From positions 248,001-312,000 of the forward strand of contig NIVC01000690.1 in NCBI GenBank assembly GCA_002269645.1: a stretch of DNA of 64,000 nt, read 5' to 3'. Origin of the DNA: Macrostomum lignano. Lineage: Eukaryota. The notes below the pieces were generated by a model, which did not search any database, had not been told where the DNA came from, and worked only from the letters and a program-made list of their open reading frames with translations. Made by a program: the position numbers and the translations under genes. The number at the start of each line of letters is the position of its first letter. The stretch's first letter is position 1. This document shows, piece by piece, positions 1 through 64,000 of this stretch.

Positions 1-481
1 TGGCTAGAGAGCAAGAGAAAGGGCATTGTACACGCATAGGCTGCGCACCACAGCCATAGACAATTTTTAGATTTTGTTCTTTCTTTCTTTGTCTAGAGTG
101 CTGGTGTGCTAATGTGGGGGCTCTGCCCCCACCCCCGCAAGGGGGCTCAGCGCCCCCTTGACCCCGCTTTCTTCTGACTTTGCCATAGAAATTTTCAGCG
201 GGCCGTGAAACCGACTGAATGCATTGGAGTAAATGGGATTTTACCATAGACAGTCTCAACGGGCCGTGAAATGCGGTTTCACGCCCGCTAACCATAACAC
301 TAATATGGATGGGCCGCATCGCGCAGAAACGAGCTGACACTCCGATCGGCGCTACGCGCCTCGACGTTATAGATCGTTTCTGCCCTCTGCAACCCATCAA
401 TATTGGTATATTGTCTACAATAAACGTCGTACGAGCTATATGCTAAGAAAGTCCGAGGCTAACAAACTAACTAAAGTCTAC

Positions 482-619
<138 letters not shown>

Positions 620-2755
620 CTCTTCGAGACAACAGCAGCATCGTCATTAAACCTGCCGACAAGGGCAGCAATATGGTCGTTATGAATCAAACTGATTACA
701 TACTGGAAGCTAACAGACAGCTCTCCAACAAGACCTTCTACCAACCTCTTGACTCTGCAATGAGCGCCCAGACCAGTGCCATTATCGAAGCCATTTTTCA
801 AGATCTTAAAGGAGAAAAGATAATTACTAATCATCAATACTCGCAACTGATTCCACCAACTATTCCTAGAGATCGAATTTTTTTTCCTTTTGCCAAAAAT
901 CCATAAGGATCCCGAAGAATGGCCTACTCCTGGAGTGCCTCCTGGGAGACCCATTGTCTCTGACTGCAGCTCGGAAAGCTACATGAGCGCCAAATTTATC
1001 GATCTCTTTCTACAGCCGATCGCTAAGGAACAAGACTCCTTCATCCGAGACACGGACCACTTTCAAGCGCCTATGATTTGATTTTTGAAAAAGACGAAAA
1101 TGTCTTTCTGGTTACAATGGATGTTGAATCCCTGTACACTAATATTCCCACTGATAAGGGGATAGACGCCATTAGAGATGCCTTTCAAAAATTTCCCCAA
1201 ACCTCAAGGCCAGATTTATACTGATTGTACCTTTATATCTTGCGCTCCTGGACATTAACTTAAACAAAAATGATTTTGTTTTTAACGACACGCGCTATCT
1301 TCAAGTCAAAGGCACAAGCATGGGAAAGGCCTTTGCGCCATCCTACGCCAACATATTTATGTCTGCCTGGGAATCCAAAGCTTTGGAAGCTGCTCCGTTT
1401 ACCCCTCGTTTATTCAAGCGCTACATTGACGACATTTTTATGGTTTTCGTTGGCACTGAAGTCGAACTAAAGGAGATGCACAAGCATCTGAATGAGTTCG
1501 ATTGCAACATCCAACTCACGATGCAGTACAGCAGAGAGAAGGTTCACTTCCTGGACTGCTGTGTCAGTCTGGCTGACGCAGGCAACAACAAGAGACTTCC
1601 GTGCTCAATCTACTTCAAACCCACCGATTCACGCCAGCTCTTGCATCCGGGATCTTTTCACCCAAAGTACACATTCAAAGGTATACTGAAATCTCAGTTC
1701 CTCCGTTACGCTCGCCGTTGCACATTTAAAGCAGACTTTGATGAGGCCAGCAGCAGCTTAACAAGCATCCTGAAGAATCAAGGATATTCTGTCCGCTTAA
1801 TCAGGGATGCTAAAAAATCTGCCCTCATCCAGCTGGGCCTCTACATTGATGGTCAGTGGGAGTTCGGCTTCCAGGATTGTGGCAATCTAAGCTGCCGTCC
1901 TTGCAGAGAGCACGGGTATTTTGGCCAAGTTTGTTTAGGGTCCAGCGCTACAAAAATGATTTACAAAATTTGTCAAAAAGTCCGCTGTGACTCCAGGAAT
2001 GTGGTGTATGCCATTCTGTGCAAGACTTGCAATGACCGCTGTATCTACGTAGGTGAGACTGGAGGCGCTCTTAAAGTCAGACTTCAGGCTCACCTGAGCG
2101 ACATTAGACTGGCTAAAGACACCCCAATCTTCAGGCACTTTTGGTCACCAAACCACAGTATTCAGGACCTCCGCTTTATGGGTCTGTGGTACCTCAGTAC
2201 TGAGTGCCTGGCCACTAAAGAGGGCGCCCAACGCGGGCGGAGGAATATGGAGCAGAAGCTCATCGCTTTACTACAGACCCAGACTCCAGCAGGCTTAAAC
2301 ACCGTCATCACTGAGAAAGACGCCTGCATCCCAATTGTGATCTCTTTCACGGACCACTCTGGGCGAGTTGTTCTTCAAATTCGCACGGCCATTTCGAACC
2401 ACGCTGCAGAGCTGGATACGGTGGCTGCCTATTCTCGCTCACGCTCATTAAAGGACATTCTATGTCCATCCAATCTGCCCGCCGTAACTAATGGTCAGTG
2501 CCGAAACTCAAACCTCTTTTCTGATGAGCACTAGATGTACAGATGTACACACGCGTTGCAACGTGCCCGCCAAACCATATTGATCATTTTATTTTACTCA
2601 CATCTTTCTATACTCACTATAAATACTCAACTCTGTTTTAATTTGCCCATTTTCACAGTTTTTTTATTTACAATTTACCAGAAAATTTGGTTCTTTTCTT
2701 AGAATTAAAGAAATTGTGAATTTGCTTCAACTGTGTGCGTGGTTTCATTTCGCAT
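620..2755 (+). mobile_element. Penelope-like retroelement, Neptune-type, 5'-truncated and frameshifted (RT + GIY-YIG endonuclease)
   Basis: Motifs across frames: IKPADKG, LPKIHK, GRPIVS, DVESLYTNIP (~1120), MGKAFAPSYANIFM, RYIDDIF. A linker zinc finger CGNLSCRPC (C-x4-C-x2-C, typical of Neptune) precedes GIY-YIG VVYAILCKTC..IYVGETG...RLQAH. Stop at 2534; frameshifts near 885, 1075 and 1225. Confidence 0.92.
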
Positions 2756-3035
<280 letters not shown>

Positions 3036-3495
3036 CGAGTAGTTATCGTAGCTAGCTAACTAAGTAACTAACTGACTAACTAATTAAATGACAAAACTAT
3101 CTGACTAATTATCTATCTAGCACAAGACAGACTAGCTTTACTGTTACAAGTTTTCAGGAACGAATAAGCGGAACAAAATTCTAGCTAAATTAACTGTGCT
3201 CCTGCCTATTTTATGATGCGCTTGCAGCATCTTTACCAAACAGAGCTAAGTAATTTTCATGCTAAAAATGCATGCATCGCAAAACCCTCACCCTTGACAA
3301 TGCGTGAGAAGCATTCCAGGTGGTAATCACCAATAAAATTGTCTTCATATGTCTAGTGTTCCCATGCGGAACACACTGAGCACGGTTTTCCTGTCACAAA
3401 AAACAGCTGAGACTTTGAACAGGTGTGTATTGAGCATAGCAACGGGAAAACACAACCAAATGTAGCCCCGGTGGGTACGCCCTGAGCTGACGGGC

Positions 3496-3605
<110 letters not shown>

Positions 3606-3744
3606 GAAATAAGTGGAAATATAATTTCTCTACGCTTGTATAAGTGCCGTCAAAATTTGTCTGACAAGAAGAGCTCCCGCACGACGAGTGTAATACTACA
3701 GAATCAGACCAAGGAAACATGAAGAATGTCTGCGTATTTATCAT

Positions 3745-4262
3745 TCTGATAGGTAAGCCTGACAGAATAGTTGCTTGTTCTTACAGAATAGTTGCGTCTT
3801 CTTACAGAATAGTTGCTTGTTATTACAGAATAGTTGCTTGTTATTACAGAATAGTTGCAATTGTTCTTACAGAATAGTTGCTCGTTCTTACAGAATAGAT
3901 GCGTCTTCTTACAGAATAGTTGCTTGTTCTTACAGAATTGTTGCTTGTTCTTACAGAATAGTTGCAATTGTTCTTACAGAATAGTTGCCTGTTCTTACAG
4001 AATAGTTGTAATTGTTCTTACAGAATAGTTGCTTGTTCTTACAGAATAGTTGCTTGTTCTTACAGAATAGTTGCGTCTTCTTACAGAATAGTTGCTTGTT
4101 ATTACAGAATAGTTGCAATTGTTCTTACAGAATAGTTGCCTGTTCTTACAGAATAGTTGCTTGTTCTTACAGAATAGTTGCCTGTTCTTACAGAATAGTT
4201 GCTTGTTATTACAGAATAGTTGCGTGTTCTTACAGAATAGTTGCAATTGTTCTTACAGAATA
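3745..4262 (+). repeat. ~21-bp minisatellite (ttcttacagaatagttgcttg)
   Basis: Tandem units; explains the periodic ORFs in the track. Confidence 0.95.
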
Positions 4263-4364
4263 GTTGCGTATTTTGAAAAATAATTCTAAATGTCTACCAC
4301 CTTTTTCAGAATTTTACCTGCCTAAAAATAAATATTGAATCTCAACCCTCTCTCTTCTCCATAG

Positions 4365-7300
4365 CCGTATGCGTTCACCGGGTATCAAGCAACTCCGCCA
4401 GCTACATCAGTGATGAGGCTGGCATAGTCTTGGACCTAGCAACCAGCAGCAATGTTACCAATGACACCAACACTCGAAACGAAGTCGAATGCATGGTGCG
4501 CTGCCGACTGCAGGCCTGCGCCGCCGCCACATTTGTGAAGAGAGTTGGCACCTGCCAACTTCTGGTTATCTACGACGCGAACCTGCAAAATCCTGGACTA
4601 ATGTCCACTCACGTTGCCAGGGTGATGCAGCCGGAGGCTGGAGATCAGTTCTGGAAGTTGAAGAATTTCGACAGCCATGTGATTAGCAGAAAAATTCATA
4701 ATTTTACTACTGTGTTTGAAAGTGAGTTGGTCTTGTTTTGGTTTTTTTTGGATCTCTATTATTTCACTCTCTGTTCAATGATACTTCTAGCTAGTCTGCA
4801 GTCACACACACGGTCACACAGGGTGTACAGCGGCCCCTGCCTTTCCAATCGTCAGGCATGCGCAGTCTATGCGCCTTGGGGGTTGGCCTTCATGGCTGTT
4901 GGATCGCAAAACACCCTACACCGTCAACTTTTAGTGCGCACACAAGCCCCAAATGTGACAGCGAACAGACCCGAACCAGAAGTCGTGGTGCGAGGGTCAG
5001 ATGGGTTTATCGCCGAGTTGCTCAGTGATTCATGGCCTTTATCTTCCATCGATTGCCATACATATTAAAAAACTCAAAACTTCGATATGCATAAACATAA
5101 AAAGCTCTGGGATTACCTAGACCAGGGCTCGGCAAACTTTTTCAACTTAAGGGCCAGATTAGAGAACCTAGAGCATGAGTGCGGGCCGGAGGAAGGAGAG
5201 AGGAGAGGGAATAGAGAAAGGATACCAGAGGAGACTAGAGAATTGAGAGAACAAGAGAGAAGAGAGACGAGCAAATAGAGAGATGAAAAGAGAGGAGAGT
5301 AGAGAGAGGAGAGAGAAGAGAGGAGAGAGGACAGGAGAGGAGATAGAGGGGAGAGGAAAAAGGAGAGGGGATAGAGTGGAGAGGAGAGAGGAGAGGACAG
5401 AGAGCAGAGAGGAGAGAGGAGGGAAGAGAGAGGAGAGAGGAGAGGAGAGGAGATAGAGGGGAGAGGAAAGGAGATAGAGGGGAGAGGAAAGGAGATAGAG
5501 GGGAGAGGAGAGAGGAGAGGACAGAGAGGAGAGAGGAGAGGACAGAGAGGAGAGAGGAGAGAGAAGAGGAGAGGAGATAGAGGGGAGAGGAGAGAGGAAA
5601 GAGAAGAGGAGAGGAGATAGAGGGGAGAGGAGAGAGAAGAGGAGAGAGAAGAGGAGAGGAGAAAGAGGGGAGAGGAGAGGACGGAGAGGAGAGAGGAGAG
5701 AGGAGAGAAGAGAGAGGAGAGAGGAGAGGAGAGGAGATAGAGTGGAGAGGAGAGAGGAGAGGAGAGAGAGGAGAGAGGAGAGAGGAGAGGAGAAGAGATA
5801 GAGGGGAGAGGAAAGGAGATAGAGGGGAGAGGAGAGAGAAGAGGATAGAGAGGAGAGAGGAAAGAGGAGAGAAGAGAGAGAAGAGAGGAGAGGGGAGGAG
5901 ATAGAGGGGAGAGGAGAGAGAAGAGGAGAGAGAGGAGAGAGGAGAGGAGAGATGGGAGAGAGGAGAGAAGAGAGAGAAGAGAGGAGAGGGGAGGAGATAG
6001 AGGGGAGAGGAGAGAGGAGAGGAGAGAGAGGAAAGAAAAGAGAGGAGAGGAGAGGAGAGAGGAGAGGAGAGAGAGGAGAGAGGAGAGAGAAGAGGAGAGA
6101 GAGGAGAGTAGAGAGATAGAGGGGAGAGGAGAGAGAAGAGGAGAGGAGAAAGAGGGGAGAGGGGAGAGGAGAGGACGGAGAGGAGAGAGGAGAGGAGAGG
6201 AGAGGAGAGAGGAGAGGAGAGAGAGGAGAGAGGAGAGAGAAGAGGAGAGAGAGGAGAGGGGAGAGGAGAGAGAAGAGGAGAGAGAAGAGGAGAGGAGAAA
6301 GAGGGGAGAGGAGAGAGGAGAGGAGAGAGAGGAAAGAAAAGAGAGGAGAGGAGAGGAGAGAGGAGAGGAGAGAGAGGAGAGAGGAGAAAGGAGAGGAGAG
6401 AGAGGAGAGAGGAAAGAGGAGAGGAGAAGAGATAGAGGGGAGAGGAAAGGAGATAGAGGGGAGAGGAGAGAGAAGAGGATAGAGAGGAGAGAGGAAAGAG
6501 GAGAGAAGAGAGAGAAGAGAGGAGAGGGGAGGAGATAGAGGGGAGAGGAGAGAGGAGAGGAGAGATGGGAGAGAGGAGAGAAGAGAGAGAAGAGAGGAGA
6601 GGGGAGGAGATAGAGGGGAGAGGAGAGAGGAGAGGAGAGAGAGGAAAGAAAAGAGAGGAGAGAGAGGAGAAGGGAGGAGATAGAGGAGAGGAGATAAAGG
6701 AGAGGAGAGGAAGGGAGAGAAGAAAGGATAGAAGAGAGATTAGAGAGAAGAGCGCTGAGAAGAGATACAAACATTGAGCGGGCCGGATTGCTATTGTAAA
6801 GTTTCAAAGGACCCTAGAGCTGAGCTGGATAGAGAGGCATTTGCGAGAGGTATGTGGCCCGCGGATTTGAGTTTGCCGACCCGTGTCCCAGATATTCGGA
6901 AGTCACTGCTTCTTAATCTGCTCAAATATAGACTCGAGCTCTGGAATCGGTGGCTCAATCCAAAACTTGACCATCGGACTGACCGGTTGCTACCTGATTG
7001 AAGGCCTGGGTGCCGGAGGCGGCGGATACGAGCTCGACAAATCCTATAGCAAAGGCGCCAAAATTTCCGGATTGTTCAACTTCTCAATGGGCAGTCAGCT
7101 GAGCATTACTGTCGGCCAGTTGGGACGCAATGGGAGCAACAGGGCCGGAGCTGGTGGCGGCGGCGGCAGCTTCGTGTACGGTGCTGAGGACAACAAGCTG
7201 TACTTGGCGGCTGGTGGCGGCGGCGGGGCTTCGTCTTGGTATAAAGGTTGCATTGCATTGTTGCATTGTTGTTATTGAGGGTTGCATTGTTGTTGTTGTT

Positions 7301-8840
7301 GGGGATAAGCATTGTTGTTGTTGAGGGTTGCATTGTTGTTGTTGTTGGGGATAAGCATTGTTGTTGTTGAGGGTTGCATTGTTGTTGTTGTTGGGGATAA
7401 GCATTGTTGTTGTTGAGGGTTGCATTGTTGTTGTTGTTGGGGATAAGCATTGTTGTTATTGAGGGTTGCATTGTTGTTGTTATTGAGGGTTGCATTGTTG
7501 TTGTTGTTGGGGATAAGCATTGTTGTTGTTGAGGGTTGCATTGTTGTTGTTGTTGGGGATAAGCATTGTTGTTGTTGAGGGTTGCATTGTTGTTGTTGTT
7601 GGGGATAAGCATTGTTGTTGTTGAGGGTTGCATTGTTGTTGTTGTTGGGGATAAGCATTGTTGTTGTTGAGGGTTGCATTGTTGTGGTTGTTGGGGATAA
7701 GCATTGTTGTTGTTGAGGGTTGCATTGTTGTTGTTGTTGGGGATAAGCATTGTTGTTGTTGAGGGTTGCATTGTTGTTGTTGTTGTTGGGGATAAGCATT
7801 GTTGTTGTTGAGGGTTGCATTGTTGTTGTTGTTGGGGGTAGCAATTATTTTTGTAAGCCTACTTTAGGGCTTCAGTGCTGCAGTTTTATCGGATATTTTT
7901 TCTGTCTTGATGAAAAGTGATAAACCTTCCAAACCTTAAAAGACAGTTAAATCAGTAAAAATAGATTACACCTGCCCTAGTGACCAGATGTGCAACTTAA
8001 CCGACAGCTCAGCCGCAGCAATTGCGCAGCGCATCTGAAGGCTGCGTACGGCTGTTCAGTCCAAGGACTGGGGGGTCGCCACACAGCCTCAATTACCCCA
8101 GCTAATGCTGGTACCCATTTTACAGCTAGGTGAACTGAAGCAATGCAGATTTAAGTGACTTGCTCAAGCTAGGACACAAATTGTTCCAAGTGGGTTCGAG
8201 AATCGAACCCCCGACCTTGATTAGTCAATCACCTGAATGATAAAATGACGTGTATATAGGTTTAACAATTATAATTTAAGCTACAAAACAGGAACCTGCA
8301 TCATCACTGGTGACACCTTGATTTAGGTGCTTTAAATATCTAAAAATTTTTTAAAACTCAGGTAGAGACGGGTCAGTTCAGGTCAACGGCTCCGATTCGC
8401 GCCACAACCCGACCTACGAAAACTACACCGGTTTCGGGGGCGCCAACGGCCAGCCCGGCTTCAACGACCCCGCTCTGGCGACATCTGCACACCACGGCGG
8501 CTGCGGCGCCGGCTGGCTGGGCAAAGCTGTCAACCCGAGGCGAGGCGCCAACGACGGCGAAAGAGGCGGCGGTCTGGCCGACGGCTGGCTGGGCGGAGCT
8601 TCTACCGGCAGCGGCGGCAGCGGCGGATTCGGTGGCGGAGGCGGCGGCGGCGACACTTGGGGCGCCGGCGGAGGTGGCGGCGGCTACAGCGGAGGCGGCG
8701 GCGGCATGCACCACAGCCATAGCGGAGGCGGCGGCGGCTCCTTCTGCGGCGGCGTCGGCTGCACCGGCGTCTCCGGCAGCAACGCGGACGACGGCCGAGT
8801 CACCGTCAGGCTGGTGGCGTTCGGCGACACCTGCGAGTAG
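4365..8840 (+). CDS. PAN/apple-like domain + ALK/LTK-type glycine-rich domain protein (3 exons resolved, 5' exon not found)
   Basis: Exons 4365-4721, 6932-7246 and 8362-8840 with phase-1 GT-AG junctions that join in frame (FE-N-SSSGIGG; WYK-G-RDGSVQ). ECMVRCRLQAC...TCQLL is a PAN-like Cys pattern. TGCYLIEGLGAGGG, LYLAAGGGGGA, GGFGGGGGG, GGGGGYSGG, GGGGGSF and GRVTV match the ALK/LTK glycine-rich domain. Stop TAG at 8838-8840. Confidence 0.8.
5123..6885. mobile_element. hAT (Charlie-like) MITE with internal polypurine expansion
   Basis: TIRs cagggctcggcaaac (5123) / gtttgccgacccgtg (ending 6885); imperfect 8-bp TSD acctagac/tcccagat resembling the nTCTAGAn hAT target. Confidence 0.65.
5191..6770 (+). 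repeat. ~1.6-kb GA-rich (polypurine/polypyrimidine) low-complexity tract
   Basis: Almost exclusively G/A (gagag/aggag units). Confidence 0.97.
7262..7840 (+). repeat. ~45-bp intronic minisatellite (gagggttgcattgttgttgttgttggggataagcattgttgttgtt)
   Basis: Direct reading. Confidence 0.95.
8040..8225 (+). mobile_element. CORE-SINE-like / SINE 3' remnant
   Basis: cccattttacagctaggtgaactgaagc...aagtgacttgctcaag...gaatcgaaccc resembles the MIR CORE consensus cccattttacagatgaggaaactgaggc...aagtgacttgcccaag...gaaccc (recalled, not searched). Confidence 0.55.
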
Positions 8841-9019
8841 GCTGGCTGTTTTGACGGAGTCGCATTGAAGTTACGCTCGTGACACCCCTGTCCCCTGCTA
8901 TTATTAATCGGACCGAATATCCTCAAACATCCTGTTAGTTGGTCGCTGATCTGTGTAGCAGTAACACGTACGTTTGACAGCTTGAGACGCTTTGTAAACT
9001 TTTGTCTCTTTTGTATCCC

Positions 9020-10110
9020 TGTCTCTTAGTGGGTTCTCTTGGTGAGCGCCGCCTGTCTCTTAGTGGGTTCTCTTGGTGAGCGCCGCCTGTCTCTTAGTGG
9101 GTTCTCTTGGTGAGCGCCGCCTGTCTCTTAGTGGGTTCTCTTGGTGAGCGCCGCCTGTCTCTTAGTGGGTTCTCTTGGTGAGAGCCGCCTGTCTCTTAGT
9201 GGGTTCTCTTGGTGAGCGCCGCCTCTCTTAGTAGGTTCTCTTGGTGAGAGCCGCCTGTCTCTTAATGGGAACCCCTGTCTCTTAGAGGACGCCCCTGTCT
9301 CTTGGTGGGCGCCCCTGACTCTTAGGTGGGCGCCCCTGTCTCTTAATGGGTTCTCTTGGTGGGCGCCACCTGTCTCTTAATGGGAACCCCTGTCTCTTAG
9401 AGGACGCCCCTGTCTCTTGGTGGGCGCCACCTGTCTCTTAATGGGCGGCCCTGTCTCTTAATGGGTTCTCTTGGTGGGCGCCCCTGTCTCTTAATGGGCG
9501 GCCCTGTCTCTTAAGGGTTCTCTTGGTGGGCGCCGCCTGTCTCTTAATGGACGGCCCTGTCTTTTGGTGGGCGCCCCTGTCTCTTAATGGGCGGCCCTGT
9601 CTCTTAAGGGTTCTCTTGGTGGGCGCCGCCTGTCTCTTAATGGACGGCCCTGTCTTTTGGTGGGCGCCCCTGTCTCTTGGTGGGCGCCCCTGACTCTTAG
9701 GTGGGTGCCCCTGTCTCTTAATGGGAACCCCTGTCTCTTAGAGGACGCCCCTGTCTCTTGGTGGGCGCCGCCTGTCTCTTAATGGGCGGCCCTGTCTCTT
9801 TAGGGTTCTCTTGGTGGGCGCCCCTGTCTCTTAATGGGCGGCCCTGTCTCTTAAGGGTTCTCTTGGTGGGCGCCGCCTGTCTCTTAATGGGCGGCCCGGT
9901 CTTTTGGTGGGCGCCCTGTCTCTTAATGGGAACCCCTGCCTCTTGGAGGGCACCCCTGTCTCTTGGTGAGCGCCCCTGTTTCTCAATGGGAGCCCCCGTC
10001 TCTTGGAGAGCGCCCCTGTTTCTCAATGGGAGCCCCCGTCTCTTGGAGAGCGCCCCTGTCTCCTAATGGGCGCCCTTGTGTCTCTTAATGGGCGGCCCTG
10101 TCTCTTGGTA
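9020..10110 (+). repeat. GC-rich compound minisatellite (ctgtctcttagtgggttctcttggtgagcgccgc and 19-34 bp variants)
   Basis: Direct reading. Confidence 0.95.
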
Positions 10111-10973
10111 GGCAGGCGCCTTTCTTTTATTGAACATAGACCTCTTTAATGTAAAAACTAAAATCCTGTCTTTTTAATTTATCAATATTTATTCTGTTTT
10201 GTTCGTTTAATTTTTGCCTCCAAAAGATAAAAGAAAAACTATTTATATATCCTCCCTTTTGCCTGGCCATAGACTACAGAAGAGTATTTCTTTGAAAATT
10301 TAGTCTATGGTAGAAAGCCCCACACCCTTATCTATACCGGGGGTACTGCCTTCATTGACACTTTGCAAATAAAGAGACAACTTAAAAAACACGCAGTTCA
10401 ATTTAGAATTTATATTAGCCAAAAGAGAACAAAACTGCGACTATACTACTGCCAGCGATATTAGTATATAACGTTTATTGATTTATTTTATTTATCAATC
10501 AGAAAATTATAGAAAAGAGATGGCAAATTAGTTTTGAAACTGATTTTTCTGAATAACAAAAGCGAACCGGTAGATTAATCAAGATTAATAAACATATTGA
10601 TTATTATAGGCAAAAATTAGAAAAACAGTTGGCCCAACAACAATAGAAACCACAGGAAATTAGTTAACTGTTTTGCTGAATAAAAAGCAATCTGAATTGA
10701 AAACAAGAGCCAACAAATAACGCACTGTTATTTCCACCGAGTTACAAGACTTGGAAAACTTGAATAACCATTTCATTATCATTTTGTGCGCTTATTTCTT
10801 AGTAATAAATATAAAGCAACTAAAAATTTAGACAAAAAAGACACACAATCAAATGACAGGCCAACAATCATACTAATTAGCATATTATAATTATCTGTTA
10901 GGTTTACTGTCAATTGTTAGGATTCTGTTAAATAATAAAACAAAGGATCATCAAATCGTCATTGTTTGTTTTT

Positions 10974-17006
<6,033 letters not shown>

Positions 17007-17352
17007 CTAATTGGTCATCTAATTAGTCATCTAATTAGTAGTATACTCTAGTCGACTAGTTTACAAGTAGTAGTACTAGTCTACTAGTCTACTCTTCAAG
17101 TGAAATTCAAGTGAAATTGCTAGAATTACAGTTTGAAGAGTAAATAAGTTTGAATTAAACTTAATTCTTATATAACTAATCTAGCTAATTCTAATTACTA
17201 ATACTACCATAACTAATGTTATATTTGTGCAATTTGAGAACTTTATTGTACATCAGTGCATTTGCATTTAAAAAACCAACGAATGATTACACTTGATTGC
17301 CAAAAATTGCCAGCAATGATTGCCAAAAATGTTTCTGCGACTTTAGGTTCAA

Positions 17353-19195
17353 CTAGCAATCAGCGCCCCCCCATTGGGGAGCCAAAAAAATGCAGTACAA
17401 GTTTTTTTAATAAACTACATGTAAGCGTCTCTTTGCATTATACCTCAGCAACCCTTTGTAAGCCTTGACATGTCAGCAATTCCCCCAACAAGCCTTAGCA
17501 TATCAACTCCCCCCTTGACATTTTAGCTATTCTCCCCGTAAGCCTTGACATGTTAGCGATGCCCCCCATAAACCTTGATTTCTGAAAATCCCCTGTTAAC
17601 CTTGAAACCCGCTAAAATCTAATCCTCAACCCAAAACTAACCTAAACCTAACTTTAACCCAACCTAAAGCCTTGAAATCTCAGCAATTCTTCTCCCCTAA
17701 GCCTTGACATTTTAGTGATTCCTTCTTTAAGCATCACAGCACTATAGCGATTCCCTCCAAGCCTTGACATCGTAGCAATTCCCAAATAATTTTTTTTAAC
17801 TTCGACATGACTCTTATTTTACATATACATAGTGCATCTTTTCTTTTTTACATGACTCTTCTTCTATCAGCGCCCCCCCCCCGTTACAAGGCAACAAAGA
17901 ATGCAATAAAAAAATTGAGTAAACTACATGTACTTTGAAGTAGCTTCCCTCCCCACATAATCTCAGTTATTCTCCGTAAGCCTTGACATCTCAGTAATTC
18001 TCCCCAGCAGAGCACAATAGCTTCATTTACTTTTTACATGACACTTCTTTCATGTCTGAAATGACACTTATTTTGATTTTTACATGACGCTTCTTTTATT
18101 CTTCCATGATGCTTCTATGATTTCTCAAATGACACTTTTATTAGTTTTTATATGAGGCTTCTATGATTGTTTACATGACACTTCTATGATTGTTTACATG
18201 ATGCTTTTATGATTCTTTCATAACGCTTCTATGATTTTTTACATGACACTTTTATGATTTTTACATGACGCTTCTATGATTGTTTACATGACACTTCTAT
18301 GATCTTTTGATAACACTTCTATGATTTTTTACATGACACTTCTATGATTTTTTCATGACGCTTCTATGATTTTTTACATGACACTTCTATGATTGTTTAC
18401 ATGACGCTTCTATGATTGCTTACATGACGCTTCTATGATTTTTTCATGACACTTCTGTGATTTTTACATGATGCTTCTATGATTGTTTACATGACACTTC
18501 TATGATTTTTACATGATGCTTCTATGATTTTTTTTCATGACACTTCTATGATTTTTTCATGACGCTTCTATGATTTTTTACATGATGCTTCTATGATTGT
18601 TTACATGACGCTTCTATGATTGCTTACATGATGTTTCTATGATTTTTTCATGACACTTCTGTGATTTTTTACATGATGCTTCTATGATTTTTTCATGACA
18701 CTTCTATGATTTTTACATGACACTTCTATGATTTTTATATGACACTTCTATAATTTTACATGATGCTTCTAAGATTTTTCATGACGCTTCTATGATTGTT
18801 TACATGACGCTTCTATGATTGTTTACATGATGCTTCTATGATTTTTTACATGACGCTTGTATGATTTTTTTACATGACACCTTAAGTCCTTTTTTATTCC
18901 TTTGATAAAAGCTTTTAATAAAAAATTTTTCCTACTAAGATTCGAACCCTGCATTAGCAGCCCAGTCTGTTCACATCTAGGCTAGATCTTATCGAATTTA
19001 TAAATGAAATTGTAGCACTTATATAATTCAACACTCACTCACGAAGCAGTTATGATATAATCAATTTTTCAGGCAAGTAAGTATCAGTCTCAATTAAAGT
19101 TGACAATATGGTTACACAATCTAAATCAAGTCTGGTGCTATACTTCCAACATCAAAAATTGGATTGATCTTGATATAAATTTTGTCTTAATAGAT
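17353..19195 (-). mobile_element. Non-autonomous Helitron (3' terminus clear, 5' end uncertain)
   Basis: The minus strand ends with hairpin ctcccc-aat-gggggg, then CTAG|T at 17356-17353. Internal 21-22-bp minisatellite and block 18900-19150 are homologous to 51660-51950 and 54620-54880. Confidence 0.7.
18040..18880 (+). repeat. 21-22-bp minisatellite (tttacatgacgcttctatgatt)
   Basis: Direct reading; same unit at 50590-51630. Confidence 0.95.
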
Positions 19196-22100
19196 ACTAT
19201 AGAGCTTGAGAAGGCTTTGGGTTTAGCAATGAAATTTGTTCTACTAAACTAAATATGGCTCATATTGCAGGTGTAATATATGCAAGAAAATTCTGGTATA
19301 CAAATGCTTTAGATAGTGTACATATGGCATACAAGAAGGAAATACAACTTTATAGCATAATCATTGGCTTACAACTTTTAATTATACATGCTCAAATTTG
19401 TGGCGCAGTGTACAAAAGTGTTGAAGTATGTGATAATTGCATAAATTATGCTAAACAATCTTTGCTATAATAAAGTTAATTTTAAACTTATGACAATAAA
19501 TTGATTTTTTAAATAATATACTTTAAGTTGCTAGTTACTAGTAAGTAATATACCTAAAACAATAATATATATAACTATTTTGTTTTACTAATTGTTTCCA
19601 TTTTTAAATAATATAGGTTTCATTTTGTAGCAATTTAGTGATGGATTGAATTATTTTTTGTATCAAAATTGAAATTGAAATTTTTGAGCTTAACAAATTT
19701 CTATATTTTTGCTAATCAAGCAAAAAAAGTTTTATACTTGCATCTACATGTATGAGCTTACAAGTTTTTAAAAATATCTTTAATAGTATTTGAGTCAGAA
19801 TACTTGAAATTATCAACTTAAAATATGAAATAGAAAATATAAAAAGTATAATATATTATACATTTGTACTTAGAATAAAAGGCATATTATACTTTATCAC
19901 TGTTTAATCTAGATATCTAGATATATCAATTTCATTAAGGCTTCAAAAGTCTTTATCTAATTAAAATCTATGCTGATAAGTTCAACTAATGAGCTCCCAT
20001 AGAGGTTGAGGTGGTTGCAGCACAAAGCCTGGAACAATGTGTGCCCCGCACAATCTTTTCTTGTAAAAAAGGTGATTCTTGCCTCCCCTGCTGAGTCTTT
20101 GAACCATGCTTCCTTTTGCTTCCTATATATTATCTTACTTATATAGCATGATCATGAATGTCTAATTGTTAAAATATAACCAAAATTTTGAAATGATTTT
20201 CAATGAATAGTGTCAAAATAAAAAAATTAAAACTGAAAATTTTTCAATGCAAAATACTGAAATTGAGATCAAATTTCAATCTATCATTATAACAATTATT
20301 TTCCATGTATCTATTGCTTGTTGCATTGGTTATGTGCTTTTAATTATATAATTTTTAATGAAATACAATTTATTAAAACATTTTATTAGTGTCATTTACT
20401 GGTATACACTTTACTAGATAGCCAAATACTTTCTGGCAAATGTGTGACACAATCTGCAATATAGAATATAGTATCTATAAATGATTAAAACACCTTTATG
20501 ATGCAATTGATGCAGTGACTCCAATAACAACAAAGAAATGCAAAAATCACTTTTCGTATGTTAATATAGCAACATGTAAGGTTGATAGTCGTTTCGTCTG
20601 CTGCTAGTTTGTCTGCAAAAATACAATGTATAGTCATTTTGTCTGCCACAAAATATTAAGATAAGTGCAACACCACCAGTACATATAATATTGAAAATAA
20701 ATATCTGTATATCTTAATAAGTTAATGAATTAATTACATTAAAAGCACAAATGTACAATCTGAAAAAATATTTTCCTAAGGGACCCATAGTATAGGCCTA
20801 CACATACACTAGGCCAAACTTTGTTTGTTATATGAATTTTGTCAGCTGAATATAATTGTTCATAATGAAAATGCATCATCATTGGATGGTGTCATAATAA
20901 TGCCATATTGCGGATCGTGTTATTTGTACGCCGGAAAGTATCTGGCTAATAGTAAAGTGTACGCCAATAAAGTACACAAATTAAGGGTTCTAGTAAATTG
21001 TACGCCAATAAAAATGCATGATTAACAAGCACAAAAACTATGAAAGAAGCATGCCAAGGCGCGCATAAAAAAATTACCATAAAAAAGTAAAATTGAAAAT
21101 GTACATCGTTTAAAAAACAAAATAATTAGTAAAACAAAGTTTTTACGTTTACTACTAGTTAAGGTACATTTTTTAAAAAGAACTTTAATATATTGTTTAA
21201 ATATTCAATTTATTGTCATAACTTAGCGAAGTAACTTTATTGACTATTTAGCGTAATTTACATAATGGTGTCGTACATCAATGCTTTTGTATGCTGCGCT
21301 AAAAGCTTGAACAAGTATAGTTAAGAATTGTAAGCAGATGATTGTGCTTGGAGGTTGTATTTCTTCTGGTTACGATAGATGTACGCCAGCCAAAGAATTT
21401 GTATGCCAGATGTAAGCCACTTAAAGGGTTTGTATGCCAGATATATGCCAGCTAAAGCATTTGTACGCCAGAATTTTCTGGCGTATATTACACCTTCCGC
21501 AATATGGTAATAATGCTCATAATAGCCAGCGAACTCTGTCTTGGCCTTCAATAATTTGTATTGATCTATATATATTATCTTTTTTTAACGGATATTTAAA
21601 ATTAATATCATATTTATTTAAAATATTGCAATAAACAAAATTACACTTAGAAAAACTGACATCACACTTCAACTTTTTTGCATGGCTTGCAATATTTAAT
21701 TGTGAAAAATAAGCTTTGCTAGCTATGTAGCTATACTGTAACTTTTCTTTGAAAAAAGTCATTTTGTCTGCCAGCAGACAAAATGACTGCACACCACATG
21801 TATAACAAATTTCTTGAGTATATCTTAGAAATTTCTAGTAATTATATGCCTACTTTCGACTATAATATGGCATATAGATTTTCTTTACTAAAAAAACTTG
21901 ATTTTATTTGAATATTCTGAATATTGCTTTTGTTATAAGCTATACAATAAAATTAGGTTATCACATTTAAAAGCAAAGCCACTAAGCATAATTAACATTA
22001 AAAAAGAATTATAAAACCTTTGTTAATTTAGGTATTTGTTAAAACTTTGTCTATTTATTAGAGTTTTTGATAGTGCTGATTCAAATTCAAGCTTAGTTTT

Positions 22101-24251
22101 ATGTAGTTTAAACCCAACTATAGGTAGCTTAAAGCGAACCATAGTGACATTGGAATTAATGGGTTTTAAGATGGCTAGGATAGAATCTTTGCATGGTAAT
22201 TTTAGAATGAAAGGTTGTGACACAAGTTTTTTACATTAAACCATGCAAGTTTTTTGCATTTGAATTTTCAAATAACTTCTTTAGGATTTTTCTGACAAAA
22301 TTGCAATCCTATTAAATTTCGAAACTGCAACTAATTTATCAACATGGCATAAGCTTGAACTTGATTGAAGTCCAAAAATAACTAAAAGTAAAACCACTCA
22401 TTATTCCTAAAAATACTTACTCTTGTGTTGCTTGATTTGATGCCATAGTTGCTGGTAAAATTTTTAAATAAACAATTTAAATTTCGATGACACTATAATT
22501 TACAAACAAAGATACAAATTTTCAAGAAACAAATGGAAAACTAGGTACTGCAAATTAGCGTGTGGGCGCCGATTGCGAAAAATTCTTTTTTTAGAAATAA
22601 GCTCTGTTGTCAGAATAACAAAGTGACTAATATAACTAGGAGTTATTAGTGAAGTTTAGGCACTATAAAGATGAAAGTGGTAATATTAAAAAAATCATAA
22701 CGATAACACTGCTAGACCTAGATTTCATAACACTGAAAAGATTAGCGTTATACTTTTATCACGCCAAAACTGCACCAAAATTTCACATTGACAGAAAACT
22801 CCAAGCATTCAAACAAGGACGACTGAAGTGATCTATATACCTACTTGATTAGTCCGTGTATTCAAATCTAGGAAACTGTCAGATGTGAAATTTATAGTCT
22901 TGAATAAAATTTTGGCTAATTTGATTTTTGACACCGTCATCGAAATTCAGATCTGGCGTGTGACAGTGTGGTTCGTAGAAGGCATGTATCATACGGTATT
23001 TCATTATTTCGCACACATACCGTACTACTTGTAATCCTTCATTCATTTTAACAATATTCTATACGTAATAATCCTACGCTTATGTTACTTTTATTATAGT
23101 TATTTGTCGCCTCGTGTATTTTCACGTGCATGCGCATTATATTAGTATTTCATGCGTATCATGTTATTTCGTAGAGTGGTTTCTATCTATGTACATGTAT
23201 TTACTTTGTAATATTCTAGCACGATATTTTATCGATTCGTTTATTGTAAATTGCACCTGGGGGTTTTCTTATTAGGCTTTCTCTTGTTTTGGGGATTAGC
23301 TAGTCGATCTCAATCTCAAAATCTCAAATTCTTGCCATTAAAGATATTTTGTGAGGGCGATTGCCTACTTATCAGTTGGTTTCCAAGACACTTCCTTTGC
23401 AATCTAGCCTTCTTTGATAGTGGCCAATTTGCTGGACGGCTTCCCTATTAGCTTCGTTTATCTTAACTTAAGCTAACCCATCCCAACCACAACATGCATG
23501 TAGTGCCAAAAATTCTTTTTGAGTCCCTAACTTCAGGGACGTAATTAGAGCTACCTTTTACATGAAAGTGAAAACATGTCCTAACTTTAGCCCCCCCTCT
23601 ATTTCAACACCAGTGTGCCATGTAGTGTCTTTGTTGCTTGAGTCCCCGATTCTAGGGACTTAAGAGCTTCCTCAAATTCATCTCAAATTTAGCCCCACGA
23701 TCCCAACCCCAGAGACTTAAGAGCTCCCCTTTAAAGTGATTCATCTTAACTTTAGTCCCACCACCCAACCCCAATCTCCACGTGGTGTCAAAACTTGTTT
23801 AAGTTCCAAACCCCCAGGGACTTAAGAGCTCCAGCCCCTGCATTGAAAAGTGAAAACATTCATCCTAACATTAGCCCCCACCACCCAGCCACAACGTGCT
23901 CTCTGTTTCTTAAGTCTCCAAATCCTTGCATGGACTTCACTTACGAGCTCTTTAAAAATGATAAAATATTCATATAAACTTTAGCCCCTACCACCCAACC
24001 ACAACGTGGACATGGCATGGAAAATCGATGTTGATGCTTGAGTCCTAAATTTCAGGTGGCCGTATGAATAAAGTGAGTAGTTGCTCAAACTCGGCGAGAT
24101 TCTAAAATCAGTATGAATAAAATGAGTGCGTCCTCCTGAGCAAGTGCTCAAAATCAATTTCCCAAGAGTTTGTGCTCTTTCCGTGAGCAAATGGTACGCG
24201 CACTCGTGCCAAGACTATTTACGCACGAAGGAACCTAGTGATAGATTCATT

Positions 24252-25086
24252 AGGCCGTATGAATAAAATGAGCAATTGCTCAGACTCGCACAAAATCTCA
24301 ACTCAGTATGAAAAAACGGAGCAGTGACTTCCGAGCAACAGCTCATGAGTTTTGACTTGAAAGTTGTTGCTCCGAGTGTCAGCGAAAAAATCCGGGGCTG
24401 AGCAAACTCTCCGGTCTGTATGAATAAACTCGGGCCATAGACAATCTTTTCTGAGCTGCAACTCACAAAATGTTGAGGCAGCCCTCTGCCTGCCTCAGCC
24501 ATCTACACTCTAGTGGTTGCTGTAACTAGCGCTTTCTAGTTGCTGATGTTCTTTGACTGAGTTCTTTGGCAGTATGGCTGAGTTCTTTGCTGCACGTGCT
24601 CCCGCTCGACGGAAGTTTTATCCGGAGCGCCGATCTTCCGACTTGACTAGAGACACGGAGTATGGTCGACTCTACCGATTTTCTCGCACCAACGTGCAGT
24701 ATCTGGCCACGCGCTTTCTGAACGGCAGCACAGAGACAAGAGGCGGTGCGCTGATGCCGGCTTGATTCGTGATTTGATGCAGACTTAACCGATTATAAAG
24801 AAGCCACAAGGGGAAAACAGAAAGAAGGATTCTACATAAAACACAAAGCATATACTCGTAGCATACTCTTAGAAAACAACATTTTGTCTATGGTTCAAAG
24901 TATCGCAATATTGGAGTTACAGCTCTGAGACCAAAAGTCTGAACTCTGACTAGGAGTCCCAACTTTATTCATACTGACCTTGAGCAGATGCTCCGACTCG
25001 GAGCAAAATCTCAGACCTGAGCAGTAGCTCAGTCTCAGCGTTTAAGCTTGAACTCGCAAGTTATTGCTCATTTTATTCATACGACC
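24252..25086 (+). mobile_element. PIF/Harbinger-type non-autonomous element (inner copy) with transposase 5' fragment
   Basis: TIRs ggccgtatgaataaaatgagcaa / ttgctcattttattcatacgacc, flanks tta/tat. ORF 24553-24765 RRKFY...DTEYGRLYRFSRTNVQYLA...TRGGAL resembles the HARBI1/Harbinger transposase N-terminus. Confidence 0.7.
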
Positions 25087-25231
25087 TATTGACTTATGGG
25101 CAAAGCATTCTTCTGGTTTTAGCTATAGCCATAGATAGATTGGAATTTACCGCACGCATAGACTATAAGAGGGATAAGTGAAATTTAGGTTTGGCCAGAA
25201 AGCAGAGACGAGAGAAGAAATACAACCGAAA

Positions 25232-25775
25232 ATGTCTGGAATCATTAGACTAATTGACTACTCTAAATTTCCGAATGAAATGATTTCGGGTCTTACGTCT
25301 ACGGAGATTGATCAGGCTTTGGCCTGGCAGGAAGTGATGGCACTGGTTGACGAGCAACTGGGTGTCGCTGACGATTTTACCGAAGATCTCGACGAGGTAA
25401 GCAACAAACTCTTCGAATTGTTACCGGAGATCGATGGACCTGGCCAGGAAGAATCTGCACTGACGCAGTTGGACGTAGATTTGCAGGAACTTGAAAAGAT
25501 CGACTGTGTTGAAGGGACAAAGCGACAAGAAGTTCTCTACTTGGGCCTCTTTCGGAAGTTTGTATCTGCATATCCGGCCATGAAGTTCGAAGAGACTTCC
25601 TGTACGAAGGAGGATCTGAATAACGCCCTGCGGTATTTCTACGGGACATTGAAGAGGCGTGATGGAAAGGCTTATGCTCCTGCGACACTCGTATGTATTC
25701 GAGCGGCGCTTTTCCGCTTCTTCATGCGGCAAAGAAGTTTCAACATCATTGCTGACCCAGAATTTTCACGCACCG
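25232..25775 (+). pseudogene. Crypton-like tyrosine recombinase N-terminal (core-binding) fragment, DUF3504/KIAA1958-QRICH1-like
   Basis: LNNALRYFYGTLKRRDGKAYAPATLVCIRAALFRFF...NIIADPEF matches the CryptonA/DUF3504 family pattern; the catalytic R-H-R-Y domain is absent. Confidence 0.7.
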
Positions 25776-26887
25776 GTCAGCAACTGCACATTTGGAAAGA
25801 TGTGAAAGACGCCGCAACTAACAGGTGTGTTCTTGATGTACTACGTTTGCCAATTGCCATAAAAACTTTGCTTTGTTTGTTGTTGCACTTTTTAATGTGC
25901 ACTTGTTCATCTATTGACTTAAACAAATTTAATAAGTTGAATACGTGCGGGAATTTACAGCACGGTGGTTGGAATCTACAGCACGGCTTGGGATTTACTG
26001 CACAGTCGCGTTATTGGTGAAGGATTGCTTTTTGGCCATAGACAATGAATAGTGTCAGCAATTTAAGAATGCTTGGCCATGTGTCAATGCTCGGTGACTG
26101 AGTAGTGACTCGCTTCAGTATGAATAAACTCTGGTCATAGACAAATTGTCTTGAGATCTTGCTCAGAAAAAGTTGAGTCTCCTCTGTAGTAGAATCACTG
26201 GTTGAGCAGCATCCAGCCACTGCTTTGAAAGTGAATCTTCGTGCCACTGCCTGCCACTGGCTACTTGTGTTATTCCAGATGGCCGAATTCATTCAGACAG
26301 AGTGCCTGCGGAGCGAAAACTATACACTGTATGAAGCGACACAGTATGGATGTGTATCGCGACGATGAGTATAAGCGGCTCTTTCGTTTCTCTAGTGAAA
26401 GCGTTGGATTTCTGGGATCTTGTCGTCGTCAGTTTCTAACGGGCCCATCTCTGTTGAATTCCTGTTGAAATCAAACTGACGCAAACCTAAGCTAAGTCAG
26501 TTTCTACTTGGAGACAGACGCTAGGACGAAAGATAAGGCGATTTATACTATACGACACACGAGAGATGCCGGGGACCGCTTTCTCTTCGTCTATGGCCAA
26601 GAGGTGCCAAGCAGTTACTCAGAATGAGGAGCAAATGCTCCGCATTTGAGAAATTTCTTTATTCACATGAACACTGAGCAACTGCTCCAGACCAGAGCAG
26701 TCGCTCGAGTTCGAGCTCTTGCACAATCTCAGAGTTTGAGGTGAAACTCGCCAGTTATTGCTCGCTTTATTCATATGGCCAAGTGAAATACTTTTAAATG
26801 TGGGTTTCGGCTCTCTGTCGAATCTGCGTCCGAATGCTCCAAGCTGAGGCAATAAGCGGCAAGCCCGACTCAGTGTTTTCCTGCGGT

Positions 26888-29800
26888 GTTATACCCTCTC
26901 TTATGATGTTACTCGTATATTTCAATCTAAGCCACTGATGACAATTCGCTGTATCATCTATCGTTTTGATCTATTATATTAACTGATCGTTTTTCGTCGC
27001 TACTAAAAAATATAATAAACTTGGCCAACTAAGCAAGCGAAAATATATCAGTTTAATTGCATATTGGACTGCGCTACTACTTGCATTTTTCTGTTCTCTG
27101 TTTCAACTGTTTGGTCTTGTTCTGCCAAGGACTGCTACGCTGCGCCAGATTAAATTCGTCTCATTTAAATAAAGGTCCCACCAAGACACTGAATTAATTA
27201 AGTTAACAATCCCAACTGGTTTATTACTGCATCTGGATTCTGCACTTCAAGGGCTACATCTACTCTACATTCTACAATATTGGTTTGGCTATTATCGGAA
27301 TTGACAACTGTTTAATTTGTCTTATTCAACTGAGTCTGCGATTGCATCTGTTCTACAGCTTGGCATCAGGTCTACACTAGGCCTACAGCTTGGCACCTAG
27401 GTCTACAACTTGGCATAAGATCAATCAAATCTATTTCCAGGTAAGCCCCTTTTTGCCTGCTACTAGGGACCGTCTGGCAGATTAGCCTTGCTTGTGGGTT
27501 GCATGCTTGTTCTAGAATTAGGATTTAGGCTATTTTTGGGGTTTTCTTAATTTCTCTGCCAGAAATTTCTTTTTTTGTATTTGTGTGCTTTTATATCTGC
27601 TTTCTTCATTTTCCTCTGCATCACTCTCTGTCTTGAGCATTATGTCAACTGAGGCTGGGGAGGAGGCTCTTAGTGCAGCTGATGATAGGGCCACACGAGC
27701 TCCAGGAGAAGTGAAATCTGGCGAATCAATGTCGGATTCACATGATTCACATGTGGGCCTAAATACAGATGAATCATCACATTCAACAAACCTCTTACTT
27801 GAAAATACACTAGCTTCTCTGCACCGCATGCTAGAGGACCACTAAGCAGTAAAGGAGCAGCAAGGTCAACTGGATAGTGCCCAACATTGTGTTGCTCCTA
27901 TGGCTAGTATGGTTCGGTTGTGGCCACCACCACCTTATTCAGCCAATATGAAGTTTGATGTTTTTTTGGCATACTAATTAGCTGCCCATCAGGTACCTCC
28001 TGAACAACAGTCAGCCATCTTACTTTCCCTCTTGTCGCCAGTGTCAAGAATTTTTCCTCAATATTGAGCTTGATAAAAAGGCATGTTCAAAGGCGCTTTA
28101 GGCACTGCGCAACCGCTATACTGATGTTAACCTTCAACAGAAAAGTTATATGGAGCTTGTAGCAGCCGTCCAAAATAGTACAGAGACTATCTTAGACTTC
28201 TATGACCGTCTAGTATCTTATTCTCACTCAGCAGGCATGTCAGTAAACCAGGCTGAGCCGCTGCTAAAAGCCAGGTTCTGTCATGGGCTGCGAAACAAGG
28301 CATTGGCCGAGAGACTGATTCTGTGGAGTCAAGAAACACTTGGAGTCTCCTCAGCTGATCTAGTCCAAAAAGCTAAAGGTATGGTGGGGGTGCAGGAGTT
28401 GTTGCATTCATTTCCAGCACCAACAGCAGGTGCAACTGCTAACTTCCGATCAGTTGACCCAGCTAAGGATGCTTTAGAGGCCAGGGTAGCTGAACTTGAA
28501 AACATATTGCATCAACAGCAGCAGGTCAGGAGTCACCAACAGGATTACCCACCGCCGACATTCCCAGCGGCCCTGACTTCAACCGCTGTAGGAATTGGTA
28601 ATCCAGCTTTTGTCAGGCAGGTGAACCAACAATCTAACCCTATGCAAAGCCAAAACCCCCATCTGCAAAGCCAAGAGCGTGCCACCGCTGCGGGAACACT
28701 GATCACCTGGTCGCTGACTGCCCATGTCCGCCAGCGAATCAGAACAGTGCCAGGAGGCCAAAAGTGGGCCAACATTCTATTAGTACCACATCAGAATTTG
28801 GGAGAATTGTTTCTTGGAATCAGAAATACGGGTTTATCCAGTTAGAACAACTACCAGAGAAGCTGTTTGTCCATCATAGCCAACTTTCGGGCTTGCTGCA
28901 CCAACTGGCAGAGCACCGCCAGATCATTGGCACTAGGGTGCAGTTCCGAAGTCAGGTTGCTCCAGGTCGTGAACATGACCAGGCCTGTTCTGTCACGCAG
29001 TGTCAGGATACTTCACAAGTGCAGTGTAGTCAGGTAAATCCAGTTGAGGACCAATCTTTCGAGTCTAGTTACTTTGTGCAGTTGGTAATCGGGGAGAGTA
29101 AAATAATGGCTTGTCTAGGCTCTGGCGCCAACGCGAGTGTTATAAGCCAGCAGGTGATGGAGCGCCTTGTCTCTGCGGATCCAATTAATAATATCTTCAC
29201 TTCAAGCCGAAAAAATACTACTGCCACAGCATTCAATGGCTCAACAACTCAGATACTGGGAGCGCTGAGGTGTGAAGTAACACTAGGGAAGCTAAGCAAG
29301 ACTCATGTCTTCCTTGTCACCCAAGAGTCGACAGCAGAGGATCTGCTCGAAATCGACTTCCTTCGAAGTTTCCAGGTTGTGATTGACTTCACCGAAGGCA
29401 GAGCCCTTGTTGCAGGTGAAGCTGTCCCACTAGTTGAAGGGGACAAGGGTATCTTCCGTCTCCGCCGTGTGGTAGCTGGGTGCACCACAGAATTACCACC
29501 ACAATCCGAAACTTTAGTACCAAGTCGGGTTTTATACAATGCTCCAAATTTTCAAGGAATCATTCAATGCAAAATCTTCAACACCGACACCGAGTGCCTA
29601 GTAGCCCGCTCTGTCGACATGTCAAACCAGTCAAACCATGTGCTGGTCCGATTACTTAACAGTAGTGACCGGCCAACCCAGATTGAGCGCGGACAGGAAA
29701 TAGTATCGTTCCAGGAACTAGGCCAAGAGTAGTACAAACAACACTCAATGAACAAGACTTCTCTATTGACAACGTTGACAATTTAAATAGCAAGATAGCT

Positions 29801-30312
29801 AAACTACTACATCCAGATCGGGATACTACAGAATGGTTAACAAAACAATTTCGCTTAGACCAGGCAAAACTCACAACAAAGCAGCTGGGTCAAACTCTCC
29901 GGTTATTGAATTATTTTATGGGACAAATCTCAGAGCGACACTGATCTGGGGCGAACTCGTCTTCACGAGATGCCTATTGAGCTCTCCTATTGACCGGGTT
30001 AGTGAGACTCCATCGAGTTCGAGATCGTCGGTGATTGTGCCGTCAGATGCTCTACCCCAATTGCCATTGACGGTGAAGCCGCTCCAGTTGACGTCCAGGA
30101 GGAAGAGGAGGCGGGGTCGGCAAGCGCTCAGACTGGTGAGGAAAGTCCTGGCGCTAGTACGGAGCCAGATACTACCGAATCGCCGTTGGCCGAAACCCCC
30201 CCCCCGAATCCTGTCACGTCGCATGATCAGGCGGATAGTGAGTCAGCGGCGTCTCCAGAACCTATGAGAACCAGGTCTGGGAGGGTGGTGCGCAAACCGA
30301 GTCGGTTCAGGG
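26888..30312 (+). mobile_element. Ty3/Gypsy LTR retrotransposon, internally deleted (gag-CCHC-cold-shock domain-protease-dUTPase-like fold; RT/RH/IN removed)
   Basis: Gag QNSTETILDFYDRL...RFCHGLR; knuckle CHRCGNTDHLVADC (28680-28721); protease LGSGANASVIS (catalytic D to G) and LLEIDFL; LPPQSETLV...LVARS...VLVRLLN; pre-RT DTDLGRT (~29935) joined directly to the acidic tail ending MRTRSGRVVRKPSRF. The left boundary (TGTTAT at 26888 as LTR start) is tentative. Confidence 0.8.
28800..28997 (+). other. Cold-shock domain within Gypsy gag-pro frame
   Basis: GRIVSWNQKYGFI (RNP1-like), LFVHHSQL (RNP2-like), GTRVQF...G...A.SV; same frame as the CCHC knuckle and protease. Confidence 0.75.
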
Positions 30313-31029
30313 TGTTCCTGTGCAGCTTATTTAGAAATTCCCCAGAGACCGTTTTTGCTCTTCCACTGCCGGCAAGACCTGCAAAGATTTGCCAATATAT
30401 ACCAAATAATTTTAAATCCCCAAATACTACAAATAGTGCTTACCTGCTTTGTGCTCTAAAGTTAGCACTAAAAAATAAATTTTAGAAATTTTTACTAGAA
30501 AAATGTCGAAATTACCCACTTATCAAAAATCGGCGGGCTCAACTGAGCCACCCAGCAAGCGCGCAAACAATCGTCAGTCCTCGGACTGGACTACTAAAAG
30601 TAGTGCTGCTGGCGGATCCTCTACGGCAATATCGAATGGTAGAGGCACAACAAGCCGTACGTCAGTGCCCCCGGCCCAAAGACGGCGCTCGTCCGCTGGT
30701 CCATCCAGCAAAACAACGCCGCCCATTGCACCATGCACATTAACACCAGGGTCGGACCACTCGTCGGCACCGAACTCTCCTGTGCTCACCAATCCAGCCG
30801 ATAGCGTACAACCGGAGGTTATTGAAATCCCGGCTGACTCTGACTCTAGCGGTACCAACACGGTTCTTTGAGGAGCCGGACCAGGTCACTGAGGACCAAG
30901 GCTCTGCAGAATCGGACGCTTCCAACAGTAACGACGCCGCTGATGATGTCGATGCGGACTCAGTGAGGTACCTCCAGAGTCCCATCGGCTTCCCTGTGCA
31001 CCCGGACCGAATCGGGGAAAATATCCAGC

Positions 31030-31570
31030 GCTACGGCGACGTCGTACTGGAGTACTATCCGAAGCTACTTGAATCTGTATCCAAACAGCTCTATGGCCGC
31101 CTAATAGCTGACCTACTGCCAAAGGCCGTCAGGCATCGGCCGCACAAGCAACGTAGGGTGGTATGGTACGGCCCCAGCTACTCGTACTCGGGCGTACCAT
31201 TAGAGCCCAACTAAAAGTGGCACCCGGCTGTCGAGGACCTGTGAGATTTCCTGGAGATCAACGCGGACCTCGGCATGCCAAAGTTTAATTCGTGCCTTAT
31301 AAATTTCTACGAATCAGCGGATGATAATATCCCGTACCACGCTGACAATGAGCCCGAGCTTGGCACCGATCCGTACATCGCCACAGTGTCGCTCGGGGCG
31401 GTACGAAACTTCCTGGTCCGGCAAAACAGTGACCACTGCATAATCGCGCGCTTTAGCACCGAGCCCGGCTCTGTCATCGTGATGGCTGGCGGGTGTCAGC
31501 GCAGGTGCCAGCACAGCGTCCCGTCTGTGGGCATGCAGGAGGGGGTGCGTATTTCACTCACCTTTCGAGT
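31030..31570 (+). pseudogene. AlkB (ALKBH2/3-like) 2OG-Fe(II) dioxygenase domain in LINE-A ORF1
   Basis: VVWYGPSYSYSG, NSCLINFY, YHAD (HxD), VSLG, QHSV (H), RISLTFR (R-x5-R); two in-frame stops at 31212 and 31242. Confidence 0.9.
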
Positions 31571-34500
31571 GACTCATCCACCTGGCAATGCCACGGCGGG
31601 GCGCGGAGGCCCAACAAGATCAGCAGCTGCACTCGTCGGTGATGAGCCTGGCAGTGGCCGGGCGGACGCCAGCCTGGCCGCGCCGGGCTCCCGGACAGCA
31701 GCAGCGAATGGGCAGCCAGGTGATCGTGGAGCCGCCGGAGCGTCCGGCTCTGCGGTCCCAGGCGGCTCTCGAGCCCAGGGCAACGACGGCGGCAACGTCG
31801 GCGGTGCAGGGCGGGGCGGCAGCCACCGCTCCTATGCTACCATGGCGGCTAGTCAGGATGTATCACGGCCACCTAACAATAACAGTGGGAATAGCAACGT
31901 GGTACCCGTAGTATTCAACACTGCGGCTGAAGCCAGCCAGATTGATTTTTTAAAGTGGCTCGCGGCCAACTTTCAAGGTTCGGCCCGGGCCACACTTACC
32001 AAAAAGTTAAATAATGAAGTCGGTTTCCTTGTCTTTCCGGCCACTCCGCGAGACCACCAGATTTTTCTACGTGGGCCTCTGCGTGAGCCCCAGTTCGTAG
32101 GGGGCCGGTTACAAGGCGGCTTCCGCGAGCGAGACCTGACCCACGAGCGAGGCAGACCGCGCCGCAGCGACCAGTGACCCAGGCGGTCCACTCTTTCGTC
32201 TTGCGCGGTGTGCCACCCGAGGTCAGAGCCGACGACTTTAAGCGGCACTTGCAAGACAATGCTGGTTTAAGAATCGTGTCTGCTAGTCGGATTATCGCTA
32301 AAAGAAACAACGAGCCCACCAACCTGGTGCGAGTATTCGGTTATAACAAACAAACAGAAGACGCCTGCCTTGCAACAGGCATTATAACAGATTTCACTAC
32401 CTATCAATGTGAACCAAGCAAGACTGCAACTCCTGCTCGCGCACCGCAGTGCCAAAATTGCCAGCGATTCGGCCATCACGCCCAGCGATGCAAGGCGGCA
32501 AAGCGTTGTAGAATTTGCGCGACCGAGCACCACTGGCGCGACTGCGACAATCAGGAGGCTGTAAAGTGCGCAAACTGCGGTGAGCCGCACCGTGCCAATT
32601 ATCGCAACTGCCAGGTGGCGGTCGACTGACATAGCGCGGCCCAAAGGCGTGCGGCTGCCTACGCAGCGGGCGCCCAAGAAGCCGCGGCAGCTACAGGCAG
32701 GTTGACCGCTCCACCACCTATTGCGGCAGCAGCGGCAGCAGCAGCAGCGGCGCTCCCCGCCCCCGCACTGAGACCAGCACCGGCGGCAGCATCGAGATCG
32801 GCCGACGCCGCAGCACGGGCGCCAATGGCGACAGGAGGCGATGACGATTCATCATGGCTCACCGACCCCGGCCTCCCTAGCCGAAAGCGCCCTGTGCGCG
32901 AATCGACCGACTCGGAGACACAGACAACTGCGCCGAATATGACATCTAACTATGATACGCCGCCAAATGCCAGAGGAGACTCTCAGCTTCAGGGACTGGT
33001 GAGTGGGTTCCTTCCCCTCCTGGTCCAGGCACTTGTTGAGGTGCTGACGCCCTCTGGCAGAGCCCGGCCGAACGGCCGCCTAATACTGAAAGCTCCCGTC
33101 AAACGGTGCAAGACGTAGTAGGTAGGGTTCTGGCCCGGGTCCTCGAAGGCGGGTCGGACAGTCACCAAGGCCTTGGTCAGCTGCTTGGCGCCTCCCGGCG
33201 ACAGGCGGGTGGCCAGACCTAGAATAATATAGGATAAATATGTTCGGTAATAACGGCACGATAGCTCAAACCCCACTGCCTCAGGGCTTAAGATCGGCCA
33301 CCTAAATTGCAGGGGGGTAGTACCGAAACTAAAAGAACTCAGGCTCTGGGTCTCAGACCAGAAGTTGGATATAGCGCTGTTTTCTGAGACCATCCTGAAA
33401 AATACTCATGTATGCACTTTCTCGAGCTATGCTGCAGTGCATCCTTCCGAGTGCAGACCTTCCGAATACGAAGCGCGGACTTCTCCTCGTACACACCCCA
33501 CGGGTAAAGGCAGCAGACGTCCAGCTCTCGTATGACAACGTCAACCATGAGGTCCTTACCTGCACGGTCACTCCTATTGACGGCGCGTGCCCAGCCTTCC
33601 AACTCTCCCTGGTGTATCGGTCCCCGTCGCCGGACAACCTTGACACAGGTCTATTGACTCGGCTGTCCTCGGCGAAGTACTCGCTTATTATGGGAGACCT
33701 GAATGCCAGGCACAGTTTCTTGGGGGGCGAAAGTCGCAACAACAGGGCAGGACAGCAGCTTCATGATTGGCTCGGTGGCGACCCGTCAAAACGCCCTACC
33801 GTCCTCAACCAACCAGGCCAGTTTACCAGAATAGCCCACCGGCAAGGCGTTGTGTCCCGGAATGTGCTGGATCTTGGATTAGCCTCTGGTGACCTCGTCT
33901 CCAACGTGCAAGACTTTGAAGTGGGCTCGGACCTGGATAGTGATTATCTCCCAATAATACTCACCCTGGCGAGTAACTCCCCAGATTGGCAAGGGCCGGA
34001 GAAGGCTCGAAACTTCGCCAAAGCCAACTGGGAACAGTTCCAAAACTCCTTGATGGAAAAACTGATACATGCGTGGCCTCCAGACCTGAACACCAGGCAG
34101 CAGATTGATGCGGAGGTTGAAGTCATCACGAACGCAATTCAGAAAACCATTAAGGAGAATGTCCCGGTCAGAAAAGGCCGTAGAGCCCTCCCCCAAAGGA
34201 TCATCGACATGATCAAGGAGAGGAGGAAGCTCCGGCGTCAATATCATAGTACTAAGGTTGACAATTTTAGGCTCCTCGCGAATAGGAAAGCGAAGGAAAT
34301 AAAAAGCGCAATTCATTCGTTTGAGCAGGGCCAATTTACCTAACTGTGCGAGAAAATAGTTGAAAAAAGTCAGTGCCGGAACGTCAAGGACTTCTGGCAG
34401 GACACAAAAAAATTTATGGGGCGCAACAAGGGCACCACTATCCCGTCCTTGAACGATGGCGCCACCCTCGCACATACTGACTCGGACAAAGCTGATATGC

Positions 34501-34745
34501 TAGCGAGAGCACTAGATGTCAAAATGCGCCCGATTCCATCAACCGACGAGGATCTGAAGAAGCGGGTTGAGCAGGTCATGAAGCTCCCCATCTTTAGACC
34601 AGTTCCTTCGGGCGTAGATCCGTACATGGGCCACCCCCCTGGAGGCTCCGTTCTCTGTCGCAGACACCCTCTGGGAGCTGGACCACCTAAAAGTTGATAG
34701 TGCTCCGGGCCTAGACAAAGTTCCGAACTGCGTCCTTAAACATGG

Positions 34746-35647
34746 TGTAGTGACTGGCTGCTAACTGGTTATTCAGCAGCATTCACTAGCTTTCCCTAAG
34801 AGTGCTGTGATCCGCTGCACAGTAGCTCAGTCCACCTGATCTAGTGAGAGAGTTACCCTGTGCTGGGCCTATGTGTTTACTGCCCAATGACTCATCGCCT
34901 GAGCGGGCGCGGGCAGCCACACTCAATGTCTTCCCACTCGCGCTGAGGAGGCGTTGCAGGATGACTCATCACCTGCGCGGAGTGTAAGGGCTGCCTAGAG
35001 GGAGTAAACAGGATGACTCATCCGCCCACGATTCTATTTTTAGCACAGACTAAGCACGTGACTGTGCACGCACTCTGTGCGTGGCCACTGACCTTGAGTC
35101 ACGCCACTGCTGCGTGACAGGGTTGCCTTATTGGGAAGTTGGCCTTGGATCACGCGTCGCCCGCATGATTCCAATGCCCAAATAAGGAAGTTTCACGCGC
35201 TCACCGCATGAAACTCACGTGACTTTTGGGGGTCCGCTCGGCTATAAATACGGAGCATCTGCGAGCCATTTTTCTCCAGATCGCGTCGTCCTGCCTGGGC
35301 TCGACCGGAGCTGCCTCCATGCCTCCGAGGTCTCCTCTCTCATTTCAGGTTTTCAGGTTCGAGCAGCATTCTACTAAGACGATCGACTGTCGAGACATTT
35401 TTCAGATTTGCCTTTGCTCCGAGCGACTTTGTTATTTTTCTTTCAGGTGACGGATAGACAACTCTGCCGACGCGTCAAGTCCGCACACCAAGGTGGCAGC
35501 AACCCTACCAAGTCACGGCAACGTTTTAGGTTCATTTTCAGGAAAATCGATGGGTAGTACTACGGTGCTATCTAGCTTCTTCAGGAGCAGCGGGTTTTAT
35601 TTTTCTAGGAACATCTTAGAGAACCCGAGAAGGAGAGGCACTTTACA
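34746..35647 (+). mobile_element. Solo LTR inserted in LINE-A ORF2
   Basis: TGTA...TACA ends and 4-bp TSD ATGG (34742-45 / 35648-51). Excision restores VLKHG-LAPIAVTRITKLFNDC in frame. TATA (ctataaata) near 35242 suggests + orientation. Confidence 0.88.
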
Positions 35648-37609
35648 ATGGCCTGGCGCCCATTGCGGTTACCCGCATCACCAAACTCTTCAATGATTGC
35701 TATCGTACGGGCATCTTCCCATCGTAGTGGAAAAAAGCGGTGGTGACGATGATCCCTAAACCAGACAAACCTCCTGAATCCCCGGGATCCTATCGGCCCA
35801 TCAGCCTGACCTCCTGTCTCGGCAAGGTCTTTGAGAAGCTATTGGTGAGGAGGCTGATGAAGCATCTTGAGGGCCAGGGTATCCTCGGCGCGGATCAATG
35901 TGCGTACCGGAAGGTCCACTCAACTTATGATAATCTTGTCTCGTCCAGGACGGCATTCTGAGCCCCTTCCTGTACCTGCTCTTTGTCAGCACCATGCCTC
36001 GGCCAAGACAACCAAACCTTAAGCGAAGCCAATTTGCCGATGACATGGCCATCTGGGCCTCGGCGGACTCCTTTGCTGGCCTCAAGACACTCCTGCAACC
36101 CTACCTTGACCGCGTGTGGAATTGGTGTGGGGGGCAGGGGATTAAGATCAACGCCAGCAAGAGTCAGGTTATCGCATTCAATTATAAGCCAACCCAGCGG
36201 CTCGACCTTCGCCCCAAGCTGAAACTTGGTGGCACGAGCCTTGAATACCAAGAAGAGGTCCGGTTCCTAGGCATGAACCTGGACTACAGGCTGACCCTTA
36301 ACTCGCATGTTGAAAGAGTAGTCAGCCATGGCCGGGCGCTTGCTCTGTCCATTAACCGCATTGCTAAGCTGACCCGGCTAAGCAGCAATACCCTCAAAGT
36401 GCTATACAGGGCTTATGTTGAGAGTGCGCTGACTTACGGTGCCCCGGTGCTGAATATCATAGCACCCAGTAATCTCAATAAGCTCCAGAAAATCCAAAAT
36501 TTAGCTCTCAGGATCTGCTATGGTGCCCCCAGTTACACCCAGGTAGCCTACTTGCATGAGCTGGCAGCCATGCCTATGGTGGCAGACAGGATTCGTGCCC
36601 TGGGCGTAGGCTGGCTCTTCAAGGTGAAGGCTGCTGGGCACCACGACTTCCACATAGAGCCGGAACTCGCTAGAGCTGCCCGTAACCGCCCCCCCCCCAG
36701 TGCTGAACCTGCTTTGGGAAAGCCTGAAGAGGAGGCGAGCAAATAGAAAGGCAGCTGCAAATGCGGCGGCCCGCGCGGCCCAAAACCCGCCCTAAACATG
36801 CTAGGTCAGCTGCCCAAAAACCTAGTGCGCACCCAGATAGTGGCTTCCCCTCTTTTTTACCCTCGATCTAGCTGTCTGTCAGCGCACAAACAAAAGGACC
36901 AATATAAATAATAGGCGTTGAATGTAACGGCGAGTGCTGGACCAGGCGGGTGGGCCTACGACCCCGTAATTATACAGTATATGTAGTTGTGCCTACCTGC
37001 AAGATCTAAAAATGCTGTGATCCGCCGTCGTCCTTCTTGCTCCTGAGTCCGCCTTTTTTATCCTCCTCTTTTACAATCCAACTGTTTTTAAAACTGCAAC
37101 TGCTCTCTTTTACATCCGGCTTTTGACCTGTTTTTACACAATATCCTAATAACCTTTTACCCAATATAGCAAGAATGCTTTTATTTACCACTTTTTAACA
37201 AAACGCGCCAACCTGGTTGCTTTAATTTATTACGTGCAGAAGTTGCTACTTGTAGTGGCTCTAGCCGCATTGCTACTATATTTTCCTTTTTATTTCCAAA
37301 ATTAACTTTATATACTTTTATTCTAAATATCGCGTTGATTCCCATCATGGTCCATATAGCTTTGTGAGGACCCGCCCCTCATTTTTATAGATTCTCCCCC
37401 TACTTATCAGTCGCGACCTTTTTCTTTTTTCTTTTATTCCTAAATGTAAATATCAATAATTTATACAAATACGTTTATACAAAGGGCTCGCCCATAGGGG
37501 CCAGGTCCCTTGTTTTTACCAAATTCTTCGACACACCATACTTAATTAAACCTTCGTTATCGTAAAGGTGTTAGAAAATCAATTGCAGCCAGACAAGCTC
37601 AAGGGCGGA

Positions 37610-38811
37610 TACATTCACTCACAGTAGTCAATAACCTTCGTTTGCCCATTACTTATAAACTGAACTGAACTTGGGAAAGCAACCGGCTGCAACCGGCTGA
37701 TTCGGCTCGCGCGATATCTGCAATCCGGCGCCAGGCTCGCTTGTCTCATAGATTCCTAGGTGTGGTTTAGAATTAAGGCCTTCTCTTGTATTTTCTAGTT
37801 ATATTACTACTATCAGTAGGCTAATTTACATTTACATTTTTTATTAAGTTTTAAGTTTTAAAGTTTCAAAGTTTTAAATAAGCCTAACGTTTTAAGGCTA
37901 AAATGCAGATGGAAGTAGAAGTTAGTAGTAAGAGAAGCGCAAGCTCTAGAAACACTGACTCGCCGCCAGTCAACACAAAGAAGGCCAACTGTCGAACATC
38001 GTCCGGCCCTGACCGACGACCTTGTCTTGCATCTAGCAATGAGCCGTCCTGCATTCAGCAGCAATCAGTAACTGAAGAGCCTCCTGCGGTCAACACCCAG
38101 GCAAGTGAGGGTAGGAGGGGTAGCTCTAGAGCAGACTCAACTGCAGTGTACCTACTGTCTAAACCTGATCTCACGGAAGACAAAGTCACTCAGCCACTAA
38201 CAAATTGCAAAATAAGATATATTCCGAACGCATTAAAAACAAGCGAAGCAAGACTCACCAAAATCCTAATAGACGAAGTTTTTCCAAAGGCCTTTCATTA
38301 TGTATCCGGCGGCAAACCTGAAGCTAGGAAGGTAGTGTGGTACGGTCCAGAGTACACCTACGGTGGCACAACGATTGAGGCCAACGATGCTTGGCACCCC
38401 GTAGTGACTCACTTAGCTTCCTGGCTGCACGTTGAGCTTAAGCTTCCATTGCCAAACTCGTGCCTGATCAACTTCTACAAGGATGGCACAGTTTCAATAC
38501 CGTGGCACTCCGATGACGAGCCTGAGTTAGGCATTGACCCGACCATAGTGTCGGCTTCTTTAGGAGCACAGAGGGATTTCCAACTCAGAACCAAAGGCGC
38601 AAGTCAGAATATTGTGCAATCGCAGAAACTTGCTTTTGTCTCACTGTCATGAGCGGAGCTACCCAAAGGCTCCTGCAACACGCAATTATCAGAGACACTA
38701 AGGTCAAGGACTTTAGGATCAATTTAACATATAGAATAACCAAAGACAGCAGAATCAACGACTCACCTATGCCTGCGCCGAATCCCTGCGTCCGACCTCC
38801 GAAGTCGAAAG
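37610..38811 (+). mobile_element. 5' fragment of a second AlkB-ORF1 element (LINE-B), truncated by Helitron sequence
   Basis: AT-rich leader; ORF 37903-38652 plus a 1-nt frameshift into 38649. Same layout as LINE-A ORF1: S/T/P-rich N-terminus, then AlkB (VVWYGPEYTYGG, NSCLINFY, WHSD, SLG, QHAI, RINLTYR). Downstream domains are absent, so LINE identity is inferred. Confidence 0.65.
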
Positions 38812-39015
38812 AGCTGCTTGACCTTTGCAAAAAAGCATGTTTTTCGAATATCTAATCCCTTTAGCATCGAGAGATTTCTTAGCCACGTTGCATGTACCGT
38901 CACGGAAAAACTTCTGATCGAACAGTGCAAGTTCGAAGAAAATCGTTTCAGCCGTTTTTGCTAAAATCGGTCACATAAATAGATATCTACCGACAGACCA
39001 TTTTTAGTATATGGA
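38812..39015 (-). mobile_element. Helitron 5'-terminal fragment
   Basis: Conserved subterminal core (ttgacctttgcaaaaaagcatg...aaatcg...acagaccatttttagtatatgga); the minus strand begins TCCATATACTA. Confidence 0.8.
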
Positions 39016-40964
39016 CTAGCAGTCAACGCCCCCCGCTGGGGAGCAAAAGAAATGCAATACAGGTTTTTTAATAAGCAACATGTAGCTAAGCCTTGAAATC
39101 TTAAAAAATCTCCTGTCAAACTTCTAACCACAACCCCAACCCTAACCATAACCCTAAATTTAATATTTTGTTCACGAGTTTTTGCATGATGCTTGCATTA
39201 TTTTTTTCATGACGCTTCCATAAACATTTTTAATAGGCTACATGAGCTAAGTTATAAGCTATCCTAACCCTAGCCATAAGCCAAATCTTAACGCTATACC
39301 CTGAACCTAACACTAAACCTTGAAACCCTAACACTAACCCTGCAGCCTGACTTTTGCACAAGTTTGTGAAGCGCTTATGCACCAAGTTTTTGTGAACAGA
39401 ATATTCTCAGTGACATGAAATATTTGAAGCTTTATTTATTTCCGCCATAGCAAATCACTACAAAAAACGTGGATATACGCGTACCATTTAATACTTGCAT
39501 ACTTTAAGTGTAGGATGATACAAAACTGCGTGAATAAATTCGCCGAACTATTAAACATTTCTGTTAGTTTCACGATTATTATAAACAGTACATGCACAAA
39601 GTAGCAGTACTGTTCAACTGTACTGTTACGAGCTACAACAAACAAAAAACAACAAACGGTACGAACTTATAATTAAATTTTAAACAACCGAAAATTGACA
39701 TTTAGCAGTTAAAACAATATTTAAACCAACACATGTATTTATTCAAATGATACGATATGATCTTCTGCTGCTAAGACGAGCGTAGCAGATAAAAACGTGC
39801 AATAATGTAATAATTTATAACAAAAGGATCGACTGTCGCTTCAGCAGATGGTGCCATCGACAAGCAGCCAGTATAGCTTTAGCAGTACAAAAATGTACAT
39901 GTATATGCCATCCTGACTACCTGCCGACTCGCGTCACTGCTCAATTGCATGCATTGGGTGTAAGCAAAGGTAGACATTCATTCTCAAACCAAACATTAAG
40001 TCGCTCCGCTCTGCTTAAGGCTGCTACAGAGCTTGACTGCAAATGCTCCTTTTAGAGTCTGGAACCACAGGGTATATAGAGCAGCTCCTATACACCATTC
40101 ACAAACTCTTTTAGCCCAGTTAAGATGCAGTCAACCTACTCTCAATGAGGGCTGCTTTATAAATTCCAATTATACATACATGTTTCACCTGCTTATATAT
40201 ACCTGTACTATTATCTGTTTACTGACTGTATTTTATGGTCTGTTCAGCGACTGTATTAGTGACTGTATTATTGTCTGTTAGAGACTGTATTGTCTGTTTA
40301 GAGGCTGTATTGTCTGTTTAGAGGCTGTACTAGCGGTACCCCCACCCTTCGGGTGTTCCCATCCATCTAAATTCCATCAGGCCAAATTCACACACATTGC
40401 AACTCCTTGCCATGGACGTTGAAATCAGCAAAAAAAATTTCATTTTGCTGATGTCAATTAAATCAAGACCTACGTTGTTCAACTTTCTAGAAAGATTTAT
40501 TATCTCTATCGTTATTGTACCCAATTTTCCTATTGGTTACAATGCAGGGGATTCATCCATCCCCTCTCCTACTCATCCATCCCCTCTCCCATCCATCCAT
40601 CCATCCTCCTCCCACTCTCACCCATCCCATCTCCCTCTTTATCCCACCGTTTCATTCATCCCCTCTCCCTCTTATCCCCCTCTCAGCCATCCCGTCTCTC
40701 CCTTATCAATGCAATTTTCATTGGCCATCGCGTCAGTTGCCCGTAATTGCAGGTGTAACAGGAAAAAACAACTCTCAGTGCCTCTATTATCTTCTCTCCC
40801 TCTTTTCTCCACGACTTCTTGTCTCGGTTGTCCTTCTGTGCGTCTTCTCTCTTAGAATTTCAGCACGCAGCTGAAAATGCGTGAAGAAATAAGAACGAAA
40901 TAAAATATTTTTCCAATTCTCTCATTTGTGTATTTTTCAATTCTCATTCTCCCATTCTCTCTCA

Positions 40965-40978
40965 TTCTCTCTCTCTCC

Positions 40979-41071
<93 letters not shown>

Positions 41072-41115
41072 TCTCTCTATCCGTCTCTCTCTGTCCGTGT
41101 CTCTCTCCGTCTCTC
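40965..41115 (+). repeat. (CT)n microsatellite
   Basis: Direct reading. Confidence 0.95.
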
Positions 41116-41271
41116 TCTTTCCATTAACAATCGAAGTAGTTATCCGTCTGAACGGAACCACCGCTACTGCCGTGGCTGCGACTACGGCTGCGGTTGCGGT
41201 TGCGGCTGCGGCTGCGACGGTGCAGGTCGGCGGCTCGCAGTGCACACAGTGGTAAGAGACTATTCAATTAT

Positions 41272-41309
<38 letters not shown>

Positions 41310-41700
41310 TTTTATGACAGTCACTCACACTGTCTGTTCTTCTCTCCCACTACGTTGTGCGGGGTAGTAGACTACTATACAGTGATTGTATTGCGTCAGC
41401 ACTCAACAGCGACGCCGCACAAAATTCACTCACCCTTGCAAGAATAGCAACAGAGAGAGGCGAAGAGAAGTGTGGCGCAATACTCAATTAAAATCTCATT
41501 TCCCGTAAGTCCTGGCATTTCATACCTCTACTCTGATTGTCTCCTGTCTCTCTGGACTGAAGGTCTGAGGGTTAGCTATATATTAGAGTGAGGGAAAGAG
41601 GCTACTGCCTCAACGATCACAGGATTCAGGAATGTGACTGTCTCTGTCATTCGCCTAATTTTGAATTTTTTCACGTATAATTTGGACTAAGACAATCCCA

Positions 41701-42252
41701 ATGTCTCAGCAACCGACAAATAGGCCGGATAGCTACCCCGAGATGTTTGAGAAGCAACGACGAGGAATGGAACAACACATGAAGACCTTCATGGAGAAAG
41801 CTTCGAACATCGTCCGTCATCAGGAGACGATAGCCCAACAAGAATCCGACAGGAAATCTGCCCTGGCTGAGCTGGTTGCACAGCAGCAATGCGAAATCGC
41901 GCAGCTACGAAGAACGGTTTCTGAACTGCGGGACGAGCTCACCATCGTACAAGCTGAGCGAGACGAGCTTGCGACTGTGCGGAAGGAGCTGGCAACCGTG
42001 CGTGACGAACGCGACCACCTGGAGTCCGTGCTTGGACGGCAGCTTGAAGAGAGCTGCCCTGAGGATGAGTCCTCTCCCCGCAAGCGAGCCCGACATAGCG
42101 AGGATGCGGACCCGGCTGCATCAACTGAGACGTCAACAGCCGAGCCACTGGACGGAACAGAGGTGCAAGAACAGATCGCGAATGCAAGCCAAACCTCCGT
42201 GATGTCTCTGGACGAGTCCGGCTCTGCGGGAAGGTCTTCAATGGACAGTTAG
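41701..42252 (+). CDS. Orphan intronless 183-aa predicted coiled-coil protein with NLS-like PRKRAR
   Basis: ATG-to-stop ORF, GC-rich relative to flanks, heptad-like E/Q/R/L pattern, TATA-like gctatatatt ~120 nt upstream. Confidence 0.55.
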   Translation: MSQQPTNRPDSYPEMFEKQRRGMEQHMKTFMEKASNIVRHQETIAQQESDRKSALAELVAQQQCEIAQLRRTVSELRDELTIVQAERDELATVRKELATVRDERDHLESVLGRQLEESCPEDESSPRKRARHSEDADPAASTETSTAEPLDGTEVQEQIANASQTSVMSLDESGSAGRSSMDS

Positions 42253-43579
42253 AGGTGTTGCCACACTGCGTAAAACAGAATGCAAAAAAATGCTACTGAA
42301 CCACTTGTATGAGTCTCGTGCATGGTAGATCCCATCCGAGGAAGCTACTTTATTGACTGATGGCATAGTAAGTTTCCCAAAATTGTAGTTAATTAATACA
42401 TACTATAGTATAGTTTGTTATACACGCAATGATACATCTTGCAGCGGATCACTTATTACACCACTACTATTTTTTTACGACAATGACAGTGACAAAAAAA
42501 ACAAATTCACCTACGGTATTAGGATACGGACTCAGATCTGTTGTGCTTCTTTATCGAGGCGAGGATAGCCTGCTATGCTGTTTAATTGCTGCGTTAAGTA
42601 ATACTTCTCGTGTTTGTTATTCTTTCCTGACATATTTGTATGAAATGACTCTGTGTGCATGGAATAGTATATGCGAACGGATTTAACATCCCATTGACGA
42701 ATTTTCCCACAGAATTTAACTGTGCGCAGTTTTACATGCCAATTTCGATGCATGGACGGATGGCAAAATGAAAAAAATATATGGAAAGCGCCAATGAAGT
42801 GACCATTTGGTAAACTTACATTATCCATATGACAGTGGGATAAATGTGAGATAGAGAGGGAGATGGGATGGGTGAGAGTGGGAGGAGGATGGATGGATGG
42901 ATGGGAGAGGGGATGGATGAGTAGGAGAGGGGATGGATGAATCCCCTGCATTGTAACCAATAGGAAAATTGGGTACAATAACGATAGAGATAATAAATCT
43001 TTCTAGAAAGTTGAACAACGTAGGTCTTGATTTAATTGACATCAGCAAAATGAAATTTTTTTTGCTGATTTCAACGTCCATGGCAAGGAGTTGCAATGTG
43101 TGTGAATTTGGCCTGATGGAATTTAGATGGATGGGAACACCCGAAGGGTGGGGGTACCGCTAGTATTATATATATACTATTTTACGACAAATACCAGAAA
43201 AGCGTATATATTTAGCTTTGTTAGAAATTTGGTGATTACATTTTTTACATGAAGCAAATTTTTACATGTGTATGTATCAATTTCGCTAGTGCAAAAATAA
43301 GCTACGCTGTATAATGCAATGTTTTTCCTGCATGGCTTTCATTATGCGGTGATCAAGGCATTCATTCAGATGGTGAACGAAACTTTGCAGAAGTTAATAA
43401 AATTGCACACGATGAACAGATAAGTGTATGGATAACAGTGCAGTATTGCAGTAAGGAGGCAAACAATTTTTTTAACAGCGTTCCTAACAAATACAAGCCG
43501 TTAGTATGCCAGGAAATGCAAAATCGATAATGTCTTTGTCGCATCAATGTAAACTAATGTATAGCACGACAAGAAATTC

Positions 43580-44170
43580 CTATGAGAGAACAGGCTTCAG
43601 AACGACATTCCGAGTCTTGTTGTCAGGAGCCAATACGCGAATGTTTTTGGGATCACGGGCTCTGCTCAAGGCAACATACAATTGTCCATGCTGAAAGCAA
43701 GAGAGAATCAAATGTACACCAAAAAAGTCCAGAGTCTGGCCTTGGCTCTTGTGGACCGTGATAGCAAAACAAGGACGAACAGGAAACTGGAGCCGTCGAA
43801 ATACAATCGGTAAGTCAGCCGTACTTGGCTCCAATGGAATGCGTGGCAAAAACACCTGTTCACCTTTGTACGCTCCAGTTGCAATCCTCGCGACCAGTAC
43901 ATTGGGCTCCAGTTTGGTCACGATCAGTCGGCTGCCGTTGCACAGGCGAGGCGGGTGCAGATTCCGCAGCAGCATCACCGGCATACCCACCTTGAGTCGA
44001 AGCAGATGTTGCGGCAGTCCAGGAGGATCCAGGCTGTTGAGAGACTCCACGGGAAACTGGGTAGCCGCATCTTCATCATTCGGGATGGAGTCGAACGACC
44101 GGTACTCGACCCCTTCGCCAGGGAAGAGCTCCAGGCAGGCAGCGTTGATTTAAAGTTGAGCGTTGAGGTA
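43580..44170 (-). pseudogene. Helitron PIF1-family helicase C-terminal half
   Basis: LKVGMPVMLLRNL, LCNGSRL, LPRIPL, RLQFPVRPCFAITVHKSQGQTL, HGQLYVALSR. Confidence 0.93.
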
Positions 44171-44187
44171 AAGTGAATATAGCTTAC

Positions 44188-44495
44188 CTTGAATCCGGAA
44201 TCCGTTCCGTGGTCTCTGTCCGCTCTGTCCGCCGCCTTCTGTGCTGTTCACGATCTCGCTCTTGGCGATGGCTACGCTGAGCGTCCGACTCAGCAGCTCG
44301 GCGCTCCCTCATTTGGGCTTTCTTCCGGCCGAGGCGAACTTCTCGTTCATTCACTGATTCCTCCGCCCGTTGTTCTCTTGTATGCTCCCGTAGCTTGTGC
44401 AGTCTAGACTCACGCTCATCGGGCGTTTCCTCATTGCGACGCTGCTTTGCGTTGCGGTTTTTCTTTTCAGCGCTTGAACCCTTGCGTTTAGCCAT
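44188..44495 (-). pseudogene. Helitron RepHel N-terminal exon (STPR-like E/R-rich repeats)
   Basis: MAKRK...ETPDERESRL...ESVNEREVRL...ESDAQRSHR; donor AG|GTAAG at 44187. Confidence 0.7.
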
Positions 44496-45760
44496 TTTCA
44501 GTATTCAATAGAATGTTAGTATATATTATTATCATTCAACTTATTAGCTCCAAGACTTCAAAGAATCACAAAGAATAGTGCAGAGACAATTTGAAAATTG
44601 AGTGAGAACTTGCAGTTCGGCCATATGAAGTGTCCAGCCAAAGCTCTGGGCAAAGAGAGTGAAGCCCTGCCTTCTCACTAACTGCAGTTGTCAACAGCTC
44701 TGGCGGTTGGTCAATGTGCATGCGGAGATGCAAAAACTAAGTACACTCGTCCCCTTTCTCTCAACAACTCTGGCGGGGGTCAATGTGCATGCGGAGATAC
44801 AAATATTCAGTACACTCGTCCCCTTTCTCTCTACCCCTTCTCTCAGACCCCACCCTATCGGCGGCGCCGCTGCATGTGTTATGCAATCACTCGCCTAACA
44901 GCGAGTGAATTGTACAGTAGGTACACACGGCCAATGTGCAAAGTAAATTAATTTTTGCGCAAAAAAATGCCTTAACACTTCAATAATTATTTTATTCAAA
45001 AAGTTCTAATTTTAAAACTTGTACCATTGAATTCCTTTTCTGACAAGCTTTCCAGTGATATAAAATGTGCAGCAAAATATTAACCTAGGCATTCAGCAGA
45101 TTGCCTAGAAGTGTCCAAAATGTTCAGAAAATGGCTAAACTCAGGGGTACAGTCTTTGAACAAAAAACTAACCCACTTCCCGATCGAATTTCTCCAATTT
45201 TCAAACTCACGAATGATCCTGAGATGTTCTTCTTTCAGATGGTTCAAACCCGAAAAAAATTCATCTAGCCATTATCGAGATTACCTGTTACATACCCACA
45301 GACAAGTTAAACGAAGGTTCCTATAGGTACATAGTTTTGATTTTTAGTATATTGGAAGCATCCAGAATTTTTATTATACCCCCCCCCCTTAATTGGTTTC
45401 GCAAGTTAAATAGAGTAATTATCTGGGCAGTGGGGCAAAGTGAATTTTCTTATCAGTTGGCTCTGGCGCAATCATTAAAATTGGCTGTGAAGTTTCTCGC
45501 TGCGCGCAGGCTGATAAAAAAATACACTAAAAAGGCCATTTAAAACAGTTTTTCGAATATTTAATCCCCTTAGCATTGAGCTAGAGCTTAATAAAATTAC
45601 ATGTACCGTCCCGGGCACATTTGACATCTTTTGGCGAAGAAACGGAGAAAATCGGTTGAGCCTTTTGGGAGATAACCTGTTACATACCCACAGACAGACA
45701 GGGCCGGTGGAGGGGGGGTTGCTACTTTAGATATATTAGATTGCCTGTTTAGAGACTGTA

Positions 45761-47175
45761 CGAGGCCAACTCCTCCTCTGGAGGAGAAAGGGGAAGAATT
45801 CCCATCACCGGTACTCCATTCCCTGAAATGCCATTCCCTGAATCCCATCATCCAACTCCTCTTAGCGAAACTGAACATCATCGAAATCTTCTCCGTAAAA
45901 GAGAACTCCATCAAACACCTCTCCGTGAAACTGACATTCATCAAAATCCCCTCCGAGAAATAGAAATCCTCTCCGTGAAACTGGACTCCATGGAAATCCT
46001 CTCCGTGAAACTGGACTCCATGGAAATCCTCTCCGTGAAACTGACATCCATCAAAATCGTCTCCGTGAAACAGAAATTCTCTCCATTAAACTGGACTGAA
46101 TCGAAATTTTCTCCGTAAAAAAGAATCAACTCTCAGGATTTAGTGGTTAGGGTTAGGGTTAGGGTTAGGGTTAGAGCTACAACGCAGCAGCGTGTTGAAC
46201 CAATTGAATTAATTGAATGCGCAACCGATTTCACAGTCAGTCAGTATCAGTCTCGGTAAAAGTTAACAAAAATATTGCGCAAACTAAATCAACCCTCCAA
46301 TACACAGCGACTGACCCCCTTCCAATACGCAGTGGCAATTAAAAGTTGAACCCCCCCTCCCACCAACTGTTGGGGGGTTGGTCGAACCCCCATTGAACTC
46401 CAAAATGAGTACACTGCCGAAAGTTAAAAGTATGGAAATCGTTTTTTAAATGCTGTGCTTTTTGTTTTCACATTTAAAGCAAACAACTTATATCCCCGAA
46501 CTCAGTATTGCAAGATCTTTCCAGTAATATAAGTCTCTCCTCTGAAAGTTTAAAACTCGAGGAACAGTTAGCGCTTGAAATTTCCTGATTTAAAGCATTA
46601 AAGTATCGAGTGTACATTCACAGCCTGCTAAAGAGGCTCGCAAGTTTATTCATTAAATTTTACTGCCCAGCAAATACACATGGCTGCCTATTGAATGGCG
46701 CCGATAATAAAACCAATTAAATCTCGACACAATCCTAGCTATCTCCTTACACTGTACAACTGCTATGTACACTCAGCCCAAGCGCAACCCCCCATTCCGG
46801 GGGAATCGTTAAATTTAATTGAACCCCCCAACACGCGGGGGTTTTGCATTTAACGCAGAACACGCGCACCCACCCCCCCAAAACACAGCGACCCGCGGGC
46901 GGAGGTTGGGGTGGCTATTTTTACAAACAGACTGCAACCCCTTCACTGGAGAGGCAGAGTGGCCACAGAAGGGCCAAAGAAGGTTAGGAAATCAGTTTTC
47001 TGCTTTTTTAGGGATCTTAAAATGTAAAAATTAAAGATTAAAATAGCTATAAACCCAATCCGGAAAATTTGCAGTTTTCCCATATAAGTTTCAACGCTGA
47101 CTTGCCAGTAGTTTAGGAGAAAAATTGCAACACACATACAGACAAACAAACAACGAACCACTTTTAGTATTAAGA
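45761..47175 (-). mobile_element. Non-autonomous Helitron with 30-bp repeats and (TTAGGG)4
   Basis: 5' A|TC at 47175; 3' hairpin CTCCTCC-AGA-GGAGGAG, then variant CTCG|T at 45764-45761; removal rejoins agagactgta|ttgtctgttt. Confidence 0.75.
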
Positions 47176-47415
47176 TTGTCTGTTTAGAGACTGTATTGTC
47201 TGTTTAGAGACTGTATTGTCTGTTTAGAGACTGTATTGTCTGTTTAGAGACTTTATTGCCTGTTTAGAGACTGTATTGCCTGTTTAGAGACTGTTTAAAT
47301 ATTGATTTCCAAAAAATAGATTAACTGAACACCCGTCTAACCTAGTAACCTTCTAACAAACTTTATTATACGAGTTACGAGTAATAATCAACTAAATTTG
47401 TAAAAAATCACTCAC

Positions 47416-48587
47416 CTTTTTGCCATTTCCGAAGTCCCTCACAATTTCCTTCGAGTGTTTGTCATAAAACTCAAACAAGGCAGCAGGCTCCCGAATGGTG
47501 GTCACACTTTCGTCTCCAATCTCATCAGCACCAAGTCCTTGAGTAGGCACTGGAGCGGGCACAGGTTCAAACCGGGTATCGCCTTCCTTTGCATTTCTAT
47601 ACCAGTCAGCCAAGACTCTGGCTTCACCATCGTCACTGTTGCATTTTACGTCAGAGTTCGAGCATCCCAACGTGACGGAGCCCGAATACTCCTGCAACTT
47701 TGCCCTTCTTATGGACAAAACATCGCCGATGTTCCACCTGTCCACTTGAGCTGAGGACGAACCCCAAAACGTGCAGCTTACAGAGCCGAAGGTTCGGTCA
47801 ACCAAAGTCACTTTGGCTACGTTAACCTTCTTCCCAGAACGCGTTCGGACTTCTTCAGACGGTTGCCTGGCGTCGATCACTCCAAGCACATAGACGATTC
47901 TGATAGTGAAAGGGGGCAATACTTTTTTTTAACTATTTGCACACTAACTTAAGCATCACATTAGATTTCTAAAGTATTTGTACACTAACAGGAGCATCAT
48001 AAAACTAATAACCCAGGCTTCGTACAGTGTTGCGATGATAAATATTTTCAAACACAAGACAAACTAACTGTCACCCAAAACACTATTACATGTACTTTCA
48101 CTCCGCGATATTTGAGCACTAATACACGACGAAAACTCATTCACCTGTCCAATCCAGTCTGTTGAAGTTGATTAATGCTAGTGTAATTAATTACTGGATC
48201 TCGAGCAACCGGCACTTCGTTGCTTCTATAGATGAAGCCATTTGAATCCACGGAAACGGTCATCTCAAGTGGATTGTCCGTACACTTGTACTCTGGCTTG
48301 GCAGTCTTCACCATCCCGCCGGATATGCGAACAGCTTCAGCATCGTTGCAGACTTCCCAGACACCTTGCAGGTCCTTACCGAAGACGCTGACTCGCATCT
48401 CAGATGAGTCGTCCACCAAGATGAACGAAAAAACTTGGCCCTGACCTTTGTTGTTATTATACGTGTGAACGTCTTTCAGGTTCGTCACAAGGCCAGTGAC
48501 AGGCGTAGGCATTTGACCAGCTGTCAGACCAGCAATCCCATCCTTCTTCGACTTCTTTTTCAAAGGTGACTCTGAATAAGAGGCCAT
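47416..48587 (-). CDS. RPA70-like two-OB-fold ssDNA-binding protein, copy 1 (exons 48587-48145, 47899-47416; last exon probably ~39880-39841)
   Basis: VFSFILVDDSSEMRVSVF (DBD-A like), TLVDRTFGSVSCTFWG, VLSIRRAKLQEYSG and EARVLADWY (DBD-B like); phase-2 GT-AG junction is in frame. Confidence 0.85.
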
Positions 48588-49699
48588 TTTGCACAAAAAA
48601 TATTCAACAATTGAAAAACGAACTGATAAAAAGTATCAATCAAACTTTTTCTAAGCAATGATAAGCTTTGATTTTAAGACAACAAAATTGGCTCAACAAA
48701 TCACAAACTATATATGTAGAAATAAAAGAAGCCACGAAAAAAACACCACCTCCCCTTCAGCCCAGTACATTACTGTGTAAGCTGTACTCAATTTGCATTC
48801 ATTTTTTACACAATCTAATTGGCTGGACACTCCACCCACCCTAATCATTCCCGTGCCCAGCATTAAAGCACACACTGTACCCTCTGCTGTACGTTAAGGT
48901 CTCCTCACTTTTCTCACCTAATCCTTTTGTTTGTTTGCTATCTCGTTTTACGGTGACACAATTCTCACCGACTGACTCAGCAAGTGTAGGTAATACTTTA
49001 GGAGTTCGCGGCCGCGTATACTGCACTGCACAAACAAATAATTGTATGGCGCGGCTGACTGGCTGAGCCATTTTCGCACCTTCTAAGCCGGGAAGGAAAA
49101 ACAGGCGACCCTCAAGTCAGGCTGCATGGCCACCAGTACGCTAGACAATTTGTAGACCAATCGCCGATCTAAAGCCCCGAACTGCACACCCTCGCCTGCA
49201 CAACCGACCAATAGGAAGCCACAGAAAACCACCCTAAGGCTTAGCGAAGCCACACTCTCCACAGCAGACTGATACGACAACTGCTGAAGCGACGACTCAC
49301 AACCCATAACCCCTATTTTATTCGCCCCTACACCTCAGTTTCAGTGCCTATATATACAAAAAATACGCTCATTTAGTATATTAGATATATTTAGACTGCT
49401 AATATATGCATATCACTCAAATATTCGGTGGCAGTCGGCGCGGCGGCGGCGGTAGGCGCGGCGGCGGTCAGCGCGGCAGGGGCGGCCCACGTGGAAAAAC
49501 CAGTGAGTACCATTCCAAGACACTGTAAATCTTGAGCTTTGAGTACATTCGAGTAGTCTTAAATTTTACCTAATTGTAACCAGTTACTGACTTCCATGCT
49601 ATATTATTACTGATAAATTTGCGAAAATTTCCCTCTCTTTCAATTGCCAGTCGTTTGTTTCTTCTGCGGAGGCCGCCACCGCGTTGCCAGCTGCATCGC

Positions 49700-49930
49700 C
49701 ATGAAGGCCGCCGCCCGCCAATTGCAGCAGCAACAGCAACAGCAACAGCTGCAGCAGCCACCACAACAACAGCAGCAGCCACCACAACAACAGCAGCAGC
49801 CACCACAGCAGCAGCCACCACAGCAACAGCAACAGCATCAGCCACCACCGCAGCAGCCACCACCGCAGCAGCCACCACAACAACAGCAACAGCAGCAGCC
49901 ACCACAGCACCACCACCACGAGCGAATGAA
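49700..49930 (+). repeat. (CAG/CAA/CCA)n trinucleotide tract (polyQ/P mini-ORF)
   Basis: Direct reading. Confidence 0.9.
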
Positions 49931-50589
49931 GTTCGACTGAATAAATTTACTCAAATACGCTCGTATACTCAATAATATACTTTCTTATTTCACATTTTTG
50001 ACTTTTGATAAAAATCAGTGATTGACTTACTTAATTTCTCAGAATTTTGAAACGCTGACGCACCAGTACAAAGTTTTGTGAACAGAATACTCTAATGACT
50101 TGAAATATTTAAAGTATAATTCATTTCCGCCATAGCATGTCATTACAAATAATGACCATACATATACACGTGCGAACAAAGAATGGAATGGTTTTTTTAA
50201 TAAGCTACATGCAACGTTGAAATCTTAAAAAAATCTCTTGTCAAACTTCTAACCCTAACCCTAACCATAACCTTAAATTTAATACTTTGTTTAGGAGTTT
50301 TTGCATGATGCTTCTTTGATTTTTTGCAACAAATTTTTGCATCTGCACAGTCCATGTACAAAATAACAGTTTTATTCAACTGTACTGTTACGAACTACAA
50401 CAAATAAAGAAACAACAAACGGTACGAGCTTTTAATTAGATTTTAAACAACCGAAAATTGACGTTCATAATTGAAACAATAGTTAAACAAACGCATGTAT
50501 TTATTCAAATGATATAATATGATCTTCTGCTGCTAATAGCAGGTGAAAATTTAAAGTAATGTAATAATTAACTAACAAAAGGATAGACT

Positions 50590-51630
50590 GACGCTTCTAT
50601 GAATTCTTTAAATGACGCTTCTATGATTTTTATATGACGCTTCTATGATTGTTGAAATGACGCATCTATGATTTTTATATGACGCTTCTATGATGTTTTA
50701 AATGACGCTTTTATGATTGTTTATATGACGCTTCTCTGATTTTTTACATGACGCTTCTATGATTGTTTACATGACACTTCTATGATTGTTTACATGACGC
50801 TTCTCTGATTTTTTACATGACGCTTCTATGATTGTTTACATGACGCTTCTATGATTGTTTACATGACGCTCCTATGATTTTTTACATGACGCTTCTATGA
50901 TTTTTCACATGACGCCTCTATGATTTTTTACATGACGCTTCTATGATTTTTTAGATGACACTTCTATGATTTTTTACATGGCGCTTCTTTGATTGTTTAC
51001 ATGACGCTTCTATGATTTTTTGCATGACGCTTCTACGATTTTTACATGACGCTTCTATGACTTTTTTATATGACGCTTCTATGATTGTTTACATGACGCT
51101 TCTATGACTTTTTTATATGACGCTTCTATGATTGTTTACATGACGCTTCTATGATTTTTTACATGACGCTTCTATGATTTTTTGCATGACGCTTCTACGA
51201 TTTTTACATGACGCTTCTATGACTTTTTTACATGACGCTTCTATGATTGTTGAAATGACGCATCTATGATTGTTTACATGACGCTTCTATGATTTTTTAA
51301 ATGACGCTTTTATGATTGTTTACATGACGCTTCTATGATTTTTTAGGTGACGCTTCTATGTTTTTTAAATGAGGCTTCTATGATTTTTCTTGACGCTTCT
51401 ATAATTGTTTACATGACGCTTCTATGATTTTTTACATGACGCTTCTATGATTGTTTACATGACGCTTCTATGATTTTTTACATGACGCTTCTATGATTGT
51501 TTACATGATGCTCCTATGATTTTTTGCATGACGCTTCTATGATTTTTCACATGACGCTTCTATGATTTTTTAAGTGACGCTTCTATGATTTTTTAGATGA
51601 CGCTTCTATGATTTTTTACATGGCGCTTCT
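50590..51630 (+). repeat. 21-22-bp minisatellite (tttacatgacgcttctatgatt)
   Basis: Same unit as 18040-18880. Confidence 0.95.
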
Positions 51631-52260
51631 TTTTAAAAAGTCTTTTAGTTTTCCTGACGTTGAAAAGCTTTAATTAAAAAAAATTATACTCTATGAAAAT
51701 TCGAACCATCGTCGCTGCTTTAGCAGTTCAGTTTGTTCACCTCTAGGCTAGCTCTCATCTTTTGATAACATCAAATTTTGCACTTAAATAATTCAACACT
51801 TTAAAATCCAAGCATAGAGTAAATCACACGAGGCAGTTATGACATAATCAGTTTCTCAGTCAGTCAGTATCAGTTAACAATATGGTTACGCAATTTAAAT
51901 CAATTCTGGTGCTACGCTTCCACACTGCATTTTCAATTCAAGTCGGAGTTACAATTCAGTTATGATGCAATCTATTTCAGAATCAGAATTCAACCAGTCA
52001 GTTTTTTCTCTAGCATTCTTACAATGCGTTTCAAGTCGAAAAGTTTGCTTGACCTTTGCAAAAAAGCATGTTTTTCGAATATTAAATGCCTTTAGCATCG
52101 AGCAATTTCTTAGCCGCGATGCATGTACAGTCACGGGAAAATTTCTGATCGAACAGTGCAAGTTTGAACAAAATCGGTCCAGCCATTTTTTCTCTAATCA
52201 ATCACATAGATAGATAGATAGACACAGACAGACCATTTTTAGTATATTGGATGGAAAGGA

Positions 52261-55227
52261 CTAGCAATCTTCGCCCCCCGTTGGGGGACATCTGGATAGA
52301 ATCTCTGTTCTCTACAAGTAACAAAAAGACAGCCAAATAAAGCATTCACAAAGACGACAGACAAACTGCTCAAATAAAGTGTCAAAATGCAAAAATAAAT
52401 CATCCCAAGACAGCAAGCATCCCCCAGATAGCAAGCATCCCCCAGATTGCAAGCATCCCCCAGATAGCAAGCAGCCCCCAGATTGCAAGCATCCCCCAGA
52501 TAGCAAGCATCCCCCAGATAGGAAGCATCCCCCCTCCCGGATAGCAAGCATCCCCAAATAGTAAGCATCCACCATACAATAAGTAGCTAGTGCTACAATT
52601 TCCTTAGCTCTATAGTGGCTCCTTTAAAATTAGAATGACGCTTACTTTTACGTTTGAAATTGTGTAAATTTTATGTTTGACATGGTGGCTCTTTAATGTT
52701 CTACATGGTGGCTCTTTTATGTTTGATTCGGGGTTTTTTATTGTCTGACATGGTGTCTGTTTATTGTTTGACATAGTGGCTCTTTTATGTTTTACATGGT
52801 GGTTCTTTTATGTTCGACATGGTGGCTCTTTTATGCTTGACATGGTGGCTCTTTACTGTTTGACATGGAGTCACATATATGTTTGACATGGTGGCTCTTT
52901 TATGTTTGACATGGTGGTTCTTTTATGTTCGACATGGTGGCTCTTTTATGCTTGACATGGTGGCTCTTTACTGTTTGACATGAAGTCACATATATGTTTG
53001 ACATGGTGGCTCTTTTATGTTTGACATGGTGGCCGTTTTATGTTTGACATAGTGGCTCTTTAATGTTTGAAATGGTGGCTCTTTAATGTTTGACATGATG
53101 GCTCTTTTATGCTTGACATTGTGGCTCTTTTATGTTTGACATGGTGGCTCTTTAAATGTTTGACATGGTGGCTGTTTTATGTTTGACATGGTGGCTCTTT
53201 TATGTTTGACATGGTGGCTCTTTAATGTTAGACATGGTGGCTCTTTATTGTTTGACCTGGTGGCACCTTAATGTAATGTTGGATCTTTAATGTTTGAAAT
53301 GGTGGCTCTTTAATGTTTGACATGGTGGCTCTATAATGTTTGACATGGTGGCTCTTTTATGTTTAAAATGGTGGCTCTTTTATGATTGACATGGTGTCTC
53401 TTTTATGTTCGACATGGTGGCTCTTTAATGTTTGACATGGAGTCACGTATATGTTTGACATAGTGTTTCTTCTATGTTTGACATTGTGGCTCTTTAATGT
53501 TTGTCATGGTGGCTCTTTTATGTTCGACATGGTGGCTCTTTAATGTTTGACATGGTGGCTTTTCTATGTTTGACATGGTGGCTATTTTGTGTTTGACATG
53601 ATAGCTCTTTAATGTTTGACATGGTGGCTCTTTAATGTTTGTCATGGTGGCTCTTTTATGTTCGACATGGTGGCTCTTTAATGTTTGACATGGTGGCTCT
53701 TCTATGTTTGACATGGTGGCTATTGTGTGTTTGACATGATAGCTCTTTAATGTTTGACATGGTGGCTCTTTAATGTTTGACATGGAGTCACGTATATTTT
53801 TGAAATGGTGGCTCTTTTATGTTCGACATGGTGGCTCTTTTATGTTCGACATGGTGGCTCTTTTATGTTCGACATGGTGGCTCTTTTATGTTCGACATGG
53901 TGGCTCTTTTATGTTCGACATGGTGGCTCTTTTATGTTTGACATGGTGGCTCTTTAATGTTCGACATGGAGTCATATATATGTTTGACATGGTGGCTCTT
54001 TTATGACTGACATGGTGGCTCTTTTATGTTCGACATGGTGGCTCTTTAATGTTCGACATGGAGTCATATATATGTTTGACATGGTGGCTCTTTAATGTTT
54101 GATATGGTGACTCTTTAATGTTTAGCATGGTGGCTCTTTTATGTTTGACATGGTGGCTCTTTTATGTTTGACATGGTGGCTCTTTAATGTTCGCCACGTT
54201 TGTCATCAGGTTTTTCATGTTTGAGTCACGTATATGTTTGACATGGTGGCTCTTTGATGTTTGACATGGTGGCTCTTTAATTTTCGACATTTCGGCTCAT
54301 TAATGTTTTACATTGTGATTCTTTAATGTTTGACATAGTGGCTCTTTAAAGTTCAACATGGTGACTCTTTAATGTTCGACATGGTGGCTCTTGAATGTCT
54401 GACATGGAGTCATGTATATGTTTGACATGGCGGCTCTTTAATGTTCGACATGGTGGCTCTTTAATGTTTGACATGGTGGCTTATTTATGTTTAACCTGGC
54501 CTGGCTCTTTAATGTCTTACATGGAGTCATGTATATGTTTGACATGGCGACTCTTTAATGTTTGACATGGTGGCTCTTTAATGTTTGACATTGCGCTTCT
54601 TTTATGTTTAGCTTTTTGTGTTTTAGGGTGTTTTGATAAAAAAATTATTTTGCACTACTAAGATTTGAACCTAGGTCGCTACATTAGCAGTCCAGTCTGT
54701 TCGCATCTAGGCTATCTCTTTTCAATTGGAGAGCATGAACTGTTGTCCTTATAATTTAATTCTTATAGCAAGTCAATTAGAGTAAAAAGTTATGGCATAA
54801 TCAATTTCTCAGTCAGCCAGTATCAGTCTCAATTCAAGTTAGCAATATTGGTTACGCAATTTAAATCAAGTCGTGTGTGCATTTCTTCGACACTGTTTTC
54901 AACTTGTTGTGATGCAATCTTTATCAGAATTGAAATTCAGTCAGTCAGGTTTTTCTCTAGCATTCTTACAATGCATTCCAGGTCGAAATAGCTGCTTGAC
55001 CTTTGCAAAAAAGCATGTTTTTCGAATATTTAATCACTTTAACATTGAGCAATTTCTTAGCCAAGATGCATGTACCGTCCCAGGAAAATTTCTGATCGAA
55101 TGGTGCAAGTTTGAAGAAAATCGGTTGAGCCATTTTTTCTGAAATCTATCGCATACCTACCTAGCCACTACCTACCTAGCTACCTAGAAGATTGCTAGTA
55201 CAGACAACTCATTTTTAGTACATAGGA
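52261..55227 (-). mobile_element. Complete non-autonomous Helitron (~3 kb) largely filled by minisatellites
   Basis: 3' hairpin ccccc-aacg-ggggg + CTAG|T at 52264-52261; 5' A|TCCTATGTACTA at 55227; internal 18-bp (52405-52560) and 21-bp (52670-54600) arrays. Confidence 0.85.
52670..54600 (+). repeat. 21-bp minisatellite (tgtttgacatggtggctcttt)
   Basis: Direct reading. Confidence 0.95.
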
Positions 55228-55497
55228 TTCTTAGAATACAAAGTAGAAGTCATTCTTAGAATACAAAGTAGAAGACATTCTTCGAATAGAAAGTAGAAAA
55301 TATTCTTAGAATACAAAGTAGAAATTAGAAGACATTCTTCGAAAAGAAAGTAGAAAACATTCTTCGAATAGAAAGTAGAAGACATTCTTCGAATAGAAAG
55401 TAGAAGACATTCTAAGAATACAAAGTAGAAGACATTCTTCGAATAGAAAGTAGAAGAGATTCTTAGAATACAAAGTAGAAGTCATTCTTAAAATACA
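55228..55497 (+). repeat. ~27-bp minisatellite (ttcttagaatacaaagtagaagaca)
   Basis: Direct reading. Confidence 0.9.
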
Positions 55498-56738
55498 ACT
55501 AGCAATCTAGTGCCCCCCTTCGGGGTGGCCAATAAGCAAGGGACGAATCCTTTAAAATGAAAAGAATTCTTAGGGAGGGGGCTAGGAATCGAATTCTCAT
55601 TTTAATTCTGGGGCTTATGTACCAATAAAACATGCTTGCATAGAATTTTAAAACTGACAATTCAACCTACTTGCCTTCTTTCAGAGCAATAGCGTACTAC
55701 TTCTGTTGCGGTGCAAACGGTACGCTCTGCAACGGCTGGAAAAGCAACTACAGCTAAAAAAATTTGTTATTTAAAGGCCAAAGGCAACAGTTGCCTATCA
55801 TGCAGGGAGTCACTGGCGTTGCACCAATTTTAATGATGTCTGCTCTTAACTGTTTTAACGGTTACATACAAACATTGGCATCGACAATGTTATTGTATTT
55901 GGAGCAGAGTATTTGATAGTGGATATTGCCTGGTACAATGACTTATCATTAATTGGTTTGACTTGCTAAAAGTATTGTTTCCGTAATTTAGATTTTGTAC
56001 TTTTGTCACTTTTACAATTGCGACTCAAATAGCCAATATTTTCCCACAGCCTAATTTCCTTTTAGCTACAGTTCTTTTTTGCAGTTTGCATGTGCTCCCA
56101 ACCCTTTTCATCTTTATTCATTCACACGGTAATTAAAATGCAATTTTATTTTAAGTCACTCGCCACTCAACTCTAGGAACTTGTAGTTTTCTAGCAGTCT
56201 TTCGTCCACATGTAAGTTATTTTACGACTTTGGTTTGACCCATTTTGCAAATAATGCATACAACTTTGAAATACATGGATTCACAGCTCTGGTTAACTGA
56301 TGCAATATATCTGTGCGACTCGTACACTAAATTCTTCATCGACATATTAAACTCTACTTGCTTAATTCCTTAACTGCGGAAACAAGTGTGTGATTAATGT
56401 ATAGATTTTTAACGTAATAAAAACGAACCTGTGCTTGGGCCGCTTTCACTCTCATTACCCCAGATAATGGGGGTTAGGCGGCATAGGCCAGTGTACTTAG
56501 CATGTACTGCGCTTTGGAAAAAATTCTCAACCAAACTTTTCTATCTGCCTGAAAAGACTGTACTTTCATATACGCCTACCCATTCCCCCAGGGGGGAAAC
56601 GCCAGTGTACTTAGCAACGTACAGCGTCGGAATAACTTCTTCATTTGCGCCCCAGCCGGTGGAGAGGGGCGCAGTCAGCCATTAGCGGAAACAAGTACAA
56701 CAAAGTATATACTACGCTCATAACTACATATACTTAAA

Positions 56739-56854
56739 GGGGTCGTACTATAAAGCTGTCGTAGCGTAAGTTCGATCGTACGTCGGAACTTTAACACTAA
56801 GGAGATAGGAGCTAAGAACGATCTTATCTTACGATGGCTTTATAGAACGGGCCC
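56739..56854. mobile_element. 116-bp Harbinger-type MITE
   Basis: TIRs ggggtcgtactataaagc / gctttatagaacgggccc (15/18 match); right flank TAA. Confidence 0.65.
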
Positions 56855-57779
56855 TAAGTACATGTAAAACACTGCAACCTGCAGCTACCATATTGATCAC
56901 ACACCCAAACCTGTACATTTGAAGTAATCTAACTAACAAAAAATCAGAATGGCTGACAATAAATATTTTATTATATAAAATTTTCTAAATTTTTCATCCT
57001 TCTTTACAGTCACAAATTAGGGAGCAGTCTCCCATTAATTAGTACTCAATAATCCTTTCCTCTGCGTATTCAGACGAAAACAAGAAAAAATCTGCACTGT
57101 AATGTTAATAGCAAATTTAAAAACGCAATCAAATGCAAGTAGTCATTTTATTTACTCTGTATTTACAATTGCAAAAAGTCATGAAAGAATAAGAATCAAG
57201 ATGTTTTTGCAGAAGGCCTCGCCAACAAGATAGTACCGTTGCACAAATTCTTATACGAACTTTTCATTGGTTTCAATCTTACCACTTGTTGGCTTGCTTT
57301 AGTCTGCACAGCTGGACAGAGGCATTCACTTGGGGCATGTAAACTTCAGGCATTACTAATGAGCATGTAAGAACAGTTTGCAACCCTCCTCTTTTTGCAA
57401 CCAGGCTTGGGACTGGCTTCGGCAGAGTTAAAGCCATCACAACAGACTATCTGGGGTTTGCAAAGGCTGCTTCAAACCCCCTCTGGCTGCATTTGCATGT
57501 ACGAGGGCCATTCCAAAAGTTCATGCAGTCAGAAAATTTCTCCCACCACAAAAAACTGCCAATTTGAGCTTCTCTCACCGCACTACCAGACTCTCTGGCC
57601 GAACCCCTCAGCAGAATATGGACAGGATTCTTACTGAACTATCAAGACTGTCTCTGGCTCAACCCCTCAATCAGAAAATCAATCAGAATTTTCCTATCGC
57701 TTTGGGACAGGACTCTTATTGGGCTTTTATCATCCGGCTCATTTACGACTTTCTCCGGCTCAACCCACAATCAGAACAT

Positions 57780-58030
57780 TATTTGATTAAATTTCCATAT
57801 CGCCTGGAAAATGAGTCCAATAATTTCACAAATTAGTAGAATTCAAATTCTATTCAACGGGCAGACATAACAAAATCCCTTCCTTAATCTGCACAAATGC
57901 ACCGGTAATTACCATGAACTTCTGGATTGGCCCACGTATTAGAGTGGAAGAAATCTACCAGGGACATACAAAGCAGCGAAATGTCCATTTCAACCAACTC
58001 TCTGTCAGGCCCAGCACGTCTGCAGCCAGC
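57780..58030 (-). pseudogene. Degenerate LINE APE endonuclease fragment
   Basis: ADVLGLTESWLK and a downstream TGAFVQIKEGI resemble APE motifs DILCLTETWL and GGGVAIYVK. Confidence 0.45.
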
Positions 58031-58124
58031 CTGCTATCAACATTGGCAATGGCAAAAATACACCCTGCGATAATGTAACACCTCATCCTTAATGTTCTAA
58101 AGAAGATAGCTAAAATTCTAAGAA

Positions 58125-58690
58125 ATCCCATTAGCTGACATTCTCAGAAATCCCATTAGCTGACATTGTCAGAAATCCCATTAGCTGGCATTCTCAGAAA
58201 TACCATTAGCTGACATTCTCAGATATCCTATTAGCTGACATTGTCAGATATCCCATTAGCTGGCATTCTCAGAAATACCATTAGCTGACATTCTCAGATA
58301 TCCTATTAGCTGACATTGTCAGATATCCCATTAGCTGACATTCTCAGAAATCCCATTAGCTGAAATTCTCAGAAATCCCAATAGCTGAAATTCTCAGAAA
58401 TTCCATTAGCACAGTAGAAGAGACTCTTAGAATGCACTACAGAAAAGATTCCTACTGTAGAAGAGATTATTAGAATTCAAAGGTAGAAGGGGTTCTTAGA
58501 ATGCACTGTAGAAAAGATTCTTAGAATGCACTGTAGAAGGGATTGCTAGAATGCACTGTGGAAGGGATTGCTAGAATGCACTGTGGAAGGGATTGCTAGA
58601 ATGCACTGCAGAAGGGATTGCTAGAATGCACTGTGGAAGGGATTGCTAGAATGCACTGTGGAAGGGATTGCTAGAATGCACTGTGGAAGG
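58125..58690 (+). repeat. Two adjacent ~25-bp minisatellites (cccattagctgacattctcagaaat; ctagaatgcactgtggaagggattg)
   Basis: Direct reading. Confidence 0.92.
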
Positions 58691-58869
58691 GATACCCATA
58701 TCCTAAATTTCAGTCTCCAATTTTGACTTACGCACCCAATCTAAAGGTACTTCATATTCACGCCAGTGCCAATGCAGCAGGAATTTTAGCATGTAGGGCC
58801 AAGGTAGCAATTCTTTTTCCATGCTAAAATTTACTTGTGATGGCTTTTCAACACATGTGCTTCAATAAC

Positions 58870-60422
58870 TCACTGATTTCTTGAACTGCCAGAGAAATCT
58901 TCGCATGACATTCTGCTTGTTTCATCAGCCTGCGTACTCCAGTCGATTCGTGTTGACTCGAATTGGCTCTCACCAGACGGCACCAGTCTGTATAGTTTCT
59001 GTAGAAAGGTAAAATTATTAAACAAAAATTTACAAGTTTGCTTAAAACTGAATTTTATACATTCTTGACCGAGTAATATACAATACTGTCGCAATTTAAG
59101 AGTGAATAGATCTGTACTACAGAAAGATACTAAACATTAAATAAGTTACATGTACAATGAACACGCGCACCTTTATTCCTTCTCCAAAGTCCAAGACAAT
59201 TTCGTCCAAATCCCGGAAGGATTCGTGCGACACCGGTAGTTGCATAACAACTCGCCTGTTGCTTCCCCTTTGGTCAGAAGAGCCGCCAACCGCGCCTGAT
59301 GGACACGGAGCACCCAGAGGTTGAAACTCAGTATCGCTCTGCTTAGCATTCGTGTACCAGTCAGTCAAAGTCGTAACCTCGGTGTCGTCCGAGTTGAGCC
59401 GAACTTCAGAGCAAGTACATCCAAGTACAACAGCGCCAGAGTACTCTTGTACTTTTGCTCGTCGTATCGACAAAATGTCGCCGACACTCTAGTTGAAGGC
59501 TTGATCGGAGGACGACCCCCAAAATGTGCAGGAGACAGAACGACAGGACTGGTCAACAATAGTCACTTTGGCTACGTTTATCTGCTTCCCAGCCTTCGTC
59601 ATGACTTCCTCGGGCGGCTGCAGTGTGTCGATTGCTCCAAGGACATAGACATTTTTAATAAAAGGCAATACAGAGGGGACAGTTTTAAAAGTCTTTAAAA
59701 ACCTCAAAAACGCCTTTTGAAGTTCATTTGAATCCTATTCCTACCTACATCAATAGACGAATGAATATAATGGACTGCTAGTCTAGCCAACATCATAAAA
59801 TGGATGAAGGCATACAATGGATTGCTAATCTAGTCAAAATAATTTATAAAAGCCGAACATACACTACAGTGCTACACAATTGCCTATACAATTCTCTATT
59901 TTCCAATTTTCTATACTATTATGTCTATTGTACATATAATAATATTGTATACTGTGTCTATACAATAAATACATGTATAGATACAATGCAACTCACTCTT
60001 GCAGGCGTACGTTTTGAAGGTCGCTTATTCGCGTATAGTTACACGCCCGTTCACTAACAGTCGGAACTTCATTGCTTCGAAATATTGATCCCTTGGAGTC
60101 AACAGAAAGAGACACCTCCATAGGATTATTCGTGCTGTTGTATCTCGGATCCGAAGTCTTTACCATTCCGCCGGCTATCCGAACAGCATCGGAAGTATTG
60201 CAAACTTCCCAAATAGACCGCAGGTCCTTGCCGAAAACGCTGACTCTCATCTCAGCCGAGTCGTCTACCAAGACGAATGAAAAAACTTCGCCTCGGACGT
60301 CGTTTTTCATGTAGGACCTGATCTCCTTCAAATCGGTTACAAGAACTGACCGCCGCATTCATGTAGCCCAGTTTCAGGCCAGAGATTTTTGCCTTAATCT
60401 TCTTGGTGATTGTAGACGCCAT
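58870..60422 (-). pseudogene. RPA70-like two-OB-fold gene, copy 2 (exons 60422-59997, ~59654-59171, 58998-58870)
   Basis: Same exon phases and motifs as copy 1. Lesions: frameshift near 60340, exon-2 acceptor AG to AA, and TGG to TAG stop near 59489. Confidence 0.85.
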
Positions 60423-61936
60423 TGTAGCTTAGTTGTTCAGTTTAACAGTTTTAACAAAGTAGAAACAAAACTTAGAAAATAGAAACAGCTTCTAGAAATG
60501 TTGCAGTGCAAAATACTTCAGTAGAAATAGCAGGTTAAACCCACAGTTTGCAGTACATTTCTATTTAAATAGTCAAGCCCACACCCCAATCACCAGCAGT
60601 CAACCCCACACAACTAAACAGCCAATCAGAACACAGATAACCCTCCCTCCCTGTGCAATCTCTTCGTTTCCAGACTAAATCGGCTGGGGTGGGTGGACTC
60701 TGGACCTTGTGGCGTGATCACACGACGCTAATTGAACTCCCACGACCAACCCCTCGTTGTCTGCGACTTATCGTTTTTGACACTCATGAAAAGCAGCATA
60801 AACTTTCTTAGTCATTTATCCAGTTCATCTGAACTTGTCTGTGCTTACTCCATTTTCTCACCCTTCTCTATCTAATTCAGTCTTCTTATTCTTTTCTCTG
60901 TTTATACCCGCCGTCTCATTAGCTCTATAATCTCGCGCCTATCTCCACCACCCCTCCTAATTCTTACTTGCAATCAACCATAACCCCGGAGTTTACTCCT
61001 GAGTCATTGCAATGGCTAAGAAAGTAGCAACAATTAAAAAGTGCAGGGTATTCTGTGTTGTTTACGGCTTCAAACTGGCTTTGATTCAATCTCCCCAGGC
61101 CCAGCTTGGCTTAAGTCACCCAACCAAAACTGCGCTCTCACCCCTTCTCTCTGACCAGTGTGAGCTTCACCCCTAAGCCATGCATAGCTCAGCCCAACCC
61201 GTCCAGCCACTGCCGTCACTCTTGCTTAGCTTCATTTGTCAATCTCAGCCCTGAGTGGCTAATCCCCACACGACACGGCCAATCGGGTTGGGCCAGCACC
61301 AACCCACCACAGAAAGTTTTGCTATATATATATATATACTGTAGATTCTTACTCGACGCCAACTTAAGATATCCAAACAAATTAATCAGAAATCCCTTAG
61401 AAGTCGAAAAGTCAAACAGCCGGCAGCGCCGCCCACGCCATCCCCGAACACGTAGTATTGCATACATTGCTGGTTACTACTTTTTCATTTAATCACCCCC
61501 CCCCCCTAGACCTTGCTTTCTTTCTTCTTGACTCTGAGAAGCAAACAAACCAATCAATCGCCAACCAATCAAGAATATATATAGCATTCTTGAGAACCAA
61601 AATCTCATTTTTATACAGGGTTTCTTGCCATCATTCAGTCTGTGAATTTTATTACATTCTCGGTTACTACCCAATACTACATTATGATTTAAACCCTGAA
61701 TTTGCTTTCTTTCATCTTATTCTGAGAAGCAAACAAAAAACGAATGCACATTATTCTTATATACGAACCAAAATTTCATTTAATTCCGGCCCCGGGCTTA
61801 CGTAGTAATCAAACATGCTGTTTATTTTAAAATTAACAATTTAACCATCCTTACTTCCTTTCATACCTGCAACCTGTTACTTCTGCGGAGACACAAACCA
61901 CAAGGTAGCCAAATGCGACGCTCTCCACACCCAAAT

Positions 61937-61972
<36 letters not shown>

Positions 61973-62640
61973 GCAGAAGCAGAAGAAATAAGCAGCAGCA
62001 GCAGCAGCAGAATAACTTATAACTAATGCAACTTATGCAAATATATTTTGAAATTTGAAATTTGCTGAACAGAGTGTGCTTTCTGACCTTTCTCCTTTGA
62101 ATTAGTGTAGAGCAGACATAATCAATTTCTCTATAAAAGTTAACAATATGGTTACGCAATAAAAATTGAGTACTGTGCAATGCTTTCACACTCAACGCTG
62201 TGACGCAATTCAATTGAGTGTCTTGTGTATTGTGATGCAATCTATTTTAGAATCAGAATTCAACCAGTCAGTTTTTCTGCTAGCATTCTTATAATGCATT
62301 TCGATGCTTGACCTTTGCAAAAAAGCATGTTTTTCGAATATTTAATCCCTTTAGCATCGAGCAATTTCTTAGCCACGATGCATGTACCGTCACGGAAAAA
62401 TTTCTGATCGAATGGTGCAAGTTCGAATAAAATCGGTTGAGCCGTTTTTGCTAAAATCGATCACACACACACACACACACACATACCGACAGACCATTTT
62501 TAGTATATGGAACGTCGTCACATACACACAAAAAAGTTTTAGCATTAAGAGAGATAATAATAATTTTAAGATGTACAGCGGTAACCTATGTGCGCGAATA
62601 TGCAGTAACAATAAAATGTACAAACCTTACCATTGTTTAG

Positions 62641-63250
62641 GCCGCAAACATTCGTAACGAACTTTACGGCTGCGGTTCCGCTAGATCTTTGGTCCAATCG
62701 ACTGTGCTGGCTGATTCTCTGTTCGCGTTTTCTGCAAACCCGTGCCAGTCTGACGTACAGGCCCCAAGGTCTTCGACTACAATTAATCCGCTGGCAAGAA
62801 TCGACCAACTAACTAGCAATCCGGTCGGTCTAGAATCACTTGCTGGTATGTGAATAAATCTATTTGTTGAAAAAACGAAAATATTTTTTTATATGCAGTC
62901 ACGCCATTAAGAATGCGCTCGTTGTTAATTATTAATTGGCATTCATGAAGATGTAGTGTAAGGTTGGTTCAAAGATTCAAGGCGGTAAAATACGCTCGTA
63001 ATAGGTCTTGAGTACGCATATATATATCGATCACATAACACGATTTCTGTTCACAGGGGCAATTCGGACTCTGGCTCGAATGGAAGCCAGCACTCAAGCC
63101 AAAATCAATCGGCTGCAAACGTCGATCGACGATCTTCGATCACTCATTATAACGAATTTGGGCTCTAGCATTGGTCCGAGAACTCAACAGAGCCAGCAAC
63201 CGAAGAATCATCCATGTGCAGCGTCCGTGGATGAAGTGAACAGACTTCAA
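62641..63250 (+). CDS. Two host-like exons (62641-62845, 63057-~63250) in frame with downstream PLE RT
   Basis: Acceptor ttgtttag|, donor G|GTATGT, acceptor ttcacag|; the phase-1 join is open and continues without a stop into the RT. Confidence 0.5.
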
Positions 63251-64000
63251 GTTCCTCTGCAGTTTGCTATTGATCTGGCCGCTGACTATGTCTATGGGCA
63301 TGCCCCTCCAAAATTCCCAAAAAGTACTTTCAAAAAACTTATGAACTTTGCCACCTCTGGTCTGTTCCTTTTTAATGATAAGTACTACCGCCAAACCGAT
63401 GGCTGCGCGATGGGTAGCCCCCTTGCGCCCACTCTTGCCAACATTTGTATGACTCATTGGGAGAAAGAGTGGATGACCCTGCAATGTGCTCCTAGATTCT
63501 ACAAGCGCTACGTTGATGACACCTTTGCCATTTTCAAAGGGGGATCGGATCATGAAGAGTTTCTTGCTGCTCTGAAATCCACTCACAAAAACATCCAATT
63601 CACGGTTGAAGTTGTTGACAAGAAACTCCCTTTCCTTGATGTTGACGTTGACATCCACAGTAATTCGGTTTCCACTAAAGTTTACCGCAAGCCCACTTTC
63701 ACGAACTTGATGCTTAATTTTGGAGCTGTGTGTCCCAGACAGTGGAAAGTTGGCCTGATTCGTTGTTTGTTGCACAGGGCCTACACGGTTTGCAGCTCTT
63801 GGACCAATTTCAACATTGAAGTTAACAATCTCACCAAAATTCTGAGAATGAATCAATTTCCCAAGAATGTCATTTGGAGTGAAATCAATAGATTTATCTC
63901 TAATAAAATGACGAACAAACCGAGTTTTGCTTCTGATAAGGATGTGGTAAAAACTTGCCCGACCATGGTCTTGCCTTTCTGTGGCAACTGCTCTAACCTG
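63248..64000 (+). mobile_element. 5'-truncated Penelope-like element RT (runs off window)
   Basis: Open frame: QVPLQFAIDL..., YYRQTDGCAMGSPLAPTLANI, RYVDDTF, IQFTVE, LPFLDV, VYRKPTFT, LLHRA; the motif-A Asp (DVxSL) is missing. Confidence 0.92.

What the first reader, a model, noticed from the sequence alone, without database searches (positions are those of the whole stretch)
30503..36746. LINE retrotransposon whose ORF1 carries an AlkB nucleic-acid demethylase (top candidate system)
Seen: ORF1 = disordered N-terminus, an ALKBH2/3-like domain with all Fe/2OG ligands (HAD, H, RISLTFR), an RRM-like region and three CCHC knuckles, followed by a normal APE-RT ORF2. Established: AlkB enzymes oxidatively remove m1A/m3C (some m6A) from ssDNA/RNA, and several plant RNA viruses carry AlkB in their replicases. 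Usual Jockey/I ORF1 accessory domains are RRM, CCHC, PHD or esterase. Inference: a cis-acting eraser packaged in the RNP that repairs RT-blocking methyl lesions or removes host RNA marks, which would be a retroelement counter-defence. I cannot check whether such elements are already catalogued.
Basis: partly seen in the sequence, partly recalled or inferred. Interest (0 to 1): 0.9.

Follow-up and report, generated by a model that had tools for sequence, protein, structure and literature searches.

The report
LINE retrotransposon carrying AlkB demethylase domain
This is a dead copy of a flatworm-type jumping gene (a LINE) whose RNA-coating protein is fused to an ALKBH3-like nucleic-acid demethylase; intact relatives elsewhere keep the enzyme under selection, which suggests these elements clean methyl lesions or marks off their own template before copying it.

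Summary
An ALKBH3/ALKBH2-type Fe(II)/2-oxoglutarate dioxygenase domain with intact HxD...H and RxxxxxR motifs lies in one reading frame with the RNA-binding core of a LINE ORF1 (two RRM-like domains and three CCHC knuckles). An APE-RT ORF2 follows.

The window copy is dead, however. ORF1 really spans 30503-33222 and has 3 frameshifts and 3 premature stops. ORF2 (33240-36746) has at least 4 frameshifts, 2 stops, a 0.88-kb insertion and an RT-core deletion, so it is not "normal".

The architecture holds at family level. Intact 757-962-aa AlkB-RRM-RRM-CCHC ORF1s, followed by APE or APE-RT ORF2s, occur in at least five diverged lineages (Macrostomum lignano proteins and Logan contigs). AlkB evolves as slowly as the RRM and CCHC domains. 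The LINE AlkBs cluster apart from the host-type ALKBH3 (37% identity).

A second, different AlkB-LINE fragment lies at 37903-38800. A Penelope-like element elsewhere also has an AlkB ORF1.

The most likely function is cis-acting removal of m1A/m3C-type, RT-blocking methyl groups from the element's RNA or ssDNA. This is inferred, not shown.

The closest precedents are an orchid Gypsy ALKBH5-like ORF and the AlkB domains of plant RNA viruses. I found no report of a LINE-borne AlkB.

The parts
30503..30871 (+). ORF1 N-terminal S/T/P-rich, probably disordered region (frame 2), from the ATG at 30503; ends at TGA 30869-30871 because of a frameshift at about 30850-30870
   Evidence: Homologues also have variable low-complexity N-termini.
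30960..31589 (+). AlkB (ALKBH3/2-like Fe(II)/2OG dioxygenase) domain, frame 0. Carries two in-frame stops (TAA 31212-31214, TGA 31242-31244). HxD lies at about 31338-31346, the second His within 31506-31526, and RISLTFR at 31548-31568.
31590..31895 (+). G/A/P-rich low-complexity linker, in the same ORF as the AlkB C-terminal half (ORF 31275-32177)
   Evidence: The equivalent stretch in P0008 is predicted disordered, with pLDDT below 50.
31896..32105 (+). First RRM-like domain (NVVPVVF...FLKWLAANFQG...GFLVFPAT...IFLRGPL), frame 0. A frameshift follows between 32105 and 32165.
   Evidence: The P0008 model shows a beta-alpha-beta-beta-alpha-beta topology at residues 314-383 with pLDDT around 90.
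32174..32449 (+). Second RRM-like domain (HSFVLRGVP...), frame 2
   Evidence: P0008 model residues 414-489.
32450..32611 (+). Three CCHC-type zinc knuckles (32450-32491, 32507-32545, 32567-32611)
   Evidence: Conserved in P0008, P0009, P0011 and P0012.
32627..33222 (+). Premature TGA (32627-32629), then the original ORF1 C-terminal region: an A/P-rich stretch and conserved helices (LQGLVSGFLPLLVQALVEVL at 32987-33046). There is a frameshift at about 33050-33100. The natural stop is TAG 33220-33222.
33240..34604 (+). ORF2 start (ATG 33240) and APE endonuclease plus the following region. Frame changes 0 to 2 at about 33280 and 2 to 0 at about 33456. In-frame TAA at 34341-34343.
   Evidence: 35-38% identity to the L001, L002 and L006 ORF2 N-terminal parts
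34699..34746 (+). Start of the RT region (SAPGLDKVPNCVLKHG), frame 1
34747..35628 (+). About 0.88 kb that does not align to any related ORF2. It is an insertion, or scrambled sequence, inside the RT. No other copy occurs in the window.
35629..36746 (+). Rest of the RT and the ORF2 C-terminus. Frame 1 runs to 35940 (TAG at 35725). About 80 codons are deleted at 35940/35946, which removes the motif-A region. Frame 0 then runs to the TAG stop at 36744-36746. FADD lies at 36033-36044.
37903..38801 (+). Second, different AlkB-LINE: a 5' fragment of an ORF1 (N-terminus plus AlkB). It is 37% identical to element 1's AlkB and 58-64% identical to the M. lignano ORF1 proteins P0152 and P0003. It has a frameshift at about 38640. 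Homology to P0152 ends at about 38800, where an unrelated dispersed repeat begins.

Best explanation
The feature is a decayed copy of an APE-type LINE. Its ORF1 is of 'type I' (RRM plus CCHC), and it belongs to the Jockey-like group of non-LTR retrotransposons; the exact clade is unresolved.

Its ORF1 protein has acquired an N-terminal ALKBH3-like Fe(II)/2-oxoglutarate dioxygenase. The domain order is: disordered N-terminus, AlkB, disordered linker, RRM, RRM, three CCHC knuckles, C-terminal helices.

Shown by the data: the fusion, its conservation, and the purifying selection acting on it.

Inferred mechanism: in intact family members ORF1p coats the element's own RNA in cis. The tethered AlkB then oxidatively removes N1-methyladenine / N3-methylcytosine-type methyl groups. 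These disrupt Watson-Crick pairing and stall reverse transcriptases. The substrate would be the RNA template, and possibly also the single-stranded DNA of the target-primed reverse-transcription intermediate. The effect would be to raise the yield of full-length cDNA. This is analogous to the RNA-repairing AlkB domains of plant flexiviruses.
For: Domain identity:
- ALKBH3 E 3e-25 by sequence.
- The AF2 model of the intact homologue P0008 has pLDDT above 90 over the AlkB domain.
- Foldseek best matches are human ALKBH3 bound to ssDNA/3mC (E 9e-18, TM 0.86-0.89, rmsd 1.9-2.4 A), then ALKBH2. ALKBH5, ALKBH6 and E. coli AlkB are 8-9 orders of magnitude weaker.

Catalytic residues:
- In the alignment of ten homologues the HxD, second His and RxxLTFR columns are invariant or at least 90% conserved.
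- They are also present in the decayed window copy.

Fusion and LINE context:
- Single ORFs of 757-962 aa hold AlkB, two RRM-like domains and CCHC knuckles (P0008, P0009, P0011, P0012).
- An APE ORF2 follows ORF1 after 0-1 nt in L001 and L002. A complete APE+RT ORF2 (Pfam Exo_endo_phos_2 + RVT_1) follows after about 430 nt in L006.
- The window's ORF2 is 35-38% identical to these.

Selection:
- AlkB dN is 0.23 and 0.30 in two pairs. This equals the RRM and CCHC domains (0.18-0.39) and is well below the linkers and termini (0.46-0.72). dS is saturated.

Origin:
- The LINE AlkBs form one NJ clade that excludes the host-type ALKBH3. Identity to the host type is 37%.

Established knowledge:
- AlkB, ALKBH2 and ALKBH3 remove m1A/m3C from DNA and RNA.
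- Viral AlkB domains repair RNA and prefer RNA substrates (PMC2553587).
- AlkB treatment is a routine laboratory means of removing RT-blocking m1A/m3C before cDNA synthesis (my own knowledge; such use appears in PMC12140624).
Against: - No enzymatic, expression or retrotransposition data exist. Substrate (RNA or ssDNA; m1A/m3C or other) is inferred only from the nearest solved relatives at about 32% identity.
- The window copy itself is non-functional.
- Bootstrap support for a single LINE-AlkB clade is only 50/100.
- dS is saturated, so dN/dS values are bounds rather than estimates.
- It is not known that m1A/m3C occur on LINE RNA at levels that limit retrotransposition.
- The host appears to have its own ALKBH3-like gene (P0159), so the need for an element-borne copy is unexplained except by cis-tethering.
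Confidence: 0.5

Rival explanations
1. Epitranscriptomic eraser or counter-defence. The AlkB domain removes a regulatory mark deposited by the host (m6A, or enzymatically written m1A) from the element's RNA. This would let the RNA escape reader-mediated decay, sequestration or silencing. It would not be repairing chemical damage.
For: The orchid Ty3/Gypsy-encoded AlkB is a demonstrated m6A ssRNA demethylase (PMC9289625). m6A affects L1 and ERV RNA fate in mammals (PMC7873242; discussed in PMC9289625). Cis-tethering to ORF1p would suit either function.
Against: By sequence and predicted fold the domain groups with ALKBH3 and ALKBH2, not with the m6A erasers. ALKBH5 matches at E 1.8e-8 and rmsd about 8 A, against 9e-18 and about 2 A for ALKBH3. 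In mammals m6A promotes L1 (PMC7873242), so the direction of benefit is not general. There are no data here on m6A or m1A in flatworm TE RNA.
Confidence: 0.2
2. DNA-directed function. The AlkB acts on single-stranded DNA at the integration site or on the nascent cDNA, as ALKBH3 does on ssDNA. It would repair alkylated bases, or remove DNA methyl marks that impede second-strand synthesis or mark new insertions.
For: The best structural matches are ALKBH3-ssDNA and ALKBH2-dsDNA complexes. CCHC and RRM ORF1 proteins chaperone both RNA and cDNA (reviewed in PMC4120745).
Against: ORF1p is principally an RNA-coating protein. Nothing in the sequence discriminates DNA from RNA preference. Viral AlkB domains with a similar evolutionary logic prefer RNA (PMC2553587).
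Confidence: 0.15
3. Not a real fusion. On this view the AlkB segment is a processed pseudogene of a host ALKBH gene, a nested insertion, or an assembly chimera lying in the 5' part of a LINE.
For: The window copy is broken into several frames, so taken alone it could not exclude this.
Against: ORF 31275-32177 spans AlkB, the linker and RRM1 without interruption. Intact single ORFs with the same order occur in at least 5 lineages from independent assemblies. Identity to the host-type ALKBH3 is only 37%. Purifying selection acts on AlkB. Catalytic residues are invariant.
Confidence: 0.02
4. The AlkB domain has been co-opted as a non-catalytic nucleic-acid-binding module. Alternatively it acts on another target, such as tRNA (ALKBH3 demethylates tRNA) or a protein, to modulate host translation in favour of the element.
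For: ALKBH3 has tRNA substrates (established knowledge, not tested here). AlkB folds do bind single-stranded nucleic acids.
Against: Strict conservation of the Fe(II) and 2OG ligands across lineages that share only 25-30% identity argues for retained catalysis. Fusion to a cis-acting RNA-coating protein points to the element's own RNA as the target.
Confidence: 0.08

Closest known systems
Phalaenopsis (orchid) Ty3/Gypsy 'Gypsy_Pa_2799' elements encoding paALKBH5-like (PMC9289625)
   Same: It is a retrotransposon that has captured an AlkB-family 2OG dioxygenase. The catalytic residues are retained. The proposed action is on the element's own RNA.
   Different: That case is an LTR retrotransposon in plants. 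The domain lies in a separate additional ORF, belongs to the ALKBH5/ALKBH9B/10B (m6A eraser) clade, and is a recent acquisition in one lineage. Here the host element is an animal LINE. The domain is ALKBH3/2-like, is fused in frame to the ORF1 RNA-binding core, and is shared by several deeply diverged lineages.
AlkB domains in the replicases of plant positive-strand RNA viruses (Flexiviridae and others; PMC2553587, PMC544882)
   Same: An AlkB domain is embedded in a protein of a selfish RNA-templated replicator. It is shown to repair m1A/m3C, prefers RNA, and is thought to protect genome integrity. This is the best functional analogy.
   Different: Those are RNA viruses that use an RdRp, and the domain sits inside the replicase polyprotein. 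Here the element replicates by reverse transcription, and the domain sits on the RNA chaperone/coat protein rather than on the polymerase.
Type I ORF1p of Jockey-superfamily and other LINEs (at least one RRM immediately upstream of CCHC knuckles; Khazina & Weichenrieder classification as summarised in PMC4120745)
   Same: The C-terminal two thirds of this ORF1 (two RRM-like domains plus three CCHC knuckles), followed by an APE-RT ORF2, fits the type I layout.
   Different: The survey of 448 Jockey-superfamily ORF1s lists RRM, CCHC, PHD, esterase, coiled-coil and CTD domains. It does not mention AlkB or any dioxygenase. The N-terminal AlkB and the conserved C-terminal helices are additions.
Human ALKBH3 (PDB 2iuw, 8jnk, 8jnr, 9ncz)
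   Same: It is the best sequence and structure match for the domain, at 32-33% identity and TM 0.86-0.89. The same HxD...H and Rx5R motifs are present.
   Different: ALKBH3 is a stand-alone cellular repair enzyme. The element's domain is a distinct, TE-specific clade only 37% identical to the host-type ALKBH3 of M. lignano.
TRAS-family LINEs of Lepidoptera with a virus-derived RNA helicase domain in ORF2 (PMC5563155)
   Same: This is a precedent for a LINE lineage that stably retains an extra nucleic-acid-processing enzyme domain.
   Different: The enzyme differs (helicase), the ORF differs (ORF2), and the host group differs. I took this from the abstract only.

Membership tests
AlkB family, ALKBH2/ALKBH3 subgroup of Fe(II)/2OG dioxygenases | Significant sequence similarity over the whole catalytic domain | tested here: met
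   phmmer against PDB gives ALKBH3 E 3e-25 over query residues 64-208, and ALKBH2 E 1.7e-12. Pfam PF13532 is recorded on the homologues.
AlkB family, ALKBH2/ALKBH3 subgroup of Fe(II)/2OG dioxygenases | Fe(II) ligands HxD...H and 2OG-binding Rx5R | tested here: met
   The window has YHADNE, QHSVP and RISLTFR. These columns are invariant or at least 90% conserved in the 10- and 70-sequence alignments.
AlkB family, ALKBH2/ALKBH3 subgroup of Fe(II)/2OG dioxygenases | Double-stranded beta-helix fold with a nucleotide-recognition lid, closest to ALKBH3/2 rather than ALKBH5 or FTO | tested here: met
   AF2 model of the intact homologue P0008 (pLDDT above 90 over residues 1-225). Foldseek gives ALKBH3 E 9e-18, TM 0.86-0.89; ALKBH2 E 6e-17; ALKBH5 E 1.8e-8. 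Tested on a homologue, not on the broken window copy.
AlkB family, ALKBH2/ALKBH3 subgroup of Fe(II)/2OG dioxygenases | Oxidative demethylase activity on m1A/m3C | not testable with these tools
   Requires a biochemical assay.
APE-type LINE (non-LTR retrotransposon) | ORF2 with an N-terminal apurinic-like endonuclease and a reverse transcriptase | tested here: met
   The window ORF2 pieces align to L006 ORF2 (Pfam Exo_endo_phos_2 + RVT_1) at E 1e-27 to 1e-64. L006 ORF2 hits LINE-1 ORF2p at 4e-18 and R2 at 4e-16 in PDB. The window copy is degraded.
APE-type LINE (non-LTR retrotransposon) | ORF1 upstream of ORF2, same strand, closely spaced, encoding an RNA-binding protein | tested here: met
   In the window the ORF1 stop is at 33222 and the ORF2 ATG at 33240. 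The spacer is 0 nt in L001 and 1 nt in L002.
APE-type LINE (non-LTR retrotransposon) | Multiple dispersed copies or families in a genome | tested here: met
   There are two different AlkB-LINE copies in this window, several M. lignano proteins from different scaffolds, and four families across the SRR316283xx/SRR316284xx Logan runs.
APE-type LINE (non-LTR retrotransposon) | Defined 3' tail and target-site duplication | tested here: inconclusive
   The longest flank match is 10 bp, which is chance level. There is no A-run of 7 or more downstream.
Type I ORF1p (RRM + CCHC) | At least one RRM immediately upstream of CCHC knuckles | tested here: inconclusive
   Three CCHC knuckles are shown by sequence. 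Two domains have canonical beta-alpha-beta-beta-alpha-beta topology at pLDDT around 90 in the P0008 model. No RRM match was obtained by sequence against PDB. The domain-only model failed, with pLDDT 36.
Jockey superfamily / a named LINE clade | Placement of the RT in a reference phylogeny (RTclass1 or Repbase) | not tested
   No reference RT set was available. The only hints are no RNase H and no C-terminal CCHC in L006 ORF2, and the APE's nearest PDB hit being TRAS1 EN at E 0.08.
Processed pseudogene of host ALKBH3 | High identity to the host gene, no in-frame fusion, neutral decay in all copies | tested here: not met
   37% identity to P0159. In-frame fusion. Purifying selection.
Orchid-type AlkB-bearing Ty3/Gypsy elements | LTR retrotransposon backbone; ALKBH5-clade domain in a separate ORF | tested here: not met
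   The backbone is APE-RT LINE. The domain is ALKBH3/2-like. It is fused within ORF1.

The most novel reading that the evidence does not exclude
AlkB capture is a recurrent retroelement strategy in macrostomid-type flatworms. An old LINE clade carries it on ORF1p, and an unrelated retroelement class (Penelope-like elements, RT + GIY-YIG) carries a related AlkB in its upstream ORF. If so, N1-A/N3-C methylation of single-stranded nucleic acid is a significant, previously unrecognised barrier to reverse transcription in vivo, whether it arises as damage or is deposited by a host methyltransferase as a defence. These elements would then encode a dedicated counter-measure.
Probability: 0.3. Interest if true: 0.85.

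Novelty: new variant of a known kind. Interest (0 to 1): 0.7.

Why it matters
LINE ORF1 proteins are regarded as RNA chaperones or coats. Their known accessory domains are RRM, CCHC, coiled coil, CTD, PHD and esterase. A conserved, selected nucleic-acid demethylase fused to ORF1p would be a new enzymatic activity in the LINE ribonucleoprotein.

It would give a direct, testable handle on an open question: do base methylation lesions or marks on retrotransposon RNA or ssDNA limit retrotransposition? The tests are straightforward (an HxD mutant in a reporter assay, and oligonucleotide demethylation assays).

The finding also extends a pattern across kingdoms. Plant RNA viruses, an orchid LTR element, and now animal LINEs and apparently a Penelope-like element have each recruited AlkB enzymes. 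That points to convergent pressure on RNA-templated replicators. A naturally RNA-tethered ALKBH3-like enzyme could also interest those who build RT-based sequencing or writing tools.

Tried and rejected
- Word-indexed protein searches returned only 1-3 hits, probably because low-complexity words filled the candidate list. The exhaustive profile search was what found the family.
I used an alignment of window fragments instead.
- Look-ups of P0001 and P0157 found no contigs. P0157 is an unrelated protist RS-rich AlkB protein.
- A PDB sequence search with the RRM-CCHC part gave only HIV nucleocapsid at E about 0.5.
- A single-sequence AF2 model of that part failed, with pLDDT 36. The RRM assignment therefore rests on the topology in the full-length model.
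- Clade assignment could not be done. APE against PDB gave only TRAS1 EN at E 0.08, and no reference LINE RT set was available.
- The search for target-site duplications and a poly(A) tail found nothing above chance.
- Rfam and tRNA scans of the window found nothing, so the 0.88-kb insert in ORF2 is not a recognisable SINE or tRNA-derived element. It has no other copy in the window.
- I suspected the C-terminus of the PLE-associated AlkB protein P0156 might be esterase-like. A PDB search gave no support, and I dropped the idea.
- The small ORFs between ORF1 and ORF2 in L006 and L010 are not similar to each other, and I treat them as spurious.

Full report
**What is in the window**

The window is eukaryotic and rich in transposable elements. 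It contains a VCP/p97 gene, a Helitron, an LTR-element gag-protease and a Penelope-like element.

Between 30503 and 36746 on the + strand there is a GC-rich block (0.52-0.58, against about 0.40-0.48 around it). Its three-frame translation contains, in order:
- an S/T/P-rich N-terminus starting at the ATG at 30503;
- an AlkB domain;
- a G/A-rich linker;
- two RRM-like regions;
- three Cys/His knuckles;
- an A/P-rich stretch with conserved helices;
- an APE endonuclease and a reverse transcriptase.

The AlkB assignment is not a chance match. phmmer against all PDB sequences gives human ALKBH3 at E 3e-25 and ALKBH2 at 1.7e-12 over the whole catalytic domain. The HxD, second His and RxSLTFR motifs are all present.

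**State of this copy**

ORF1 is split over three frames. Frameshifts lie at about 30860, 32105-32165 and 33050-33100. In-frame stops are TAA 31212, TGA 31242 (both inside AlkB) and TGA 32627, just after the third knuckle. Comparison with intact homologues shows that ORF1 originally continued for about 200 more codons, to a natural TAG at 33220-33222.

ORF2 starts at the ATG at 33240. Compared with an intact relative (L006 ORF2, 948 aa) it shows:
- at least four frame changes;
- stops at 34341 and 35725;
- about 0.88 kb of unalignable sequence at 34747-35628, inside the RT;
- loss of residues 594-673, the region that holds the first catalytic aspartate motif.

One useful fact does survive in this copy. 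A single uninterrupted ORF (31275-32177) runs from the catalytic half of AlkB through the linker into the first RRM-like domain. AlkB and the RNA-binding core are therefore physically fused here.

**Is the architecture real at family level?**

The word-indexed searches were nearly blind. They gave only a Macrostomum lignano fragment (P0001) that begins with the last AlkB strand and continues into the RRM region.

I then ran an exhaustive profile search of 1.84 billion representative proteins, using an alignment of the window's own AlkB and downstream pieces. It found 11 proteins at E below 1e-30 (141-218 bits), clearly above the general AlkB background (115 bits or less).

Several of these are long single ORFs with exactly the proposed order, including three knuckles: P0008 (757 aa), P0009 (962), P0011 (892) and P0012 (843). 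The M. lignano proteins P0152 (861 aa) and P0153 (688 aa) show the same order, though their gene models are incomplete or frameshifted in the knuckle region. UniProt labels the M. lignano proteins only as 'Fe2OG dioxygenase domain-containing protein'.

The contigs that encode them show the LINE context:
- In L001 the ORF1 stop is followed at once by the ATG of an APE ORF2.
- In L002 the spacer is 1 nt.
- L006 is a 9-kb contig with an intact ORF1 and an intact 948-aa ORF2 carrying Pfam Exo_endo_phos_2 and RVT_1.
- L009-L011 show the same arrangement for a fourth family.

The ORF2 N-terminal parts of the three groups (the window; L001/L002; L006/L009) are 35-38% identical (E 1e-44 to 1e-90). This is therefore one old LINE assemblage with AlkB-ORF1 as a shared feature, not a one-off chimera.

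The window also holds a second AlkB-LINE of a different family at 37903-38801. It is 37% identical to the first and 58-64% identical to P0152 and P0003. It is frameshifted at about 38640. Its homology to P0152 stops at about 38800, where an unrelated dispersed repeat begins.

**Selection and origin**

In the alignment of ten homologues that share only about 25-30% identity, the Fe(II) and 2OG ligand columns are invariant or at least 90% conserved.

I computed Nei-Gojobori estimates by domain for two pairs (P0009/P0008 and P0012/P0011). AlkB dN is 0.23 and 0.30. This is the same as the RRM and CCHC domains (0.18-0.39), and a half to a third of the value for the linkers and termini (0.46-0.72). 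dS is saturated (above 1.2), so dN/dS is well below 1 but cannot be stated precisely.

In a neighbour-joining tree of 110 AlkB domains, the ten LINE-borne domains form an exclusive clade. Bootstrap support is only 50/100. The M. lignano host-type ALKBH3 (P0159/P0070) falls outside that clade. The window's AlkB is 37% identical to that host-type protein and 79% identical to a same-family M. lignano fragment, P0002.

**What kind of AlkB, and what does it probably do?**

An AlphaFold2 model of intact P0008, built with a 70-sequence alignment, gives:
- pLDDT above 90 for the AlkB domain (residues 1-225);
- a disordered linker;
- two domains with beta-alpha-beta-beta-alpha-beta topology (314-383 and 414-489; pLDDT around 90);
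- knuckles at moderate confidence;
- two C-terminal helices.

Foldseek against PDB ranks human ALKBH3 bound to ssDNA/3mC first (E 9e-18, TM 0.86-0.89, rmsd 1.9-2.4 A, 32-33% identity). ALKBH2 comes next. ALKBH6, E. coli AlkB and the m6A eraser ALKBH5 are 8-9 orders of magnitude weaker.

Established knowledge is that ALKBH3, ALKBH2 and AlkB remove m1A/m3C from single-stranded DNA and RNA, and that viral AlkB domains repair RNA and prefer it (PMC2553587). These lesions block base pairing and stall reverse transcriptases.

ORF1 proteins bind their own RNA in cis. The most economical mechanism is therefore a tethered demethylase that clears RT-blocking methyl groups from the template, and possibly from the ssDNA intermediates. 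This step is inference. The main rival is erasure of a regulatory mark such as m6A, as shown for the orchid Gypsy AlkB (PMC9289625). It is less favoured because the domain is not of the ALKBH5 or FTO type. A DNA-directed role cannot be excluded.

**Comparison with what is known**

Full-text searches of PMC and bioRxiv found no description of a LINE-encoded AlkB. I combined AlkB, 2OG-Fe, 'AlkB domain' or dioxygenase with ORF1, non-LTR, retrotransposon, zinc knuckle or Penelope-like.

The only retrotransposon case found is the orchid Ty3/Gypsy lineage. There an ALKBH5-like m6A demethylase sits in a separate ORF. A survey of 448 Jockey-superfamily ORF1s lists RRM, CCHC, PHD, esterase, coiled-coil and CTD domains, with no mention of AlkB or any dioxygenase.

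The backbone fits a type I ORF1 plus an APE-RT ORF2 with no RNase H and no C-terminal knuckle. I could not assign the named clade because no reference RT set was available. Repbase and Dfam could not be consulted, so an uncurated or curated entry may exist.

I therefore rate this as a new variant of a known kind: a LINE with a previously undescribed accessory enzyme. There are functional precedents in plant viruses and in one plant LTR element.

**An unexpected extension**

One strong hit, P0156 (1012 aa), has the AlkB domain between different flanking regions. In two independent Logan contigs (L008, L012) it lies 100-380 bp upstream of a 710-aa ORF with RT and GIY-YIG endonuclease motifs. That downstream ORF is a Penelope-like element.

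M. lignano has a homologue (P0158, 1309 aa) that matches P0156 on both sides of AlkB. In the tree P0156 is sister to the LINE AlkB clade, with weak support of 35/100. The window's own Penelope-like element (619-2534) is 31-41% identical to the L008 one, but any upstream ORF would lie beyond the window's left edge.

If this is confirmed, two unrelated retroelement classes in these animals carry AlkB. That would strengthen the case that the activity benefits reverse-transcribing elements.

**Limits**

- The species of the Logan runs is unknown.
- Assigning the window to Macrostomum or a relative rests only on best hits of its transposable-element sequences.
- The element's termini are undefined.
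- The RRM calls rest on predicted topology alone.
- Tree support is modest.
- No functional data exist.

Noticed in passing
window 37903-38801 (+): A second AlkB-bearing LINE ORF1 fragment from a different family. It is 37% identical to element 1's AlkB and 58-64% identical to M. lignano P0152 and P0003. It has an intact 249-aa ORF, then a frameshift at about 38640. Homology ends at about 38800, where a dispersed repeat begins.
   Followed up: yes
L008 2120-7398 and L012 3134-7083; M. lignano protein P0158: A Penelope-like element (RT + GIY-YIG ORF of 710 aa) is preceded by a long ORF that contains a related AlkB domain (P0156/P0010). This suggests AlkB has also been recruited by a second, unrelated retroelement class. 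The C-terminal region of that ORF has no recognisable fold match.
   Followed up: partly
window 619-2534 (+), and a fragment at 63365-63844: Penelope-like element RT plus GIY-YIG endonuclease, 31-41% identical to the L008 PLE. Any upstream ORF1 would lie off the left edge of the window.
   Followed up: partly
window 34747-35628 (+): About 0.88 kb inside the RT of element 1 aligns to no related ORF2. It has no other copy in the window and no Rfam or tRNA match. Its origin is unknown (an insertion or a rearrangement).
   Followed up: partly
window 12447-15880 (-): Exons of a VCP/p97 (CDC48) AAA+ ATPase host gene (E 1e-137 to human p97). At least one intron is filled with CT-rich microsatellite-like repeats that read as long 'CLSV' ORFs.
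   Followed up: partly
window 43580-44050 (-) and 47392-48596 (-): Helitron remnants: a helicase C-terminus matching Helraiser (E 7e-40), and RPA70-like OB-fold ORFs (E 8e-6).
   Followed up: partly
window 28150-29732 (+): Gag-like and aspartic-protease-like ORFs of an LTR retrotransposon lie immediately upstream of the LINE. The LINE may have inserted into it, or next to it.
   Followed up: no
window 40328-40647 and 42846-43165: A 320-bp inverted repeat at 99.4% identity flanks a coiled-coil-like 183-aa ORF (41701-42252) and (TC)n/(CA)n microsatellites. It may be the terminal inverted repeats of a DNA transposon, or a recent inverted duplication.
   Followed up: no
window 38803-39016; copies at 52033-52251, 54982-55146, 62305-62511: A short dispersed repeat of about 210 bp (86-89% identity between copies) begins where element 2's homology to P0152 ends. 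It is probably a MITE/SINE-like element.
   Followed up: no
window 5113-7844 (-): Long low-complexity tracts (S/L/P-rich and N/Q/T-rich 'ORFs') with strong GC skew. They are tandem-repeat DNA rather than genes.
   Followed up: no
ORF1 C-terminus: window 32987-33222; P0008 residues 693-737: A pair of helices at the extreme C-terminus of ORF1, after the knuckles, is conserved across all AlkB-LINE lineages.
   Followed up: partly

What the first reader, a model, noticed from the sequence alone, without database searches (positions are those of the whole stretch)
37903..38735. Second, divergent AlkB-led ORF about 1 kb downstream: evidence for a family
Seen: same architecture (S/T/P-rich N-terminus, then AlkB) and shared motifs VVWYGP-x-Y-x-Y-x-G, NSCLINFY, HxD-x-EPELG-x-DP, QH and R-x5-R, but clearly different sequence elsewhere. 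Only one frameshift (~38635). Inference: AlkB-ORF1 is an old, selected feature of a lineage of elements, not an accident. Shared motifs suggest common descent.
Basis: partly seen in the sequence, partly recalled or inferred. Interest (0 to 1): 0.8.

Follow-up and report, generated by a model that had tools for sequence, protein, structure and literature searches.

The report
Broken AlkB-carrying LINE retrotransposon fragment
This is the broken front end of a second, divergent member of a flatworm group of LINE-type jumping genes whose RNA-binding ORF1 protein starts with an AlkB (ALKBH3-like) demethylase domain, an arrangement I could not find described in the searchable literature.

Summary
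Window 37903-38801 (+) encodes a Ser/Arg/Pro/Thr-rich leader of about 85 aa, then a complete AlkB domain (Pfam PF13532, E 2.4e-24). It is interrupted by one 1-nt frameshift next to a T4 run (~38631-38637). It is 38% identical (BLASTP 3e-41) to the AlkB domain of the upstream element (30822-31570).

Several of them (RK-x-x-W-[YF]-GP-x-Y-x-Y, NSCL-x-N-[FY]-Y) are signatures of a retroelement-specific AlkB group.

The inference is supported from outside the window:
- The closest relatives are Macrostomum lignano proteins with AlkB, linker, RRM-like and CCHC regions.
- Intact elements on public contigs carry an AlkB-led ORF1 of 843-962 aa directly followed by an APE-RT ORF2 (L004, L008, L009, and near-intact L007).
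- The nearest ORF2 relative examined without AlkB (L010) has an ordinary CCHC ORF1.
- AlkB is the most conserved ORF1 segment between two intact elements.

This copy itself is dead. Family homology stops at 38801, where the interior of an unrelated repeat begins, and no CCHC, APE or RT of this element exists in the window.

The fold and sequence are ALKBH3/ALKBH2-like. The likely role is removal of RT-blocking base methylation (1-meA, 3-meC) from the element's own RNA or cDNA; this is inferred, not shown. No paper describing AlkB in non-LTR elements was found.

The parts
37540..37902 (+). Probable 5' UTR of element 2. The boundary with the 3' UTR of element 1 is not resolved.
   Evidence: No other copy was available to define the 5' end. 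Alignment with the head-to-tail junction of the M. lignano tandem copies (L007 16170/16171) gives only weak similarity around window ~37510-37540. An (AAGTTTTA)n-like motif at 37846-37878 resembles the 'tagtttag' motifs in the L007 5' UTR. Tentative.
37903..38157 (+). ATG and low-complexity Ser/Arg/Pro/Thr-rich N-terminal leader of ORF1 (aa 1-85).
   Evidence: Translation and composition. The segment SRNTDSPP resembles SRDTDSPP in the M. lignano relative P0001.
38164..38735 (+). AlkB (ALKBH3/2-like 2OG-Fe(II) dioxygenase) domain with all Fe and 2OG ligand motifs, broken by one frameshift.
   Evidence: Pfam PF13532, E 2.4e-24. PDB sequence search: ALKBH3 E 6e-22, ALKBH2 E 1e-10. AF2 model pLDDT 87, with best Foldseek hit human ALKBH3, E 1.4e-16, TM 0.72-0.81. 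Motif coordinates.
38631..38637 (+). Single frameshift, equivalent to loss of 1 nt at or next to a T4 run.
   Evidence: Frame 1 reads ...SQKLAFVSLS*. Frame 3 reads CLTVMSGATQRLLQH..., which matches relatives (SQRLASGSLLVMSGATQ).
38736..38801 (+). Post-domain tail (ITKDSRINDSPMPAPNPCVRPP), still homologous to the M. lignano family. This is the last element-2 sequence.
   Evidence: tblastn with P0001 and P0002 aligns up to 38798-38825. Alignment shows NPCV[KL]P conserved.
38802..39041 (+). Unrelated dispersed repeat joined at an internal point. It marks the 3' truncation of element 2 and supplies the fortuitous last 18 codons and stop (38853-38855).
   Evidence: Copies at 52033-52286, 54982-55155 and 62305-62511 (82-88% identity) extend further upstream than the join, with sequence that element 2 lacks.
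30503..36746 (+). Element 1 (context): degenerate full-length AlkB-LINE. Layout: S/T/P-rich leader 30503-30871; AlkB 30822-31570 (stops at 31212 and 31242); G/A-rich linker plus 'VVPVVF' region; RRM plus three CCHC-type knuckles 32174-32629; APE 33408-34343; RT 35740-36746.
   Evidence: RRM fold of 32174-32626 from an AF2 model plus Foldseek. 66-75% DNA identity of the RT region to M. lignano L007.

Best explanation
Window 37903-38801 is the 5' portion of a copy of a second, divergent family of APE-type non-LTR (LINE) retrotransposons from a Macrostomum-like flatworm genome. It comprises a probable 5' UTR, the low-complexity leader and the AlkB domain of ORF1. In this group ORF1p has the architecture leader, AlkB, low-complexity linker, conserved 'PV(I/V)FE' region, RRM, three CCHC-type knuckles and a tail.

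This copy is dead. It has one frameshift, and everything 3' of codon ~300 (linker, RRM, CCHC, all of ORF2) has been lost at a junction with the interior of an unrelated repeat at 38802.

Shown here:
- The domain identity, the intact catalytic motifs and the truncation.
- The full ORF1 architecture in the nearest relatives.
- The physical linkage of AlkB-ORF1 to APE-RT ORF2 in intact elements elsewhere.
- The stronger conservation of AlkB than of the rest of ORF1.
- The absence of AlkB in the nearest ORF2 relative examined that lacks it (L010).

Inferred mechanism for intact family members (about 50% confidence). ORF1p binds the element's own RNA in cis through its RRM and CCHC modules. That places the ALKBH3-like dioxygenase on the template, where it oxidatively removes 1-methyladenine and 3-methylcytosine. 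These lesions or marks stall reverse transcriptases, so clearing them from the RNA, and possibly from the single-stranded cDNA, would let target-primed reverse transcription run to full length. This is the role proposed for AlkB domains in plant RNA-virus replicases.
For: - Domain: Pfam E 2.4e-24. ALKBH3 is the best solved relative by sequence and by fold.
- Catalytic positions: HxD...H, N/Y and R-x5-R are invariant.
- Family placement: element 2 groups with M. lignano P0001 and P0122 at 98% bootstrap; element 1 groups with P0124 at 96%.
- Architecture: P0122 and P0270 show AlkB, linker, RRM-like and CCHC-type regions.
- Linkage to ORF2: L004, L008, L009, L007.
- Outgroup: L010, at 31% ORF2 identity, has a 402-aa CCHC ORF1 without AlkB.
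- Selection: the AlkB segment has the lowest pN of the ORF1 segments.
- Signatures found only in the retroelement AlkBs.
- Truncation.
- RRM fold of the ORF1 C-terminal part of element 1.
- Analogy from the literature: AlkB in Alpha-/Betaflexiviridae and Closteroviridae with proposed RNA repair, and an ALKBH5-like ORF in orchid Ty3/Gypsy elements, as summarised in PMC9289625.
Against: - The window copy has no RRM, CCHC, APE or RT, so its assignment to a LINE rests on homologues.
- The 5' boundary is undefined.
- Monophyly of all retroelement AlkBs has only 21% bootstrap.
- The RT clade was not named. ORF2 relatives drop to 31% identity or less after three close hits, and few carry names.
- No enzymatic, expression or transposition data exist. 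Substrate preference (1-meA/3-meC versus m6A, RNA versus DNA) is extrapolated from similarity to ALKBH3/2.
- The organisms behind the Logan contigs are unknown.
Confidence: 0.85

Rival explanations
1. A stand-alone AlkB gene derived from the retrotransposon. On this reading the truncated ORF (318 aa if the frameshift is a homopolymer sequencing error) is expressed as a free ALKBH3-like enzyme for the host or for other elements.
For: The ORF starts with ATG and has no in-frame stop. The only defect lies at a T4 run. All catalytic motifs are intact. Some M. lignano database proteins are AlkB-only (P0001 436 aa, P0002 352 aa).
Against: Its C-terminus is supplied by the interior of an unrelated dispersed repeat, which looks like an accident of rearrangement. 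P0001 and P0002 are fragmentary gene models of the same family as P0122/P0270, which carry the full ORF1. No second copy of this truncated form was found. It sits in a TE-dense, satellite-rich region.
Confidence: 0.06
2. A host ALKBH3/ALKBH2 paralogue or processed pseudogene that lies beside a LINE by chance.
For: ALKBH3 is the best solved-structure match. Animal ALKBH3 proteins score about as well as bacterial AlkBs against the profile.
Against: Its nearest relatives by a wide margin (160-410 bits versus 137 bits or less for everything else) are retroelement ORF1 proteins. It shares their specific signatures and lacks the animal ALKBH3 insertion and the PWxQ motif. It also has the same leader-plus-AlkB layout as element 1.
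Confidence: 0.02
3. Same element identity, but a different job for the AlkB domain. It might erase m6A or another regulatory mark to escape host epitranscriptomic silencing. It might repair 3-methylcytosine in DNA, in a host that keeps DNMT1/3. Or it might act only as an extra nucleic-acid-binding module.
For: The orchid Ty3/Gypsy AlkB is an m6A demethylase in vitro (PMC9289625). m6A affects LINE-1 activity (PMC7873242, abstract). M. lignano is reported to retain DNMT1/3 and ALKB2 (PMC9246332).
Against: Sequence and fold are much closer to ALKBH3/2 than to ALKBH5 or FTO (E 1e-16 versus 1e-7). Strict conservation of Fe/2OG ligands argues against a purely structural role.
Confidence: 0.3

Closest known systems
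Jockey/I-type APE non-LTR retrotransposons with RRM + CCHC ORF1p ('type I' ORF1 of Khazina & Weichenrieder; recalled from knowledge)
   Same: Two ORFs. ORF1 has an RRM (fold confirmed for element 1) and three CCHC-type knuckles. ORF2 has APE plus RT and no RNase H. The nearest ORF2 relative examined without AlkB (L010) has exactly this ordinary layout. One named distant hit is 'transposon X-element'.
   Different: ORF1 is two to three times longer (843-962 aa versus ~400 aa). It begins with a low-complexity leader and an AlkB dioxygenase domain. The exact RT clade was not determined. The window copy retains only the leader and AlkB.
Human ALKBH3 (and ALKBH2), 1-meA/3-meC demethylases
   Same: Best sequence match (E 6e-22) and best fold match (TM 0.72-0.81). 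HxD...H and R-x5-R are conserved.
   Different: About 31-34% identity. The ORF1 AlkBs have a shorter segment around W-[YF]-GP-x-Y-x-Y, a Cys in NSCL, no PWxQ motif and no ALKBH3-type insertion after the RxK strand. They are fused to a retrotransposon ORF1. Orthology is unresolved, because bacterial AlkBs are equally close.
AlkB domains in plant RNA-virus replicases (Alpha-/Betaflexiviridae, Closteroviridae)
   Same: An AlkB domain embedded in the replication protein of an RNA-templated replicon. RNA repair is proposed to protect the template (PMC9289625 discussion). These replicases appear among the structural matches.
   Different: Different replicon type and host kingdom. The structural match is weaker than to giant-virus and cellular AlkBs. 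There the domain sits in the polymerase polyprotein, not in an RNA chaperone.
Orchid Ty3/Gypsy (Ogre/Tat) elements with an ALKBH5-like ORF (PMC9289625)
   Same: A retrotransposon lineage that acquired and kept an AlkB-family dioxygenase.
   Different: That is an LTR element in plants, with a separate extra ORF and an ALKBH5-like m6A demethylase. Here it is a non-LTR element in flatworms, with an N-terminal fusion to ORF1p and an ALKBH3/2-like domain.

Membership tests
AlkB / ALKBH 2OG-Fe(II) dioxygenases (Pfam PF13532) | Profile match above the curated cut-off | tested here: met
   87.1 bits against a cut-off of 31.2, E 2.4e-24.
AlkB / ALKBH 2OG-Fe(II) dioxygenases (Pfam PF13532) | Fe(II) triad HxD...H and 2OG-binding N/Y and R-x5-R | tested here: met
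   H-S-D at 38506-38514, QH at 38676-38681, RINLTYR at 38715-38735. These columns are invariant in the alignments.
AlkB / ALKBH 2OG-Fe(II) dioxygenases (Pfam PF13532) | Double-stranded beta-helix fold with an N-terminal nucleotide-recognition part | tested here: met
   AF2 model pLDDT 87.1, pTM 0.84. Foldseek against ALKBH3 gives E 1.4e-16, TM 0.72-0.81.
AlkB / ALKBH 2OG-Fe(II) dioxygenases (Pfam PF13532) | Uninterrupted reading frame or demethylase activity | tested here: not met
   One frameshift at ~38631-38637. Activity is not testable with these tools.
ALKBH3 orthologue group | Phylogenetic placement inside animal ALKBH3 | tested here: inconclusive
   The NJ tree puts the ORF1 AlkBs in their own clade (21% bootstrap), never with human ALKBH3 (0 of 100 replicates). 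Animal ALKBH3 and bacterial AlkBs are equidistant.
APE-type non-LTR retrotransposon (LINE) | Reverse transcriptase and APE endonuclease ORF2 downstream of ORF1 | tested here: not met
   Absent for element 2 in the window, which is truncated at 38802 with no further APE or RT matches. Present in relatives L004, L007, L008 and L009.
APE-type non-LTR retrotransposon (LINE) | ORF1 with nucleic-acid-binding modules (RRM, CCHC) | tested here: not met
   Lost from the window copy. Present in the nearest relatives P0122/P0270 and in P0123, P0125, P0127 and P0128.
APE-type non-LTR retrotransposon (LINE) | Multiple dispersed copies, 3' tail, target-site duplication | not testable with these tools
   The 3' end is missing and no eukaryotic genome collection could be scanned. 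At least four M. lignano proteins belong to the same family.
Retroelement-specific AlkB group (defined here) | Signatures [RK]-K-x-x-W-[YF]-G-P-x-Y-x-Y without the loop insertion; NSCL-x-N-[FY]-Y; no PWxQ | tested here: met
   Shared by both window copies and by P0001, P0123, P0126 and P0127. Absent from animal ALKBH3, an algal AlkB and bacterial AlkBs.

The most novel reading that the evidence does not exclude
A whole lineage of flatworm LINEs, and apparently a Penelope-like element as well, carries a catalytically active ALKBH3-like demethylase fused to the RNA-binding ORF1 protein. It would clear RT-blocking base methylation from their own template in cis. Together with plant RNA viruses and orchid Gypsy elements, that would make AlkB capture a recurrent solution among RNA-templated replicons. 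It would also point to RNA alkylation or methylation as a general barrier, possibly host-imposed, to retrotransposition.
Probability: 0.4. Interest if true: 0.75.

Novelty: new variant of a known kind. Interest (0 to 1): 0.62.

Why it matters
ORF1 proteins of LINEs are known as RNA-binding chaperones. The extra enzymatic domain I recall being described is the esterase of CR1-like elements (from memory, not checked here).

An AlkB dioxygenase fused to ORF1p would be a nucleic-acid repair or demethylation activity carried by a non-LTR retrotransposon. It would imply that base methylation (1-meA, 3-meC or regulatory marks) limits reverse transcription in vivo strongly enough to select for a dedicated eraser.

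The idea is directly testable with the intact ORF1 sequences found here. It would link retrotransposon biology to the AlkB domains of plant RNA viruses and to epitranscriptomic control of transposable elements.

It also matters for annotation. The M. lignano proteins are labelled only 'Fe2OG dioxygenase domain-containing protein', so they could be mistaken for host repair genes in surveys of ALKBH gene content.

Tried and rejected
- Exact-sequence contig look-ups for the window ORF and for P0001 and P0002 found nothing.
- A homology search with the whole ORF1 of element 1 was swamped by low-complexity words and returned one hit, P0121.
- The idea that P0001 fuses AlkB directly to the ORF2 N-terminus was dropped. 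BLASTP similarity to the element-1 ORF2 N-terminus is not significant, and P0122/P0270 show that P0001 is the same ORF1 with the middle missing.
- I tested whether element 2 resumes downstream after a nested insertion. No RRM, CCHC, APE or RT matches exist anywhere else in the window. The upstream part of the abutting repeat is not found near 36800-37900, so element 2 is not simply inserted into that repeat.
- An attempt to locate the boundary between the element-1 3' end and the element-2 5' end by aligning to the L007 tandem junction was inconclusive.
- The NJ tree could not resolve the donor of the AlkB domain.
- The RT clade could not be named from the homologue list.
- Literature searches found no description of AlkB in non-LTR or Penelope-like elements. 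The terms covered AlkB with non-LTR, ORF1, retrotransposon, Macrostomum, Penelope-like, and 2OG-Fe or dioxygenase domain. Subscription journals and Repbase are not covered.
- SRA run numbers of the Logan contigs are not mentioned in any searchable paper.
Both were redone.
Full report
**1. What is at the coordinates**

The window is eukaryotic and rich in transposable elements. On the plus strand an ORF starts at ATG 37903 and runs 249 codons to 38652. A second frame carries the continuation from about 38637 to a stop at 38853-38855.

Bridging the single frame change gives a 318-aa product. Residues 106-279 match Pfam 2OG-FeII_Oxy_2 (PF13532, the AlkB family) at E 2.4e-24, 87 bits against a cut-off of 31.

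The frame change is equivalent to the loss of one base at or next to the T4 run in GCTTTTG (38631-38637). Frame 1 reads SQKLAFVSLS*. Frame 3 reads CLTVMSGATQRLLQH, which matches relatives. A homopolymer sequencing error cannot be excluded.

The first ~85 residues are low-complexity (S 16, R 8, A 7, P 7, T 6).

**2. The upstream copy**

About 1.16 kb upstream lies a degenerate but complete non-LTR retrotransposon, element 1 (30503-36746). Its parts are:
- an S/T/P-rich leader;
- an AlkB domain (PF13532, E 2.3e-24) with two in-frame stops at 31212 and 31242;
- a G/A-rich linker;
- an RRM plus three CCHC-type knuckles (32174-32629);
- an APE endonuclease (33408-34343, PF14529);
- a reverse transcriptase (35740-36746, PF00078).

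A structure model of 32174-32626 has the beta-alpha-beta-beta-alpha-beta RRM topology and matches solved RRMs (TM 0.65-0.72 normalised to the target).

The two AlkB regions are 38% identical over 197 residues (BLASTP E 3e-41). They share no detectable DNA similarity. They are therefore old paralogues, not recent duplicates. tblastn finds no third AlkB in the window.

**3. The window copy of element 2 is a truncated fragment**

Homology to the nearest relatives ends at NPCVRPP (38781-38801). From 38802 the sequence belongs to an unrelated dispersed repeat, with copies at 52033, 54982 and 62305 (82-88% identity).

Those copies share further sequence upstream of the join that element 2 lacks. The join is therefore to the interior of that repeat, not to its end. 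The upstream part of the repeat does not reappear on the other side of element 2.

tblastn with the RRM-CCHC, APE and RT peptides of element 1, and with M. lignano relatives, finds nothing else in the window. So the linker, RRM, CCHC and all of ORF2 are missing. The last 18 codons and the stop are fortuitous. The 5' boundary could not be fixed.

**4. Relatives and architecture**

A protein search with element 2 gave two Macrostomum lignano proteins (P0001, P0002; 56-61% identity). After these it gave only free-standing AlkBs about 200 aa long, mostly bacterial.

A profile of the four retroelement AlkBs, run against 1.84 billion cluster representatives, separated a small top group (160-410 bits) from the bulk (137 bits or less). 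The top group comprises:
- M. lignano P0122 (and its cluster member P0270) and P0124 (and P0271);
- Logan-assembly proteins P0123 (757 aa), P0125 (962 aa), P0127 (892 aa), P0128 (843 aa) and P0126 (and P0273).

Their sequences show one conserved layout: leader, AlkB, low-complexity linker, a conserved '...PV(I/V)FE...F..WL..NF' region, an RRM-like region, three CCHC-type knuckles and a C-terminal tail.

P0122 and P0270 are the family of element 2 and have this full layout. The window copy therefore lost it. P0121 and P0129 (70% identical to element 1) and P0124 belong to the family of element 1.

**5.

- L004 (9079 bp): an intact 843-aa AlkB-ORF1 at 1752-4283 and an intact 948-aa APE+RT ORF2 at 4710-7556.
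- L008: a 962-aa AlkB-ORF1 immediately followed by an APE ORF.
- L009: a 5'-cut ORF1 (AlkB C-terminal half, linker, RRM-like, CCHC) followed by an intact 946-aa APE+RT ORF2 that is 56% identical to the M. lignano ORF2.
- L007 (M. lignano NIVC01002892.1): two head-to-tail copies, 99.7% identical, unit 6457 bp. Each has AlkB, RRM/CCHC and a 926-aa ORF2. Its RT region is 66-75% identical in DNA to element 1.
- L010: the closest ORF2 relative I examined outside this group (31% identity). It has an ordinary 402-aa ORF1 with CCHC knuckles and no AlkB.

AlkB was therefore added to the N-terminus of a conventional Jockey/I-type ORF1. None of the hits is an intron-containing host gene.

**6. Evidence of selection and common descent**

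All Fe(II) and 2-oxoglutarate ligand positions (HxD, distal H, N/Y, R-x5-R) are invariant across the retroelement AlkBs and their cellular relatives.

Between the two intact ORF1s of L001 and L004, synonymous sites are saturated (pS 0.7-0.8). The AlkB segment has the lowest non-synonymous divergence of any ORF1 segment:

| Segment | pN | aa identity |
|---|---|---|
| AlkB | 0.24 | 61% |
| RRM/CCHC | 0.29 | 56% |
| leader, linker, tail | 0.41-0.42 | 34-42% |

In an NJ tree of the 138-column core, element 2 joins P0001 and P0122 (98% bootstrap) and element 1 joins P0124 (96%). All ten retroelement AlkBs form one clade, but with only 21% bootstrap.

Independent support for one origin comes from features shared by all six lineages and absent from animal ALKBH3, algal and bacterial AlkBs:
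- [RK]K-x-x-W-[YF]-GP-x-Y-x-Y with no loop insertion;
- Cys in NSCL-x-N-[FY]-Y;
- loss of the PWxQ motif;
- no ALKBH3-type insertion.

**7. What kind of AlkB**

Among solved structures, ALKBH3 is best by sequence (E 6e-22), ALKBH2 is next (E 1e-10), and E. coli AlkB is below threshold.

The AF2 model (pLDDT 87, pTM 0.84) matches human ALKBH3 at E 1.4e-16 (TM 0.72-0.81), then ALKBH2. E. coli AlkB, ALKBH5, ALKBH6 and FTO come only at about 1e-8 to 1e-7.

In the viral library, giant-virus AlkBs match best and plant RNA-virus replicase AlkB domains match more weakly.

The donor is unresolved. Animal ALKBH3 (for example from Antedon and emu) and bacterial AlkBs are about equally distant.

**8. Likely mechanism**

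Shown: an ALKBH3/2-like catalytic domain with intact ligands, fused N-terminally to the RRM/CCHC RNA-binding modules of ORF1p, kept under purifying selection in intact two-ORF elements.

Inferred from established knowledge of ALKBH3 and AlkB (repair of 1-meA and 3-meC in single-stranded DNA and RNA; these lesions block reverse transcriptases): ORF1p bound in cis to the element's RNA brings the dioxygenase to the template and clears RT-blocking methylated bases before or during target-primed reverse transcription. The same logic was proposed for AlkB domains of plant RNA viruses (as summarised in PMC9289625).

Alternatives are erasure of a regulatory mark such as m6A, as for the orchid Gypsy ALKBH5-like protein, or repair of 3-meC in DNA in a host said to retain DNMT1/3 and ALKB2 (PMC9246332). 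The window copy itself is non-functional.

**9. Comparison with what is known, and novelty**

AlkB domains are known in plant RNA-virus replicases and in one orchid Ty3/Gypsy lineage (PMC9289625). Seven completed full-text searches found no description of AlkB in non-LTR or Penelope-like retroelements. Repbase and subscription journals could not be checked.

The M. lignano proteins are annotated only as 'Fe2OG dioxygenase domain-containing protein' or 'hypothetical protein'.

I rate this as a new variant of a known kind: an ordinary Jockey/I-type LINE with a previously unremarked enzymatic ORF1 module. The specific finding, a dead truncated copy, is modest on its own. Its value is that it correctly pointed to a family.

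**10. Limits**

- The RT clade was not named.
- The organisms of the Logan contigs are unknown.
- The window's species is inferred to be Macrostomum (M. lignano or a close relative) only from best hits.
- There are no functional data.

Noticed in passing
L006 (Logan SRR19430222 contig, 7477 bp): ORF1 2120-5158, ORF2 5266-7398: A 1012-aa ORF has a helix-rich N-terminal part and an AlkB domain carrying the retroelement signatures (RKTLWYGPEYAY, NSCLLNFY). It lies directly upstream, on the same strand, of a 710-aa ORF with Penelope-like RT motifs (LPKIHK, RPIVS) and a GIY-YIG nuclease (weak Pfam hits; precomputed DUF8422 and HTH_animal). The contig ends repeat each other (1-71 matches 7438-7477), as expected for a tandem Penelope-like unit. 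The AlkB ORF1 module therefore seems to occur in a Penelope-like element too.
   Followed up: partly
L007 9714-21146 (M. lignano NIVC01002892.1): Two full-length AlkB-LINE copies lie directly head to tail, 99.7% identical, with a unit of 6457 bp. In the window, two divergent AlkB-LINE families also lie head to tail 1.16 kb apart. I did not resolve whether this reflects an insertion preference for the ends of existing copies or plain tandem duplication.
   Followed up: partly
window 34740-35677: The ORF2 of element 1 carries about 940 bp that have no counterpart in the M. lignano relative (L007 14221 to 14254). This is probably a nested insertion that splits the APE-RT linker.
   Followed up: no
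window 38802-39041, 52033-52286, 54982-55155, 62305-62511: A dispersed repeat of about 240 bp with four copies. Two of them are preceded by long satellite arrays (50589-51630 and 52645-54610; related array at 18020-19148).
   Followed up: partly
window 39124-39350: Degenerate CTAACC/CCCTAA-like (telomere-repeat-like) tracts just downstream of the truncation point.
   Followed up: no
window 40328-40647 and 42846-43165: 320-nt inverted repeat arms, 99% complementary. They enclose (TC)n and (CA)n microsatellites and a 183-aa ORF (41701-42252) whose sequence looks coiled-coil-like and which has no Pfam hit. This is a foldback or TIR-type element.
   Followed up: partly
window 43580-44050 (-) and 47392-47919 (-): A Pif1-type helicase fragment (PF21530, E 4e-18) and an RPA OB-fold fragment (PF16900, E 5e-11). 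Together they suggest Helitron remains.
   Followed up: no
window 12447-15880 (-): Exon-like ORFs with two AAA ATPase domains plus an AAA lid. This looks like a host gene with two AAA domains and is the only obvious non-TE gene seen.
   Followed up: no
window 28150-29732 (+): Gag-like and aspartyl-protease ORFs with a weak cold-shock-domain hit. This is an LTR-retrotransposon fragment that abuts the 5' side of element 1.
   Followed up: no
window 1320-2534 (+): A 404-aa ORF with a weak GIY-YIG hit (E 0.0014). It is possibly a fragment of a Penelope-like element.
   Followed up: no
window 3800-10106: Blocks of tandem repeats explain the extreme GC skew at 4-8 kb: a 21-bp satellite (3800-4267), a 1.5-kb purine-rich (GAGAG)n array (5253-6752), a 46-bp satellite (7263-7837) and 20/34-bp repeats (9018-10106).
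   Followed up: yes
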